A stretch of DNA of 60,992 bases, taken from a virus. Lineage: Duplodnaviria; Caudoviricetes. The DNA lies in IMG/VR virus record IMGVR_UViG_3300022602_000006, positions 1-60,992 of that record. One strand, 5' to 3'. Below are positions 1 through 60,992 of this stretch, in pieces (the first letter of the stretch is position 1; the number at the start of each line of letters is the position of its first letter). The notes beneath the pieces were generated by a model. That model was not told the DNA's origin. It did no database searches and saw nothing but the letters and a program-made list of their open reading frames with translations. Both the position numbers and the translations under genes were made by a program.

Positions 1-102
1 TGAGTGTATTGATTTTCACCGCAGTTCTTAAATGGTGGAACATCACTCCATTCGGATTTGCCTTGATTGTAATTAAGATTAACGTCGTAGAAGACTTTTT
101 GA
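1..102. repeat. Terminal direct repeat (circular assembly overlap), copy 1
   Basis: Identical to 60891-60992. Confidence 0.97.
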
Positions 103-161
103 TCACAAACATCACAAAGTCTATAATAAACATCACAAAGTCTATAATCTGCTGCTGCCAT
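1..161 (-). CDS. 5' part of junction-spanning CxxC...CxxC hypothetical protein (MAAADYRLCDVYYRLCDVCDQKVFYD...)
   Basis: Manually translated; ATG at 161, frame stays open across the circular join to TGA at 60743. Confidence 0.8.
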   Translation of the reverse strand, partial: MAAADYRLCDVYYRLCDVCDQKVFYDVNLNYNQGKSEWSDVPPFKNCGENQYT

Positions 162-187
162 ATCATTTATCCCTCATAGCAAGCTCT

Positions 188-343
188 TTAATTAGATTGT
201 TCATACCTCATCCACGCCTCACGCTCATGGGCAGCAACAAGGGCGGCGAACTTTTCCATCTGGCGACTGCCCACATACCAATGATATTTATCATCCCAAC
301 CAAACCCAGCTTGTTCAGCAAGTTCTTTAATTAGATTGTTCAT
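188..343 (-). CDS. Small hypothetical protein, 51 aa (MNNLIKELAEQAG...FAALVAAHEREA)
   Basis: Manually translated; ATGA overlap with upstream ORF, GAGG RBS. Confidence 0.7.
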   Translation of the reverse strand: MNNLIKELAEQAGFGWDDKYHWYVGSRQMEKFAALVAAHEREAWMRYEQSN

Positions 344-561
344 ACCTCATTCTCCCGTGCGCGGATGATTTCTTTCAATCGTTCGATCTCAGCCGCGTGA
401 TAGCGATTGTTCTCGCGCCACGCTTCAAGATCCGTTGCGTATCGTTCGCGCAACTGATCAATCGTGCGGCGCATCTCTTCAAGTTCTTTGATTGAGATAA
501 GCACGTCGGTCATAGCGCCCCCTTGATCCCTGCGGACATCGACTGTGACTTCTCTAGCCAA
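340..561 (-). CDS. Small coiled-coil hypothetical protein (likely start 513)
   Basis: ORF track; tight packing with neighbours. Confidence 0.6.
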   Translation of the reverse strand: MAREVTVDVRRDQGGAMTDVLISIKELEEMRRTIDQLRERYATDLEAWRENNRYHAAEIERLKEIIRARENEV

Positions 562-752
562 TCAATACGATCCATCAAACGAATAATTAATTCGTTCTGT
601 CGCTCAATCATGTCTCGTTGTGACTTGAGCAGATCATCTGCTATGCCAAAGATAGACTCGCCAGCCAGCATTTTGAAATCTGCTTCGTTCATTTTGTCCA
701 CCATGATATGAAACAGTAAACCTCTATGAACAGCATCAATAGTAGGATCCAT
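510..752 (-). CDS. Hypothetical protein
   Basis: ORF track; co-oriented early cluster. Confidence 0.6.
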   Translation of the reverse strand: MDPTIDAVHRGLLFHIMVDKMNEADFKMLAGESIFGIADDLLKSQRDMIERQNELIIRLMDRIDWLEKSQSMSAGIKGAL

Positions 753-789
753 AGCAACGGGCGATATGCTTCAAACGGATGCCTGTCCA

Positions 790-1170
790 TTACTTATTTC
801 CATCTTTAGCCATTCGTGCCGCTTGCTTCTGAATCAGCCAGTTCAGCTTGTCTATCGCACCAGCTTTTTCGTAGGACTCGGTAGCCAGCTTGCTGTTATC
901 AGCCCTAAGCCTGATGATCTCCGCTTCAAGCAGAGAGACCTTTGTTCGCAATTCTTCTGCTTCACGTTTGTAGACGCGCTGATTCATGAGCGCGAGTGTG
1001 GCGATTTCAAATGCCGTCGAATCAGTAACTTGATTGTTCATTGTAGTAACCTCCGTAACTGTATTTGCGATGGATGACTGTCCGGAAACAATCTCTTCCA
1101 CGTCGATGTATCCGAAGACACGTTTCAAGTGGCTTCCTAAATCTGAGTAACCTTCTATCTGGGTTTTCAT
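790..1170 (-). CDS. Hypothetical coiled-coil protein
   Basis: ORF track; heptad-like C-terminal half. Confidence 0.65.
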   Translation of the reverse strand: MKTQIEGYSDLGSHLKRVFGYIDVEEIVSGQSSIANTVTEVTTMNNQVTDSTAFEIATLALMNQRVYKREAEELRTKVSLLEAEIIRLRADNSKLATESYEKAGAIDKLNWLIQKQAARMAKDGNK

Positions 1171-1304
1171 TTCTTACCCCACACTGGTGGTAATACTCTC
1201 CAAGGATGGGGGTGTTTATGCACTCCCTTTTTCTTGGCTTTCTTAGAAACGTCCGATGGCGAATTTGACCGCTTGGTTTCTGATGCGTCGCTTTTTGATT
1301 GCAT
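1167..1304 (-). CDS. Small basic protein, 45 aa, with HPWR motif
   Basis: Manually translated MQSKSD...KHPHPWRVLPPVWGKK; GGAG RBS; ATGA overlap with next gene. Confidence 0.5.
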   Translation of the reverse strand: MQSKSDASETKRSNSPSDVSKKAKKKGVHKHPHPWRVLPPVWGKK

Positions 1305-1410
1305 GGGTGAACTCCATTATCCAAACAATCGCATACGCTATCATAGCCACCGAACACGTAATCGTAGAGATTACAACCATCCAAAACATTGTGTCGTAAG
1401 CACTTATCAT
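1243..1410 (-). CDS. Small membrane protein, 55 aa
   Basis: Manually translated MISAYDTMFWMVVISTITCSVAMIAYAIVWIM...KKRR; one TM helix then basic residues; ATGA overlap with VRR-NUC. Confidence 0.55.
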   Translation of the reverse strand: MISAYDTMFWMVVISTITCSVAMIAYAIVWIMEFTHAIKKRRIRNQAVKFAIGRF

Positions 1411-1697
1411 TTGAACATCTCCTTTATCCGTTGCGTGACATCAGTCACGTTGATTTCATCAACTACGAATGCGTAGCCACCGCTCTGTTCAATCCTGTCG
1501 AGATTGTCTTGCTGAAGCGCAGTGACACGATTGCCATTAGCCTTGCACTCTATACCAATAAACCTTCCCCTTACGCAAGCAATAAAATCTGGCGCACCAG
1601 AATTTCCGAAGCCAGTTCCAATGGGCATGACGTAATAAGCATCAACAGATTTAAGGAACTCTTTCACTTTCTTTTTTACTTTTGCTTCCGGTGTCAT
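1407..1697 (-). CDS. VRR-NUC domain nuclease (putative Holliday junction resolvase)
   Basis: PE.KVK, GAPDFI, FIGIECK, T.LQ motifs. Confidence 0.9.
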   Translation of the reverse strand: MTPEAKVKKKVKEFLKSVDAYYVMPIGTGFGNSGAPDFIACVRGRFIGIECKANGNRVTALQQDNLDRIEQSGGYAFVVDEINVTDVTQRIKEMFK

Positions 1698-1974
1698 TGA
1701 ACATCTCCATAAGTTTGTCTGGGTAATCCTTGGCTACTCTCACGTAATAAATTTTCTCATCAAACGACATGCGGCCTACTGGCTCGTATTCAAACGAATC
1801 AGTCACATGCTTACCACTCGCCTTGATCAAAGCAATTTTGGTTTTTAGTTCGTCAGGCAAATTATCCAGCTTGTAAAACAATCTCAAGTTACCGTGGTTA
1901 TGCGGCATGACGATGCTGTATTCGTTTTCGTTTATTACATGGATAACAAGTATATGGCTTGTGTCGTCTATCAT
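1651..1974 (-). CDS. Hypothetical protein
   Basis: ORF track. Confidence 0.6.
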   Translation of the reverse strand: MIDDTSHILVIHVINENEYSIVMPHNHGNLRLFYKLDNLPDELKTKIALIKASGKHVTDSFEYEPVGRMSFDEKIYYVRVAKDYPDKLMEMFNDTGSKSKKESERVP

Positions 1975-2017
1975 TTTTTATCCTCAAAGCATTTCCAGTA
2001 TTCTTTGAAAGCCATGA

Positions 2018-3094
2018 TTACTTCCTATCAAACAAGTACCAGCTATACCCTTCCGATGTTGTGCGTTTAAACACACACGCATTGATCTCATAGAATGGTA
2101 CATACGTATTCCATGAATCTTCTAGAACTGGAATGATGCTCTTGGTATCTTTGTATCGGATCTTAGGATTTGCACCGATTGCATACTTGTTGAACGTCAT
2201 GGTTGCCTGTAGCGAATCTTTGATATCGGAACTTACATGATCTATAGACTTGTATCTACGCATCAGATACTCGGTGGTCATTCCTGAAAAATTATAGTCT
2301 TGGCCAGTGTCCATACATTTCTTCAGTTCGCTAATCATCTTTGAAGTGTTGATACTACCTACCAGTACCTGTTGGCCTTCGCCGGGGAAACCCACCAGCC
2401 ACTTCTCGCGTCCAAAGATTCTCTCGGTCTGCTCCAGATACCTTTGTTGTTTCTCCATGTTCTCTAAGTAGTCTTGATACACGGCTTCGATACGTCCCTT
2501 CACTTCAGTGGGAATATCCTCTTTGGTAATCGCCCCCATCGTCAGCTTGGTTGTGTACTCAATCGTTCCGCTGTTGGATGTCCACATGTATTTGTGATGT
2601 AAACTGTCGAATTCCGTTTGAGTATTTATATAGTTATAAAACAAGTTGTGAACAATCTTAGAAATTGTCAGCCAGCCTCTAGCTTTGACCCATTGCAGTG
2701 AGCTGCCATCTTCATTAGTAATACTGCTCTCCTGCATGTTCTTCTTGATTCTGGATAGCGCATAGCGAATGTTGTTGGTGTCAAACAGTAGATACGGCTC
2801 GGTATCACAGTCAGCATTGGATTTAACATAGACTTTGATCTTTGTCTCTTCACCATCTTGATACTGAACAACTTGAACGCCATTGAAGCCCTGATGATCA
2901 ATCATGTCAAAAGACTTCGGGACGTTATTTATGTCACGCGCAAATATCCTTGATACATACAGTCCTACCTCATGGTTAAACGTCAGTACCATGGGCCACA
3001 TCCAAGACTTCTTAAATAACAACTGATCTTCTTCATTGATCATGTTCGGGTAAAACGGTGCAGTACTCTTCGGGTCTAACATAGCTTCTTCCAT
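2018..3094 (-). CDS. Hypothetical protein, 358 aa
   Basis: Long ORF with GGAGG RBS. Confidence 0.8.
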   Translation of the reverse strand: MEEAMLDPKSTAPFYPNMINEEDQLLFKKSWMWPMVLTFNHEVGLYVSRIFARDINNVPKSFDMIDHQGFNGVQVVQYQDGEETKIKVYVKSNADCDTEPYLLFDTNNIRYALSRIKKNMQESSITNEDGSSLQWVKARGWLTISKIVHNLFYNYINTQTEFDSLHHKYMWTSNSGTIEYTTKLTMGAITKEDIPTEVKGRIEAVYQDYLENMEKQQRYLEQTERIFGREKWLVGFPGEGQQVLVGSINTSKMISELKKCMDTGQDYNFSGMTTEYLMRRYKSIDHVSSDIKDSLQATMTFNKYAIGANPKIRYKDTKSIIPVLEDSWNTYVPFYEINACVFKRTTSEGYSWYLFDRK

Positions 3095-3104
3095 AACAGC
3101 CTCC

Positions 3105-4442
3105 TTACGACTTGACTTTCACGCGCCGACCTTTCGGTGGTATAAACGATTCATTCTCCAGCACCAACCACACGGTGGGAATATATGTATGCCACGTGAT
3201 GTTGTGTTCCAAGTAACCGTCAGTAATGACCACGACACACTCGGGCTTGATGTTGTTACTCACAAGATACTCAGGCACACACGCTGCGCGAGTACCCCCG
3301 CCACCACGTGGCTTGAGCATATCTTTCATTGACTCATAGTCACCTTCAAAGATCTGTTCCGCACAGACTGTTGTATCCCAGAACAACACGCGAACCTTGT
3401 CCGGCTTCAACGTGATGCACGCATTGACCACGGCAGCACACGCGATATCAAATAGTTTGCCGTGCATCGACCCGCTTGCGTCAATCGCCAATACCAGTTC
3501 CGTCAACGTCTCGTTGTGCTTCGACGGCAAATAGTCTCCAATAGACAGACGACGCATGTCGTATCTACGCCACGAACTCTCTTCGTTGCCTCGCATGGAT
3601 GATGTAAAGAACTCCATTAGTTCTTCACGCCAATCTGTCTCTGGTTCAACCGCTTGCTGGATCGCTCGTGGCAAGTCCATACCAAGCGCACCCGCCAGTG
3701 TCGTGGCTTGATGGATCGCCTCGTCAATCTCCTTGGTAAGATCTTCTATCTGTTCCTTGGTCATGTCAGCAGCGTGGTCAACATCATGTTCATCCATTGA
3801 TGTTACATCGTACTCATCACCGTCTACTTCTACAGAGCCGGGTTGATTACCTTCGTTACCCTCGTCACTCACTTGTTCATCTGGAGTACCTTGACTAGGT
3901 TCAGTAGGCAGACCATTGTCCTGACTCTTGCCGTCTGTAGGATTACTCGGCGGCGGTGGCGGCTTCGGATTGTTCCGTCCTTTCTTCAAGAAGTTATATA
4001 CATCACGCACCGCCCAGTCATGGAACTTGGGATCGAACAACGGCTTCGGATCTTTGGGCAAGTCGATCCAGTCACCATAGCCCTTGACCTTGGTGATGAT
4101 CGCATTGACCACGTAGTCCATCGCCGCGTTGGCAAGCTGTGCATCTTCTTCAAACAAGTCTTCGTGACGCATGATGTGCTTCAGCAGCACATGCAGGTTC
4201 TCGTGCAACACCACACCAATCATTTGTGGTTGAGTCAGCGTGGACATGAACTTACGACCGTAATACTTGTCACGCCCATTGGTGTATGCCGTGGGATGAT
4301 CGTCTACGATCTTAGACTCACCCAACAACACGGTACTCGCAAAGAACCTTGTCTCTGGATTGGTGATCAAGACAATGTGTGCCTTGGTCAGCCTTCGCTC
4401 CAGAGTCTCGGTGTCCTCCATTAGATCAAACACTGCGCTCAT
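3105..4442 (-). CDS. Metallopeptidase-like + VWA domain protein (DUF2201-like)
   Basis: HENLH (HExxH), acidic linker, MIDAS DASGS, GGGT, ITDG. Confidence 0.88.
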   Translation of the reverse strand: MSAVFDLMEDTETLERRLTKAHIVLITNPETRFFASTVLLGESKIVDDHPTAYTNGRDKYYGRKFMSTLTQPQMIGVVLHENLHVLLKHIMRHEDLFEEDAQLANAAMDYVVNAIITKVKGYGDWIDLPKDPKPLFDPKFHDWAVRDVYNFLKKGRNNPKPPPPPSNPTDGKSQDNGLPTEPSQGTPDEQVSDEGNEGNQPGSVEVDGDEYDVTSMDEHDVDHAADMTKEQIEDLTKEIDEAIHQATTLAGALGMDLPRAIQQAVEPETDWREELMEFFTSSMRGNEESSWRRYDMRRLSIGDYLPSKHNETLTELVLAIDASGSMHGKLFDIACAAVVNACITLKPDKVRVLFWDTTVCAEQIFEGDYESMKDMLKPRGGGGTRAACVPEYLVSNNIKPECVVVITDGYLEHNITWHTYIPTVWLVLENESFIPPKGRRVKVKS

Positions 4443-4452
4443 GTGAACCTCC

Positions 4453-5580
4453 TTAGATTAATAGCTCGTAGTTCTTGTTGCTCACCATCCATGACTGTAC
4501 GTCTGGGTTGCCATTGGCAAGCATCTTAGTCTTGTCGTTCTTCGCTACCATCGTGAAGAACAGTGACTGTAGTTCAGCGTGTCTGCACCGCTTGATGTAA
4601 CGGATGAACCTGCTGAGTTGATCTTGCGTCTCTATGCTGTTAACACCATTGACAACGATCTGCACGATGGCTGCTGTCTTCTCAGGCATGGATAAGTTAT
4701 CTGGGTCTGCGATGATGTCATCGAACTTGTGTAGGTCAGCACTCAGCGACAGATACGACATGATCGAATCACCCGCAGCCTGACCGACCGTACCGCACAG
4801 CGCCGCTCGCGTAAGATTCTCACCAGCGATGTGTCGGTTACGTACAGCCGACGTGCACTTCGCCCATGACCGTGGAGACAGGAACGGCTGCACGGGTTTG
4901 TTCGGGTTGAATATATACGGATTGGTATTTAGTTCCTCAGTCGTGCAAGTCATATACGATGCGAACGCCTTCGGGTTCATGATCGCCCAACCGATCAGCA
5001 GAGGGTCAACGCCATTGTTGCCACCCCACACCGCGCACTGCTTGTGGTTCGGCTTCATCACCTTGTAGTACTGCTCACGATTCACGTCATGCGCTTGCGT
5101 GTTGTCGCCCACACCATCCGACGCATTGTTACTCGTACAGAACACAACCGACCCATCAGGCAAACGGTTGTCACCGACGTAACGCTCCAGCTTCAACCGC
5201 GAGAAGATCAACTGCAAGATCTTCGGAGCCTTGCGGATCTCGTCGAGCATGATGACCTTCGGTCGCGGGTCGTTGATCTTGAACACTTCATTGACATAGC
5301 CTTCAATGGTCTTGTGTTCATGAACAGGCACGCCCATCATCACGTCGGGCAAGTCACGCGATGAACAGTCAAAGTAAACGTAGACATACTTGTCATCAGG
5401 GAAGTAGTCGCCGGGACGACGCCACTTGTCTCCGTTGTTGATGGCAGTCTGTCTGAGCACAGTCGTCTTGCCGACTCCCGGCTCGGATATAAATGTCGGG
5501 GTGATGTCAACACCGTAGAGCATCACGGCAGCGCTCGCCTCGGTCAGCGAGATCATCGGGTAAGTATTTATCTGAGACAT
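4453..5580 (-). CDS. MoxR-like AAA+ ATPase
   Basis: Walker A SEPGVGKT, Walker B IMLDE, TSN sensor, SPRSW. Confidence 0.88.
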   Translation of the reverse strand: MSQINTYPMISLTEASAAVMLYGVDITPTFISEPGVGKTTVLRQTAINNGDKWRRPGDYFPDDKYVYVYFDCSSRDLPDVMMGVPVHEHKTIEGYVNEVFKINDPRPKVIMLDEIRKAPKILQLIFSRLKLERYVGDNRLPDGSVVFCTSNNASDGVGDNTQAHDVNREQYYKVMKPNHKQCAVWGGNNGVDPLLIGWAIMNPKAFASYMTCTTEELNTNPYIFNPNKPVQPFLSPRSWAKCTSAVRNRHIAGENLTRAALCGTVGQAAGDSIMSYLSLSADLHKFDDIIADPDNLSMPEKTAAIVQIVVNGVNSIETQDQLSRFIRYIKRCRHAELQSLFFTMVAKNDKTKMLANGNPDVQSWMVSNKNYELLI

Positions 5581-5599
5581 AGAACCTCCTAGTTGTTAA

Positions 5600-6502
5600 T
5601 CAAACCATTCCAAACTTAGACAGGATGTCATCGACTTCTGTCTTGACTTGGGTTCGCATTGAGTCTGACTGCTTCAACGCTTCAATGTTTACGCCACGCA
5701 ACACACTCTGTAGTGATGCCCGCGCAGCCTCCAGCTTGCCGTCGTTCATGATGTTGAAGTCCTTGAACGTATCGCACAACTCCAACGCACGTTCGATAGT
5801 CGAGTCATACAGCTTGCGCCGCACCACCTTCACGCCCTTCTCTGGGTCGATCACCGTCTCGACTTCGCAACACTTGGATATGCGCTGCATGAGATCGACA
5901 AGCTGTTCTACTTGTTTGTTGGCGATGTCCTGCGCCCACCGTTGAGCTTGCTGTGTGTAGTGCTTCTGAAGATCATCTGCAAGATCATTAGCCAGCTTGT
6001 TACGGAAGTCACCCACCGGTACTTCGTTCGTGAACAACGTCACGCCATACTTGCTCCGCACCTCTTCGTCCGTCGGATAGTCCTCGCGCTTGAACGCGTC
6101 ACCCAACGTAAACGCCATGTTAGATATGGCTGTGGGCAGCGCCGCGATCAGGTCGTCCACCAGCTTCTCCGTGTGTTGTTTGCGTGACGCGTAGTCACGC
6201 ATGAACTGCGGTATGCGAGGGTTCGGCAGATACCGCCACGCACCAGCCCACGGGAATGTCTCGCGCTGGATCCAGTTGTACCAAGCCGCCCGGTCACGCA
6301 AACAATCCTTATGCTCCTTCACGTCAGCCAAAAGATTCTTGACGAACCGACCCGCGTTGCGGTCTGCCTTCTTGGCAATGTTGACCTCATCGGAGATCTC
6401 TTCGTCTTGTTTCGTGGCAGACCAGCTTTTGACTTCGATGTGCACAAGTATCCCTGACGTTGCCAAGGACGTGATGACTTCGGGTTTATTCAGATCAATC
6501 AT
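5600..6502 (-). CDS. Conserved phage protein (DUF3150-like), partner of the AAA/VWA pair
   Basis: Start refined to ATG 6502 with GGAGG RBS; TFPW, DYP...KY motifs. Confidence 0.65.
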   Translation of the reverse strand: MIDLNKPEVITSLATSGILVHIEVKSWSATKQDEEISDEVNIAKKADRNAGRFVKNLLADVKEHKDCLRDRAAWYNWIQRETFPWAGAWRYLPNPRIPQFMRDYASRKQHTEKLVDDLIAALPTAISNMAFTLGDAFKREDYPTDEEVRSKYGVTLFTNEVPVGDFRNKLANDLADDLQKHYTQQAQRWAQDIANKQVEQLVDLMQRISKCCEVETVIDPEKGVKVVRRKLYDSTIERALELCDTFKDFNIMNDGKLEAARASLQSVLRGVNIEALKQSDSMRTQVKTEVDDILSKFGMV

Positions 6503-6539
6503 TGTTGTTTCCTCCAGTTGATTTCCCACTTGAGAGTAT

Positions 6540-6568
6540 ATTATAGCATACCTTTACATATGTATCCA
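6540..6568 (-). promoter_or_regulatory. Sigma70-type early promoter (TGGATA-17-TATAAT, extended -10)
   Basis: TG-C-TATAAT; near-identical copy at 7533-7561. Confidence 0.75.
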
Positions 6569-6811
6569 TCAACGAGCGCCAGTCCATTCGCTATCTGCAT
6601 ACGGATCGGGATCGTCCTCGGCGCGGAAATAGTCCTCGCACAAGTCAGTCACGTGGCTGAGTGTGCACATCAGATCGTCATAGTCTTCTGTGACGCTCGT
6701 CACAGCCTGATAGATACGATCAATAAGAATAGTTTCTTTTGATCTTCGGACAACTGTGTACGTGTCTAGAAAATCAATCTGTTCAACGATTTGCGATTTG
6801 TAATAGCCCAT
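6569..6811 (-). CDS. Hypothetical acidic protein
   Basis: Start refined to ATG 6811 after GGAGG. Confidence 0.6.
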   Translation of the reverse strand: MGYYKSQIVEQIDFLDTYTVVRRSKETILIDRIYQAVTSVTEDYDDLMCTLSHVTDLCEDYFRAEDDPDPYADSEWTGAR

Positions 6812-6812
6812 G

Positions 6813-7022
6813 TCACACCTCCAAGACGTAGTTGCGTGCCACGTCAATGTCCATCAACGGCTTGAACCGTGTAATGAACAGCGCGTCAGGATCGTCGCCC
6901 CATGCCTTGAGCAGCGCGTCACGTCGCTGAGACATCTCATGCGGCACGTAGCCGTCGCACAGGTATCCGCACAGGCGTAGGTAGTTCTCAAATTGCCGGT
7001 CAGTCAAACTCTCGTAAGTCAT
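6813..7022 (-). CDS. Hypothetical protein
   Basis: AGGAGG RBS. Confidence 0.65.
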   Translation of the reverse strand: MTYESLTDRQFENYLRLCGYLCDGYVPHEMSQRRDALLKAWGDDPDALFITRFKPLMDIDVARNYVLEV

Positions 7023-7023
7023 G

Positions 7024-7230
7024 TCAGCCTCCTAAGCCCCGTCCGGGGCGTGTCAGTTGTGCAAGTAAACTCAGATCAGTCACCACCACATAGTTCGACT
7101 TGTGCATCGGCACGATGGTGTGGCGGAGTGACACAGCGTCACGCTCGCCACATGGCATACACGTTGTATAGCCCAAGTCGAGCCTACCGAGAGAAATATG
7201 ATCCCCGCAGTATCGGCAGGTGGTGGTCAT
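7024..7230 (-). CDS. C4 zinc-finger protein (DksA/TraR-like finger)
   Basis: CRYC...RL.LGYTTCMPC. Confidence 0.65.
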   Translation of the reverse strand: MTTTCRYCGDHISLGRLDLGYTTCMPCGERDAVSLRHTIVPMHKSNYVVVTDLSLLAQLTRPGRGLGG

Positions 7231-7439
7231 CAGTTGTTGTCCGGGTCGGTTAACGTCATCAACGAAAGGCGCATCTCACGATGCACCTTGGGGCGCACGT
7301 AGTGCCGCTTGGGCTTGGCGTAGTCCATCGTGTGACGGTCGTCACGCTGAGTGCGGTATACGATTGTGGGCGATTGCAGAGTGTTGCTCTCCATCTGCAT
7401 GGCTTTGTAGAACGCTTCGCATCTGGCCTTGTAGTCCAT
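7230..7439 (-). CDS. Hypothetical protein, first gene after early promoter
   Basis: Start refined to ATG 7439 after GGAGG. Confidence 0.55.
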   Translation of the reverse strand: MDYKARCEAFYKAMQMESNTLQSPTIVYRTQRDDRHTMDYAKPKRHYVRPKVHREMRLSLMTLTDPDNN

Positions 7440-7532
7440 AGAACCTCCGAGTTGTGGCGTTACGGGCTGTAACGCTAAATTGTGTCGAACCATATAAACC
7501 ATTCAACCTACATCTTCCCTCATCTAAGAGAT

Positions 7533-7561
7533 ATTATAGCATATCTTTACATATGAATCCA
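7533..7561 (-). promoter_or_regulatory. Sigma70-type early promoter (TGGATT-17-TATAAT, extended -10)
   Basis: Near-identical to 6540-6568. Confidence 0.75.
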
Positions 7562-7579
7562 GCACTTGATTAGGGGTCA

Positions 7580-8005
7580 GTTCCAGTTTTGTTCCACGTG
7601 TTCCAGCTTGTTCCAAGAAAAAAATGGGTTTTGGAACACGGGTACGTCACTAAATGTGGACGTTAAAAATACGTCCAATTTGGGAGGGAAGCATTGATTT
7701 TTAAGGAGTTATTATTATTATTTTTTAAATAATATATATATATATAGGAGAGTTATACGGATTTGTTCCAATGTTCCACTTTTTTAGAAAATAGAGGGTC
7801 GGTTTCCCCAGACCACTTTTGCTTACCTGACCCCTGCCGTCCCCTTTTCCCTCTCCCCGTTTTTACTCCGTAGGGGGGGTATTCTTGTAATTCCACTTGG
7901 AACAATGGAACAAATGACTTAACCATATGATTCTATTAAGAAAATCCTGTTCCAAGCGCAAAAATTTCTTGGAACAAATGGAACTTGGCTGGAACAAATT
8001 GGAAC
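7580..8005. repeat. Symmetric GTTCCA/TGGAAC iteron array with AT-rich tract; putative replication origin
   Basis: 7 forward and 7 reverse hexamers; AT-only run near 7709-7746; located at the strand switch. Confidence 0.65.
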
Positions 8006-8514
8006 AAAACCGCGTTACACGTCGTAACGCACTTGTTTAGAGCCGTTTTCGTGCCGATACCCAACATGGTTTAAACTAACAAAATATGATGAGGGGTTAT
8101 CAGAATCTGTCAGTTTAAATGACGTTACGGGGCGTAACGATGCCCACACCCAACACCATTTAAACTCGCGCGATATGACGTGGGTTCTTCAGAATCGGCC
8201 AGTTTAAACGATGTTGCGCGATGCACGGTGCCCACAGGGACTCCACGCAAACAATTCAGCGTTACGCGCGTAACGCTACGATGCTCGCACCCGCCCGAAG
8301 CCAGTTCCCGAGCGAGGCTTTGCGAGCGAGGGAACGCGGCTGAGCGCAGCGAAGACGCGGGGGAGCGCGAGGGGGCGAAGCCCTCTCGCCTCCGGATGCA
8401 GTCGTGAGGCTTTGCGAACTCCTTTTGTTCTTGGTCTTGTGAGTGCATCTTTATGGCGCGAGCTTGCCGAGCGCTTCCTGCACGAACATAACAATCGCGT
8501 AGCACATTTCCTTA

Positions 8515-8590
8515 TGAAGGCTAGGTCGCCAGACCTAGCCGAATCTTTCTTGTGAAGGCCAGTTCGTCAGACCTGGCCTGATCTTTCTTA
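8515..8590 (+). repeat. Tandem 38-bp units each forming a hairpin
   Basis: GGCTAGGTC-GCCA-GACCTAGCC and GGCCAGTTC-GTCA-GACCTGGCC, each followed by ATCTTTCTT. Confidence 0.85.
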
Positions 8591-8593
8591 CTT

Positions 8594-8622
8594 AAAAATT
8601 TTTTGCGAAGCAAAAAATTTTT
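8594..8622. other. Perfect 13-bp hairpin with GCGAAGC mini-loop
   Basis: AAAAATTTTTTGC-GAA-GCAAAAAATTTTT. Confidence 0.85.
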
Positions 8623-8715
8623 TTTCCGAACGGTAAAAAAGTTTTAACTATTCAATCGTGTAAACGTGTATAGTTGATGAGCGGGGCAATTTCGCTTCGC
8701 TTATTTGGAGGCTAT

Positions 8716-9399
8716 ATGTCGATTCTCAGCGAGACTATGCAGAATACTTTTAGCGACGAGCAGATTTACGCTCTAACGAAAACGGTCTCAGCAGCTACTG
8801 ATCTGACAGCGGACAATATCAAAGCGTTGCGTCCGATCCAGCAGCAGTTCAAGACCTTCTACAACCTGCTGCCGAAGGGTAAGGATGGTTGGGTCGATGA
8901 GACTTGCGACACGTTCAAGGAGTTTCGGAAGTTCTGCCGGGACTTGACCTTGAACCGTCTTGTAGGTCGCCCGGAATACACCATCTCGTACTACAAAACT
9001 CCAGACGACGCTGGCGAGCTAGTTTGGAGGCAGCAGTCGGGGAAGGTCGAGATCGACCCGGTTAAATTCCCCTGCTTCACGGTGACTGGAGCGATTGCTG
9101 ACCCTCGCGCCAAATTCAGGCACGACGACAAGACCATCTTTGAGTCTTGCGTCGAGCCTGTTCGGACTCTGATGCTCGGTGCAGAGCGTCAGACGTTCAG
9201 CCGACTGAAGCCCAAGAAGCCTCGGTCAGGCGTTACCAAAGCACAAGACTTTGGTGCCAAATTTAATGACCTGATGAAGAAAGTCTCTAACTTGCGAGAC
9301 ACTCTCAAGACCGAAGAGTTCCCCGTTAAGGACGAAACTTCCTTCAAGAAGGCCGTAGCTCAGTTGGCGATGGTGCTTGGGTTAGGTGCTCAGAAGTGA
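8716..9399 (+). CDS. Orphan hypothetical protein, 227 aa
   Basis: Start refined to ATG 8716 after GGAGG; no recognisable motif. Confidence 0.8.
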   Translation: MSILSETMQNTFSDEQIYALTKTVSAATDLTADNIKALRPIQQQFKTFYNLLPKGKDGWVDETCDTFKEFRKFCRDLTLNRLVGRPEYTISYYKTPDDAGELVWRQQSGKVEIDPVKFPCFTVTGAIADPRAKFRHDDKTIFESCVEPVRTLMLGAERQTFSRLKPKKPRSGVTKAQDFGAKFNDLMKKVSNLRDTLKTEEFPVKDETSFKKAVAQLAMVLGLGAQK

Positions 9400-9467
9400 G
9401 TCAACTTCCAATCCTACTGCTGATGATCGTTTTAGCCTTCGGGCTTCTCGCTATCAGACGTAAGTAG
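9396..9467 (+). CDS. 23-aa hydrophobic peptide MSQLPILLLMIVLAFGLLAIRRK
   Basis: GTGA overlap with upstream stop; ends just before a terminator. Confidence 0.55.
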   Translation: MSQLPILLLMIVLAFGLLAIRRK

Positions 9468-9472
9468 CTGCA

Positions 9473-9521
9473 CAGGGTGCTGTCCGAAAGGACAGCACCC
9501 TGCGCTTTTCCGCTTTCTTTT
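9473..9521 (+). terminator. Intrinsic terminator
   Basis: 13-bp stem CAGGGTGCTGTCC-GAAA-GGACAGCACCCTG then T-rich tail. Confidence 0.8.
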
Positions 9522-10062
9522 GATGCCAAACCAATGCCACCATGTCAATTAATGTTGATCGAGTTGGGCGATGTTTTGTTTAATCGAAGCTACGCGGCAG
9601 CGGTAAACGTCGTCGTCCTGCGGACGCAGGACACGACATAAACCCGCGAAGCACATTTATTCTTTTCCTCGCCGGGACGGCGAAAGCGAGACCCGAGCGC
9701 AGCGAGTCTTTCACGGTCTCGCCATATAAAATTCAAAGCTGGCTTAGTTGTCTAGATGATAGGCTGGCTTGGGCTGGCTTAGTTTTTTATCGAAGGGCTG
9801 GCTAACGCTGCTAATATTGATTGTCGAAGCTACCTGTTAGGCGCGGCAATCGGTATATCGAAGCCACCGGGTAGGTGCCCCCCACGAAGTGATAAGGTAC
9901 CTACGAAGTGCGCTTACACTTGGAAACGCACAAATCACCCCATCATTTCCCAAATAGACCCCCACCCCCCTGTATATAAAAACACCCCCCCGTCACTAAA
10001 ATGGTTCCATACCAATAGAAATCGTATATATTGTATAAATCCAAACCCTTGCAAGGCATTGC

Positions 10063-10623
10063 ATGTCGTACATGCCTGACATAGATGAAGACATTCCGTT
10101 GCCCAAAAAAGCCACGGAAGCCATGCCCGACCTGACTCCGCATGAAGAACTTGAGATGCGGGTCAACACGATGAAATTGTTGGCCGATCTAACCGGCACT
10201 CCCATCTCTCCCTCTGCCGAACATCAAGCCCAAGCAATTGAGTTGGCTAAAGAAATGACTGCCAACCCCAAGCTACGGCCTGAGTACGCCCGTTACCCGA
10301 ACGAAGTGATGGCCTATCTGGCTGGGATGGTTCAGCAGTCAAACTGCATGTTGGTCGATGACCTTGCTGAATTGAAGATGTACGTCATCAACAAGCTGGT
10401 CTATGAGGTAGAACATGCCCAAACGACCAAGGACAGACTTACTGCACTCCGTAGTTTGGGCGAAGTAGATGGTGTAGATGCCTTCAAAAAGCGCAGTGAA
10501 ACCACTCTTAAAGTGCTGCCGATTGAAGAAGTAGAACGCGAACTGCTCACGGTGCTTGATAACATCGAATACACCGTTATGGAGGAGCCGCAGGTTGAGT
10601 ACAGCCCTCAAACTGACGCCTGA
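10063..10623 (+). CDS. Putative terminase small subunit
   Basis: Position before terL; RLTALRSLGEVDGVDAF motif. Confidence 0.65.
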   Translation: MSYMPDIDEDIPLPKKATEAMPDLTPHEELEMRVNTMKLLADLTGTPISPSAEHQAQAIELAKEMTANPKLRPEYARYPNEVMAYLAGMVQQSNCMLVDDLAELKMYVINKLVYEVEHAQTTKDRLTALRSLGEVDGVDAFKKRSETTLKVLPIEEVERELLTVLDNIEYTVMEEPQVEYSPQTDA

Positions 10624-12115
10624 GAACCTTGCCAAGCTCCGTGCTGCGCTTCCGTCTATGCCAGACGCCCAGAAGCGTAAAACTGCCGATTTATTGGTCA
10701 AATACTACAAAGAAACGACCAAAACGAAGGCAAAAGACGACTTTTTGAGCTTCATTAAGCACGTTTATCCGGGCTATATGGTGGGGCCACACCATCGGAA
10801 ATTAGCCAGAATTTTTGAAGAAATTGCCTCTGGGGCTAAAAAACGGGTCATCGTTAACATCGCACCGCGTCATGGCAAGAGCGAGATGATCTCCTACCTT
10901 GCCCCGGCGTGGTTCCTTGGCAAGTATCCTCAGAAGAAAGTGATCATGGCCTCGCATACTGCTGATCTTGCAGTAAATTTCGGCCGACGTGTCCGTAACC
11001 TTGTAGGGAGCGACCTATACCATGACATCTTTCCGCAGGTCGAGCTACAAGCAGATAGCAAGAGCGCCTCTCGGTGGGGTACCAACTTTAACGGAGAGTA
11101 TTTTGCTATTGGTGTGGGTGGTGCTTTGGCTGGTCGTGGTGCCGATCTGTTCATTATTGATGACCCACACTCCGAGCAGGAAGCCAAACAAGGTGTACCA
11201 CACGTGTTTGAACCCGCGTGGGAATGGTTCCAGTCAGGCCCAATCCAACGACTGATGCCGGGGGGCGCGATCATCGTTGTGATGACGCGCTGGTCAAAGC
11301 TCGACCTGACCGGTCAGATCATCGACCACATGACCCGTAACGACGACTCTGCGGAGTGGGAAGTTATTGAGTTCCCTGCCATTTTAAATGGTCAGCCCCT
11401 TTGGCCTGAGTTCTGGCCTTTGGAAGAGTTGCTCTCCAAGAAAGCCGATATGGATCCGCGATACTGGCAAGCCCAGTACATGCAGGAGCCAACGGCAGAG
11501 GAAGGCGCTCTTATAAAGAGAGAGTGGTGGAACGTCTGGGAGCAAGACGATCCGCCACACTGCGAATTCATCATCATGGCACTCGACTCCGCACAAGAAA
11601 AGAACACCCGTGCCGACTACAACGCCCTGACTACGTGGGGGGTGTTCTTCAACGAAGAGACCAAGAACCAGAACATTATCTTGCTGAACGCCATCAAGGA
11701 ACGGATGGAGTACCCGGAGCTGAAGGAGATGGTGCTGGAGCAGTACCAAGAATGGAGTCCAGATAGCTTCATCGTTGAAAAGAAATCCAGCGGCTCGGCG
11801 CTCTACCAAGAGATGCGTCGTATGGGCGTTCCGATTATGGAGTTCACACCGGGCAAGGGCCAAGACAAGATTTCGCGTGTAAACGCGGTGACGGACTTGT
11901 TTAGATCAGGTATTGTCTGGGCACCTGACAGACGGTGGGCTAGAGAAGTCATTGAAGAATGTAATGATTTCCCGGCTGGCAAGAACGACGACTTAGTTGA
12001 CTCTACGTCGCTTGCACTGCTGCGGTTCCGTCAGGGTGGGTTTATCAAACTACCAACAGACCAGCCAGAACCAGTGCAGTGGTTCAAGTCGAAAAGGCAC
12101 AGAGGGTATTACTGA
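10556..12115 (+). CDS. terL: Terminase large subunit
   Basis: APRHGKS Walker A, IIDDP Walker B, VMTRW, nuclease DDLVDS. Confidence 0.95.
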   Translation: MITSNTPLWRSRRLSTALKLTPENLAKLRAALPSMPDAQKRKTADLLVKYYKETTKTKAKDDFLSFIKHVYPGYMVGPHHRKLARIFEEIASGAKKRVIVNIAPRHGKSEMISYLAPAWFLGKYPQKKVIMASHTADLAVNFGRRVRNLVGSDLYHDIFPQVELQADSKSASRWGTNFNGEYFAIGVGGALAGRGADLFIIDDPHSEQEAKQGVPHVFEPAWEWFQSGPIQRLMPGGAIIVVMTRWSKLDLTGQIIDHMTRNDDSAEWEVIEFPAILNGQPLWPEFWPLEELLSKKADMDPRYWQAQYMQEPTAEEGALIKREWWNVWEQDDPPHCEFIIMALDSAQEKNTRADYNALTTWGVFFNEETKNQNIILLNAIKERMEYPELKEMVLEQYQEWSPDSFIVEKKSSGSALYQEMRRMGVPIMEFTPGKGQDKISRVNAVTDLFRSGIVWAPDRRWAREVIEECNDFPAGKNDDLVDSTSLALLRFRQGGFIKLPTDQPEPVQWFKSKRHRGYY

Positions 12116-13029
12116 TGGAATCAGGCATACGCACATTGATGCAATATTACCCTTGGATGGGAAGGGTGGACGTTAACAAGGATCCGGAAGCAGCGGCAAA
12201 GATACGTTCCAAGCTGATGCCTTCAGAACAAAATCTTGTAGACACTTCTCGGATGGTGAACGTAGGCGACCCTGATGTCTACTACAGTACGTTAGGGGTC
12301 AATTTTCAAAACGCCCCCGACGCTAATAAAAAATTAGTTCCACCTACATTTGAACAAAAATTAAAACTTGTGCCTAGGGATTATGCGATCTCCGAAGCCC
12401 AATACGAAAAATTTGAAAAGCCTAGTACGAACATTTTAGGCATTGGAAGCGGGGCGAGTCCGCAGACTTTTGCCCACGAAGCTAGGCACAACGCGATAAC
12501 CAACGAGTACATTAATAGAATCCACGACATCATGGGTTCTAATTCTGCTCCTCAATATCAATCGAACATAAACGCTTTCTACCACAATTATTTTGTAGCA
12601 CAAAACCCAAACAAGTACAGCAACAAAGATTCGTTTGCTGATAAGGAAAGCAGGGTTCTTGAAGACACTAAGTCTTCCATGCTTAGAGTGGTTCCGGAAT
12701 ACAAATGGGGGAATTCGGATTTTGTGGACACTCACAAACTCTATAATCAGAGTTTTGCCAAAGGCGAAGAGCCGGGTACGTGGGACAAGCTCACTACGCA
12801 TCCGATTGACTACATAACCGGTAATGAAGTTGAAACTTCCAAAGGTGTTCTGCCAAAAACGATGCTGGAAGAACGCAATAAATTTCCATTTTTGAATTTT
12901 GTCGGAAGCGATCCCGGCCCGGTTAGTTCGGGAATGCCCGGTGATATGGAACCCAAATTCGACCCAAATAGAAATTACAAACGCGGTGGTGCCGTAGAGC
13001 GCACGACCCACGATAGGAAAATGATATGA
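12115..13029 (+). CDS. Inserted HExxH-containing protein with C-terminal YKRGG tag
   Basis: FAHEARH; start refined to ATG 12115 (TGATG coupling); AT-richer than neighbours. Confidence 0.7.
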   Translation: MESGIRTLMQYYPWMGRVDVNKDPEAAAKIRSKLMPSEQNLVDTSRMVNVGDPDVYYSTLGVNFQNAPDANKKLVPPTFEQKLKLVPRDYAISEAQYEKFEKPSTNILGIGSGASPQTFAHEARHNAITNEYINRIHDIMGSNSAPQYQSNINAFYHNYFVAQNPNKYSNKDSFADKESRVLEDTKSSMLRVVPEYKWGNSDFVDTHKLYNQSFAKGEEPGTWDKLTTHPIDYITGNEVETSKGVLPKTMLEERNKFPFLNFVGSDPGPVSSGMPGDMEPKFDPNRNYKRGGAVERTTHDRKMI

Positions 13030-15776
13030 GCATTGATAAATCCATCGGCCAAGCTCCATCAGGTCTTGCCAGTCTCACAGACGATGCTGAACCGTTGACC
13101 ATTGAGATCGTTGATCCGGAAGAGGTCAACATCCACGCTGGCCCGTTGGACATCCACATGGGGCATAGCGAACCTGCGTTCGATGCCAATATCGCGGAAG
13201 AAATGCCTGAGTCGAGTCTTGCGTCTTTGGCTTACGACTTGATGGCTGACGTGACCGAGGACATGAACGGTCGCAAGGACTGGCTTGAGATCTACATCAA
13301 GGGGTTGAAGCTGCTTGGCCTCAAGTACGAAGATCGGTCTGAGCCGTGGCCGGGAGCCAGCGGCGTCTACCATCCCTTGCTGATGGAAGCGGCGGTCAAG
13401 TTTCAATCCGACTTGATCATGGAGACTTTCCCCTCCGCTGGCCCTGTGCGTACCAAGATTATCGGTAAGGAGACTCCTGACAAGAAACAATCGGCGGCGC
13501 GGGTTCAGGAGGATATGAACTACGAGTTGACCGAGGTGATGCAGGAGTATCGCCCGGAGCATGAACGACTGCTGCTGGCTACGGCGCTCTCGGGTAATGC
13601 GTTCAAGAAAGTTTATTTTGACCCCGCACTAGACCGGCAGGTAGCGCCGTTCATCCCGGCTGAAGACATCATTGTCCCCTACGGCGCACCTAACTTACAG
13701 GCGTCGGAGCGCATTACGCACAGGATGCGTAAGACGAAAAACGAGTTGCGTCGCCTGATGGTGGCGGGGTTCTACCGCGACGTTGACCTTGGCGATCCGG
13801 TGCAGGTGTTGGACGAGATTGAGAAGCAGAAAGCCACCGAGCAGGGCTTCACGGCATCCATCGACAACCGCTATCAGTTGTTCGAGATGCACGTTGATCT
13901 GGACTTGGAAGGGTATGAGGACACCGACAAGCATGGCGAACCAACGGGAATCAAACTACCTTACGTGGTTACGGTTGAGAAGGGGACAAACACTATCCTC
14001 GCCATACGCCGCAACTGGCTGGAGGACGACAAGCTCAAGCAGAGACGGCAACATTTCGTTCACTACGGTTACATACCGGGATTTGGGTTCTATTACTTCG
14101 GTCTCATACACCTTATCGGTGGTCATACCCACACAGCCACATCCCTCATGCGGCAGCTTATCGACGCGGGTACGCTTAGCAATCTGCCGGGGGGTCTTAA
14201 GGCTCGCGGTATGCGTGTTAAGGGGGATGATACCCCCATCGCTCCGGGTGAATTCCGAGATGTAGATCTTCCTTCAGGTGCCATACGGGACAACATCCTC
14301 CCGCTTCCATACAAGGAACCATCGCAGGTTCTGATGGCACTAATGGACAAAGTTGTGGCTGACGGTCGTCAGTTTGCCGCAACGGCTGAGCTGAACATAT
14401 CCGATATGTCGGCACAGGCACCGGTAGGCACGACGCTTGCCATTCTTGAACGCGTGATGAAAGTGATGAGCGCCGTTCAAGCGCGCATTCACTACACCAT
14501 GAAGGACGAGTTCAAGCTCCTTGCAGCCATTATCAGGGATAACACCCCGGAGAGCTATGACTACCAACCCGAGATTGGAGACGCAGGTGCTAAGCGTTCT
14601 GATTACGATTGTTGCGATGTCATTCCTGTTTCCGACCCTAACGCATCAACTATGGCGCAGCGTGTGGTGCAGTATCAGGCGGTCATGCAGCTTGCTCAGC
14701 AAGCGCCTCAGATCTATGACCTTCCGTTCCTCCACCGACAGATGATTGAGGTGCTGGGCGTCAAGAACGCCCAGAAGATCGTGCCGCTCAAAGACGATAT
14801 GCTGCCGGTTGATCCGGTGTCGGAGAACATGGGCCTCTTGATCAACAAGCCGGTCAAGGCGTTCATGTACCAAGATCACAAGGCTCACTTGCTGGTACAC
14901 AACGCTCTGTTGCACGACCCGTTGATGGCGGCGCAGATCGGACAGAACCCACAGGCTCCTCAGATCATGGCAGCGGTCAACGCTCATATCATGGAGCATC
15001 TGGCGTATCAGTATCGGGCTGATATCCAGACCAAGCTCGGTGCTGTCCTACCCCCGCCGCCCAAGGCCATGCAAGCGGGTTCGGACATGTCGGAGGACAA
15101 CGATCCGGGCTTCCTGCCACCAGAAGAGGAGGTTCAGATCTCGCAGCTTGCGGCACTCGCAGCTCAGCAGTTGATGCAGCAGAACCAAGCGAAACAACAA
15201 CAGCAGCAGATCCAGCAGCAGATGCAGGATCCGTTGATCCAGTTGCAGCAGCAGGAGATCCAGCTCAAACAACAGCAGATGCAGCTAGATGCGCAGTTGA
15301 AACAGGCCGATCTACAGTTCCGTCAACAACAGGCGGCTGCGGACAACCAACTGAAGCAGCAGCAGTTCCAGATGGAGATCCAGCTACAACAAGAACAGCT
15401 TGCACAGAAAAGCAAGATCGACATGTTGGCCGCTGCCTCCAAGGTGGACGAGACTCGTATCAAGAGTCAACAAGCCGACAAAACGCACGAGCTGGAGAGC
15501 GCACGTCTTGGCGTCGAGGTTGCCAAGCACAAGGCAGAACAGCGCATGGCTGGTGCCAAGATGGGCGCAGAGATCGCCAAGCACAAGGTTGACAAAGCAC
15601 ATGATCGTGTCAAGACCGGTGTGGATGCACTCAAACATGCCGTGTCGGTACGCAACGACAACAATCGCGCTGAAGCTGATCGTCAGCATGAAGCCGCAGA
15701 GAATGAAGCAAATCGCCAAGCACAGGCGCAACAGGTTCAAGAGCAACCGCCGCAGGGCGCAGAGGAAAGTGAATGA
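13026..15776 (+). CDS. Portal protein with long Gln-rich C-terminal coiled coil
   Basis: Size, position after terL, GNAFKKVYFD, GFYYFGL motifs. Confidence 0.9.
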   Translation: MSIDKSIGQAPSGLASLTDDAEPLTIEIVDPEEVNIHAGPLDIHMGHSEPAFDANIAEEMPESSLASLAYDLMADVTEDMNGRKDWLEIYIKGLKLLGLKYEDRSEPWPGASGVYHPLLMEAAVKFQSDLIMETFPSAGPVRTKIIGKETPDKKQSAARVQEDMNYELTEVMQEYRPEHERLLLATALSGNAFKKVYFDPALDRQVAPFIPAEDIIVPYGAPNLQASERITHRMRKTKNELRRLMVAGFYRDVDLGDPVQVLDEIEKQKATEQGFTASIDNRYQLFEMHVDLDLEGYEDTDKHGEPTGIKLPYVVTVEKGTNTILAIRRNWLEDDKLKQRRQHFVHYGYIPGFGFYYFGLIHLIGGHTHTATSLMRQLIDAGTLSNLPGGLKARGMRVKGDDTPIAPGEFRDVDLPSGAIRDNILPLPYKEPSQVLMALMDKVVADGRQFAATAELNISDMSAQAPVGTTLAILERVMKVMSAVQARIHYTMKDEFKLLAAIIRDNTPESYDYQPEIGDAGAKRSDYDCCDVIPVSDPNASTMAQRVVQYQAVMQLAQQAPQIYDLPFLHRQMIEVLGVKNAQKIVPLKDDMLPVDPVSENMGLLINKPVKAFMYQDHKAHLLVHNALLHDPLMAAQIGQNPQAPQIMAAVNAHIMEHLAYQYRADIQTKLGAVLPPPPKAMQAGSDMSEDNDPGFLPPEEEVQISQLAALAAQQLMQQNQAKQQQQQIQQQMQDPLIQLQQQEIQLKQQQMQLDAQLKQADLQFRQQQAAADNQLKQQQFQMEIQLQQEQLAQKSKIDMLAAASKVDETRIKSQQADKTHELESARLGVEVAKHKAEQRMAGAKMGAEIAKHKVDKAHDRVKTGVDALKHAVSVRNDNNRAEADRQHEAAENEANRQAQAQQVQEQPPQGAEESE

Positions 15777-15967
15777 ACTATGACTCGTTACATGACTATC
15801 TAAAGGACAAGTTAATAGGGGAAAAAGAACGAGCCACCTTCAATCTAATTGGAGGAAAGGCAACGCAGAATGAGTATCACAGACTATGCGGAGTCATTCA
15901 GGGTCTCGACTACGCAGTAGCATTATTGGACGACCTTGCAAAACGGATGGAGAACGACGATGAGTGA
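15773..15967 (+). CDS. Small conserved head-module protein
   Basis: Y..LCGVIQGL motif; couples portal to GroES. Confidence 0.75.
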   Translation: MNYDSLHDYLKDKLIGEKERATFNLIGGKATQNEYHRLCGVIQGLDYAVALLDDLAKRMENDDE

Positions 15968-16340
15968 TATTGATGTCGAGGCAACACAAGATGTTGTGTT
16001 GAAAGCCAAACAGATCCCCGATCCGTCTGGTTACAAGATTCTCTGCATGGTGCCAAAGATCGACGCGACCTTTGGTGAGTCTGGGATCATCAAACCCGAG
16101 TCGGTGATCGAAGGCGAGCAAAGCTCAACCGTCGTACTGTTCGTGGCAAAAGTAGGCCCACAGGCTTACGCCGACAAGGATCGGTTTCCGAATGGCCCGT
16201 GGTGCAAAATTGGGGACTTCATCCTCGTCCGTGCGTACTCAGGTACCCGTTTGAAGATCCACGGTACCGAGTGGCGAATCATCAACGATGACACCGTGGA
16301 AGGGGTTGTTGAAGACCCTCGCGGCATCAATCGCGTTTAA
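15960..16340 (+). CDS. groES: Co-chaperonin GroES-like protein
   Basis: PSGYKIL, SGIIKP, VGP, GPWCKIGDFIL, IINDD. Confidence 0.88.
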   Translation: MSDIDVEATQDVVLKAKQIPDPSGYKILCMVPKIDATFGESGIIKPESVIEGEQSSTVVLFVAKVGPQAYADKDRFPNGPWCKIGDFILVRAYSGTRLKIHGTEWRIINDDTVEGVVEDPRGINRV

Positions 16341-16349
16341 GGAGTTCAC

Positions 16350-17300
16350 ATGTCAGCAAACCTAGAAGAATACAAGTTCCCCGATGAGGCTTCTAAAGAG
16401 GAAGCCAAACCAGAAACAGAAGTCGCTATTGAAGTTGTAGACGATACGCCGCCTGAAGATCGCGGTCGTGTTCCTCTCCCCAAGGAAGTTCTAGACAAGG
16501 CGGTCGATGACCCTCTTGATGAGTACTCGGACAAGGTTCAAGCGAGGATCAAACAGCTTCGCAAGGGTGTCCACGACGAACGTCGGGAGAAAGAAAGAGC
16601 CGCCCGTGAACGTGAGGAAGCGTTGACTTTCGCTCAACAAGTTCATCAAGAAAATCAATTACTTAAGCAGCGTATCGGACAAAACCAGAAAGCTTACGTC
16701 AACGAAGCCACTCGCTCTGCTGAAACCGAAGTCAGTATGGCGATGGAGAAGATGGAACAAGCTTATGAGTCGGGCGATGCCAAGCGTATCGCCAAAGCTC
16801 AGTCAGACCTTACCGATGCCAAGTTGAAACTGAGGGAGTATCAATCCTTTAGACCGGCTTTACAAGACAATGAGACAAGTGTACAACAGCAACAACAGGC
16901 AAGGCCGGTACAGCGACCACAGGTTGATCCCAAGGCAGAAACTTGGCGTCAACGGAACACGTGGTTCGGTACCGACGAGGAAATGACCTCCCTCGCCCTT
17001 GGACTGCATGAAAAGTTGGTCAGATCTGGTGTAGACCCGCGCAGCGATGCCTACTACCAGCAGGTTGATGCGACGATGAAAAAACGGTTTCCCGATTACT
17101 TCGGAGAGATCGCACCCTCGGAACCGGAGCCTGAAAAGCCCGTCCGCAAGACCAGCACTGTTGTGGCCCCGGCTACTCGGTCTACTGCGCCCAAACAGGT
17201 TCGTATCACAGCTTCACAGGCAGCGATTGCCAAAAAGCTCGGTATCACCCCTGAAGCGTATGTCCGCGAAGTTTTGAAACTGGAGAACAACAATGTCTGA
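16350..17300 (+). CDS. Capsid scaffolding protein
   Basis: Acidic coiled coil; C-terminal AIAKKLGITPEAY; position. Confidence 0.75.
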   Translation: MSANLEEYKFPDEASKEEAKPETEVAIEVVDDTPPEDRGRVPLPKEVLDKAVDDPLDEYSDKVQARIKQLRKGVHDERREKERAAREREEALTFAQQVHQENQLLKQRIGQNQKAYVNEATRSAETEVSMAMEKMEQAYESGDAKRIAKAQSDLTDAKLKLREYQSFRPALQDNETSVQQQQQARPVQRPQVDPKAETWRQRNTWFGTDEEMTSLALGLHEKLVRSGVDPRSDAYYQQVDATMKKRFPDYFGEIAPSEPEPEKPVRKTSTVVAPATRSTAPKQVRITASQAAIAKKLGITPEAYVREVLKLENNNV

Positions 17301-17751
17301 TAATCGTCTTACTCGTGAATTGCAGAACCGTCAGTCTGAAGAACGCGTCATGACTTGGAGGCCACCAGAAACGCTTCCGATGCCCGATGCGAGCAAACAC
17401 CCTGACCATGTTCATCGGTATATCAGAGTGTCGTTGATGGGGAACGCTGACCCAACCAATGCACCTGCGAAGTTTAGAGAGGGATGGGAGCCGGTGAAAG
17501 CCGCCGACTATCCTGAGTTGATGCAGGAATCCAATCCCAATAGTCGTTACAAGGACAACATTGAGATTGGAGGTTTGTTGTTGTGCAAGGCACCCAAGTC
17601 TCTGATGAAGCAGCGCAGCGATTATTACAACGCGCAAGCCAACAATCAGATGTCTGCCGTGGACAATAACTTCATGAAACAGAACGACGAGCGGATGCCT
17701 CTCTTCCAAGAGAAGCGATCCAGCACGACGTTCGGTCGTGGCACTAAATAA
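17293..17751 (+). CDS. Conserved head-module protein
   Basis: REGWEPVKA, GGLLLCK motifs. Confidence 0.7.
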   Translation: MSDNRLTRELQNRQSEERVMTWRPPETLPMPDASKHPDHVHRYIRVSLMGNADPTNAPAKFREGWEPVKAADYPELMQESNPNSRYKDNIEIGGLLLCKAPKSLMKQRSDYYNAQANNQMSAVDNNFMKQNDERMPLFQEKRSSTTFGRGTK

Positions 17752-17774
17752 TTTTTGTCTTTTAGGAGACTTCA

Positions 17775-18650
17775 ATGACTTATCCGGTAATCTCAAGCCC
17801 TTACGGGTTTAAGCCGTATAACCTCATTGGTGGTCGGGTCTTTGCGGGTTCTACCCGTATGGTTCCCATCGCCAACGGATATGCGTCTAACTTGAACAAT
17901 GGTGACATTGTTCAGATCAATTCGGCTGACGGTACGTTGATTAAAACCGCTATTTCTACCCCCGGCACTTCTCAGGCGGCGGTTGCTGGTACGATTGGCG
18001 TGTTCCTTGGTTGCGAGTACGCAACCTCGGGTGGCCCGATCTATGGCCTGAACCGTTTCAACAACTGGGTTGGCGGTACGACGGCGGTCACTTCGGTGAG
18101 TGCTTCGTCCACGACCGGTGTGACGGGCTACGTCCTTGATGACCCGTTCGCGGTGTTCAAGGTCGTTGCGGTTGCCAACAACGCTTCAGCGAGCAGCACG
18201 ACGATTGCGGCGTTTGGCCCAGCGTTCCTCGGCTCGAACGTGCAGATCGTGTCCAACTACTCGGCAACGGTACCGCTTACTGGCGATTCGTCGGCGGGTG
18301 TGTGCGGCAGCACAACGTCCAACCTTACGCTCTCCACTGCCAGCCCGTTCCGTATCGTTCAGTTTGTCCCAGAGACGGCCCTGTCTGCTGCGACGACGAT
18401 CACGGCTACGGCGACCAGCACTACTCAGACCGTTGCGTCCACGACCGGCATTTATGTCGGCATGAACATCTCCGGTACGGGTGTCGCGGCGGGTACGACT
18501 GTTTCGTCCATTACCAACAGCACCACGTTCGTCGCTTCGGCGTCGATCACGGGTACTTCGGGTAATGCGATTTCGTTCTTTGGTTATCCAGAAGTTCTTG
18601 TAACGTGGACGGATACGTACCACAGCTACACGAACTCCACTGGCGTTTAA
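17775..18650 (+). CDS. Minor capsid/decoration protein
   Basis: PYGFKP, IGVFLGCEY, V.DDP; Thr/Ser-rich insert; precedes MCP. Confidence 0.7.
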   Translation: MTYPVISSPYGFKPYNLIGGRVFAGSTRMVPIANGYASNLNNGDIVQINSADGTLIKTAISTPGTSQAAVAGTIGVFLGCEYATSGGPIYGLNRFNNWVGGTTAVTSVSASSTTGVTGYVLDDPFAVFKVVAVANNASASSTTIAAFGPAFLGSNVQIVSNYSATVPLTGDSSAGVCGSTTSNLTLSTASPFRIVQFVPETALSAATTITATATSTTQTVASTTGIYVGMNISGTGVAAGTTVSSITNSTTFVASASITGTSGNAISFFGYPEVLVTWTDTYHSYTNSTGV

Positions 18651-18663
18651 GGGAGCATTTTAA

Positions 18664-19575
18664 ATGGCTATTTCAAGAGCACAGCTACTTAAGGAACTGC
18701 TCCCCGGCTTGAACGCTTTGTTCGGTCTGGAGTATGCAACCTACGGTGAGGAACATAAGGAAATTTTCGAGATCGAAAGTTCCGAGCGTTCCTTTGAAGA
18801 AGAGACGAAGCTTTCGGGCTTCAGCGCGGCCCCGGTGAAGAACGAAGGCCAAGCGATTGCGTATGACAATGCGCAGGAAGCTTGGACTGCTCGTTACAAC
18901 CACGAGACCATCGCTCTCGGCTTCTCCATCACGGAAGAAGCGGTTGAAGACAACCTGTATGACTCACTCAGCAAGCGTTATACGAAGGCGCTCGCCCGTG
19001 CGATGGCGTACACGAAGCAGGTCAAGGGCGCGTCGATCATCAACAACGGCTTCAGCACCACCTACACGGGCGGTGACGGACAGCCGCTGTATTCGACGGC
19101 TCACCCGCTCGTCTCTGGTGGTACCAACAGCAACACCTTCACGACACAGGCTGACTTGAACGAGACCTCGCTTGAAGCGGCGGTCATTCAGATCTCCCAG
19201 TGGACGGATGAACGTGGGCTGCTCATTGCCGCCAAGCCTCGGAAGCTGATCGTTCCTCCGCAGCTCATGTTCGTTGCCAAGCGTCTGCTTGACACTGAAC
19301 TGCGCGTTGGCACGACCGACAACGACATCAACGCCCTCAAGGCGATGGGGTCGATTCCGGAAGGCTACAAGATCAACCACTTCCTGACGGATCCAAATGC
19401 TTGGTTCCTCATCACGGACGTGCCTAATGGTCTGAAGATGTTTGTTCGTACCCCGCTCCAGAATTCGATGGACGGCGATTTCGACACCGGCAACGTCCGG
19501 TACAAGAGCCGCGAGCGTTATAGCTTCGGCTGGTCGGATCCGCTCGGCACCTTCGGTTCGGCGGGTTCTACCTGA
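18664..19575 (+). CDS. Major capsid protein (Mu gpT-like HK97 fold)
   Basis: MAISRAQLLKELLPGLNALFG, LIVPPQL, RERYSFGWSD. Confidence 0.92.
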   Translation: MAISRAQLLKELLPGLNALFGLEYATYGEEHKEIFEIESSERSFEEETKLSGFSAAPVKNEGQAIAYDNAQEAWTARYNHETIALGFSITEEAVEDNLYDSLSKRYTKALARAMAYTKQVKGASIINNGFSTTYTGGDGQPLYSTAHPLVSGGTNSNTFTTQADLNETSLEAAVIQISQWTDERGLLIAAKPRKLIVPPQLMFVAKRLLDTELRVGTTDNDINALKAMGSIPEGYKINHFLTDPNAWFLITDVPNGLKMFVRTPLQNSMDGDFDTGNVRYKSRERYSFGWSDPLGTFGSAGST

Positions 19576-19588
19576 TAGGGTAGTAGAG

Positions 19589-19616
19589 GAGGCCACCTTC
19601 GGGTGGCCTCTTTTTT
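19589..19616 (+). terminator. Intrinsic terminator after MCP
   Basis: GAGGCCACC-TTCG-GGTGGCCTC-TTTTTT. Confidence 0.9.
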
Positions 19617-19646
19617 GATTATGTAAAATGGTGTATAACGATACTA

Positions 19647-19713
19647 CTAGGGTTTCGAGTCATACCAACTGACCTAGCAGACGATGCACCGATGGTATGA
19701 CGGTCTTGTGCAT
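19647..19713 (+). ncRNA. Pseudoknotted RNA element downstream of gpT-like MCP (candidate Mu-gpT-DE-type motif)
   Basis: Interleaved pairings CTAGG/CCTAG, GTCATACCA/TGGTATGAC, ATGCAC/GTGCAT. Confidence 0.6.
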
Positions 19714-19727
19714 AAGGAGTATTTTCA

Positions 19728-20204
19728 ATGGGTATTGCATCGCATTTAGGCCCGTGGCAGCTCGGCACCGTCCGAAGCACGACGGGTACTACCGCTGGTA
19801 CGGTTCGCAACATGGGTACGACCATCGTTGCCCAGCTTAAGCCAATTCTTTACACGGACGCGGCACCTTCGACTGCGTTCTGGCTCCCTGCCGGTGCGTT
19901 CATTACGCTGGCGCAGTTCTACACCACGACTGCATGGACGGGTACTACCCCGACGCTGACCCTCTCGGGCAACGGCACGGCGTTTACCACGGCCCTTTCG
20001 CTAAGCTCGCTTGGGTCTTCGATCATGACTGTCGCTTCAACCTCTGGCGCGATGGGGTTTGTAACCAACGTCGGCACGGCTGATGCGCAGGTTACGTACA
20101 CGATTGGTGGTACGGCGACCGCTGGCGCGGGTGTTATCTATCTTGCCTACATGGTACGTCAGTCTGACGGTACGACTGTTCCTACGTATAACACCGGCCC
20201 GTAA
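19728..20204 (+). CDS. Virion structural (decoration-like) protein
   Basis: AAGGAG RBS; HLGPW, LPAGA; Thr/Gly-rich. Confidence 0.7.
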   Translation: MGIASHLGPWQLGTVRSTTGTTAGTVRNMGTTIVAQLKPILYTDAAPSTAFWLPAGAFITLAQFYTTTAWTGTTPTLTLSGNGTAFTTALSLSSLGSSIMTVASTSGAMGFVTNVGTADAQVTYTIGGTATAGAGVIYLAYMVRQSDGTTVPTYNTGP

Positions 20205-20222
20205 TACTCAGGGAGCATTGAC

Positions 20223-20513
20223 ATGATGCAAACTGATGTAAAAAGTTACTACATGAACGCCACTGGATCCAGTGGCGTTGGTGGTACACGCACTCGCGTC
20301 AAAGCGGTGTATTACGTGTCAGGTGCAACTGCGGGGTCAGTCTTGTTCACAGACGGCGGGTCTACTGGGCCTACGTTGATTCAGTTCGACACCCCCACCG
20401 CCGCCAACTCGGGTAACGGGATGGTTCTCATCCCCGGTGAAGGTGTCGTATTTAGCGGCCCTCCGTATGTGACTCTGACTGGTGTGGCTTCGGTGACGTT
20501 CTTCTACGGATAG
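20223..20513 (+). CDS. Small virion protein
   Basis: MQTDVKS, IPGEGV, TFFYG. Confidence 0.7.
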   Translation: MMQTDVKSYYMNATGSSGVGGTRTRVKAVYYVSGATAGSVLFTDGGSTGPTLIQFDTPTAANSGNGMVLIPGEGVVFSGPPYVTLTGVASVTFFYG

Positions 20514-20517
20514 TGCC

Positions 20518-21303
20518 GTGACAGCCGTCTACCAAAGTTCCGCTGCCGCACTGAACATTCAGTGCGATCAGGGGGCTTCGTTCTCGTTGTCAGCCACGTG
20601 CTACGACGATGCGGGGCTTATCAACCTGACGGGCTATTCAGCCTTGATGCAGATCAGGAACTCGCCGACGTACAACGGTGGTGTGACCCCCACCGTTGTC
20701 TATTCGTTGTCCACGGCTGATGGACAAATTACGTTGGGTGGTGCGGCAGGTACGATTCAGTTAGCGATTTCCGCCGCGAATACGGCGTCGTTGCCTGATG
20801 GTGAATACAGTTACGACTTGTTCATCATACAGGGCAGTTTCCAAGCCAAGATGTTTGGTGGCCTGTTCACCGTCAACCCGCGCGTAACAGTAGCTCCGCA
20901 GACGTTGCCTTACTCGTTCTGGGGCTATTCTGGCAGTGGGCTTGAACCATTCTCTCCACCGTACCCGTCTGGGTTTATTGAAGGTTATCAGAATGGCAAC
21001 GTGGCTTCTGCTGACCCTCCGACGTTCAATGGCGCAATAATACTTTTGATTGCCTATCAGGGTAATTCATACGCTGCGAATGGCGTTTGGCTATTGGAAT
21101 TGCTTGGTACGTTGCCTAAAAACTTTTTTACATCGCTGCAATTCGTGGATAGCAACGGTACTTTGCAAACGCTGTACTCATCTAACGCCACGTTGGATAC
21201 GGTTACGGTTTCCGGGTCTACGATCTGGTCATGGCCTAGCACGGTTGACTACCCGCCTCTTTCGATCAGCCCACAGTTTATTATTTCAGTGGTGATGACC
21301 TAA
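20518..21303 (+). CDS. Virion protein with BppU-N-like adaptor domain
   Basis: DQGASF, NLTGYSALMQIR, YSYDL. Confidence 0.55.
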   Translation: MTAVYQSSAAALNIQCDQGASFSLSATCYDDAGLINLTGYSALMQIRNSPTYNGGVTPTVVYSLSTADGQITLGGAAGTIQLAISAANTASLPDGEYSYDLFIIQGSFQAKMFGGLFTVNPRVTVAPQTLPYSFWGYSGSGLEPFSPPYPSGFIEGYQNGNVASADPPTFNGAIILLIAYQGNSYAANGVWLLELLGTLPKNFFTSLQFVDSNGTLQTLYSSNATLDTVTVSGSTIWSWPSTVDYPPLSISPQFIISVVMT

Positions 21304-22301
21304 TGAGTAATTACAACATCCAGATCCAATACCCCGGAGTCGCTGGCCCGATTGGCGGTGCGATTCCTGCTGGTACTAATGGTCAGATGCAGTTTAACGA
21401 CAGCGGTGTGCTTGGCGGCGCGTCGATGACGTATAACTCTACAAACAAAACATATAACGTACCCGCTCCGTCAACCGCATTCGGTGGGGCAGTTGAAACG
21501 ATTACACAGCCTCCATTTAGCGGCATTTATCCAATCACGGATGCGGCGCTTAGTTTGCTTCCAGATTCTGTTTCTGGGTTTTCACAACAACTTATTGCAT
21601 CCGACAATTACACATTTGGCATCTCTGTCAGCGATAGCAGTACTTGGTATTCGGGATTTTCCATTAACGATTGGAATACCAGCAACACATTTTTACTTTA
21701 CAGTGGTGATTCTTCTCAGTCACTGTATGGTTTATTTTTGGGCGATGGGGTTACCGCCATTGAGTTATTTGATGGTACGGGTATTTATACGTCTAATACT
21801 ACTGGTGGGGCAAAAGGTCAAGGCACCATCAACGCAACGGGTTATTACGTCAACGGGCTTGTTTCTTTAGATGCGGAAGCGCAATCGTCAAGTTGTTCAT
21901 TTCACATAAATGACGTTCCGAATAACGCAAATTTTTTCGGATACAACCACGGATTATTTACCAACATAGGCGCTTATCCTACGTTGTCATTCAATACGGG
22001 GTCAGACCCCACAATGACGACGACCACGATGTCGCTCACCAACGGTCTTAGCATGACTGGAGCAACGGGTGGAGATCAAGGAGTTGGCACCATCAACGCA
22101 ACGGGTTATTACGTTAACGGAGTCCCTGTTGCTACTGGTGTTTTAACAGTCGCCACGCTTCCCACAGCAGCGGCTGGCGCTAGAGCTTTTGTAAGTGATT
22201 CAACAGTCGCTGCCGCTGGTAATTTTGGAGCCATTATTGCAGGTGGCAGTACACATACTGTTCCAGTTTGGTCAGATGGTACGCATTGGTATATTGGCTA
22301 G
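21303..22301 (+). CDS. Fibre/spike protein 1
   Basis: GQMQFNDSG, duplicated GTINATGYYVNG, C-terminal TVATLP...WSDGTHWYIG. Confidence 0.7.
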   Translation: MSNYNIQIQYPGVAGPIGGAIPAGTNGQMQFNDSGVLGGASMTYNSTNKTYNVPAPSTAFGGAVETITQPPFSGIYPITDAALSLLPDSVSGFSQQLIASDNYTFGISVSDSSTWYSGFSINDWNTSNTFLLYSGDSSQSLYGLFLGDGVTAIELFDGTGIYTSNTTGGAKGQGTINATGYYVNGLVSLDAEAQSSSCSFHINDVPNNANFFGYNHGLFTNIGAYPTLSFNTGSDPTMTTTTMSLTNGLSMTGATGGDQGVGTINATGYYVNGVPVATGVLTVATLPTAAAGARAFVSDSTVAAAGNFGAIIAGGSTHTVPVWSDGTHWYIG

Positions 22302-22307
22302 GAGAAT

Positions 22308-22586
22308 TTGATGGCTACTTTTAGCGTTAATCTCAACGGTACTGCATTCAGCTACACCATCGCTGACGCAGACTGGACGCGCATCATGAATGCGTTTACA
22401 GCGACTGGTACGACCAAGAATCAAAAGGGCGAATCGGTCGTTCCTACCGAAGCGCAAGTTAATGCCAGCATTGCCAACCAGATGTTATCCATACTGATTC
22501 GCTTGCCGCAGCGCCATGAAGCGTTGGCCGCTATTAAAACAGCACAGGCGGCGGTTGCAGCGATCACTGCAACCCCGGTGGCGTGA
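22308..22586 (+). CDS. Small protein, possible fibre chaperone
   Basis: AGGAG RBS (ATG 22311); follows fibre gene. Confidence 0.55.
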   Translation: MMATFSVNLNGTAFSYTIADADWTRIMNAFTATGTTKNQKGESVVPTEAQVNASIANQMLSILIRLPQRHEALAAIKTAQAAVAAITATPVA

Positions 22587-22837
22587 TGGCTAAATCTCCT
22601 GCATGGCAGCGTAAGGAAGGCAAGAACCCCAACGGTGGGTTGAATGCCAAAGGTCGTGCGTCTGCCAAGAAACAAGGCATGAACCTTAAAGCCCCGGCCC
22701 CGCATCCCAAGACCAAGAAGGACGCGGCTAGGCGTAAATCTTTTTGCGCCAGAATGTCAGGGATGCCGGGGGCAATGAAAGATGAAAAGGGACGACCAAC
22801 CCGTAAGGCGTTGTCGTTAAAAGCATGGAATTGTTAA
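22583..22837 (+). CDS. Basic conserved phage protein (DUF6321-like)
   Basis: KSPAWQRKEGKNPNGGLN, RRKSFCARM, KAWNC. Confidence 0.75.
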   Translation: MMAKSPAWQRKEGKNPNGGLNAKGRASAKKQGMNLKAPAPHPKTKKDAARRKSFCARMSGMPGAMKDEKGRPTRKALSLKAWNC

Positions 22838-22838
22838 C

Positions 22839-24038
22839 ATGCCAAGCGTAAGTAAAAAGCAACACAACCTGATGGCGATGGTGGCTCATAACCCCAAAGC
22901 CGCCAAACGGGTTGGAATTCCCCAGAAAGTGGGGAAGCATTTTACTGATGCTGACAAAGGCAGGAAGTTTGGTGAAGGCGGTATTGCAGACAAGTTGAAG
23001 GGTTATTGGGAAGATGTCAAGCAACAAGCACGCGATGCTATTGAGGCAACCAAGAATGACCCATCCCTTCTTCTTGGTACAGGAATGGCTAAACAAACTG
23101 CTGATGCACTAGTTAGCAGCAACGCTAGAAATGAACATAAACGAGGTGGTAGCGTGAAGCGTAAATTTGCAGATGGTGGGATTAACATTCCCAACGCTGG
23201 TTTATATGGAGGTCGTCCCATGATGCCTCCGATGGCTGGCAATAGTCCCATGCCGCCCGGTATGCAGGGGCAAATGGCTGGTATGCCTCCGATGGCGCGT
23301 CCTTCGTTTGGCCCCAATCCTATGGTCAATAATCCTATGCAACGTCCAATGGTTGGCATGAACCCTATGGGTGCAATGCCCGTTGCTCGTCAAACTTATA
23401 AAAAAGGCGGTCACGTGAAACCGAATGAACTTAAAGGCAAAGCTAAGGAAACGAAGTCGATTGCCAAAGAAGAAATGAAAGCCCTGAAGCGCGGTCATGC
23501 GCCAAAGGAAATTTTGGATCATGAACGTGCGGAGCATAAAGCTATGGGTTACAAAAAAGGTGGGCCAATGAAACATACCAAGCATATGGCGAGGGGTGGC
23601 ATGGGTGCCGCTCGTAAGCCTCGTATCAATCCCGCTGCTCTGGCAGCAATGATGGGGCCACCTCCCAGTGCTGGTGCTGGCCCGATGGCGGCTGGCCCCG
23701 GTGGCCCTCCCGGTATGCCGGGGGCGATGGCGCATGGTGGTACGATCCATCATCACCACGCCAAGACTTCTCATCACCACCATCACCACCACTATGCTCA
23801 CGGTGGCGCTGTCAAGCATCACGACATGTCCGAGTCGCATGGTGAGCGTATCAGCAAGAAGCCCGAAGTCGAAAAGATGATCGGCGGCAAGAAGCGAGCT
23901 AACCCGGATGGTGCCGAGAAGAAAGGCCACACCAAGGGTAAGGTCGTCAAGATGGCTCGTGGCGGTCATGTTGGTAGTCATCACGCTCGCGGCGGCGGTA
24001 TTGAGTCTAAGGGCAAGTCCAAGTACAAGGTTTGCTAA
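22839..24038 (+). CDS. Low-complexity multi-xxGG protein (Met/Pro-rich and His-rich segments)
   Basis: About 10 [FYMH]xxGG motifs. Confidence 0.8.
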   Translation: MPSVSKKQHNLMAMVAHNPKAAKRVGIPQKVGKHFTDADKGRKFGEGGIADKLKGYWEDVKQQARDAIEATKNDPSLLLGTGMAKQTADALVSSNARNEHKRGGSVKRKFADGGINIPNAGLYGGRPMMPPMAGNSPMPPGMQGQMAGMPPMARPSFGPNPMVNNPMQRPMVGMNPMGAMPVARQTYKKGGHVKPNELKGKAKETKSIAKEEMKALKRGHAPKEILDHERAEHKAMGYKKGGPMKHTKHMARGGMGAARKPRINPAALAAMMGPPPSAGAGPMAAGPGGPPGMPGAMAHGGTIHHHHAKTSHHHHHHHYAHGGAVKHHDMSESHGERISKKPEVEKMIGGKKRANPDGAEKKGHTKGKVVKMARGGHVGSHHARGGGIESKGKSKYKVC

Positions 24039-24929
24039 ATGACTAAGAAGCACACCAAAATTAAACGGATGCCGAAATCCAACAAACGGATGAAGCGTCA
24101 TTTTGATGATGGCGGCGGGGTAGACATGTCTACCCTGTCAATGCCGCAAAACATTACGCCAGACTACGACTCGATGTCGTTCGGTAAGGCGTATCAGCTT
24201 GCGAAACAGCTTGGTGACAAGACTTTCTCCTACAAAGGCCAGCAGTACGCTGCTGACCCGACGTTGGAAGCTAGAAATAAAGCCGCCCTTGCTGCTCGCG
24301 CTGCTCCTCCGGAAGTTACCACGATGGGCAGTCGTCCAGATGTCGCTTCAACTAGCGCCCGTGGTGCTGGTGGTCAGTATCTTGACCCTGATATGGCGGC
24401 GTATGCCAGCTCACGTCCATCCGTGGCACAGGCCAAAGCGGCTGCGCTTGAGAATGAAAAGCAGTTTGGTCGCTTGCTAGCAGCCGGTGCGGCTGGCGGC
24501 GCTGGGCTAGGGCTTGGTGCAGCTGCACTAGGCGCTCCAGCTATCGAAGCTATGGGCTTCGGCGGTTCCGAAGGCGCAACGGACGTTGCTGGTGCGGGTC
24601 GCATTGCCAACCTTGACCGTGGCGCTGGGATGATGGACAAGTGGCGCAAAGGTCGTGACTTCGCCGAGCGCATGTGGAAGAACCGACAAGGTGCACAGGC
24701 TGCTGGAAGCGCAGAAACTGCGCCTTCCCCGAATCAGGCGGCGATAGACAGCTTTATCAAACAAATGCAAGCTAAACAAAGATTATCAACAGGTTCGGTC
24801 TACAAAAAAGGTGGCAAGATCAAACCTAAGAAGCCAATGGTTAAGATGGCTCGTGGCGGTCACGTTAGTTCCGCATCTAGTAGAGCAGATGGAATAGCCA
24901 GTCGTGGCAAAACTCGTTGTAAATATTGA
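24039..24929 (+). CDS. Basic/Ala-Gly-rich xxGG protein
   Basis: FDDGG, YKKGG, MARGG, RADGIASRGKT. Confidence 0.8.
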   Translation: MTKKHTKIKRMPKSNKRMKRHFDDGGGVDMSTLSMPQNITPDYDSMSFGKAYQLAKQLGDKTFSYKGQQYAADPTLEARNKAALAARAAPPEVTTMGSRPDVASTSARGAGGQYLDPDMAAYASSRPSVAQAKAAALENEKQFGRLLAAGAAGGAGLGLGAAALGAPAIEAMGFGGSEGATDVAGAGRIANLDRGAGMMDKWRKGRDFAERMWKNRQGAQAAGSAETAPSPNQAAIDSFIKQMQAKQRLSTGSVYKKGGKIKPKKPMVKMARGGHVSSASSRADGIASRGKTRCKY

Positions 24930-24943
24930 TAAGGAGATTTGAG

Positions 24944-25117
24944 ATGAAGCATCATATGAAGCATGGTGGTCACGTGGGTGGGCATCCGAAGCATCACGCC
25001 CCGAAGCATCACCCGGAACACATGACCCCGCATACCCACCATCACAAGGATGGCGGTCACGTCCATACGCACATGCCGCACCACGAGCATGTCCGTAAGC
25101 ACATGCACGGTAAGTAA
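24944..25117 (+). CDS. 57-aa His-rich peptide
   Basis: AAGGAG RBS; 22 of 57 residues His. Confidence 0.7.
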   Translation: MKHHMKHGGHVGGHPKHHAPKHHPEHMTPHTHHHKDGGHVHTHMPHHEHVRKHMHGK

Positions 25118-25120
25118 GTC

Positions 25121-25399
25121 ATGATGCCTTCACGTGGGATGGGGATCATCAGTCCGTCTAAACAGCCAAGGCTGATTAAGCGGAGAGATGCCAACGTCCC
25201 CGTGAAGGTATATGCCGGTGGCGGTAAGGTTAAGCCTTTCTGGGATAAGGAAAAGCCTAAAGGTCGCAAGACCAAACACTTGAGCGATAAGCAGATGAAT
25301 ACCGCTAAAGCTAGGGCAAAGGCTGCTGGTCGGCCCTACCCGAATTTAGTGGATAACGCTGCTGTTGCTCGCAAATGTGGGGGCGGTAAAATCCGATGA
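25121..25399 (+). CDS. Small basic xxGG protein
   Basis: SRGMGII, YAGGGKV, GRPYPNLVDN. Confidence 0.75.
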   Translation: MMPSRGMGIISPSKQPRLIKRRDANVPVKVYAGGGKVKPFWDKEKPKGRKTKHLSDKQMNTAKARAKAAGRPYPNLVDNAAVARKCGGGKIR

Positions 25400-26133
25400 G
25401 CTATCCAGTACCACTGACGACGACCAACACTTCGACGTTCAACCTCGATTTCAACACTATTGCTGAAGAAGCGTTTGAACGATGTGGTGCAGAGATGCGA
25501 ACGGGTTACGATCTTCGTACCGCCCGCCGTTCTCTTAGTCTTCTAGTACTTGAATGGGCCAACCAAGGTATCAACCTGTGGACGGTTGACCAAGGTGAAA
25601 TAGTTCTTCAGACAGGGGTAATTACCTACGACCTGCCTGTGGATACCGTGGATCTGTTGGATCAGGTGATCCGTACTGGTTCGGGTAACACCCAACAGGA
25701 CATCAACATTACCCGTATCTCGGTAAGCACCTACGCGATGATCCCGAACAAGAACGCCCAAGGGCGTCCTATTCAGGTCTGGATCAATCGACAGTCGGGT
25801 GCTACTAACGCCGATGGTACGGTTCAATACCCACAGATCAACGTGTGGCCTTCGCCCGATCCCAGTACGCAGTACACGTTTGTGTATTGGCGTCTACGTC
25901 GTATGTACGATGTAGGAACTGGCGTCAATGGCGAAGACATCCCGTTTAGATTCTTACCCGCGATGGTTGCGGGTTTGGCGTATATGTTGTCTGTCAAGAT
26001 CCCCGGCGCTGAGCAACGCACTGCGATGCTCAAACAGCAGTATCAGGAAACTTGGCAGCTTGCGGCTGACGAGGATAGGGAAAAGGCAGCGATTCGGTTC
26101 GTACCACGTGAGACCTTCATAGGTTACAGGTGA
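25396..26133 (+). CDS. Head-tail adaptor / tail tubular protein A-like
   Basis: EEAFERCG, ARRSL, GRPIQ, VWPSPD. Confidence 0.75.
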   Translation: MSYPVPLTTTNTSTFNLDFNTIAEEAFERCGAEMRTGYDLRTARRSLSLLVLEWANQGINLWTVDQGEIVLQTGVITYDLPVDTVDLLDQVIRTGSGNTQQDINITRISVSTYAMIPNKNAQGRPIQVWINRQSGATNADGTVQYPQINVWPSPDPSTQYTFVYWRLRRMYDVGTGVNGEDIPFRFLPAMVAGLAYMLSVKIPGAEQRTAMLKQQYQETWQLAADEDREKAAIRFVPRETFIGYR

Positions 26134-26136
26134 TCC

Positions 26137-26649
26137 GTGCCTAGTCGGTTTGCTTCTGGCAAAAATGCGATTGCGGAGTGTGACCGATGTGGGTTTCGGT
26201 ACAAGCTAACCGATCTGAAAAACTTGGTCATCAAGACCAAGAACGTCACGATCAAGGTTTGCCCCGAATGCTGGGAACCGGATCAGCCGCAGTTGCAGCT
26301 TGGGCTTTATCCAGTCAACGATCCGCAAGCTGTGCGCGAACCGCGACCGGACGTGAGCTACTACACGCCTACCGGTGCGGTTGGTGGCGACGGCGGCAGT
26401 CGAGTGATTCAGTGGGGCTGGAATCCAGTGGGGTACAACACCTCCCTGTTCAGCAGCACGATGAACGGATCAGGGCCAACAAACAGCGCCGTGAATCCGG
26501 GTGGCGGGGTTCAGAACGATCTGGTAGCCCGTGGGGCTATTGGCACGGTGACGGCGACAGGGCCGGTGAATACGGAAGTTAGTGTGACGTATCTGACGAC
26601 TACAGGTTACTTGGGTGAAATAGCGGCGGTTACGCCGGGAGAAGTATGA
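26137..26649 (+). CDS. Conserved zinc-ribbon virion-module protein
   Basis: CDRCGF, CPECWE, DPQAVREPRPD. Confidence 0.75.
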   Translation: MPSRFASGKNAIAECDRCGFRYKLTDLKNLVIKTKNVTIKVCPECWEPDQPQLQLGLYPVNDPQAVREPRPDVSYYTPTGAVGGDGGSRVIQWGWNPVGYNTSLFSSTMNGSGPTNSAVNPGGGVQNDLVARGAIGTVTATGPVNTEVSVTYLTTTGYLGEIAAVTPGEV

Positions 26650-26795
26650 TGCACGACAGCAAGCAGGGTAAGAATCCCTATCAGGGACACAGTGACTCCA
26701 CGAAGAAGGGTGGCCCTACTTCGATGGATCGTAAGAAGTTCGGGCGCAACATGTCCCGAGCGTTGAACCAGCGCGGGAGCGCGAGGGGACGGTAA
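26646..26795 (+). CDS. 49-aa basic peptide with KKGG and GRNMSRALNQ
   Basis: Manually translated; overlaps both neighbours (ATGA, TAATG). Confidence 0.65.
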   Translation: MMHDSKQGKNPYQGHSDSTKKGGPTSMDRKKFGRNMSRALNQRGSARGR

Positions 26796-27049
26796 TGACT
26801 AACAAGTGGCAGGATTACAAGTTCCCTGAGTGGGGCAAGCAGAAGATGGGCGATTACGCTCAGCCTGTAGCCAACACGTGGAAGCCGGGGCGTCAGAAGG
26901 ATACTGGGTATCCGGATGAAGGCATTGACATGAACGACATCATGGTCAAAGGTCGCTACCCGACTGGCACCAAAAAGAAGAAGCTCATGGACATCCGTGG
27001 GTATGGTGCTGCTACCAAGGGTCGCAAGTTCCACCCGGATGAAGACTGA
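26795..27049 (+). CDS. Small basic protein
   Basis: RGYGAATKG motif. Confidence 0.7.
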   Translation: MTNKWQDYKFPEWGKQKMGDYAQPVANTWKPGRQKDTGYPDEGIDMNDIMVKGRYPTGTKKKKLMDIRGYGAATKGRKFHPDED

Positions 27050-27693
27050 TGAACTTCTCGCAGCTATCACAGGCGATTCAGGATTACTGCGAAACGACTG
27101 AACCGTCGTTCATCCAGAACATCCCGAATTTTATCCAGCAAGCTGAAGAGCGGATCTACAACTCCGTCCAGCTTCCTGCGATCCGCAAGAACGTCACCGG
27201 CACCATCAGCGCCGGTAACTCGTACTTGTCGTTGCCTAGTGATTATTTGGCTGCGTTCTCCGTCGCCGTGTTTACCTACGGTAGCCCCAGCAGTAACTAT
27301 TTGTACTTGCTGGATAAGGACGTGAACTTCATCCGTGAGTCGTTCCCGGCCTCTGGGTATCAGGCTCAACCCCAGTACTACGCGCAATTCCAGCCATATG
27401 TTTACTTACTGGGGCCGACGCCTGATGTAAACTACGGGGTAGAGCTTCACTACTATTATTACCCGGAGTCGATTGTGACCGCTGGGTCGTCATGGGTTGG
27501 GGATAACTTTGAAACTGTTCTTCTGTACGGGTCGCTTCGTGAAGCGTATCTCTACTTGAAGGGTGAACAGGATCTGGCCCAGCAATACGACCAGAAGTAT
27601 CAAGAGTCACTGGGTCTGCTCAAGATCCTCGGGGATGGTAAAGATCGTCGTGATGCTTATCGTAGTGGTCAAACAAGGATACCGGTACCATGA
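27049..27693 (+). CDS. Phage adaptor protein (second)
   Basis: FIQQAEERI, PQYYA, GPTPD, LLYGSL. Confidence 0.75.
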   Translation: MNFSQLSQAIQDYCETTEPSFIQNIPNFIQQAEERIYNSVQLPAIRKNVTGTISAGNSYLSLPSDYLAAFSVAVFTYGSPSSNYLYLLDKDVNFIRESFPASGYQAQPQYYAQFQPYVYLLGPTPDVNYGVELHYYYYPESIVTAGSSWVGDNFETVLLYGSLREAYLYLKGEQDLAQQYDQKYQESLGLLKILGDGKDRRDAYRSGQTRIPVP

Positions 27694-27983
27694 GTCTACA
27701 GGCGAGCGGCGGGGCATTCGTTGGTAACGTGAAAGTCTTTGCGACTGACAATCGTGGTTTTAATCCAGAAGAAATGGCTGACATGACGGTAGATAAGATT
27801 CTATACGTCGGCCAGAACAGCCATCCTGCGATCATTGAACAGGCCCGTGCCTTCAAAGAAAACATTCGCCAACTGCTTGTTGAAGCCTTTGCACAGGCTC
27901 AGCGAGAAGAGCGCAATACCATTTGCACACAACTTGAACTCAAAGGCCAAGGTGGCCTAGCTAAAATTATCAGGAGCATCTAA
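27690..27983 (+). CDS. Conserved hypothetical protein
   Basis: RGFNPEE, QARAFK. Confidence 0.7.
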   Translation: MSLQASGGAFVGNVKVFATDNRGFNPEEMADMTVDKILYVGQNSHPAIIEQARAFKENIRQLLVEAFAQAQREERNTICTQLELKGQGGLAKIIRSI

Positions 27984-27985
27984 AC

Positions 27986-28468
27986 ATGGCCGGTATTACC
28001 CAAGCGATGGCGACAAGCTTCAAGGTTGAACTCCTTGATGCTTATCATAACTTTTCAACGACCAACCCTGCTCGGTCAGCCAACACGGCTGATACGTTCA
28101 AGATGGCGCTGTTCCAAGGCACCGTGACCGGCACATACAGTGCTACCACGACTAACTACAGTAACATGACCGGCAACTCGGATGAAACGACGGGTACTGG
28201 ATACACGGCAGGTGGCAACACGCTCGTGATCTCCAACGCCCCATCGTCCGGTGCGTCACCGGCTACGACTGCATGGTTGAGTTTCAGCAACACCACGTGG
28301 TCTACCGCGACCATCTCGTCGTCGGGTGCCATGATCTATAACAGTTCACAAGGTAACCGTTCGGTATGCGTTTTGTCGTTTGGTGGTACTGTTTCATCAA
28401 CGGCAGGTAACTTTACCGTTCAGTTCCCCACGGCGGCTGCGAGTACGGCGATTATCCAGATTCAGTAA
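27986..28468 (+). CDS. Tail/fibre-associated structural protein
   Basis: SFKVELL, FKMALF, GYTAGG, GAMIYN. Confidence 0.7.
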   Translation: MAGITQAMATSFKVELLDAYHNFSTTNPARSANTADTFKMALFQGTVTGTYSATTTNYSNMTGNSDETTGTGYTAGGNTLVISNAPSSGASPATTAWLSFSNTTWSTATISSSGAMIYNSSQGNRSVCVLSFGGTVSSTAGNFTVQFPTAAASTAIIQIQ

Positions 28469-28478
28469 GGTGTAAATC

Positions 28479-31391
28479 ATGTCGCTTGTATACGCAGATC
28501 GTGTTAAAGAATCCACGACAACCACCGGAACGGGGTCAATTTCCCTCGGTGGGGCTGAAACGGGCTTTCAATCTTTTTCCGTTATTGGTAACGGTAATAC
28601 TTGCTATTACACGATTGCCGGTCAATCAACGGGTGAATGGGAAGTTGGGCTAGGCACTTATACACTAAGTTCTGCAACGCTTGCCCGTACTACGGTCTAC
28701 GCTTCGTCTAATAGCAACAATCTGGTGCCGTTCAGCGCGGGTACAAAAGACGTGTTTATCACGCTACCCGCTGTGGCTATTAGTTCGTACTTGAACAAAC
28801 TGACGGTTGGTTCTACTTCCGTCGTTAGTGGCACGGGCGGCTACATCCTATACAACGCCGGTGGAACGCTTGGAAATCTTGCGACCACGGGATCAGGCAA
28901 TGTTGTCCTTGCGACCAGCCCCACCCTGACCAGCCCCACCCTGACCACGCCTGTTATTGGTGCCGCCACGGGTACGAGCTTGGCCGTCACGGGTGCTTTG
29001 ACGACAGGTACCCAAGGTAGCGTTCAGGGTTCATTGATACTTACCAATACAAACTCCACCTATGCAACGACCGTTCAGTCGTCCAACAGTTCGACGGTTG
29101 CGTGGACAATGACGCTACCGACATCTAGCGGTAGCGCAGGTCAGTTGTTATCTACAAACGGATCGGGTGTGACCTCATGGGTGACAGGCGGGTTGATTGT
29201 TAATACCAGCCCCACATCAGGCGGCGCAGCCGGTCAGATCATGTTCGATACGGGGTCAGTGCTACAAGAGTCAAGCAACCTTGTTTGGGATAACACCAAT
29301 AAAGCCCTGACGCTTGGCGGCGGTACGGTAACAACCAGCAACCCCGTGTTGAACATGACGCAGACTTGGAACGCGTCGGGAATTACGACAACTGGTGCCA
29401 GCGGTACGGGAACGGTATCTACTCTTACGTTTGCGACTCAATCAACTGCATTGCCTGTTGGAGCAACCATTTCCGTAACCGGAGTCACTCCAAGTTCATA
29501 CAATGGAATTTTTGTTGTTACTGCATCAACAACGACTAGCGTTAGTTATGCAAATAGCGCGTCGGCATCACAAACCAATGCGGGTACTATTCAATTAGTA
29601 ATGACCGGCGCTTTGTTGAATATCACAAATACAGCTAGTTCTGGTTATTCAGCATTGGTGGATTTGCAAATTGGTGGGACAAGTAAATTTAAAGTTATTA
29701 ATACATCAACTCAATCTCTTGTTGCATTACCTGCAACTGGAGGTGGTATTGCTGGATATACATTACCTACAGGATTTTCTAACACCCCTGGTTTTTCTTG
29801 GGTTGCTAATGGAAGTGCATATCTTTCTTCCACAAATAATACTTTGACGTTACAAGACAATTATGCTGGCATTCATGCTTCAATCGTTTTGCGTCTTGAC
29901 CAAGGTCAGTACACTCAGTATTTAACCGTTATTGGAAATGCGAGTTTGCAATTAGGAAACGCAAACGCAGCATCGCCAGTAGCCCAGACGCTATCCGTCC
30001 AGTCCGTCGTTGCCGGTACGAGCAATACTGCTGGAACCAACTTTACGATAGCTGGCTCACAAGGTACTGGTACTGGTGCTGGTGGCAGCATCATATTCCA
30101 GACTGCTCCTGCTGGTAGCACGGGAACGAGTCAGAATGCTTTGTCTACTTTGCTCACGTTATCGTCTGCTGGCACAGCAACGATTTCATCTGGTACACAA
30201 ACGACATCTGTACCTGCTTTGAGCATTACTCAGACTTGGAACAATGCATCTACTACATTTGATGCGCCGTTCTTAATGAACATCACAAATACTGCGTCTG
30301 CAAATAACAGTAAATTTGTTGATCTTCAAATATCGGGAACAAGCTATTGGTCTATACGATCTAATAACCCTGCGCCGTACATGTCAATTGATAACAACAC
30401 AAACGCAGGAACGTACTACAACATTGCTGGATATGGCGGCAATGGCATGCAAATGTTTGTTGGAACCTCGCTTGTCGCTTCTACTGCTAATACGTCGGTT
30501 GGATTCAATACAAGCAGCTCAGTTTCACCATTTTTGTTTGCGGCAACCGGAACAGCAACACTTGCCGCTGATCCTGCTAATAGTAGATTTTCATTTGGCA
30601 CCGCTGCCAATTCTTTTGATTTATTCCTCACAAGACGCGCCGCTGCGAACATACAGCATGGAGCTGCCGATGCCGCCGCTCCCGTAGCCCAGACGCTATC
30701 CGTCCAGTCCGTCGTTGCCGGTACGAGCAACACGGCGGGTGCGAACTTTACGATAGCTGGCTCTCAAGGTACTGGTACTGGTGCTGGTGGCAGCATCATA
30801 TTCCAGACTGCTCCTGCTGGTACTACAGGTACAAGCCAAAATGCGTTGACGACGGCGTTGACGATTGCAGCAAGTGGAGCGGCAACTTTTTCAAATACTC
30901 TTTCGGCAAGTTATTTGAGTTTACCCGCAAATAATTCGGTTAACTGGGCTGGAACGCCGGTTTTAATCACGGGCACTTCAGCATACGCGTTATCCATATC
31001 CGCAAATTACATAGCGCATTACGGCGTTGGAAACCTTAATTTTCAAACCAACACCGGAACTATTCAGTTTCAAAGCGGCGCAACAACAGACGTTACAACG
31101 ACGTTCAAAAGCATTGCATCTCAGTCTACCAATCTTTCGGTTTGGGTAAATAGCTCATCAACAGTTGGCGTTGCTATCACAGGAAGCACATCGGTTCCAA
31201 TGTTGGTTACTTCGGCATTGACCTATGCAACGCTTCCGTCTCCATCAGCAACGGGAGCCGGTGGACGAGCTTTCATTACCGACAGCAACACGCAAGCCAC
31301 TTCGGCCAACTTCGGCGCAACGATCAGTTCGGGCGGCGGCAGCTATAAAGTTCCGTTGTGGACTGATGGAACTTCTTGGTATATCGGTTAA
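28479..31391 (+). CDS. Long tail fibre 2 (970 aa)
   Basis: DRVKE...EWEVG N-terminal anchor, Thr/Ser/Gly-rich, internal repeats. Confidence 0.85.
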   Translation: MSLVYADRVKESTTTTGTGSISLGGAETGFQSFSVIGNGNTCYYTIAGQSTGEWEVGLGTYTLSSATLARTTVYASSNSNNLVPFSAGTKDVFITLPAVAISSYLNKLTVGSTSVVSGTGGYILYNAGGTLGNLATTGSGNVVLATSPTLTSPTLTTPVIGAATGTSLAVTGALTTGTQGSVQGSLILTNTNSTYATTVQSSNSSTVAWTMTLPTSSGSAGQLLSTNGSGVTSWVTGGLIVNTSPTSGGAAGQIMFDTGSVLQESSNLVWDNTNKALTLGGGTVTTSNPVLNMTQTWNASGITTTGASGTGTVSTLTFATQSTALPVGATISVTGVTPSSYNGIFVVTASTTTSVSYANSASASQTNAGTIQLVMTGALLNITNTASSGYSALVDLQIGGTSKFKVINTSTQSLVALPATGGGIAGYTLPTGFSNTPGFSWVANGSAYLSSTNNTLTLQDNYAGIHASIVLRLDQGQYTQYLTVIGNASLQLGNANAASPVAQTLSVQSVVAGTSNTAGTNFTIAGSQGTGTGAGGSIIFQTAPAGSTGTSQNALSTLLTLSSAGTATISSGTQTTSVPALSITQTWNNASTTFDAPFLMNITNTASANNSKFVDLQISGTSYWSIRSNNPAPYMSIDNNTNAGTYYNIAGYGGNGMQMFVGTSLVASTANTSVGFNTSSSVSPFLFAATGTATLAADPANSRFSFGTAANSFDLFLTRRAAANIQHGAADAAAPVAQTLSVQSVVAGTSNTAGANFTIAGSQGTGTGAGGSIIFQTAPAGTTGTSQNALTTALTIAASGAATFSNTLSASYLSLPANNSVNWAGTPVLITGTSAYALSISANYIAHYGVGNLNFQTNTGTIQFQSGATTDVTTTFKSIASQSTNLSVWVNSSSTVGVAITGSTSVPMLVTSALTYATLPSPSATGAGGRAFITDSNTQATSANFGATISSGGGSYKVPLWTDGTSWYIG
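29979..30117 (+). repeat. 139-bp near-identical repeat, copy 1
   Basis: Matches 30684-30822; 705-bp in-frame offset. Confidence 0.9.
30684..30822 (+). repeat. 139-bp near-identical repeat, copy 2
   Basis: Matches 29979-30117. Confidence 0.9.
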
Positions 31392-31400
31392 GGAATCATC

Positions 31401-31754
31401 ATGGCAAACACATATCAAACTGCTTTCAATAGCCTTCAGTCTTACCCAACCTATCAGGGGCAGACTAATTGCGTATTCTCAATTAAATGGGTCATCAGCG
31501 GGACTGACGGCAACGGTCACAACGCAGCGGCGTATGGGACGACTGAAGTGCCGTACGACCCCGCAGACCCGTACATTCCGTATGACCAGTTGACCTTTGA
31601 CATCGTATTGGGTTGGTATAATGAGTACACACCTGCTGATACGATTACGGCTGCTGAAGCACAGATTGACGCGGACATTGAGAACCAAATCAACCCGCCA
31701 ACTCAGTCTTTGCCGTTGCCGTGGAATGCGCCAGCATCGCCGTCAAGTAAATAA
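31401..31754 (+). CDS. Fibre-associated small protein (chaperone-like)
   Basis: YIPYDQLT...VLGW, LPW motifs. Confidence 0.65.
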   Translation: MANTYQTAFNSLQSYPTYQGQTNCVFSIKWVISGTDGNGHNAAAYGTTEVPYDPADPYIPYDQLTFDIVLGWYNEYTPADTITAAEAQIDADIENQINPPTQSLPLPWNAPASPSSK

Positions 31755-31789
31755 TTGTTTCCCACAACTACGTCCACAGGAGGACGCAA

Positions 31790-31969
31790 ATGCAAATTGA
31801 ATTGAACCAGAACGAAGCACAGGTACTGCTCAACCTGATTGACATTGCGGTGAAGTCCGCAGGTCTTCAGGCAGCGGAAGCTGGACTTCATTTCCAGAAA
31901 ATGCTGTCAGCGGCACTGTCTGCTGACATCAAGGCAAATGAAACTGCCCCGGTAGCCGAGGCAGCGTAG
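31790..31969 (+). CDS. 59-aa helical protein (MQIELNQNEAQVLLNLIDIAVKSAG...)
   Basis: Manually translated; AGGAGG RBS. Confidence 0.7.
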   Translation: MQIELNQNEAQVLLNLIDIAVKSAGLQAAEAGLHFQKMLSAALSADIKANETAPVAEAA

Positions 31970-31976
31970 GTAGCCA

Positions 31977-32666
31977 ATGCTTGGGTACGTAGCCCTATCT
32001 GAAAGCACAGTATCAGATGTTACTTATCAGTACATCAATACGGCAGGTGGCGGCTACGTATCCATTTCCGAAAACGCGATCTCATCCTATTGGGTTAGTG
32101 CGTTTGTAGGAGTTACCGCCGTTGCGGCGACGGGTGTAGTTGAATCGGTCAATTATGAAGCCGACGCCAATGTTTCTGTTACCGCCGTAACGGCTACCGG
32201 CGCGGTAAAGTCTGTTACCGTCTCTGAAGACGCCAACGAGTCTGTTACCGGCGTCACGGCTACCGGCGTCCTTGGTATACCCGTTGAAGTTGTTACCGAA
32301 GTCATCCCCGTCTCCGGGGTTGTCGGCACGGTAACAGTTCAATCGGTCAGCGTTGTAATCAGTATTGCTGTTACCCCGGTTACGGCCACGGGGGTAGTTA
32401 AGTCAGTTACGGCGACGGTAGCAGTTGATGAGGTAGTTACCCCAGTCACCGCCGTTGCTGTGCTGGAATCGGTTACAAGTCATGGAGATGCGAATGTCAT
32501 CTTATCTGGACTTTTCTGTAAAGGGTATATTGAATCGGTCAACGTCTGGGGTATCATACCGACCAACGAGACTGCGAATTGGGTGCCTGTATCCGATTCG
32601 GAAGCCGCAAACTGGACGCCGGTCACAACCGCTGAAACACCCGACTGGGTGCCTGTTGCTGCTTAA
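31977..32666 (+). CDS. Val/Thr-rich repeat structural protein
   Basis: VTAV.ATG.V.SV repeats; Trp repeats at C-terminus. Confidence 0.7.
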   Translation: MLGYVALSESTVSDVTYQYINTAGGGYVSISENAISSYWVSAFVGVTAVAATGVVESVNYEADANVSVTAVTATGAVKSVTVSEDANESVTGVTATGVLGIPVEVVTEVIPVSGVVGTVTVQSVSVVISIAVTPVTATGVVKSVTATVAVDEVVTPVTAVAVLESVTSHGDANVILSGLFCKGYIESVNVWGIIPTNETANWVPVSDSEAANWTPVTTAETPDWVPVAA

Positions 32667-32678
32667 TAGGATACAGAT

Positions 32679-34730
32679 ATGTCTGATACTACCTACTCGA
32701 CCAACCTTGCCCTGACGTTGTTGGGGCTGTCGCCAGACGACGTTTGGGGTGGTACCACTAATAATAACCTCGGTACCCTGATCGAACAGGCTATCAGCGG
32801 CTACGTCACGCAAAACTTTACCGATGCAGACGTGACGCTTGTCATGTCGCCGGGAACTTCGGCTACCGCTCGCAACATGTATATCGAGTGCACGGGAACA
32901 AACACCGCCACTCGACAACTGATTGTCCCGCCGAATAAAAAGCTTTACTACGTTTATAACAACACAGCGGCTGTGTCGAGTGCAACGGCCAGCCAGTGTT
33001 CCATCAGTGGCACGACACTGACTATTGGCGGCACGATCACGGGGACGTTCTCCGCTGGTCAAGTGATTAGCGGTAATGGCATTGTCAACGGTACAACAAT
33101 TCTTAGCCAGCTTAGCGGTACTACAGGTGGTGCGGGTACTTATCTAGTAGATACTTTTCAAACCACATTCGCTACTTCTACAGCAAGTTACATTTCAGGT
33201 ACGACATTAACTGTTGGTGGATCTGTTACTGGTACGTTCGTTATTGGGCAAGTCCTTGGCGGTACCGGCGTTACTACTGGTACGACAATCACCGGCTACC
33301 TCACGGGTAGCGGCGGTGTAGGAACGTATACTGTTACGCCGTCACAAGGGCCAGCAGCGGCGTCTGCCGCCAATTTAATCACCGGCACAAATCTTGTAAT
33401 TACTGGCCCTGTCAGCGGTACGTTTGCTGCTGGGCAAATTGTTTCTGGCCCCGGTGTAACTGTACCAACAACAATCGTCAGTCAATCTAGTGGTACTACC
33501 GGCGGTGCAGGTACATATGTCATCACGCCCACACAGCAGCCGCCTTCAGCTACGTTAGCATCAGTCGCTAGCGGAGTGCTTACTATTGATGCGGCTGGAA
33601 CAAACACCGGCACGTTTGCTATTGGGCAACAAATAGGTGATAGCTTCGGCATATTGTCTGGTGTTGTTATCATTGCATTGGGCACCGGTACCGGCGGTGC
33701 AGGTACGTACAATGTTAGTGGAACGCAGACGCTACCTACCGCTACCACATGGTCGATCAGCGGTACGTCACTTACGGTCAGTGGCACGACTGGAACATTT
33801 GGTATTGGGCAAGTGTTGTCTGGCACCGGCATTTCCGCAGGTACAACCATTACTGCGGGTACTTCATCTCCATACACCATCAACAATTCTCAAACTGTTA
33901 GTGGTACAGGCACGTTAACAATTTCCGAATATCCAGTTTCGGTTACGTCTTACGCCATCACAGCTAATCTACCGACCTCGATTAATTCACAACCTGTAGG
34001 AATTACAGGCGCACTTCCCGGTGACGGTTACGGCATATTCGTTACGGCTGATGGTTCTACAGGCGTTACGGTGGCTCGCGGGTCAAGACAAGTTCTTGTT
34101 TACGACGGCACGACTGTTGCTAGCGCATTGACTGGAATATCTTCTAGTGGATCTACCGCTACAAACATCCTTGGCGGTGCTGCGAATGAAATTTTGGTTC
34201 AAACCGGTACTAATGCTACAGGGTTTATTACGGCTCCATCTACGGCTAATCAGTTTTTAACTTGGACGGGATCCGGATTTGCATGGGCTACTGGCGGTAC
34301 AGGTGTTACTTCATTTAATGGGCGTACAGGCGTTGTAACTCCACAATCCGGTGACTATACCGCTGCCCAAGTAGGCGCTATCGCGCTCACTTCTTTTACT
34401 GGTTCAAGCAATCAACTTTTAGCTAGTAGAGGGTTTCAAAAAATCCCCGGTGGGTTGTTAGTTCAATGGGGATTTCAAACTATTGGTAGCGAAAACATTT
34501 ACGGCCCGTTTACATTCCCTACCGCGTTCTCAGCCAAACCATGGTCGATTGCCACTACCATTACGATGGTATCTACAGCTCTGAATGTTAATTACAACGT
34601 AGCTGCGTTTAGTGATACGTCTGGCACTTATGCGACTACCGCAAGTCAGTTTTATATTTACAGCAATTACGAAGGAGGAGGCGGCAACAATCCTACTGGG
34701 TTTTACTGGATAGCTGTTGGCCCAAGTTAA
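32679..34730 (+). CDS. Tail fibre 3 with ~5 tandem beta domains and gp53-like C-terminus
   Basis: WG.TTN.NL anchor; ISGTTL...GQV.SG...GGAGTY repeats; [14 protein letters not shown]. Confidence 0.85.
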
Positions 34731-34944
34731 TATGGACTATGAAGAAAAAGTAGACGACACATCAAAGAAGCTGGACGTGCATCTTGCTGAATGCGCATTG
34801 CGCTATCACACGATAGCCGACTCCCTTGTTAGAGGCGAGAAGGTAATGAACCGGTTACAGCTATTAATTGGCTTGCTAGCGGTTATGGTGTTACTTGGCC
34901 CCGGCTTTGCGGCTGAACTACTTAAGAAGTTTATAGGGGGCTAA
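34731..34944 (+). CDS. Small coiled-coil plus TM protein, holin/antiholin-like (approximate start)
   Basis: HLAECALRY, C-terminal TM helix; ORF track 34717-34944, Met near 34732. Confidence 0.5.
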
Positions 34945-35214
34945 ATGTTCGATTCAAGCAAAATAGTTCCGATGGTATTCCCAGTCATGGTTGCTGCCGT
35001 AGGCTGGATGATCACCTCTGTTACTTCTATGCAAAATGAATTGGTTGATATTCGTTCAAAGATGCCAGCATTAATTACACCACAAGGTGTACCAACGGAT
35101 AGTCCAATTTCTGCTGAAGCAAGAACTAAATTGAAAGAAGATTTGAACGAAAAGCTAAACGCGCTTTCAGTTCGTATTACTTTGCTTGAAGAACGGAGCA
35201 AGGATAAAAAATGA
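34945..35214 (+). CDS. N-terminal TM plus coiled-coil protein (lysis module)
   Basis: Hydrophobic N-terminus; position. Confidence 0.55.
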   Translation: MFDSSKIVPMVFPVMVAAVGWMITSVTSMQNELVDIRSKMPALITPQGVPTDSPISAEARTKLKEDLNEKLNALSVRITLLEERSKDKK

Positions 35215-35714
35215 ATCTTTCTTGGCTTGCTCAATTAGCTCCTACAGTTGCTACTGCGCTTGGTGGCCCTTTGGCGGGTATGGCTGTTGAGGCCGTAGGT
35301 AAAGCTTTGGGTGTGCCACCTGATGATGCCAAAAAGCTACTTGAATCGGGCAAGATGACTTCAGATCAAATCACGCTTATCAAACAAGCTGAGATCGCGT
35401 TACAGGCACAAGCCCAAGAACTGGGTTTAAACTTTGAAAAGTTAGCAGTCCAAGACCGCGCTTCAGCCCGTTCCATGCAATCCGAAACTCGCTCATGGAT
35501 ACCCGGCGTTATGGCTTTGGTGGTGACTATTGGGTTTTTTGGAATTCTCATTGGGTTGATGAGCGGCAAAGTGACTGCTGGGCCTGAGATTGAAATTATG
35601 CTGGGTTCATTGGGCACTGCTTGGACAGGAATTATTGGTTTCTATTTTGGTTCATCTGCCAGTAGCCAAAAGAAGGATGAACTTATTCATCAATCAACTC
35701 CGGTGGGACAATGA
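35211..35714 (+). CDS. Putative holin (3TM type)
   Basis: APTVATALGGPL, DRASAR, FYFGSS. Confidence 0.7.
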   Translation: MNLSWLAQLAPTVATALGGPLAGMAVEAVGKALGVPPDDAKKLLESGKMTSDQITLIKQAEIALQAQAQELGLNFEKLAVQDRASARSMQSETRSWIPGVMALVVTIGFFGILIGLMSGKVTAGPEIEIMLGSLGTAWTGIIGFYFGSSASSQKKDELIHQSTPVGQ

Positions 35715-36130
35715 TTAATTCTCGTAGCCTTGATGAACTTCTTTTGCCGGTACGCACCAAGGTAGACGCCTTTATTGCATCGTGCAAAAGCGAGGGGATT
35801 GACCTCCTTGTTACCTCTACCTACCGCGACATTGAATCGCAGGAAGCGCTTTATGATCAAGGACGTACTACGGAAGGAAAGATCGTCACCAACGCTCGCG
35901 GAGGCCAGTCTTTTCATAATTTTCGTTGTGCTATCGACATCGTTCCTCTTGTCAATGGTAAGCCTGATTGGGATGGTTCTCACCCTGTTTGGGCAAAGAT
36001 CGGATCACTAGGTAAGGCGGCTGGCCTCGACTGGGCTGGCGAGTGGAAGAGCTTTAAAGAGCTGGCTCATTTCCAGTACACGGGGGGCTTGACCCTCGCA
36101 GACCTGAATGCCGGTAAAACGGTTGTATAA
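35711..36130 (+). CDS. Endolysin, M15 L-Ala-D-Glu peptidase
   Basis: TYR...Q..LY.QGRT, SFHNF.CAID, W.G.W, ELAHFQ. Confidence 0.92.
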   Translation: MINSRSLDELLLPVRTKVDAFIASCKSEGIDLLVTSTYRDIESQEALYDQGRTTEGKIVTNARGGQSFHNFRCAIDIVPLVNGKPDWDGSHPVWAKIGSLGKAAGLDWAGEWKSFKELAHFQYTGGLTLADLNAGKTVV

Positions 36131-36139
36131 GGAGTAATC

Positions 36140-36319
36140 ATGATGCTTGGATATATCGCTGCTTCGTTCGTTCTTGGTGCCATTGGTGGCTGGCTGGCTT
36201 GCCAGTCTTTCAAACAAAAAGCTGATGCCGCTGTCAAAGTGGCCGTGGCCGATGTTACTGCCGTCAAAGCCGACGCCACCGCTGCGGTTGATGCCGTCAA
36301 GTCCGACGTAAGCAAATAA
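36140..36319 (+). CDS. 59-aa membrane-anchored protein
   Basis: Manually translated MMLGYIAASFVLGAIGGWL...; AAGGAG RBS. Confidence 0.65.
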   Translation: MMLGYIAASFVLGAIGGWLACQSFKQKADAAVKVAVADVTAVKADATAAVDAVKSDVSK

Positions 36320-36329
36320 GACTAGGCCC

Positions 36330-39011
36330 ATGCCGCTTACCAAAATCCCATTCAAGCCGGGGATCAATAAGGAAGTCACGGAGTACGCCAATGAAGGCGG
36401 CTACTACGACTGCAATCTTATTCGATTCCGTATGGGCTATACGGAAAAGATAGGCGGCTGGGCCAACACCAATTACGCGGCTAACCCTGATTCTCCATCG
36501 TCGTTCACGTTCAATGGCGTGACACATTCATTGACGAACTGGATCAGCCATTCTGGTGAGAACTTGATTGGCTTTGGTACGACCCAAGGGTTCTACGTAC
36601 AGGATGGTATCGGCACTGCGTATCACGATATTACGCCTACGGCGCAAGTAGTTAATCTACCCGCTGGTTCGTTTACGACCACTATTCCCGGTAGCCCAGT
36701 ACTCGTTGTCAACTCGCCCAGCAACGGTCTTGATGTCGGGGCTAGAATTTATTTTGCCCCCACGTCGGGTACTAGTACGTCAATGACGATTGACGGCGTG
36801 ACTGTTACGTTTGGTACACAGACCACGGTAGGTGCGCAGTCCTACACTGTTATTAGTGTAGCTAGGGACACCACACAAGTTGCTGTGACTGCAACCGGCA
36901 CCGGATCAGTCGCTACCCTGACGGGTACGTTTGCGGTAGTACCAACTGCCGGTACGTCCATCACTATTTATGGATTGACGGTAGATGGCTTCAATGGCAT
37001 CTATAATGTTATTACAGCCAACAGTACGACGATCACTTACAACAATCCGACTACTGGAAGTGCTACTGGCGGGACTGTCGTGTTCCCGACAGACTCGTAC
37101 AAAATTATTGGTTCTGGTAGTGCGTTTGCTGGTGGTGTAACCGGCGGCATCGCAGTTACGGCTACGTACTTGGTCAACTCGGGCAGTACGACTGTTGAAA
37201 CAATCTATGCTTGGGGTCTTGGTACATGGGGTCTGGGGCGTTGGGGTTTAGGTCAGCCACAAACGATTACGTACAATAATCGACAGTGGTCGCAAGCCTC
37301 GTTCGGCGACGATCTCATCATGTCGATCCAAGGTGGGCCGATCTATTACTGGGTCAAGAGTACCGTCAACTGGACACCGGCAATCACACTTGCCGAATAC
37401 GCCACGACCCAGCAGTATCAGACGATCACCACCACGGACGTAGGTGGCGTGTTTAATTCAAACACTTTCACCGTAGCGTTCAATGACTATATTTATCCGG
37501 GTGAGGTTATCTCGTTTGCCCCCGGATCCACAGGGTCGATCCCTGCGGGTACGACAATATTGTCTATTTCCGGGCTGGTTGTCACGGTCAGCAATCTGGT
37601 AACGATCCCATACAACTCGACGTTGAACGTCAGCTATTCGGGTTTGTACGTACCTACGCAAACCAACAAGATCTTCGTATCTCCGGTGTATCAGTTCGTG
37701 ATTGCACTGGGTGCCAATCCTTACGACCCCACCAATGCCAATTCGACCTTTGATCCCTTGCTGGTTCGCTGGTCGGATCAGACTGTACCTGAACAGTGGA
37801 TCCCTCAAGTATCCAATCAGGCGGGGGAACAGTCGCTGGGTAATGGTTCGACGCTTGTAACGGCAGTCAACAACCTTCAAATCATTTTGGTGTACACCGA
37901 TACCGCTGTGTACCAGATGCAGTACGTAGGAGCGCCTTACGTATTTAGCTTTACCCTTCTGCAAGAAAACATCTCGATCATTTCACAGAACGCTGCTCTC
38001 ACAGCCAACAACGTGACGTGGTGGATGGGCATAGACAAGTTCTACATGTACAACGGCACGGTGCAAACCCTGCCCTGTTCGTTGCGTCGCTATGTGTTCA
38101 GCAATATCAACAAAGCCGAGCAGTGGCAGGTTGTTGCTGGCTACAACGAAGGCTTCAGTGAGATCTGGTGGTTCTACCCGTCATTGACCAGCACGGTGAA
38201 CGACAGCTACGTCAAGTTTAATTTCATTGATAACGTGTGGGATTACGGGTCGCTAAACCGTTCGGCGTGGCTGGGTACATCGCTACAGGCGTATCCCATG
38301 GGTGCCTATAGCACACAGACGACTTACACGACTGCACTTGTCAACTACTCATATATAACGACTATTCCAGTTGCTGATTCTTCGTCGTTCCCGCAGCAGG
38401 GGGCGATTGTGATTGGTAGTGAGATCATCGCTTACACAGGCAATACCGGAACGTCGTTTACTGGATGCACTCGCGGTGCCTACGGCTCTACGCCAAACTC
38501 AACCATCCAAGCGTATACGCCGGTCATGGACGTGGTGCCAAACCAGATCATGTTCCACGAATACGGCGTTGATGTGCATACCGTTCCGGGCGTGACGCTG
38601 CCAGTCGTAAGCTACATCCAGTCTTCTGATATTGAGATCGGGGATGGACACCACTTTTCATCCATATGGCGCATCGTGCCTGACTTGACGTTTGTCAACT
38701 CGTCATCGCAAAACCCGCAGATGACCCTGACCGTTCTTCCACGGTTGAATTCTGGCTCGTCTTACCAACAGAACGTAGACCAACCGCCAGTCAAGAACGT
38801 AAGAGACTACGGGGTAGTTCCTCAGTACCCGATTGAGCAATTCACGGGGCAGGTCTACACCCGCATCCGTGGGCGTCAATTTGCGTTCCGGGTCGATACT
38901 GGCAATGCCAACGATGCCTATCTGATATACGGGTATCCGTCTACAGCCTTGGGCGTCATGTGGCAGTTGGGCAACATGCGGCTGGACATTAGACCGGATG
39001 GACGCCGATGA
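36330..39011 (+). CDS. Tail nozzle / head-stabilisation protein (P22 gp10-like)
   Basis: FKPGIN, EKIGGW, VRWSDQ, EIWWFYP, RIRGRQ, PDGRR. Confidence 0.8.
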   Translation: MPLTKIPFKPGINKEVTEYANEGGYYDCNLIRFRMGYTEKIGGWANTNYAANPDSPSSFTFNGVTHSLTNWISHSGENLIGFGTTQGFYVQDGIGTAYHDITPTAQVVNLPAGSFTTTIPGSPVLVVNSPSNGLDVGARIYFAPTSGTSTSMTIDGVTVTFGTQTTVGAQSYTVISVARDTTQVAVTATGTGSVATLTGTFAVVPTAGTSITIYGLTVDGFNGIYNVITANSTTITYNNPTTGSATGGTVVFPTDSYKIIGSGSAFAGGVTGGIAVTATYLVNSGSTTVETIYAWGLGTWGLGRWGLGQPQTITYNNRQWSQASFGDDLIMSIQGGPIYYWVKSTVNWTPAITLAEYATTQQYQTITTTDVGGVFNSNTFTVAFNDYIYPGEVISFAPGSTGSIPAGTTILSISGLVVTVSNLVTIPYNSTLNVSYSGLYVPTQTNKIFVSPVYQFVIALGANPYDPTNANSTFDPLLVRWSDQTVPEQWIPQVSNQAGEQSLGNGSTLVTAVNNLQIILVYTDTAVYQMQYVGAPYVFSFTLLQENISIISQNAALTANNVTWWMGIDKFYMYNGTVQTLPCSLRRYVFSNINKAEQWQVVAGYNEGFSEIWWFYPSLTSTVNDSYVKFNFIDNVWDYGSLNRSAWLGTSLQAYPMGAYSTQTTYTTALVNYSYITTIPVADSSSFPQQGAIVIGSEIIAYTGNTGTSFTGCTRGAYGSTPNSTIQAYTPVMDVVPNQIMFHEYGVDVHTVPGVTLPVVSYIQSSDIEIGDGHHFSSIWRIVPDLTFVNSSSQNPQMTLTVLPRLNSGSSYQQNVDQPPVKNVRDYGVVPQYPIEQFTGQVYTRIRGRQFAFRVDTGNANDAYLIYGYPSTALGVMWQLGNMRLDIRPDGRR

Positions 39012-39334
39012 ACGTATCACCCCGCACGATTGCCCCTCCTAGCTTGCCCATCCCTACCCCAAGCTATAGTGCAGTGCACCAAAATATTTTGGCGACCACA
39101 ATTCAGCAGTTTGGCACCCGGACAGCCAATGCCGTTAATCAACTTTTAAATAGCACACAAACCCCTGCTTATACTGTTGGCACCCTGCCTAGCGCAGCAA
39201 CCAACATAGGCAAGATAGGCTACGTGACCAATGGTGCGTCTGGTCTTGCATGGGGCGACACAATAACTGCTAGCGGTTCAACTACATATCTGATATGGAG
39301 TAATGGACTGAATTGGACGGTTATAGGAAAATGA
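39008..39334 (+). CDS. Small tail protein with TVGTLP...W.NG.NW domain
   Basis: C-terminal domain shared with fibres 1 and 2. Confidence 0.65.
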   Translation: MNVSPRTIAPPSLPIPTPSYSAVHQNILATTIQQFGTRTANAVNQLLNSTQTPAYTVGTLPSAATNIGKIGYVTNGASGLAWGDTITASGSTTYLIWSNGLNWTVIGK

Positions 39335-39343
39335 TTCTAATTA

Positions 39344-41743
39344 GTGGTGGGTACTGATATGAATAAGTATGCCTTTGGTGGAGTAACCCCCGGTTTACCC
39401 CGCCCCCTTGCCCATCATCCGCATACGATGGCTAGTGGCCTTGCGTCTCTTGGGCGGCACGGCGACTCCATGCTGGTGCACATGTCCCCAGAAGAAGTTG
39501 GTGGGTTACAGTCGCTGGCTCAAGCCCACGGCAAGTCATTGACCACTAACCCTAATACTGGTCTACCCGAAGCGTTCTCGCTCGGCACGTTTGCCAAGGG
39601 TCTCTTGCCAACGATTGGCGGTGCGCTCCTTGATGCGTATGTCCCCGGCGCTGATGCCCTGATGCCTGAGATCGCCATTGGCGCAGGGTTGGTTGATAAG
39701 CTGTCGGGTGCAAGCACCGCTGATGCCATCAACCTAGGCATGGGTGTTTATGGTGGTTCTCAAGTAACTAGTGGCATGAACAAAATGGGGCAAGCGCCGT
39801 TGGCTACAGCCTACGCCACAGATGCCGCTAATGTCCCTGTGTCGGGGCCAGCCCTAGAGACAATGGGACAAAGCATGGCGGCGGCTAATGCTCTTACGCC
39901 AACTGAATTCATGCCTAATTCAACATCATTGGATTCGCTTAACTCTGCTGCTGGGGGTGAAGCATCTCAGGAAGAACTTCAAAAGGCTGCGGATGCTTCT
40001 AACACAGCCCCGCAGTACGCCCGAAATACTAGTGGTACTTTCCTTACAAGTCCTACTCGCACTGATGTTATTGGGCAGGGGATGCAACAGTTTGCTGATA
40101 ACCCGTCACAAGCTTCAAAAGATTTTTACAACACCCTTGGCGACACCAATTATCAAAGAATGGCAAAAGCCTACATGATGGCTATGCCCGTGTTGAACGC
40201 TTATACGAAAGCCGCAACACCATCTACTCCTTCGTCATCTCTTGGCGCTTCCACAGGCTATCAGTTTTACGTACCTGCTCCCGGCTACAAGACGCTGTGG
40301 AACCAAGGCACGGTCAATCCTTTGATTGCCAAACTTGGCTATCTCCCAGCGGGTCAGCCAGCGTTCATTGGGGCAGGATGGAACCCCGGCGCATGGTCTT
40401 CAACTCCCGGTGCTAACACCGGCACGGTTCCTTCGGGTACGGGCATGAAGGCTGGCGGCCTTGCGAGTCTTAAGCACTACGCTGCTGGCGGTGCATCGAC
40501 GGCGGCGGGGGCTATACCAACTTCTGTTGGTGAAGCAATTCTTGCAACCAACGCGCCCTTGCCAACAACCCAGATGGGTACTGATCAAGCTACGCTTCAA
40601 GCTGCTAACGCTCAATATCAAAATGGGCTTTTGAATGCGTTGGCTCAGAACCCCAACATGAATTTACCTCCGCCGCCCCCCAACGCTGAAAATAGCTACC
40701 TCAGTAACCTTGCTACGGAAGTTTTACCGCAGCCTTATACAAACCCCTACGCTGGTATGACTGGTGGAAGTGGTAGCAGTGGTGGTGGAAAAAACATTGG
40801 GGAAACCGCTGGAAGTGAAGCAACGGGCGGTAGCGGGAGTTTAGCTGGGGCTGGTAGTGGCGTAGGTATTGATAGTGCGGGTATTGGTAACGGCACTATT
40901 GATACATCAGGGACACAAGATATTTCATCCAACGTACCACTGGGTGATACAGTCCCTGCGACCCCGCCGGGTTCAACACCAAGTTCAAAGCCAAGTTCAA
41001 ACAACTCTGGTTTGAAAGGATTGGCTACTAATGCTTTTAACGAAGTGCAAGGGTTTAGAAGCGCCCATCCTTTCTGGTCTTCGTTGATTGGTGGCATGGC
41101 TCTTGGCCCTCTAGGGGCATTAGGTAATATGGTATTACCGAAAGGGCAGGTGACTGTTGAAGGCGATACTGTCCAAGGTACTAATCAAACTTCAAGCGAT
41201 ACATCCGGAAATGCTCCCGACACAAGTGCATCCAGCCAAAACATAGCGAATCAAGCAAACTCAGATAGCCCGTTTTCCACTACTCCCTATAATCCAGTAG
41301 GGGCTTCGGGTGTAGATCTTGGTATCGGTGAAGGAAGCGGTGGTTTTGGTAGTGATATCGGCGGTTTTGGTAGTGATTTTGGTGATAGCGGAAAAGCGGG
41401 TGAAAACCCAAGAGCGCATGGCGGTTATATCCACGCTATGGCGGCAGGTGGTTTAGGTTCGTTCCCAGATACTTATGCTGCTGGTGGTAAGTTGTTGCGA
41501 GGAGATGGCGATGGAATGTCCGACTCGATTCCGGCAGTCATTGGCGGCAACAGACCGCAACGCGCCGCGCTTGCTGATGGCGAGTTTGTTATACCGGCAG
41601 ATGTTGTATCGCATCTCGGAAATGGCTCAACAGAAGCGGGATCCAAAAAACTCTACGCGATGATGGACAAAGTGCGCATGGCTCGCACGGGTAATCCAAA
41701 GCAGGGCAAGCAAATTAATCCTGACAAGTACTTGCCGGTATAA
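39344..41743 (+). CDS. Internal virion/ejection protein with xxGG tags and C-terminal SDSIPA-DGEFV domain (likely start 39359)
   Basis: GRHGDSMLVHM, NPNTGLPEAF, GDGMSDSIPA, LADGEFVIPADVV. Confidence 0.75.
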   Translation: MVGTDMNKYAFGGVTPGLPRPLAHHPHTMASGLASLGRHGDSMLVHMSPEEVGGLQSLAQAHGKSLTTNPNTGLPEAFSLGTFAKGLLPTIGGALLDAYVPGADALMPEIAIGAGLVDKLSGASTADAINLGMGVYGGSQVTSGMNKMGQAPLATAYATDAANVPVSGPALETMGQSMAAANALTPTEFMPNSTSLDSLNSAAGGEASQEELQKAADASNTAPQYARNTSGTFLTSPTRTDVIGQGMQQFADNPSQASKDFYNTLGDTNYQRMAKAYMMAMPVLNAYTKAATPSTPSSSLGASTGYQFYVPAPGYKTLWNQGTVNPLIAKLGYLPAGQPAFIGAGWNPGAWSSTPGANTGTVPSGTGMKAGGLASLKHYAAGGASTAAGAIPTSVGEAILATNAPLPTTQMGTDQATLQAANAQYQNGLLNALAQNPNMNLPPPPPNAENSYLSNLATEVLPQPYTNPYAGMTGGSGSSGGGKNIGETAGSEATGGSGSLAGAGSGVGIDSAGIGNGTIDTSGTQDISSNVPLGDTVPATPPGSTPSSKPSSNNSGLKGLATNAFNEVQGFRSAHPFWSSLIGGMALGPLGALGNMVLPKGQVTVEGDTVQGTNQTSSDTSGNAPDTSASSQNIANQANSDSPFSTTPYNPVGASGVDLGIGEGSGGFGSDIGGFGSDFGDSGKAGENPRAHGGYIHAMAAGGLGSFPDTYAAGGKLLRGDGDGMSDSIPAVIGGNRPQRAALADGEFVIPADVVSHLGNGSTEAGSKKLYAMMDKVRMARTGNPKQGKQINPDKYLPV

Positions 41744-41752
41744 GGAATAACT

Positions 41753-42730
41753 ATGGCACTTCCAACACAAAGTTCTTCGGCAAATACTAATACTTCTGCC
41801 ACTACTAGCAACCCGTTGGCGGGTACGTCCCTTAGTACATACGCCACACCTACCAATCTGGCAACGGGGTCAGGTACACCGTCAAGTTCGGCATCAAACG
41901 CCACGACGACTAATGTCTACCAGAACACCATCCCGCCAGAGTTGATGCCCTATGCGATGGAGGGTTTAGGTTCGCTATCGAACTTAATCTTTAACGGGCC
42001 GGGGTATCAGCCTTATACCGGACAGCAGGTAGCTGGGTTCTCGCCTGAGCAAACTCAAGCTTTCCAAAATATACAGCAGATGCAGCCTTCGGCTTATACC
42101 GGTCAGGCAGCGAATCTTGCAGGGATGGCGGGGACTAACCAATTTACTGGTGCCAACGTCAACCAGTATATGTCTCCTTACGTCAACGATGTTATCGCTC
42201 AACAACAGCAGGGCGCTATTCGCGGCTACGCTCAACAGCTCCCCGGTATGGCGGGTGTCGCTACCCAAGCAGGGGGTTTAGGCGGTTCTCGTGAAGCACT
42301 TGTTAATGCGATGGGGCAACAGGGGCTTGAGCAACAATTACAGAACATCCAAGCGACTGGGTTACAGAACGCATTCCAGAACGCGCAGGGGCAGTTCAAT
42401 ACTGCCAATCAAAACCAACTCGCCGCTTCTGGTGCGTTGGGTAATCTCGGTATGCAAGATTACACTCAGAATGCCGGTATCAATACTGCGCTACTGGGTG
42501 CAGGTGCACTGCAACAAGGACAGGAACAAAACGTCTTTAATAATTCAATGCAGAATTACTACAATGCGTTGAACTTCCCGTACCAGCAACTTAATAATCT
42601 TATGGGTGCTATAAACAAAGTGCCTGTTGCACAAAGCGCATCTACGATGTATGCGGCACCGGCAAACGCAACAGCTATCGGTGCGAATCTTTTAACCGGA
42701 CTTGGCAGCTTCTTTGGGCCTTCGGGGTAA
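41753..42730 (+). CDS. DNA pilot/ejection protein
   Basis: Gln/Asn-rich; YQPYTGQQVAGF, YMSPY, GGLGGSR. Confidence 0.7.
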   Translation: MALPTQSSSANTNTSATTSNPLAGTSLSTYATPTNLATGSGTPSSSASNATTTNVYQNTIPPELMPYAMEGLGSLSNLIFNGPGYQPYTGQQVAGFSPEQTQAFQNIQQMQPSAYTGQAANLAGMAGTNQFTGANVNQYMSPYVNDVIAQQQQGAIRGYAQQLPGMAGVATQAGGLGGSREALVNAMGQQGLEQQLQNIQATGLQNAFQNAQGQFNTANQNQLAASGALGNLGMQDYTQNAGINTALLGAGALQQGQEQNVFNNSMQNYYNALNFPYQQLNNLMGAINKVPVAQSASTMYAAPANATAIGANLLTGLGSFFGPSG

Positions 42731-42733
42731 TTT

Positions 42734-44725
42734 ATGTACGACCTTCTTAAATCAGTCAAGCCTCCCCAGACAGCCATGAAGATGAATGCTGTCGAGCAAA
42801 AAGCTCGTCAGTTAAAAGCTCAGAACATGCCCGATGATCAGATTCGTGCAGCGTTGGGACAAGAAGTTTTGGATACAAATGGGATGGTTAGCCCAGCCAT
42901 GTTGTATTCGATGTTGTCTGACATACAGAAAACTAATCCAGCATTGCCGCAGCCACCTACAACGAGCATCGCAGGGCAAGCTCAAAAATTAAATTTAGAT
43001 CGTATGCAGCAGTTGCTGTCGCAAGCCAACCCACCTCCTCAAGTCCCGCAAGCACCGCAGACGGGTCAGCCTCCACAGATGGGGCAACCCCAGATGGGTC
43101 AGCCGCCAGTGATTGGCCCCGGCGCACCACAACCGATGTCTATGCCAACTGCTCATGCTCGTAGCGGTGGCCTCGCTGATATTGCAGTGCACAACATTGG
43201 CAAAAATTATGCTGGCGGTGGCATTGTTGCGTTTGATGAAGGTGGCGATATTCAGTCGGCACTGATGACTGCGAATTACGCTGATGTGTTATCACGAAGC
43301 AGCGAGCAGTCGCCAAACGCAGGTGGCAGACCTGTGCAAGCGCCTCAAATGGTTCCGTCTGATATAGATTTTTCTGCCGCACATGGTGGGCCGGTTAAGA
43401 AGTATTCTGGGCCGTATGGTTCAGATGTGTCTAACGATGCCCCTTATGTACCGTTTGAGCAATCTGTGTTGGGCAACACTCTTAGTTCAGTAGGTAACTT
43501 CTTTGGGAATACTGTACCTAATGCTTTTAACCAAGGGATGCAAGGAGCAGGGGCAGGTTTCTATAATCAAAATGCGTTACAGCAAAATGCCGCAGCAAGG
43601 CTTATTGGTGGGCGAACACAAAATCTAATGCCTCTCCCCGGTGTTGGTTCTGGCCCTTACTTGCCCTCTGCTCCAATACGTACTCCCGGTGAAGCAATGT
43701 CAACTTTGTTTGGCACCGGTAAACTGCCAGACCCAACGCAGCCGTTTGGTAGCCCAAGTCAGTTTAGTGGCCCATTCTCTCCAGCATTGATCCATCCCGC
43801 TGCGGCTATTGCATCGCTTCCGGATGACCACACTGCCACAGATCGAGTTGCAGCGGCAGACGCGAGCGGCCACCCACCATTGGGCAGTATCTGGACTGAT
43901 GAAATCAAAAAGAGACTTAATGATCTTGGCCCACGTCCTACGTTCGATTCTGTTCATGATCAGTTCATGAAAACTGAAAAAGAAATGGGGATTGGCGACG
44001 CCTTCAATAAAGTGTCTGGCATTATTGGCGACGGTCGTGCGCGAGCTGATGCCATGTATAACGCAGGTACTGCACCGGGGGGCTATGCCGATTTAGCTGG
44101 TATGAGTGCCGGACTAAATCAAGCGGGCCTTCGTGGGAATCAACCCGGTTATGTTCCCGGTCTTGCGGGTGTTGCGTTATCACTTGGCAGAAACTTTGCA
44201 GCCCAAGGTGCAGCAAAACAAGAACTTGCTGCTCAAAGAGCGGGGGCGCTTAACAACCTTGACAAGTTGCAGACAGATGCGTTGATGAACGAGGAGGCTC
44301 GCAAGTCGCAGAACCTGCGTACTGAAGCAACGCTTAGCCGTGAAGATCTTAAACAGTACACGAATGAAGTTGATAGCCTCCTGAGAACAGGCATGGGCGC
44401 GGATGAAATTAGGGAGCGTCTGATGATGGCTGGAGTTAGTAAGGCCCAAACAGACATGATCATGCAGGAAAGACTTGAAACTTCAAAACAGAGCGCTGAA
44501 GACCGTCGAAACTATCAACAAGGTGTGATTGCTTCAAAATATCAAATGCCTATAAGCCAACTTTCTAAAATTGTACAAAAACCTGAATATGCAACTGATC
44601 CAAAGTTGCAAGCACAGGCACGGGCGTTGGCGATGCAACTCACCGCTGCTGGTATTGACTTGAGCGGATTTATGCCCGGCGGGGGAGTCCCACCGGGGGT
44701 AACGGTGACTAAGGTACCGTCGTAA
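42734..44725 (+). CDS. Internal virion/ejection protein with xxGG tags
   Basis: YAGGGIVAFDEGG; position. Confidence 0.7.
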   Translation: MYDLLKSVKPPQTAMKMNAVEQKARQLKAQNMPDDQIRAALGQEVLDTNGMVSPAMLYSMLSDIQKTNPALPQPPTTSIAGQAQKLNLDRMQQLLSQANPPPQVPQAPQTGQPPQMGQPQMGQPPVIGPGAPQPMSMPTAHARSGGLADIAVHNIGKNYAGGGIVAFDEGGDIQSALMTANYADVLSRSSEQSPNAGGRPVQAPQMVPSDIDFSAAHGGPVKKYSGPYGSDVSNDAPYVPFEQSVLGNTLSSVGNFFGNTVPNAFNQGMQGAGAGFYNQNALQQNAAARLIGGRTQNLMPLPGVGSGPYLPSAPIRTPGEAMSTLFGTGKLPDPTQPFGSPSQFSGPFSPALIHPAAAIASLPDDHTATDRVAAADASGHPPLGSIWTDEIKKRLNDLGPRPTFDSVHDQFMKTEKEMGIGDAFNKVSGIIGDGRARADAMYNAGTAPGGYADLAGMSAGLNQAGLRGNQPGYVPGLAGVALSLGRNFAAQGAAKQELAAQRAGALNNLDKLQTDALMNEEARKSQNLRTEATLSREDLKQYTNEVDSLLRTGMGADEIRERLMMAGVSKAQTDMIMQERLETSKQSAEDRRNYQQGVIASKYQMPISQLSKIVQKPEYATDPKLQAQARALAMQLTAAGIDLSGFMPGGGVPPGVTVTKVPS

Positions 44726-47700
44726 ATGGCTGTTGATTTAGATCAGATCATCAAGGATCAGGGGGCTGAAGAGTTAGCCCCCACGATCAAATCTATCTAT
44801 CAAACTGAGTCTAGTAGTGGCCGTGCTGATACATCTAAAGTAGGGCCGGGGGGCGCTCTCGGCCCGATGCAGGTCATCAAGCCTACCTTCGACCAGATGA
44901 AAGCTGAAGGTAGGATCCCAAAAGATGCTCAGTGGAATAACCCCTACGACAATGCAGCGGCTGGTGTTGCCTACATCAAGTCGAACAGTGAACGGTTTAA
45001 CACCACAGACCCTTACTTGCTCCGTGCCACTTATCTAGGTGGCCCCGGTGTCGTCAGGCCAGATGGCACGATTGATACTTCACGACGCGATGCGTTAGGC
45101 ACTAGCGTAGGCGAGTATGCAGCAGGTTATGGTTCACCCGGAGCTAGAGCGGGGGCTGGGTCTGCCAAAGATACCTACGAAGTAAAATGGAACGATGGCA
45201 ATACTTATCGGGTAGAACTCCCGCGTGGTACGCCCTCACAGATGGCTTCGTACTATGTGCAGAAGTTACATTACTCAGACACCCCGCAAACACCTCCTGC
45301 TGATGAAGGCCCAAGTTCGCTAGGCGTTGCGGCACGTGCAGCGGAGAGGAATGTTATTCCTGCGGCTGTGGGTTCGTTAGTAGGCATAGCCGCTAGTCCG
45401 TTAGGATCATTTATTCCCGGTATTGGTAATCTTGCAGCGGGTTATGCTGGCGCTGTTGCAGCAGGTTCTGCTGTTGAAAAAGCGCAAGAATCTTTTTTAG
45501 AAGCCCACCCTGATTTAGCCAAAGCGTTGGGGCAAGACGCAGAAACCCGCGCCGCTGATGAAGCCGCCCACCCGATGGTCAGCACATTAGCTGGTGTAGG
45601 TACAAATATTATAGCTGGCGGGTTCAGGCCCAGCTATGGGGGGCTTAAGTCTTTACTAGGGGTTGGTGAAGAGGCACTAGGTAAAGCGTGGGGGCAAACG
45701 GCAAAAGGCGCTGCAATCATGGGCGGTATTAATACCGCCGAACAAGCCTTTAGCGACCAGCCTTTCGATCCATACAATCTTGGGCTAAACGCTCTTATTG
45801 GTGGCACGTTCCATACTCCCACTGCATTGGGCAAGGGGTTTATGAGGATTGGCGAAGGCTTTACATACGGAGTTACCCCCAAGAGCGTTCAAGAGGCATT
45901 GAAGTTCCCGGAACGAGAGGGAGTGCCACCTCGTGGGCCTATAATTTCTTCTGAATCACCAGACATCCAAGAACCCGTGCCACCTTCGGTACCTACCGAC
46001 GATCAAGTTGTTAACCACACTGATAGCTACGACACCGCTAGAAACTTAAACGTAGGCGATCGAGTCCTTACTCCAGATGGTCGCTTTACTGTCTATGCCC
46101 ACGCAATAGACCCTGATACTGGTGATCATTCATTCCAAGGTCGATGGGATAATGGCGTAGATGTACACCACGCATTGGTAGATTCTTACGGTGAGCCACC
46201 AAGAAGTCGAGAACCCGAAGATCAACATGTATCGTATGGTGACGCTACTTATAATTTAGATGAGATGGCTCGCCATATAGCCCCCAGAGTTCTTGATCAA
46301 AATCCGGAAACTGGCGATAGCGTTTTAAGTTGGGGGGCTGACATACACCCCAGTATAAAACCAGTACCATCTAATTCCCCAAATACAACTTATAAAGATG
46401 TATATGAGGGGCTGAAAGCTATTTTTGGAATCCATACTAATCGTTTGATTAATAGTGGGTTTTTAAGACTGGATCAGTCTTCACCGATTGATGTAAGTTC
46501 TGGTTATTACGACCCCAATGTAAATTCAGTTGTTTTTAACGTAGACAATTTACATTTAGATGCTGACGGTAAAGTCAAGCCTAGTTTTTTAAAAGAATTG
46601 ATGATTCATGAGATTGGGGTGCATGCAAACATAAAAAACATGCTTGGCCCTGACTTGTATCAAAAAGTTCTAGATCGCGTTGATCAAGGAATTAAAAATA
46701 ATGAAGCCCCGTTCGTAGAAGCTAACAACCAAGTACCAGCAAACACTAATTCAATATATTTACAGGAAGAACGTCTTGCATATCTTGTAGGTAAACATCC
46801 CGAATTGCCATTGGTCAAACAGATATTTAGCAATATCAAAACTTGGTTTTGGCAAAAAATGGGAGGCAGATGGGTAGATCTTACTGCTGATGATCTTCGT
46901 ACACTCGCGCTCTCATCTCTTAAAAAATCATTCGATCTTGTTGAAGAAGGTCGTCTCAGTGGAACAAAACCCGGAGAATCACCTACGGGAATTAACCCCA
47001 GTACGGAAACCACCGAAGAAAATAATATAGATGCTGCCAATGCAGCCTTGGATGAAGGAAAAGAACCGCCTCCCGGTGCTGAAGCATCACCTGTTCCGCA
47101 AATGTCAAGCGTGCGTGTTGAAGCGCCGCCTGAACCCGGCAGTATTGAAGATACAGTCGGTAGGATCAAAGAAGGGATGTCGCAGAATGAACAGAAGAAA
47201 GTTGATTCTGGAACTTTTATTGGCAAGCTAAAAGAGTTCGTCCAAAAATTCCGTGACCGTCCGTACACTCAGTTGATCGAAAAATTCCAAGACCAGCATC
47301 GTCTTTTAAGTGATCTACAAAAATCACTTGAACTACAGCACGGTAAAAAATGGGTTATTGAGAATGGCCTCAATATAGGCGATGCCGTAACCAATACCCC
47401 CAGTGCGGCTGAACGTCCTGCTGTAAACAACCTTACGAATATTTTACATGACGCACTTATAAATTACAGTAAGGCCACTGGCCGGTCGTGGTCTCAGTCC
47501 CTTGCTGATTTTAAGATGTGGTCTATAGGCATCACGGAACCCAAGCTGCGAGACTATCTGTGGCGTATGCGGGTACCGTTAAGCACCGATCCAATCATAA
47601 CGCTGCCTAATGGTTCAAAAATAAGCCCTGCGGATTACCGCAAACAAATAGTTGACACTATAAATAATCTTTCGTCTGAGCATTACACTAAAGCCGAACG

Positions 47701-50383
47701 AGAACGAATAATCGATCATTTACGTGACGAACTGGATAGGATTACTGACGGTCAATACGTTGACATAAATGGCTATAGCCCAGATGAACATATCATGGCT
47801 ACTAAAGCCATTCTGCGGGATGACCCTGCCTATTCTGTAGTAGGTAATTGGCACCCGGAAACGATTGAAGGTTTCCAAAAAGATCTGGCTGCTGCCCGTG
47901 AAAAGTTTGGCCCTCAGATAGACGCTGTGTTTGCTGCTGAGAAAGCCTTGCGTGAAAAAGTCACCGACATCGAACGTGCGGCTGGCAAGTGGGGAGACCA
48001 CGTAGATAATTGGGTACGGTTCAATCGTCGTGGTGATACGTACTTTACTTTGAAAGGAAGTACGGAAAGACCCGACTTCGATGAGATTACTGGGCAACGG
48101 GTAAACAGAGATTTGTCCAAAGTTGTCGATGCGCAAGAAGGCCGCATTACGGAGTCGGATAACCCGATAACCCAAACTATAGCAGATGCTGAAGTTGGGC
48201 TACGTAGGTTGGACAACAAAGCATTAATAGATGCTGTCTACAACGCTGCCAAGAAAAATTTAATCCCCGGCGCTAAAGTTCTAACAGAACCTCTTGAAGC
48301 TGGTGAAGCTGCTCGGGAGTTTTTTGAAAACAACAACCCTGACAACGTGGTACTCCATCCACGTCCAGATGGCAAATACGACGTTATCCAATTCAAAGAC
48401 AAGCAGTGGCGCGATGCTGTCAAGGGCATTATTACTCCCCCGAACCCGATCATAAGTAATGTTGGTAGGGTGACGAGAGGTATTACATTGGGGTTCACTC
48501 GGTTCAACCCTGCGTTCGCACCGTCAAATGCTGTGCGCCACGGTATGACCAACCTAGGCAACATCATGGCGAGTGAATACGGCCCTCTTGCTGCGGGTCA
48601 AATGATGGGTCGGATGTTTACGCAAGCCATCAAAGGGTCTCCGTTCAAAGCTGCGCGAGCATCGTATTTAATTGAGACAGGTAATAAAGCAAAGCTAGAA
48701 CAACTTGCCAAAAACGATGACTTCTACAAGAACATTCTTGATTGGGATAATGCAGGCGGCAGGATGTCGTTCTCCAAAGCCTACGGCACCAATGACGCTG
48801 CCACGCGTTCTGTTATGGAAAGTTTTAACAGAAAGCCCGTTACCCGGACGCTTGACCAGATCAAGCTGGTGTTTGACACCTACAACAACATGTTTGAATT
48901 CATGAACCGTGAAGCGGCTTTCGACACCATAAAAAAAGCCAACTTGAGAAACGGCATGACCGAAGAACAAGCCATTGAGTCTGCGTCTGCCTTCACCAAG
49001 AATCTTCTTAACCTTGAAAAGAAAGGTCACTACAGTCAGGCAATGGGTTCGTGGTTCCCGATGTTCAAGGCCGAGGCAACGGGTGCTGTTCGTCAAACCG
49101 ACGCGTTGCTGTCGCCTTTGTTTCAGAGCGCCAACAGTTATTTGAGAAGCAACTGGACGCAGGGCATGGGGCATCAAGTTTTTGGTGCACTGTATCGTTT
49201 GCAGCAAATAGAAGACAGCAAAAAACTTGGCATTAAATCCCTTGAAGGTGCTGAAGAGTTTTACCAAAAAATTATTGACAACGACCCCGGTGCGCAAAAG
49301 TTTATTGAGAACTACAACAAGCTGCGTAGGAACGCCGCCATTACATTAGGCGCGGCTATTGGCTTCGGTTACATGATGTACAACCGCTCACGTGCAATGG
49401 GACAAAATGATGAAGACGGGCGTAACGAGGTTGCTTCGGATGACCACCGTTTGTGGGTTCGTAGTATGCGGGTGCCTGTCAGTATCTTTGGCGATCAAGC
49501 CACCAAGTATTTTGGCAAAGACACCCAGTTCATCAACATGCCGTGGGGCTTTGGCACGGGCGCGTTTGCATCAATAGGATCACAGATGGCTGCGTTGGCG
49601 AACGGGGATATCAAACCAGAAGAAGCTGTAACTAATATGTCGGTTGCCGCCAAAGAGTCGTTCCTGCCCCTGCCGGTCGAGTCGATTGATATGTTCAAAA
49701 AGAACCCAATGGGATGGGCATTGACTTCTGCGGCTCCAGCACCAGTACGCCCACTGCTCGAATACGCGTTCAACATGGACGACTTCGGACGGCAGATTTA
49801 TAACCCACGTCCATCTCGCTACGGTGAAGTTGGTGGAGACAGTACTTCGGAAGCGTTCAAATCGGCTGCGGATACTATTGCTAAAGTAACAAATGGCATG
49901 TGGATGCCTAACCCTGATGAGTTGCAGTTTGCGTTCAATCAGTATGCTGAAGGCTTAACCACGATTGGTAACAGCGTAATGAGCATCTACAACTTCGTAA
50001 CGGGCAAAGAAGACTTTGATCCCAAGAAAGACTTACCGTTCTTGAGTAGCTTCCTTGGGCGTAAGACCGATGTTGATGCTCGTCAGTATTCTGAGATAAA
50101 CGACGCGTTGGTGAAAAACAAAAAGATTCTGGACAACTTTGAGTCTCGTGGCTTTGATGACGCCTATGATCGGTATGTTGAAACCCATCCCGATGCTGAA
50201 ATGCTGCGTCAGTATTACGTTACCAACCGCGAGCATTTGAACAAAATCAATGCAGAAATGAATAAAGTTCGTGACCAAGACCAAACTCCTCAAGAACGTC
50301 GAGATGAACTTGAGGACTATAAGGACATGCGCAGAATGATCATGCGCGATATGGTCGATACTTACAACGAATCAGAACACTAG
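44726..50383 (+). CDS. Large polyvalent ejection protein: lytic transglycosylase + zincin-like + LPD38-like
   Basis: TESS...GALGPMQV...YL.GPG; HEIGVH; RPLLE...D.FGRQIY. Confidence 0.8.
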   Translation: MAVDLDQIIKDQGAEELAPTIKSIYQTESSSGRADTSKVGPGGALGPMQVIKPTFDQMKAEGRIPKDAQWNNPYDNAAAGVAYIKSNSERFNTTDPYLLRATYLGGPGVVRPDGTIDTSRRDALGTSVGEYAAGYGSPGARAGAGSAKDTYEVKWNDGNTYRVELPRGTPSQMASYYVQKLHYSDTPQTPPADEGPSSLGVAARAAERNVIPAAVGSLVGIAASPLGSFIPGIGNLAAGYAGAVAAGSAVEKAQESFLEAHPDLAKALGQDAETRAADEAAHPMVSTLAGVGTNIIAGGFRPSYGGLKSLLGVGEEALGKAWGQTAKGAAIMGGINTAEQAFSDQPFDPYNLGLNALIGGTFHTPTALGKGFMRIGEGFTYGVTPKSVQEALKFPEREGVPPRGPIISSESPDIQEPVPPSVPTDDQVVNHTDSYDTARNLNVGDRVLTPDGRFTVYAHAIDPDTGDHSFQGRWDNGVDVHHALVDSYGEPPRSREPEDQHVSYGDATYNLDEMARHIAPRVLDQNPETGDSVLSWGADIHPSIKPVPSNSPNTTYKDVYEGLKAIFGIHTNRLINSGFLRLDQSSPIDVSSGYYDPNVNSVVFNVDNLHLDADGKVKPSFLKELMIHEIGVHANIKNMLGPDLYQKVLDRVDQGIKNNEAPFVEANNQVPANTNSIYLQEERLAYLVGKHPELPLVKQIFSNIKTWFWQKMGGRWVDLTADDLRTLALSSLKKSFDLVEEGRLSGTKPGESPTGINPSTETTEENNIDAANAALDEGKEPPPGAEASPVPQMSSVRVEAPPEPGSIEDTVGRIKEGMSQNEQKKVDSGTFIGKLKEFVQKFRDRPYTQLIEKFQDQHRLLSDLQKSLELQHGKKWVIENGLNIGDAVTNTPSAAERPAVNNLTNILHDALINYSKATGRSWSQSLADFKMWSIGITEPKLRDYLWRMRVPLSTDPIITLPNGSKISPADYRKQIVDTINNLSSEHYTKAERERIIDHLRDELDRITDGQYVDINGYSPDEHIMATKAILRDDPAYSVVGNWHPETIEGFQKDLAAAREKFGPQIDAVFAAEKALREKVTDIERAAGKWGDHVDNWVRFNRRGDTYFTLKGSTERPDFDEITGQRVNRDLSKVVDAQEGRITESDNPITQTIADAEVGLRRLDNKALIDAVYNAAKKNLIPGAKVLTEPLEAGEAAREFFENNNPDNVVLHPRPDGKYDVIQFKDKQWRDAVKGIITPPNPIISNVGRVTRGITLGFTRFNPAFAPSNAVRHGMTNLGNIMASEYGPLAAGQMMGRMFTQAIKGSPFKAARASYLIETGNKAKLEQLAKNDDFYKNILDWDNAGGRMSFSKAYGTNDAATRSVMESFNRKPVTRTLDQIKLVFDTYNNMFEFMNREAAFDTIKKANLRNGMTEEQAIESASAFTKNLLNLEKKGHYSQAMGSWFPMFKAEATGAVRQTDALLSPLFQSANSYLRSNWTQGMGHQVFGALYRLQQIEDSKKLGIKSLEGAEEFYQKIIDNDPGAQKFIENYNKLRRNAAITLGAAIGFGYMMYNRSRAMGQNDEDGRNEVASDDHRLWVRSMRVPVSIFGDQATKYFGKDTQFINMPWGFGTGAFASIGSQMAALANGDIKPEEAVTNMSVAAKESFLPLPVESIDMFKKNPMGWALTSAAPAPVRPLLEYAFNMDDFGRQIYNPRPSRYGEVGGDSTSEAFKSAADTIAKVTNGMWMPNPDELQFAFNQYAEGLTTIGNSVMSIYNFVTGKEDFDPKKDLPFLSSFLGRKTDVDARQYSEINDALVKNKKILDNFESRGFDDAYDRYVETHPDAEMLRQYYVTNREHLNKINAEMNKVRDQDQTPQERRDELEDYKDMRRMIMRDMVDTYNESEH

Positions 50384-50580
50384 GCAACGCGCCACACCCG
50401 TACACCAAGACAATCATCTTTAGTCGTTGAGAAGATTTTGACCTTCACTTTGGCGACTTTGGCACGAGTGTCTATGATGTAAGTAAGTTCCGCTGGTCTG
50501 AGTGTGGGGATAAAGAAACTATCCCCAACACTCATCCATTCAAACGGCAACAAAAACTCGGGTTCTGCTGGTGGCTGCAT
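50380..50580 (-). CDS. Small DNA-binding-type hypothetical protein
   Basis: PFE.M.VGDSFFIP, GVRVWR. Confidence 0.75.
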   Translation of the reverse strand: MQPPAEPEFLLPFEWMSVGDSFFIPTLRPAELTYIIDTRAKVAKVKVKIFSTTKDDCLGVRVWRVA

Positions 50581-53423
50581 TAATGTTTTGGATTGTCTTT
50601 GACGATAAGCATTTCAATATCAGATGGGTCTAGCTTGAAGACCCAACAGTGTACTGGCCCTACGACCGATGCTTCGCCCCAGCCAGCACCAATCCTCTTT
50701 TTCTCGGACTTGATAAGTATTCCTCGTTCCTGCATCACGTGTTCAAACTGGCTAATGTTGAGTTTTTGTTTGCCGCCGATGTAGTTCTTGATGGCTTGTT
50801 TGTGCACCCAGACCAACTGGCTGTCCAACTCAATGCGCCCAATAAAAGCATGGTGGGTTGGAAAGTTTATAATGGTGTCGCCGTCCATCTTCAAGAACGA
50901 GTGCAGGTTGTCGTTCATAAAGGTATTGAACTCGTCAGGGTAATTAGCATCGTTGCTGTTAGTGCGGTCACGGAAATCAATCATGGCTTTCATGACTTCC
51001 TCATAAACTCGTTCAAGATCAAGTCTAATGATGTCGGCCTTGTTGGCAATCTCCCCGCCTGTAAACGATGCACTAACTAAGCTACGGTAGAACCTATACT
51101 TGGTGTGCGTTCCAAACGACTTATCAAACCGACTGCCCCAATAAGCCAAACGGATGCTGATTTCATCGAACCCCATAGCGTAGACGGCTTTGATGAATTC
51201 GATTCCTGCATGACCGTAGTTATGGTTGAAAGGCTCAATGATCATAGGGCCAAGCTCAGGGTGCCGTTCAAACAGTTTGGGTGTCTGCACCATGAACTGA
51301 ACGAAACGGGCGATTTCGCCCTCGGGGTTCTTCTTGTACTGGCGTAGAATATCCAGCACGTCAGCGTTGGAGTTCCACAACGAGATAAGCGATGCAAAGG
51401 CTTCGATGTCGCGTTCTTCATTCTCGGACGACTGCATCCTCGCCTTGGGCTTGCCGGTAGATACTTGGAAGATAAACTTGGAAAGCTGTTCTGGAAGCCG
51501 GGAGTGCACCTCGTCAAGACCAAACATAATGTTTTTTAAGTTGAGCATACGCCCCACAAGTACGTTGTCGGTCGCGTTGTTCTCCTGCAAACACAAGCCA
51601 CGGGGGTCTCCATAGACACTCAACCCCGCCAACATTGCCGCAGACTTGCCAGCACCCGATGGGCCTGAGTAGCACACCGACACGCCGGGAGTGTTGGTCA
51701 ATGACATCAGGGGGGAACCGAACGCGCACAGCATGGCGAAGGCTATAGGCTCAAGCGACGGTTGGTTTAACTGCCTTGCTGAGTTCTTCCACACTTGGAA
51801 GCTACCGGTAGCTGGCATGATCTTGGCAAGTTTGCGTACACCGGGAGAAGCAGCGGTCTTACGCACCTCTCCGCTCCGGGTAATCTCATTGAATCCAATG
51901 ACAAAAGAATCCATGTGATCAGTCCAACCCATCTGGGTCTGCATCTGCTCGGCGGTTTTCATGTTAATAAAGTAATCATTCCATTTGCTCATGTAGTCAA
52001 CCATCCTTTGGATCAGTGCTGTGTTTGGGTGTGTAGGCATCACATCGTAACTAGCAAGTAACTCTCTAAACTTGTCATTACCAATGGATATGTACTTCAC
52101 CGGCAAATCAAACTCCCGATCTGGATCTTTGGGGAGCATGACTTTTACTGTAAGAACTGCGCCATCGCGCTTGCTGAAGATGCGCGTTGTTGGATAAAAG
52201 ATATGTCGGCAGATCATGACGGCGGGGGGATCTACCTCCTTGCCCTTCTTGTCATACTCAATCGGCGGCTTGTACCACAAGGCGTTATCAGCACCCCATG
52301 AATACGGAAACAATTCTTCGGGAAGTTTAGGAAGGCCGGGAGGCATTTTCTCGGGAGGTAGTGGCTTGACTCGTTTGCCCAACGCCACAGGGGATCCGAT
52401 CTTGCCTTTGAAGTGACAGCCATCACACCCTTTTGGGTAAACGCCCTCTATGGTGTCACATCGCTGCGGTGCATCATTCTTTAAAGTTTCTTGGGCTTTA
52501 AGAACCGTCTTGTCGTAATCGTAACCGGGGTGTCCTTGCGAAACGACGTGTACAGCCTCTTCGCCATCCACACAATGAGCGGCAATGGACAGCAGCCAAA
52601 ACCATTCTGGGTACTTCTGCTTGGCCGGGGCAGCGACCAATCTCTTGATCTGGGCGCAGCCGTTGTCTTCTAGGGACTTCTCCAGCACGTCTTGAAAATA
52701 ATTCTCGGTGCCGTCGAATTTGCCCTTGTTACCAATGCTGGCAGTATCTTCATCCAATCCCTTCGGAATCTGGGCTAGAACATCTATAGATGGTGAATTA
52801 TTCCCGGTGTTAGAAGTTACCCGCCCAAAAATAATTGACTCTATATAAACAAGTTCATGTACGACCACCGAGCTGGTCAGTACGCTGGTCGGGCTGGGCG
52901 GGTTTGTTTTATAGTTAAAAGTGTCTGGGCAACGCATGAGCCGGGAAGCATCGGCTGTCACTGAGGGGTCTATGAGCAACCCCTTGTCCACGCAAAATTG
53001 TTTAAATGATTCAGCCAGCGGTTTCCATTTTTCAATCGGGATATCTTGCGTGAGTATCCAGAAGGCTTGGATGCCAGTTCCTGAGTTAACCCGAACCGGT
53101 TCGGGCATACCTGTGTTGGCGATGAAGTCATCAAGCGCAGCCAACGCTTCTTCTTGACTGCTGTATTCCTTCTCAGCCCCTACGTCCAGATCAACGAACA
53201 ACGAACGCGACCATAACGCGCTCTTCGCTTGCCGACTGTATCCTTTGAATGAGTTTGGTGTTACGTAAACATTGGCCCCCGCTGTTTTGTACTCGTCCGT
53301 TATTTTAATTAGATCATCAAGGTTCTCTGCAAACCGACTGCCTAAGCTACCGTCCTTGTCGATTTTTGCTACACAGTAGAAACCTTGCGATGGAAGTAGG
53401 TGTTCGTAAAATTGTTTTTTCAT
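50580..53423 (-). CDS. Primase-helicase (RepB-like AEP + DUF927 + P-loop)
   Basis: FVDLD, SGTGIQ, DASRLMRCP; Q.GW; GPSGAGKS, LDE; start refined to ATG 53423. Confidence 0.88.
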   Translation of the reverse strand: MKKQFYEHLLPSQGFYCVAKIDKDGSLGSRFAENLDDLIKITDEYKTAGANVYVTPNSFKGYSRQAKSALWSRSLFVDLDVGAEKEYSSQEEALAALDDFIANTGMPEPVRVNSGTGIQAFWILTQDIPIEKWKPLAESFKQFCVDKGLLIDPSVTADASRLMRCPDTFNYKTNPPSPTSVLTSSVVVHELVYIESIIFGRVTSNTGNNSPSIDVLAQIPKGLDEDTASIGNKGKFDGTENYFQDVLEKSLEDNGCAQIKRLVAAPAKQKYPEWFWLLSIAAHCVDGEEAVHVVSQGHPGYDYDKTVLKAQETLKNDAPQRCDTIEGVYPKGCDGCHFKGKIGSPVALGKRVKPLPPEKMPPGLPKLPEELFPYSWGADNALWYKPPIEYDKKGKEVDPPAVMICRHIFYPTTRIFSKRDGAVLTVKVMLPKDPDREFDLPVKYISIGNDKFRELLASYDVMPTHPNTALIQRMVDYMSKWNDYFINMKTAEQMQTQMGWTDHMDSFVIGFNEITRSGEVRKTAASPGVRKLAKIMPATGSFQVWKNSARQLNQPSLEPIAFAMLCAFGSPLMSLTNTPGVSVCYSGPSGAGKSAAMLAGLSVYGDPRGLCLQENNATDNVLVGRMLNLKNIMFGLDEVHSRLPEQLSKFIFQVSTGKPKARMQSSENEERDIEAFASLISLWNSNADVLDILRQYKKNPEGEIARFVQFMVQTPKLFERHPELGPMIIEPFNHNYGHAGIEFIKAVYAMGFDEISIRLAYWGSRFDKSFGTHTKYRFYRSLVSASFTGGEIANKADIIRLDLERVYEEVMKAMIDFRDRTNSNDANYPDEFNTFMNDNLHSFLKMDGDTIINFPTHHAFIGRIELDSQLVWVHKQAIKNYIGGKQKLNISQFEHVMQERGILIKSEKKRIGAGWGEASVVGPVHCWVFKLDPSDIEMLIVKDNPKH

Positions 53424-53434
53424 ATTCGCCGTAG

Positions 53435-53464
53435 AAAAAAACGCCGGGGGAGCTACCCCCGGCG
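53435..53464 (-). terminator. Terminator-like hairpin just upstream of primase
   Basis: Minus strand CGCCGGGGG-TAGCT-CCCCCGGCG-TTTTTTT. Confidence 0.75.
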
Positions 53465-53491
53465 AGAGGTGAAGAACTACCAACCATCAAA

Positions 53492-53803
53492 TCAAATGGA
53501 TACCCCCAACATCTCTTGTATGTAGTTCTTGGCATCGACCATGTTCTTGGCGGGTAACATGCCAACCTTGGCATCGTCCTCAACCAATCTGATGAATGTC
53601 TCAACCAAGGCTCGTTTATTTTCGCTTACGCCTCTACCGCGAAACCAACTGTAGATAGTCATACGCGAAGTCTTGAGTGCAACTGCAACATACGAAGCAG
53701 GGATATTCATCTCTACGCACAGGCGACCAAGACGAACCCCGAGTCTATCGGAGTTCGCTTGCGACAGTTCGTATAGAAATTTATCGCTGTAGTTCCGTGG
53801 CAT
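53492..53803 (-). CDS. HTH transcriptional regulator
   Basis: VAVALKTSRMTIYSWFRG. Confidence 0.8.
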   Translation of the reverse strand: MPRNYSDKFLYELSQANSDRLGVRLGRLCVEMNIPASYVAVALKTSRMTIYSWFRGRGVSENKRALVETFIRLVEDDAKVGMLPAKNMVDAKNYIQEMLGVSI

Positions 53804-53806
53804 GAA

Positions 53807-54667
53807 TCACTTCTTCTTTTTAGCCCACTGCTTGACCATATCCGAAACCTCTGGCTCAGCGTCAGATGACTTGTTCATCTCACGCAGCTTCGGTTCTTCC
53901 ATAGTTGGAAGCTCAGATGTATAGATCGGCGGCGCAGCTTCGGCAGATGAGTCGCCCTGATACACGTTCATCTTGACTGCGTTTTCCGCAATGGGACTCT
54001 TGGCTTGCTCAAGCACAAACTCAACGTCTTCCTGCGGAACCGGAGCGACTGGAGAGAACAGTAGCTTCGGTACAGGCGACTTGGTGTCGAACGCCATTTT
54101 GGTAACAACGCGTCCTGCGCTGATGCTGTTCTGTGCCAGCATCTGAATATACGGACGGAACGGATACCGGCCATTATCTTCATTGCCAAAGCACGACGTG
54201 GCTGGCAGCACAAGCTGCATCACATCACCACCCGGATCGTTCGGCAACACGACCGCCGTGCGCCACGACAGGCGACACGCAGCACCCATGCCACCTTGAC
54301 CGCTACCTTGGACGCTGTTCTGACAAGAGTTACAGGTAGGTGCCTGTGGCGTCTTGACATCATTGTCAGGGGTCTTGCTATCGCTCGACCAGCAGGTGGG
54401 CGAGACCTTCGCTCCTTCCTGATAGCCCTGCGAGTAATAGGTACGTGCGGGGTTGTGCGCCATCTTGACAAAGATCACGTTCATGTGACGGTCTTCGATG
54501 GAGCCAACTTCCTTGCCATTGACTAGCTTGCGGAACACACCACCCTTGATGGAGATCCGCTTGAATCTACCACTGTTACCGCCAGCTACCGCCTTGGTGT
54601 CTTCGTCAAGTTCACCTTTGACGACGGGCATACTGTTCTTAATCGACGTAATTAGATCGTTGCTCAT
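53807..54667 (-). CDS. Putative ssDNA-binding protein
   Basis: RISIKGGVFR, PTCWS.D, C..C...GSG..ACR, acidic tail. Confidence 0.6.
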   Translation of the reverse strand: MSNDLITSIKNSMPVVKGELDEDTKAVAGGNSGRFKRISIKGGVFRKLVNGKEVGSIEDRHMNVIFVKMAHNPARTYYSQGYQEGAKVSPTCWSSDSKTPDNDVKTPQAPTCNSCQNSVQGSGQGGMGAACRLSWRTAVVLPNDPGGDVMQLVLPATSCFGNEDNGRYPFRPYIQMLAQNSISAGRVVTKMAFDTKSPVPKLLFSPVAPVPQEDVEFVLEQAKSPIAENAVKMNVYQGDSSAEAAPPIYTSELPTMEEPKLREMNKSSDAEPEVSDMVKQWAKKKK

Positions 54668-54672
54668 GATTA

Positions 54673-55071
54673 CTATTCCTTACTGGGTTTACGAACGGTT
54701 ACACCAAACTCTCGCATCACGTTCACACCGGGGGGAAGCTCGCGGTACTCCGCTAACAACTGTTTGATGTTCCCTTGATTGATGCGTTTCTCAAACAAAT
54801 CCAAAGCATCGTTGTCCTTGACGAACTGTTTAAAGTGTTCCCAGTCCGTGCAGATGTATCGCTCATTCAACTTGCGAATCACAGTACCGTTTTCGGTATT
54901 GATGCTATTCGCATTTATATCGTTGCAAGCTGCGAGCAACTGCGCTTCAAAGCCTGATAGTTCCTGCTTTAGTGCAGCATCTGCTTCCTCGAATTGTCTC
55001 GACAACGCTTCACGCTGTGATCGAATACCAAGATACGATGCAACCAAACTACTGATGTTTACTGTATTCAC
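54673..55071 (-). CDS. Conserved replication-module protein
   Basis: DWE.F, LFEKRI.Q, LPPGVN. Confidence 0.7.
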   Translation of the reverse strand: MNTVNISSLVASYLGIRSQREALSRQFEEADAALKQELSGFEAQLLAACNDINANSINTENGTVIRKLNERYICTDWEHFKQFVKDNDALDLFEKRINQGNIKQLLAEYRELPPGVNVMREFGVTVRKPSKE

Positions 55072-56651
55072 TCTGCCTCCAACTCCTGCTTGTACAGGTC
55101 AATTAACTTGTTATGACTATCTACTTTACTATTGAGCATGTCGTATACACGACGCTCTACTTCCGAGCCTTGCAAATGAACAACAGTCATCTTGTTCTTC
55201 TGTCCGACTCGATCAATACGACCGATACATTGTAAGTATGTTTCGACCGACATGACTGGAGACCAGAACACAACCGTATCCGCAGCGGTGAGTGTGACAC
55301 CATGAGAAGCTGACTGCGGTTGAATCACTAACACATGAGGATCCGATTGTGTCTGGAATTTGGTGATGATGTTTGCGCGTTCTTTTGGGGTAACGTCACC
55401 CATGATGATGTCGTTTGTGAAGCCCTCGTTATCAAGGTACTCCGCAACGACAGTGATGGTGTGCCGATAGGGAACGAACACTATTACTTTGTTGGACGTT
55501 TCGTCAAGCACTTCTCGCAGTGCTTTGAAGCGAGGCCCAATGTCGAATTCAATGACGTTGCCACCATCTGTATATGTTGCACCGCCAGATATCTGCAACA
55601 GCTTGTTTAGTTTGGCAGCGGCATTGACTGCGCTGACTTGTTCGCCAACAGCTTGTATTAACATCTCTTGCTTCAGCTTGCGATAGTATGTTTGCGCTTG
55701 CACTGTCAAGGGAACAATTCTAGTCTGATAAGTTACAGGTGGCAGGTCGAGGCAGTCGTTCTTGTTAAACCGAATCGCTGGCTGCAAGACATGAAACACC
55801 TTTTCCTTAGAATCAGATTTTGGAAGCCACTTGAAACGTGTCTTCGGATACATCACGGTGTCGCGCCATGCTGTGGAATACTTTGGTACGCGCAAGGGTG
55901 ATACAAGACGTGCAAGGCCGAACGCGTCCATTGGCGATTGCGATGCTGGTGTACCTGTCATCATCCACAATCTTGTAGATGGCGTTATCAACTTGGACAA
56001 GGTACGCCAGCGTTTGGTACTCACAGTCTTGTAAGCATTAGCCTCATCGACAATGATCAAATCGAACTTGGCGTCGGCTATCGCATCACTGACGATGTTG
56101 ACTCCATCATAATTAATAATGGTGAACTCGTATGGGTGAGCAATGATTCTTCTACGCTTTTCGTTCGACCCGTAAGCAACGAAACACGAACGGTGCATCG
56201 CGGCTTTGAACACTTCATCGCGCCATGCCGTGAACATGATGGACAACGGGCACACTACGAGTACCCGTCTCACCAATCCTAAATTCATTAGGTAATCCGC
56301 AGCCCATATGGCGGCGGAAGTCTTACCGGTTCCTGCTTCATTGAAACAGAATGCTCTACTACGAATACTCAAGAATGACGCTGTGTCTCGTTGATGATCA
56401 AAAGGCTTGTGGACACCGGGCCACTTGTAATCTCTCAACAATGGTGAAGGAATATCCAACGCCATGTTGGGTCGAAGTTCATCTGCAACTCTGGTCAGGT
56501 ATTCTGTTTCGCGCTGATCCCAATAGACCACGATAGACTTGGTTGAACCCAAATCCTGCGCTAACGCGCTCCTGCCAACCCATCTGAGAACTCTATCGGC
56601 ATACTCCGAGGGCAGTGTCAAACGCACTGCGATATCGTCTACAATTTCCAT
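55068..56651 (-). CDS. SNF2-family helicase
   Basis: EAGTGKT, DEA, TGTP, HGVTLTAAD, RIDRVGQ. Confidence 0.93.
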   Translation of the reverse strand: MEIVDDIAVRLTLPSEYADRVLRWVGRSALAQDLGSTKSIVVYWDQRETEYLTRVADELRPNMALDIPSPLLRDYKWPGVHKPFDHQRDTASFLSIRSRAFCFNEAGTGKTSAAIWAADYLMNLGLVRRVLVVCPLSIMFTAWRDEVFKAAMHRSCFVAYGSNEKRRRIIAHPYEFTIINYDGVNIVSDAIADAKFDLIIVDEANAYKTVSTKRWRTLSKLITPSTRLWMMTGTPASQSPMDAFGLARLVSPLRVPKYSTAWRDTVMYPKTRFKWLPKSDSKEKVFHVLQPAIRFNKNDCLDLPPVTYQTRIVPLTVQAQTYYRKLKQEMLIQAVGEQVSAVNAAAKLNKLLQISGGATYTDGGNVIEFDIGPRFKALREVLDETSNKVIVFVPYRHTITVVAEYLDNEGFTNDIIMGDVTPKERANIITKFQTQSDPHVLVIQPQSASHGVTLTAADTVVFWSPVMSVETYLQCIGRIDRVGQKNKMTVVHLQGSEVERRVYDMLNSKVDSHNKLIDLYKQELEAE

Positions 56652-56814
56652 TACTATACCTACTGTACTGCGTGATTCGCATCACGATAAAAACTCCTTA
56701 CGGGAGTCACTCGTCTAAGACTTGCTACGGAGGCTCTATGCAGAGTTTAATTACCAATCTTAGATGACATGGTTTGCTGTATTACCAGCTTACGTCCACT
56801 CATGCCTTACGACG
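56652..56814 (-). ncRNA. Structured intergenic element upstream of helicase
   Basis: Several nested stems in a 163-nt gap. Confidence 0.45.
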
Positions 56815-57069
56815 TTACTTCATTGCTCCACTCGACTTGCGAGGAAACGATCTGTTTTTGCTAGGCGGCTCTAGTCGCACACCATCTTTGTTGCTGCCAC
56901 CCTTGGACAGCGCCTTGACGTGAGCCACGTCCTTGCCCTTACGGCTCACACCCTTCTTGTCAATCTTACGCCGCGCACGTTGCCGCTCCATGCGGTCTTC
57001 ATGCTCACCACGCTCAAGCTGTTTCTTGTACTCGTGTTTGTATGGTCTGGCAGTCTTTGTGTATGGCAT
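56815..57069 (-). CDS. Short HNH-like basic protein
   Basis: DVAHVKALSKGGSN...NR. Confidence 0.75.
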   Translation of the reverse strand: MPYTKTARPYKHEYKKQLERGEHEDRMERQRARRKIDKKGVSRKGKDVAHVKALSKGGSNKDGVRLEPPSKNRSFPRKSSGAMK

Positions 57070-57246
57070 CTATTTCTCCAATGCTCTCGCTAATTCATTT
57101 GGATAAAGTTTCTTGGCTTCTTCTACCGAACACAAGCGCGCATCAGTTTTCTCAAGCCCACGCCTCAATACGGCAGGGCCATCGTTCTCAGTGTGTAGAT
57201 ACAGGTCTCCGTCTTTAACAAAAAACCAACTTTCATACGCACCCAT
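57070..57246 (-). CDS. Hypothetical protein (MGAYESWFFVKDG...; approximate start)
   Basis: ORF track 57070-57294; internal Met after GGAAGG. Confidence 0.55.
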   Translation of the reverse strand: MGAYESWFFVKDGDLYLHTENDGPAVLRRGLEKTDARLCSVEEAKKLYPNELARALEK

Positions 57247-57248
57247 AA

Positions 57249-57899
57249 TTACGCCTTCCTGAATTCGCAAGTGTTTACCGGACACCACCGACACAACGGA
57301 CTCGATTGTGGGGGCCAGCTATTGTGTTTAAAAGACATTTCCAAACGCATCAGATCGGGAGCAAACTCCTGCCAATACTTCTCGGACTTGTCTCGTAAAT
57401 AATCGTCGGGTAAGAAGCTGGTGTGAACTACAAACAGCAGACCACCTTTGACCAGATTGACATCTGGGAAATGTGCGAAGGTCAGTAGCGCCATCAGCTT
57501 CAACTGTTTTGGATCAGGGTACTTGTTCGATCCGGTTTTGTAATCAACCACGAACGCCGTATCACCATCTACAATCATCAAGTCAACAATGCCACGCACC
57601 CAATAGTCTGGTGCGTCGAAATCGCACGGGGTTTTGTCAGCCCGTAGAGCCATCTTGTGTTCGATGTATTTGTCGCCCGGAATCTCCAACAGAACATCAA
57701 CAATAGATTTGAATTGTTTATGATGTACCGGAAGTTCTTTATTGTCCCGAGCATACTCCTCCAATGACTTGTGTACATCAGTCCCATAGGCCATCTGGTG
57801 TGAGACTTTCGTTTGGAAATTCCCAAGCACCTTGACCTCGTTGAACTGTCTTGGGCAGTTGAGGTACTGCTTCAAGCCACTGAATGACCACTTGATCAT
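57249..57899 (-). CDS. PD-(D/E)xK exonuclease (Cas4/RecB-like)
   Basis: WSFS...CP, RGIVD, DYKTG, QL.L.A, C.WC...C. Confidence 0.9.
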   Translation of the reverse strand: MIKWSFSGLKQYLNCPRQFNEVKVLGNFQTKVSHQMAYGTDVHKSLEEYARDNKELPVHHKQFKSIVDVLLEIPGDKYIEHKMALRADKTPCDFDAPDYWVRGIVDLMIVDGDTAFVVDYKTGSNKYPDPKQLKLMALLTFAHFPDVNLVKGGLLFVVHTSFLPDDYLRDKSEKYWQEFAPDLMRLEMSFKHNSWPPQSSPLCRWCPVNTCEFRKA

Positions 57900-58261
57900 G
57901 CGTCGTACATCTTGTCACTGCGGAGAATCGTATTCAGTTTCTTCATCGCTTCTTCTGGCGTCATGCTGTCTTCGACTTCTAATGGCTTAGCAGCGATCTG
58001 ATCGTACAGACCTACAACCGAACCACGCCAGTAACACGGCTCGCACTCGTCTTTACCTTCGCAATCTTTGAGCGGAGCCTTGGACATCAGAAGCATGGAC
58101 TCATGCACAGCCATCCTCATCTCTGCTGCTGATGCTGCGAACTGTTGTGCCATGTCCAGCATCTCGGTGAGCATGGTGATGATAAACTTCCTAGTCTCTT
58201 CTTTGTTCATGGAGTCGAGCTTCTTATCCAACTCATCAGTTTTTATTTTAGACACTAGCAA
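57896..58261 (-). CDS. Hypothetical protein
   Basis: ORF track. Confidence 0.6.
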   Translation of the reverse strand: MLVSKIKTDELDKKLDSMNKEETRKFIITMLTEMLDMAQQFAASAAEMRMAVHESMLLMSKAPLKDCEGKDECEPCYWRGSVVGLYDQIAAKPLEVEDSMTPEEAMKKLNTILRSDKMYDA

Positions 58262-60132
58262 TCTCCATAACTAAAGCCGTATTTGGCCTCACAAGCCACA
58301 GGCAAATCACTACACCACTTAGGTGCAGTAGACATAGTTTCCGTTACAAATGCAAGGGCTTCTTCGATTTCTTTTTCGCTAACAACAAGCACCGCAGCAT
58401 CGTGCACCGTCAGGGCTACACGATAGCGTTCTTTCAGCTTGAGCATCTGTTCGCCTATGATAATTCTAGCCAACGCTTGCACTACGTTCTCAACGACTGA
58501 ACCACCCCAGATACTTACCTTACCCTTGCGGGATTGATAAACTTTATAGGACTTTGCTTCGCGGTTTTCTTCGGCGGTTTTAGTTTCTGTATTCAAACCG
58601 GGGTAGCGTATGTATAGGTCATTAGGTAAACGTATTCCTGTTTTATCCACAATGACTGATGAGTTCCCGAACTCATAGCTTTCACGTCCGTCTGTCGGCC
58701 AGCCGCATAAGTTAGCCAGCAATTTATCCCCTTCGTACCAAAGGTCAGGGATCTTAGTGTTGGTTTTTCTATAAGTTTTTACTATCTCTTCAGCCTTGCC
58801 TTCTTCCAACTCAACACGCATTGCACTTGTCTTGAGAGTTAGTTCTAACTTTTTGGCTCCAGTGCCGTAACCCAAACCAAGTATGCAAGTCTTGCCAACG
58901 AACCGTTCCAACTCGTTGGCTTTGGTGATCTTGCGTTTGTATACCTTGGTAGCAAACTCTGAATAGACATCTCTCTTTTCTCGGAACGCTTTGACTAGAT
59001 CTGTCTCGCCAGCCAGCCACGCAAGCACGCGTGCTTCGATCTGGCTTGAGTCGCAGTTGATTATCAAATGCCCCGGTGGAGCCACTAGCGCGTTCTTAAG
59101 AGTCTTCTTGGTCTTGTCACGGCTAGGCAGGTTCTGAAGATTTATACCTTCGGTGCCAGACCATCGGCCAGTATGTGCGCCGTAGTATTTTAACGGGATA
59201 GGTAGTTTCCCACGGTTACGCTCTCCAACATCAAGGAACCGTTCTATACGTGATTCTTCGATTGTAGACTTTGTGCCAAGCCTAACTCTGCACAACTCCT
59301 GTACAAATTCATCTGGGTGTTCCTTCAATGCAAGGAACCCTTCGTCTGTCTTGGAGAACGCGTAGGTCTCCTTACCCGTCGCAGGGCTTATCTTGAGCGG
59401 CGGTGATACACCTAAACTGTTTAGGATGTTTGCGAACTTGTTATTGCTGGACAACAACTCGCTGACTTCTTTTTCAGTAGAGACATTCAAACCTGCCATC
59501 AGACCACGTAGAAGATTCTCTTTGTCAGTACGAACTTCTTCAAGCCTTGCTATCAACAGACTATCGTTCAGTTCAAAGACTGGATCCGTATACATACGGA
59601 TGGTCAGGTCAATCAGTTTCAATTCGTTGTTAGGGAACGGCTGAAGTTTGTAAAACAACTTGTAGGTAAGCTCAACATCGTTACAGCAGTACTCGCCATA
59701 ACGAACAAGATCAGCAGGACTAAAATCACTTCTACGTTTGCCCATAGCTTCGATGACTTCATTGCCTTTCGCTCCTATGTTGTATCGTTCAGCCAATACC
59801 TTGAGCGAACCACCCGCGTCAACACCATGAATGGCTCGTGCCATACATAATGTATCCACATACATAGCTGGGAAAATCCCGTAGCGCCACGCAAGGATCG
59901 CGCCGTCGAACATCATGTTGTGACAAATCAGTATGGTGTCTTCCCAGTCAATACTGTTTAAAGCAACCGATATATCTTCCCCACTAAACCATCTAGAGGG
60001 TTCATCATCTTCTTTGATACCTACGCCAATGACTTCAAACCTTGGATCGTTGATGTACTCCTCGGTTGTCATCTTCGACAGGGAATAATCCTTGTCGTAG
60101 TAAGTTTCAAAGTCTATGGTGATGATGCTCAT
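58255..60132 (-). CDS. polA: Family A DNA polymerase with 3'-5' exonuclease
   Basis: DFETY, HN..FD, TGRWSG, DSSQIEAR, KTCILGLGYG, VHD; start refined to 60132. Confidence 0.95.
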   Translation of the reverse strand: MSIITIDFETYYDKDYSLSKMTTEEYINDPRFEVIGVGIKEDDEPSRWFSGEDISVALNSIDWEDTILICHNMMFDGAILAWRYGIFPAMYVDTLCMARAIHGVDAGGSLKVLAERYNIGAKGNEVIEAMGKRRSDFSPADLVRYGEYCCNDVELTYKLFYKLQPFPNNELKLIDLTIRMYTDPVFELNDSLLIARLEEVRTDKENLLRGLMAGLNVSTEKEVSELLSSNNKFANILNSLGVSPPLKISPATGKETYAFSKTDEGFLALKEHPDEFVQELCRVRLGTKSTIEESRIERFLDVGERNRGKLPIPLKYYGAHTGRWSGTEGINLQNLPSRDKTKKTLKNALVAPPGHLIINCDSSQIEARVLAWLAGETDLVKAFREKRDVYSEFATKVYKRKITKANELERFVGKTCILGLGYGTGAKKLELTLKTSAMRVELEEGKAEEIVKTYRKTNTKIPDLWYEGDKLLANLCGWPTDGRESYEFGNSSVIVDKTGIRLPNDLYIRYPGLNTETKTAEENREAKSYKVYQSRKGKVSIWGGSVVENVVQALARIIIGEQMLKLKERYRVALTVHDAAVLVVSEKEIEEALAFVTETMSTAPKWCSDLPVACEAKYGFSYGDC

Positions 60133-60308
60133 TGCTTCTCCTTCGGCAGCATCAGATAACACACAGGGACTTCAGCGAGGCTGAATCCTTTCTTGATTCC
60201 TTTCTTGATGTAGACAGTCGCTACCTCAACATCCTCTTGATGATTAGCAACCTCAAGCGCCTCGCCTTTGGTCTGGTATGCAAACAATACTATCTCTGGA
60301 ATCTTCAC
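60129..60308 (-). CDS. 59-aa hypothetical protein with IKKG-IKKG duplication
   Basis: Manually translated; GTGA and ATGA overlaps at both ends. Confidence 0.55.
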   Translation of the reverse strand: MKIPEIVLFAYQTKGEALEVANHQEDVEVATVYIKKGIKKGFSLAEVPVCYLMLPKEKQ

Positions 60309-60496
60309 GGCTTCTCCCCCCGTGCGCGGATGGCGTCGATTGCATCAGACAGCGCGCCACGCTGTTCGCCTGTGCAGATCAGTTTCCATGTTTCACTGCC
60401 TACCGTTTGCGGGCTACCGCCTGACCTTGGGTAAGGAACGAAGCTGTGATCTAGCGCGCTCAACCTCTCCACCAACTCTCGCGTCTTTTCATCCAC
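60305..60496 (-). CDS. Small hypothetical protein ending AIRARGE
   Basis: ORF track. Confidence 0.6.
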   Translation of the reverse strand: MDEKTRELVERLSALDHSFVPYPRSGGSPQTVGSETWKLICTGEQRGALSDAIDAIRARGEKP

Positions 60497-60560
60497 GGGG
60501 CACCTCGTTGTTAAGCGCGCGGATGGCTGACAAAACTTCTCGAATTCGTTCGTTCATACC

Positions 60561-60746
60561 TTATCCCCTTTGTGGTTCTTGACAATATTTTTCATCCAAC
60601 TGGTTAATGTTGGTAAATCCCAGTCTCAACCAAAGTCGTTCTTGCATAGTCAACCAATGTGGTGTTCCATCACGGCAAACCAACAATGGTCCATCAATGT
60701 GATTCCATTTGATATGTGGTTTGCTATCTGCTGGATATCCAATCAT
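60561..60746 (-). CDS. Small hypothetical protein
   Basis: ORF track; GGAG RBS. Confidence 0.65.
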   Translation of the reverse strand: MIGYPADSKPHIKWNHIDGPLLVCRDGTPHWLTMQERLWLRLGFTNINQLDEKYCQEPQRG

Positions 60747-60992
60747 CGTTCAACTCCTTCAATAGGAACAACCACAGTCTTGAATTTTTTGGAGCACTCA
60801 TGGCATAACACTGCCCAATCACCAAGATAGTCAAGTCTTAGTCCGTATTTTTCGTTTAGATCGCTATGTTGCGTAAAATTCTCATCGTCCTGAGTGTATT
60901 GATTTTCACCGCAGTTCTTAAATGGTGGAACATCACTCCATTCGGATTTGCCTTGATTGTAATTAAGATTAACGTCGTAGAAGACTTTTTGA
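60743..60992 (-). CDS. 3' part of junction-spanning CxxC protein (...LDYLGDWAVLCHECSKKF...)
   Basis: Continues the frame from 161; ATGA overlap with next gene. Confidence 0.8.
   Translation of the reverse strand, partial: QKVFYDVNLNYNQGKSEWSDVPPFKNCGENQYTQDDENFTQHSDLNEKYGLRLDYLGDWAVLCHECSKKFKTVVVPIEGVER
60891..60992. repeat. Terminal direct repeat, copy 2
   Basis: Identical to 1-102. Confidence 0.97.

Follow-up and report, generated by a model that had tools for sequence, protein, structure and literature searches.

A short linear motif, consisting of a bulky residue (Y, F or M, more rarely H or R), A or K, any residue, two glycines, any residue and V or I, is in excess in only six proteins of the window (the whole 60,992-bp stretch analysed, a complete podovirus genome) and most likely marks flexible joints where ejected proteins are cut or held. 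Counts of [FYMH]-x-x-G-G were compared with 1000 within-protein shuffles over 70 ORFs, namely four adjacent small basic proteins, two ejection proteins, 39 other late and 25 early ORFs. Among the 35 matches, 17 fall in the small proteins (22839-24038, 24039-24929, 24926-25117 and 25121-25399; 2.29 expected, 0/1000 shuffles reaching 17), where the tighter form [FYM]xxGGx[VILM] gives 10 against 0.24 expected, and nine in the ejection proteins (39344-41743 and 42734-44725; 2.60 expected, 1/1000 shuffles). There is no excess in the other late ORFs (8 copies, 9.96 expected, 771/1000 shuffles) or in the early ORFs (1 copy, 2.16 expected). The first-pass annotation had placed about 28 copies in eight late proteins and had expected a frequency above that of shuffles and early proteins. 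Every listed copy was found in its place and the frequency claim holds, but by the shuffle counts per protein group six of the eight proteins are supported, the lone copies in 12079-13029 and 26646-26795 being at chance level, and four copies (TKKGG, RAHGG, ARSGG and AAHGG) fall outside the [FYMH] pattern. The features concerned are listed below.

12079..13029, + strand: 316-aa variable protein between terminase and portal, tag YKRGGAV at residue 300 near the C-terminus (P=0.15 alone)
15936..16340, + strand: GroES-like protein (PF00166, E=4.4e-5) whose mobile loop ATFGESGIIKPES resembles the tag
22583..22837, + strand: 84-aa basic protein, DUF6321 (Pfam PF19846, E=1.2e-24), opening the variable small-protein block
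22839..24038, + strand: 399-aa basic segmented protein, 10 tags (1.39 expected), ending in tag plus GGGIESKGKSKYKVC
23949..23968, + strand: 20-nt stretch identical to 24843-24862, encoding KMARGGH in two paralogous C-terminal modules
24039..24929, + strand: 296-aa basic protein, 4 tags (0.51 expected), with the conserved C-terminal module (YKKGG..MARGGHVSSASSRADGIASRGKTRCKY)
24926..25117, + strand: 63-aa protein, 35% His, 2 tags (MKHGGHV, HKDGGHV), from its sequence and an orthologue in locus L064
25121..25399, + strand: 92-aa basic protein, one tag (YAGGGKV), phrog_34011
25396..26133, + strand: 245-aa second SU10-adaptor-like protein within the block, without tag (ESM Atlas score 0.99)
26137..26649, + strand: 170-aa conserved protein with two CxxC pairs, zinc-ribbon-like, without tag (sequence, orthologues)
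26646..26795, + strand: 49-aa basic protein, decayed tag TKKGGPTS and closing motif NQRGSARGR (orthologue comparison)
26795..27049, + strand: 84-aa protein ending in RGYGAATKGRKF (sequence, relatives)
27049..27693, + strand: head-tail adaptor, SU10 type (PF24175, E=2.2e-28; PDB 7z47, E=1.4e-6)
39344..41743, + strand: 799-aa acidic ejection protein, 5 tags (1.76 expected; orthologues), the last two leading into the tape-measure-type element
41474..41743, + strand: tape-measure-type element YAAGGKLLRGDGDGMSDSIPA..LADGEFVIPADVVSHLGNGS plus helix (profile against PDB, tblastn)
42734..44725, + strand: 663-aa ejection protein, 4 tags (0.80 expected), with the tandem tag NYAGGGIVAFDEGGDI at residues 159-173 (about nt 43208-43252)

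The four small proteins (pI 10.2-11.4, 16-26% K+R) lie in a block opened by 22583-22837 (pI 11.2), which exceeds the PF19846 cut-off for DUF6321 (87.2 bits vs 28.5) and whose module also terminates larger PHROG families. The proposal that tags delimit segments of differing composition was borne out in 22839-24038: the first tag comes exactly after an N-terminal module (residues 1-43, phrog_16759) that stands alone in phage BUCT555 and phiKZ-like phages, and the further segments are Ala/Asp/Lys (44-99), Pro16/Met14 (110-186), Lys/Glu (187-237), Ala/Gly/Pro (250-296) and His12 (297-318). This position at module borders favours the reading of the tag as a joint. The homologues found for 24039-24929 are all unnamed, and the closest Atlas clusters of 25121-25399 are all viral and unnamed. 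The untagged 25396-26133 has 64 orthologues at >=80% coverage, and 28/30 of its ESM Atlas matches carry PF24175. In orthologues of 26646-26795 (KKMRAGGKTN, HGMKAGGPTS, SSYKAGGPTS), [YFM][KR]AGG[KP]T[NS] is conserved, and TKKGG is a decayed copy of it. A second motif (R/N-x-x-G-x-x-x-K/R-G), said to close several small basic proteins, is real and widely conserved; the end RGYGAATKGRKF of 26795-27049 is related to it, and relatives carry RGTGAATKGxKF. The 20-bp identity between 23949 and 24843 is exact and the match extends to 27/30 nt, but its interpretation as a tag copied between genes gives way to paralogy of the shared C-terminal module, which fits better. Other tag copies use synonymous codons, and selection therefore acts on the peptide.

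The tag was predicted to be common to related uncultured phages, and it does occur in IMG/VR relatives, with the consensus KK[YFM][AK]xGGx[VI]K, where small basic genes form a variable block amid the head-tail adaptor genes; the 27049-27693 adaptor, with 597 relatives in IMG/VR, served as the anchor for the comparative loci. M, Y or F occupies position -3 of 54% of the 509 GG pairs in 392 basic ORFs from 80 related loci, with K at -5/-4 and V at +2, and K is enriched at -5, -4, -2, -1 and +3; no such pattern surrounds the 1731 GG pairs in 836 other ORFs. Block size varies from 15 to 4203 nt and tag number from 0 to 12 across 17 loci. Among 173 tagged basic ORFs, with 1-9 tags each, 74 terminate in a common C-terminal module of ~30 residues (tag + SSASKRADG[CI]AxKGKT[RK]GKFV), conserved at the ends of many block genes. 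A profile of this module matches 9,541 protein clusters, all without a name (E<=0.001, some false positives included). Coordinates place the module at the extreme C-terminus in almost all of the 150 best of these matches, and in the 4 genuine matches among 6 sequences inspected the carriers are small proteins that end with it. Its G[CI]AxKGKT, invariant or nearly so in the alignment, matches the Walker A string GxxxxGK[ST]; a P-loop NTPase was rejected, as small disordered proteins carry the string within their final ~15 residues and the AF2 monomer is of low confidence (pLDDT 60).

In the ejection proteins (pI 5.0 and 6.2) the tag has acidic or neutral surroundings (e.g. FDEGGDI) and holds conserved positions in orthologues; the tandem tag of 42734-44725 is kept, and the downstream ORFs of the relatives' loci carry at least 2 tags in 13/13. 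The suggestion that one tag links otherwise unrelated particle and ejection proteins has comparative support, its position being kept in the ejection orthologues and its occurrence being pervasive in the variable locus and extending to tape measure proteins of unrelated phages. The profile of the element in 39344-41743 identified the tape measure proteins (TMPs) gp16 of phage Douge (8zdo_S, E=2e-22, two stretches) and of JBD30 (gp46; 8rk3_A, E=1.8e-5), which are modelled in these structures over the last 33-42 residues only. In tblastn, 50 of the 60 listed rows fall under tape measure genes, and among the relatives the element is present in 44 distinct sequences from 80 loci. By sequence comparison, residues 711-760 of 39344-41743 (tag + "G.G.G.SDSIPA..GEFV") are homologous to the siphovirus element [FY]AxGGx[VL].G.G.G.SDSIPA.LS.GEFV, found also in lambda gpH and in TMPs of Mycobacterium, Gordonia and Nitrincola phages. 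Its siphovirus carriers are tail rulers, whereas here it belongs to a podovirus ejection protein: the genome has SU10-type adaptors and ejection proteins, and PHROGs/Pfam searches of it returned no tail tube or tail chaperone families, on which ground a ruler function of 39344-41743 was rejected.

Cleavage at the tag is suggested purely by analogy with long-tailed phages. According to Linares et al. 2023 (PMC10038345), T5 pb2 is cut after R1127 into pb2* and pb2C; this cut, the only one known to be mapped in a tape measure protein, falls in the tag-like ..FVPR|AEGGMMYPG, one residue before A-x-G-G. The cleavage signal originally proposed is in part supported: the T5 cut lies within a tag-like sequence but precedes A-x-G-G instead of following Gly-Gly. 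In lambda, a ~14-kDa piece is cut from the Gly-rich region of gpH to yield gpH* and gpHC, at a site stated in 2025 to be still open (PMC12617516). That region contains FATGG at 733 and YATGG at 778, and a predicted cut F733|A734 would give 79.8 + 12.5 kDa. Both phages keep the C-terminal piece anchored and eject the remainder; in the short-tailed phage studied here the tag is multi-copy and present also in small basic proteins, and a cut is only proposed.

We infer that the tagged proteins would be carried in the particle and sent out via the portal-tail channel, with the tag in their unstructured joints. The carriers would be the two large ejection proteins, one with a true tape-measure-type element, and the fast-changing, very basic, disordered small proteins encoded amid head-tail adaptor genes. 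The tag would act as a processing or release joint, the chain being cut by some agent just before A-x-G-G, as in T5 pb2, so that a conserved C-terminal anchor (tag + ..RADG[CI]AxKGKT[RK]..) would be separated from variable basic segments, which would then travel with the DNA. That the tag is such a junction of packaged and ejected proteins, cut at the tag, is the preferred but tentative reading, with less than even chances. Several observations speak against a cut. In T5 pb2 the bulky position is taken by R, not Y/F/M, and the SDSIPA part is missing. Some tags sit where a cut makes little sense, e.g. at residue 9 of the 799-aa protein and at relatives' ends (..VKMAYGGKC). Searches of 67 ORFs with Pfam (E<=0.01) and of 16 ORFs with NCBIfam gave no maturation protease, whether of the prohead, the adenain-like or another type; the peptidase-like matches were confined to an early DUF2201_N/VWA protein and an M15 endolysin. 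A binding strand would account equally well for the lysines that flank the tag and for the conserved V/I at +2.

Almost as likely, if itself somewhat doubtful, is that the tag, chiefly in the C-terminal module, remains uncut and binds a putative shared site in the portal-adaptor channel or within the procapsid, by which unrelated cargo would be loaded and later ejected, in the manner of a capsid-targeting or cargo-loading peptide. The module is shared by 2-5 neighbouring paralogues whose N-terminal parts are unrelated, tags occur at extreme protein ends, many tags per chain would suit multivalent binding to a repeated lattice, and tagged genes are interleaved with two adaptor genes. Neither the module nor the element has a confident fold alone (AF2 monomers, pLDDT 60 and 55), as expected if they fold on a partner. 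However, the tag occurs also in TMPs of phages whose capsid and tail proteins differ widely, and a phage-specific receptor is therefore hard to picture. Alternatively, the tag could be a mimic of the GroES mobile loop recognised by the apical domain of GroEL, which would hold long or disordered ejection proteins for assembly, with any cutting to follow. The loop of E. coli GroES (KSAGGIVLT) is flexible and has A-G-G followed by hydrophobic residues; ejection-protein tags read GGIVA or GGIIA and T5 reads AEGGMM, and in a comparison of 11 GroES-like proteins the phage's own loop (TFGESGIIKP) and those of 7 relatives (E[YF][DEG][GE][GS]G[IL][IV]K) have an aromatic residue as in the tag. Yet most GroES-like loops have their aromatic at -2 and tags theirs at -3, the tags lie outside the Cpn10 fold, those of the small proteins are polar or basic at +1 and +3, the hydrophobic triplet is missing from most tags, and no GroEL is encoded by the phage. 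A groE dependence reported for T5 (cited in PMC5649160) may be an indirect effect. This explanation is improbable.

The basicity of the small proteins and the lysines around GG would agree with a DNA-contacting unit of protamine-like internal proteins, formed by basic flanks, a Gly-Gly turn and a wedge residue. The same tag occurs in the acidic to neutral ejection proteins and in TMPs, so the basic flanks belong to the carrier and not to the tag, and such a role is very unlikely. Adenain and ASFV pS273R recognise sites of the type (M/I/L)-x-G-G|x, which MARGG and MAHGG resemble. The first-pass comparison with these viruses nevertheless fails where tested: no clan CE cysteine protease came up when 67 ORFs were compared with Pfam, the register is one residue out, the bulky residue standing at -3 and not at -2 from GG, and the one cut mapped in a related sequence (T5) precedes A-x-G-G. 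A cut after Gly-Gly by a virus-encoded cysteine protease is accordingly hardly credible.

Returning to a tag that is cut or held, the closest counterparts among internal proteins are those of T4, which are small and basic, come from a hypervariable locus, share one short conserved peptide, and are packaged and injected. The locus described here is likewise hypervariable, with small basic products sharing one peptide. The T4 capsid targeting sequence is N-terminal and removed by the prohead protease gp21, whereas the tags are internal, C-terminal and repeated, and the Pfam and NCBIfam scans gave no prohead protease. T7 gp6.7 and gp7.3, small virion proteins annotated as injected, have GG motifs (EFGG, AFGGKK, ARAGGKK, SGGGINI), but [FYM]xxGGx[VI] is absent from them and from gp14/15/16. 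A still broader reading, in which one cut-and-release (or chaperonin-held) joint is common to all proteins pushed through tailed-phage channels, is unlikely; it would span the TMPs of long-tailed and the ejection proteins of short-tailed phages together with >9,000 unnamed clusters of small basic proteins, would place the lambda gpH cut at F733|A734, and would turn the small proteins into polyproteins from which peptide cargo, injected with the DNA, is derived.

The selection, storage and release of phage-injected proteins are known for few model phages. A single short tag, common to lambda gpH, T5 pb2 (in tag-like form), mycobacteriophage TMPs, podovirus ejection proteins and thousands of unnamed small basic proteins, would allow injected proteins of uncultured phages to be predicted from sequence only. 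It points to a large unannotated protein family (the 9,541 clusters, false positives included), and the predicted bond in lambda gpH offers a concrete and cheap test. As to the remaining ORFs, the 16350-17300 product is an acidic, scaffold-like coiled coil. A search for relatives of 12079-13029 found none; proteins at the same position carry 3 tags in DSL-LC04 and 2 in HTVC027P.

The peptide tag [FYMH]-x-x-G-G, in its fuller form a bulky residue followed by A/K-x-G-G-x-V/I, is best described as a junction motif, of tape-measure pedigree, in phage proteins that traverse the channel. The podovirus that carries it is represented by a complete record of 60,992 bp, which has direct terminal repeats and in which no tRNA genes were detected. 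Its early genes lie at both ends of the window on the - strand, with a family A DNA polymerase, an SNF2 helicase, a DUF927 protein and a PD-(D/E)XK nuclease among their products, and its late genes, including those for fibre-like proteins, occupy about 8.7 to 50.4 kb on the + strand.

Features of the window
3105-5580, - strand, early pair: AAA ATPase (375 aa) adjoining a DUF2201_N/VWA protein (445 aa)
10556-12115, + strand, large terminase
13026-15776, + strand, portal
15936-16340, + strand, GroES-like protein
16350-17300, + strand, scaffold-like protein, acidic, coiled-coil
18664-19575, + strand, major capsid protein
22839-24038, 24039-24929, 24926-25117 and 25121-25399, + strand, tagged small basic proteins (399, 296, 63 and 92 aa)
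27049-27693, + strand, SU10-type adaptor
35711-36130, + strand, M15 endolysin
39344-50383, + strand, run of large ejection proteins, the last one with an SLT domain; 39344-41743 (799 aa) and 42734-44725 (663 aa) are tagged

Judged by the portal (38-43% identity), its closest cultured kin are HTVC027P/HTVC023P of Pelagibacter, Pag-Yong1 of Planktothrix, DSL-LC04, and CRP-901/902 of Roseobacter; the Caulobacter phages RW/GB2A are further off (32.5%). The portal ends in a Gln-rich, coiled-coil-like C-terminal extension of ~230 residues (15100-15776) with an acidic tail, and the fibre-like proteins 21303-22301 and 28479-31391 have a C-terminal module in common (..GGRAF[VI].DS...P[VL]W[ST]DGT.WYIG). 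PDB sequence searches with the 399-aa, 296-aa, portal and capsid proteins returned His-tags only.

All tag copies listed in the first-pass annotation were found in place, and the observation is confirmed and stronger than could be known at that stage. Comparison with 1000 within-protein shuffles revealed 17 [FYMH]xxGG matches in the four adjacent small proteins (22839-25399) against 2.29 expected (0/1000 shuffles), 10 against 0.24 for the tighter [FYM]xxGGx[VILM], and 9 against 2.60 in the two ejection proteins (1/1000), with no excess in the remaining 39 late ORFs (8 tags, 9.96 expected) or in the 25 early ORFs (1 tag, 2.16 expected). The proposed comparison with shuffles and early genes thus places the excess in six late proteins and in no early ORF. 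The system had been thought to comprise eight proteins; shuffle statistics uphold these six, and 12079-13029 and 26646-26795, with one copy each, do not exceed chance when taken alone. The copy in 26646-26795 is nevertheless rescued, because its orthologues carry [YFM][KR]AGG[KP]T[NS] at that position. The variable ORF 12079-13029, between terminase and portal, has a HExxH string (HEARH) and its tag near the C-terminus; relatives were found neither with IMG/VR patterns nor in 5 related genomes.

A 20-nt identity had been taken as a trace of the tag being copied between genes. The identity is exact, but it belongs to a 27/30 match between paralogous C-terminal modules of neighbouring genes; the remaining copies encode the same residues by different codons, and therefore the peptide is the conserved entity. 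Tags do border segments of distinct composition in the 399-aa protein, as had been noted. Its first tag directly follows a 43-residue module (phrog_16759), which stands alone as a 52-58-aa protein in phiKZ-like phages and in Stenotrophomonas phage BUCT555, in the latter immediately behind the portal gene.

Related uncultured phages share the tag, as had been anticipated. At least 597 adaptor relatives were identified in IMG/VR and 80 retained; lysine-flanked tags occur on small + strand ORFs upstream of the adaptor in 18 of the 19 loci examined, the exception (L012) having just two atypical matches in that interval. The 80 loci contain 392 basic ORFs (K+R >16%) with 509 GG pairs, position -3 being M, Y or F in 54% of them, with further preferences at -5/-4 (K), -2 (K or A) and +2 (V); this pattern is absent from the 1731 GG pairs of the 836 other ORFs. 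The tagged basic ORFs (173 distinct) have 1 to 9 tags each, 98 of them one. In 17 loci the block bounded by the DUF6321 gene and the second adaptor-like gene ranges from 15 to 4203 nt in length and from 0 to 12 in tag number, which makes it a hypervariable locus. Literature searches on DUF6321/DUF3008 returned nothing relevant.

Several other features accompany the block. In its middle lie a second SU10-adaptor-like paralogue (25396-26133) and a conserved two-CxxC, zinc-ribbon-like protein (26137-26649). The 63-aa protein 24926-25117 is 35% histidine, residues 297-318 of the 399-aa protein (23727-23792) include a 12-His run, and both are kept in relatives (locus L064, protein P0048); Ni/Zn binding within the particle is conceivable for these stretches. 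In relatives a Cys falls within the last four residues in 38/173 tagged basic ORFs versus 48/1071 others (e.g. ..KVC, ..CKY, ..GGKC; ..AWNC in DUF6321).

One terminal module, [KR][YFM][AK]xGGSV.SSAS[KR]RADG[CI]Ax[KR]GKT[RK]G[KR][FM][VI], or its variant YA[KR]GGGIE.RGKTKGR.V, is shared by 74 of the 173 tagged basic ORFs, with as many as four or five paralogues side by side that have the same end and differing N-terminal parts (e.g. locus L049). The profile of this module identified 9,541 matches at E≤0.001 (1,475 at E≤1e-10) among 1.84 billion representative proteins; nearly all of the best 150 of the 9,541 are 44-433 aa long and carry the module, by coordinates, at the extreme C-terminus. Six matches were read, of which four are genuine and two (P0035 and P0058) are false positives with bacterial Ig-like repeats. 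A word-indexed homologue search with 24039-24929 gave 23 matches, none with a name or Pfam domain. For the 92-aa protein the neighbours in the Atlas are viral throughout and all unnamed, and neither the 296-aa protein nor a tagged relative of 101 aa had a tblastn match in cultured phages. The AF2 monomer of the module shows no confident fold (pLDDT 60.3). Its last ~15 residues (24885-24926) include G[CI]Ax[KR]GKT, a string that resembles Walker A without belonging to an NTPase fold and is conceivably a phosphate- or DNA-end-binding loop.

The link to tape measure proteins comes from the ejection proteins. In orthologues of 39344-41743 a pair of tags precedes, in 11 of the 14 loci listed, the strongly conserved stretch [YF][AS][AD]GG[KR]LL.GPGDG[MV]SDSIPA..(4-8)..LADGEFV[IV]PA..VS.LGNGS, and among the 80 loci the tape-measure-type element itself (41474-41743) is represented by 44 distinct sequences. 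Orthologues of 42734-44725 have a recurrent tandem, Y[AD]xGGI[VI]AF[AD]xGG, and the downstream ORF, where the DNA of the locus includes it, has at least two tags (13/13). At a loose threshold, tblastn of the 64-residue stretch with the element against cultured phages matched 94 records, and among the matches listed 50 of 60 rows fall under annotated tape measure genes, from phages of Mycobacterium, Gordonia, Rhodococcus, Nitrincola and Morganella; the match to the element is unmistakable in the aligned residues, such as FATGGYVSGAGTGTSDSIPAWLSNGEFVINA of Nitrincola phage 1M3-16. The element profile also identified the tape measure of Pseudomonas phage JBD30 at E=1.8e-5 (8rk3_A) and, with two copies of the element, that of mycobacteriophage Douge at E=2e-22 (8zdo_S). 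The available parts of the structure papers describe as modelled only the last 33 (JBD30) and 42 (Douge) residues, and by these the element is without a solved structure; its AF2 monomer shows no confident fold (pLDDT 55.2). Over whole proteins, tags are in excess in the Nitrincola tape measure (3 against 0.51 expected), not significant in three others, and absent from the T7 internal proteins.

What the tag does may be indicated by tape measures that are cut. According to the available part of Linares et al. 2023, T5 pb2 is cleaved behind R1127. Around that residue T5 reads ..NSFVPR/AEGGMMYPGVSYQMGEHGTEVV (slash at the cut), and therefore the cut separates the bulky position (R in T5) from A-x-G-G within a tag-like sequence. 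Phage lambda gpH (L195, residues 730-785) has two copies, FATGG at 733 with ..GEFVF.. behind it and YATGGYV at 778. The part of PMC12617516 at hand describes a ~14-kDa C-terminal piece cut from its glycine-rich region, with exact site and means of catalysis given as unknown; we predict that the cut would lie between F733 and A734, for which the computed pieces are 79.8 and 12.5 kDa. On this comparison we tentatively suggest that the tag is cut as in T5. The analogy with adenovirus and ASFV proteases, which cut after di-glycine, finds no support, since no clan-CE protease was found in the 67 ORFs and the T5 cut, as far as the source describes it, does not follow Gly-Gly; cleavage after Gly-Gly by an adenain-like enzyme is accordingly very improbable. 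Of the analogy with T4 capsid targeting, the locus architecture holds, but signal position and protease requirement do not, and no prohead protease was found here, nor a C39-type family. The 67 ORFs gave two peptidase-like matches, the M15 endolysin and, among the early genes, the DUF2201_N/VWA protein. The latter, a putative metallopeptidase, is the sole non-lytic peptidase-like gene of the genome, and Pag-Yong1 carries the same pair with the AAA ATPase.

The tag could instead be a docking handle that stays uncut, which we rate as only a little less likely than cutting. Complex prediction of the terminal module with the major capsid protein, the scaffold-like protein or the apical domain of E. 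coli GroEL (191-376) scored 0.00 in runs without controls and does not bear on binding either way. That the tag mimics the mobile loop of GroES, as a handle for chaperonin, is unlikely. Both this phage and its relatives have a gene for a GroES-like protein among the head genes, the loop being ATFGESGIIKPES (containing TFGESGII) in the window, E[YF][DE]GG[IL][IV]KA[DE] in six relatives, KYGESGLIKADE at locus L014 and the classical EKT[KA]GG[IL][IV] in HTVC027P, Pag-Yong1 and DSL-LC04; the E. coli loop is KSAGGIVLT. The GGIVA tags of the ejection proteins and AEGGMM of T5 resemble such loops, but the small-protein tags have no hydrophobic triplet and the aromatic residue is displaced by one place in most loops. 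A DNA-contact repeat is less probable still, and some other reading takes up the rest. Searches of the literature with motif strings, supplements being outside their scope, gave no relevant result, and we found no published description of the motif.

The near-identity of the first tag (FGEGGIA) to the GroES-like loop (FGESGII) was set aside because orthologues of that tag differ at +1/+2. The loop of 15936-16340 has gained an aromatic residue, as have those of six relatives. Terminase residues 491-499 (12026-12052), FRQGGF[IL][KR]L, were considered as a copy of the tag that binds the portal, which is possible, but the match does not exceed chance (P=0.19) and is further weakened by conservation inside a conserved enzyme. 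This terminase tail is in the register of the tag (aromatic at -3, hydrophobic at +1/+2) and is kept in the window and four complete relatives, with FRQGGLI in HTVC027P.
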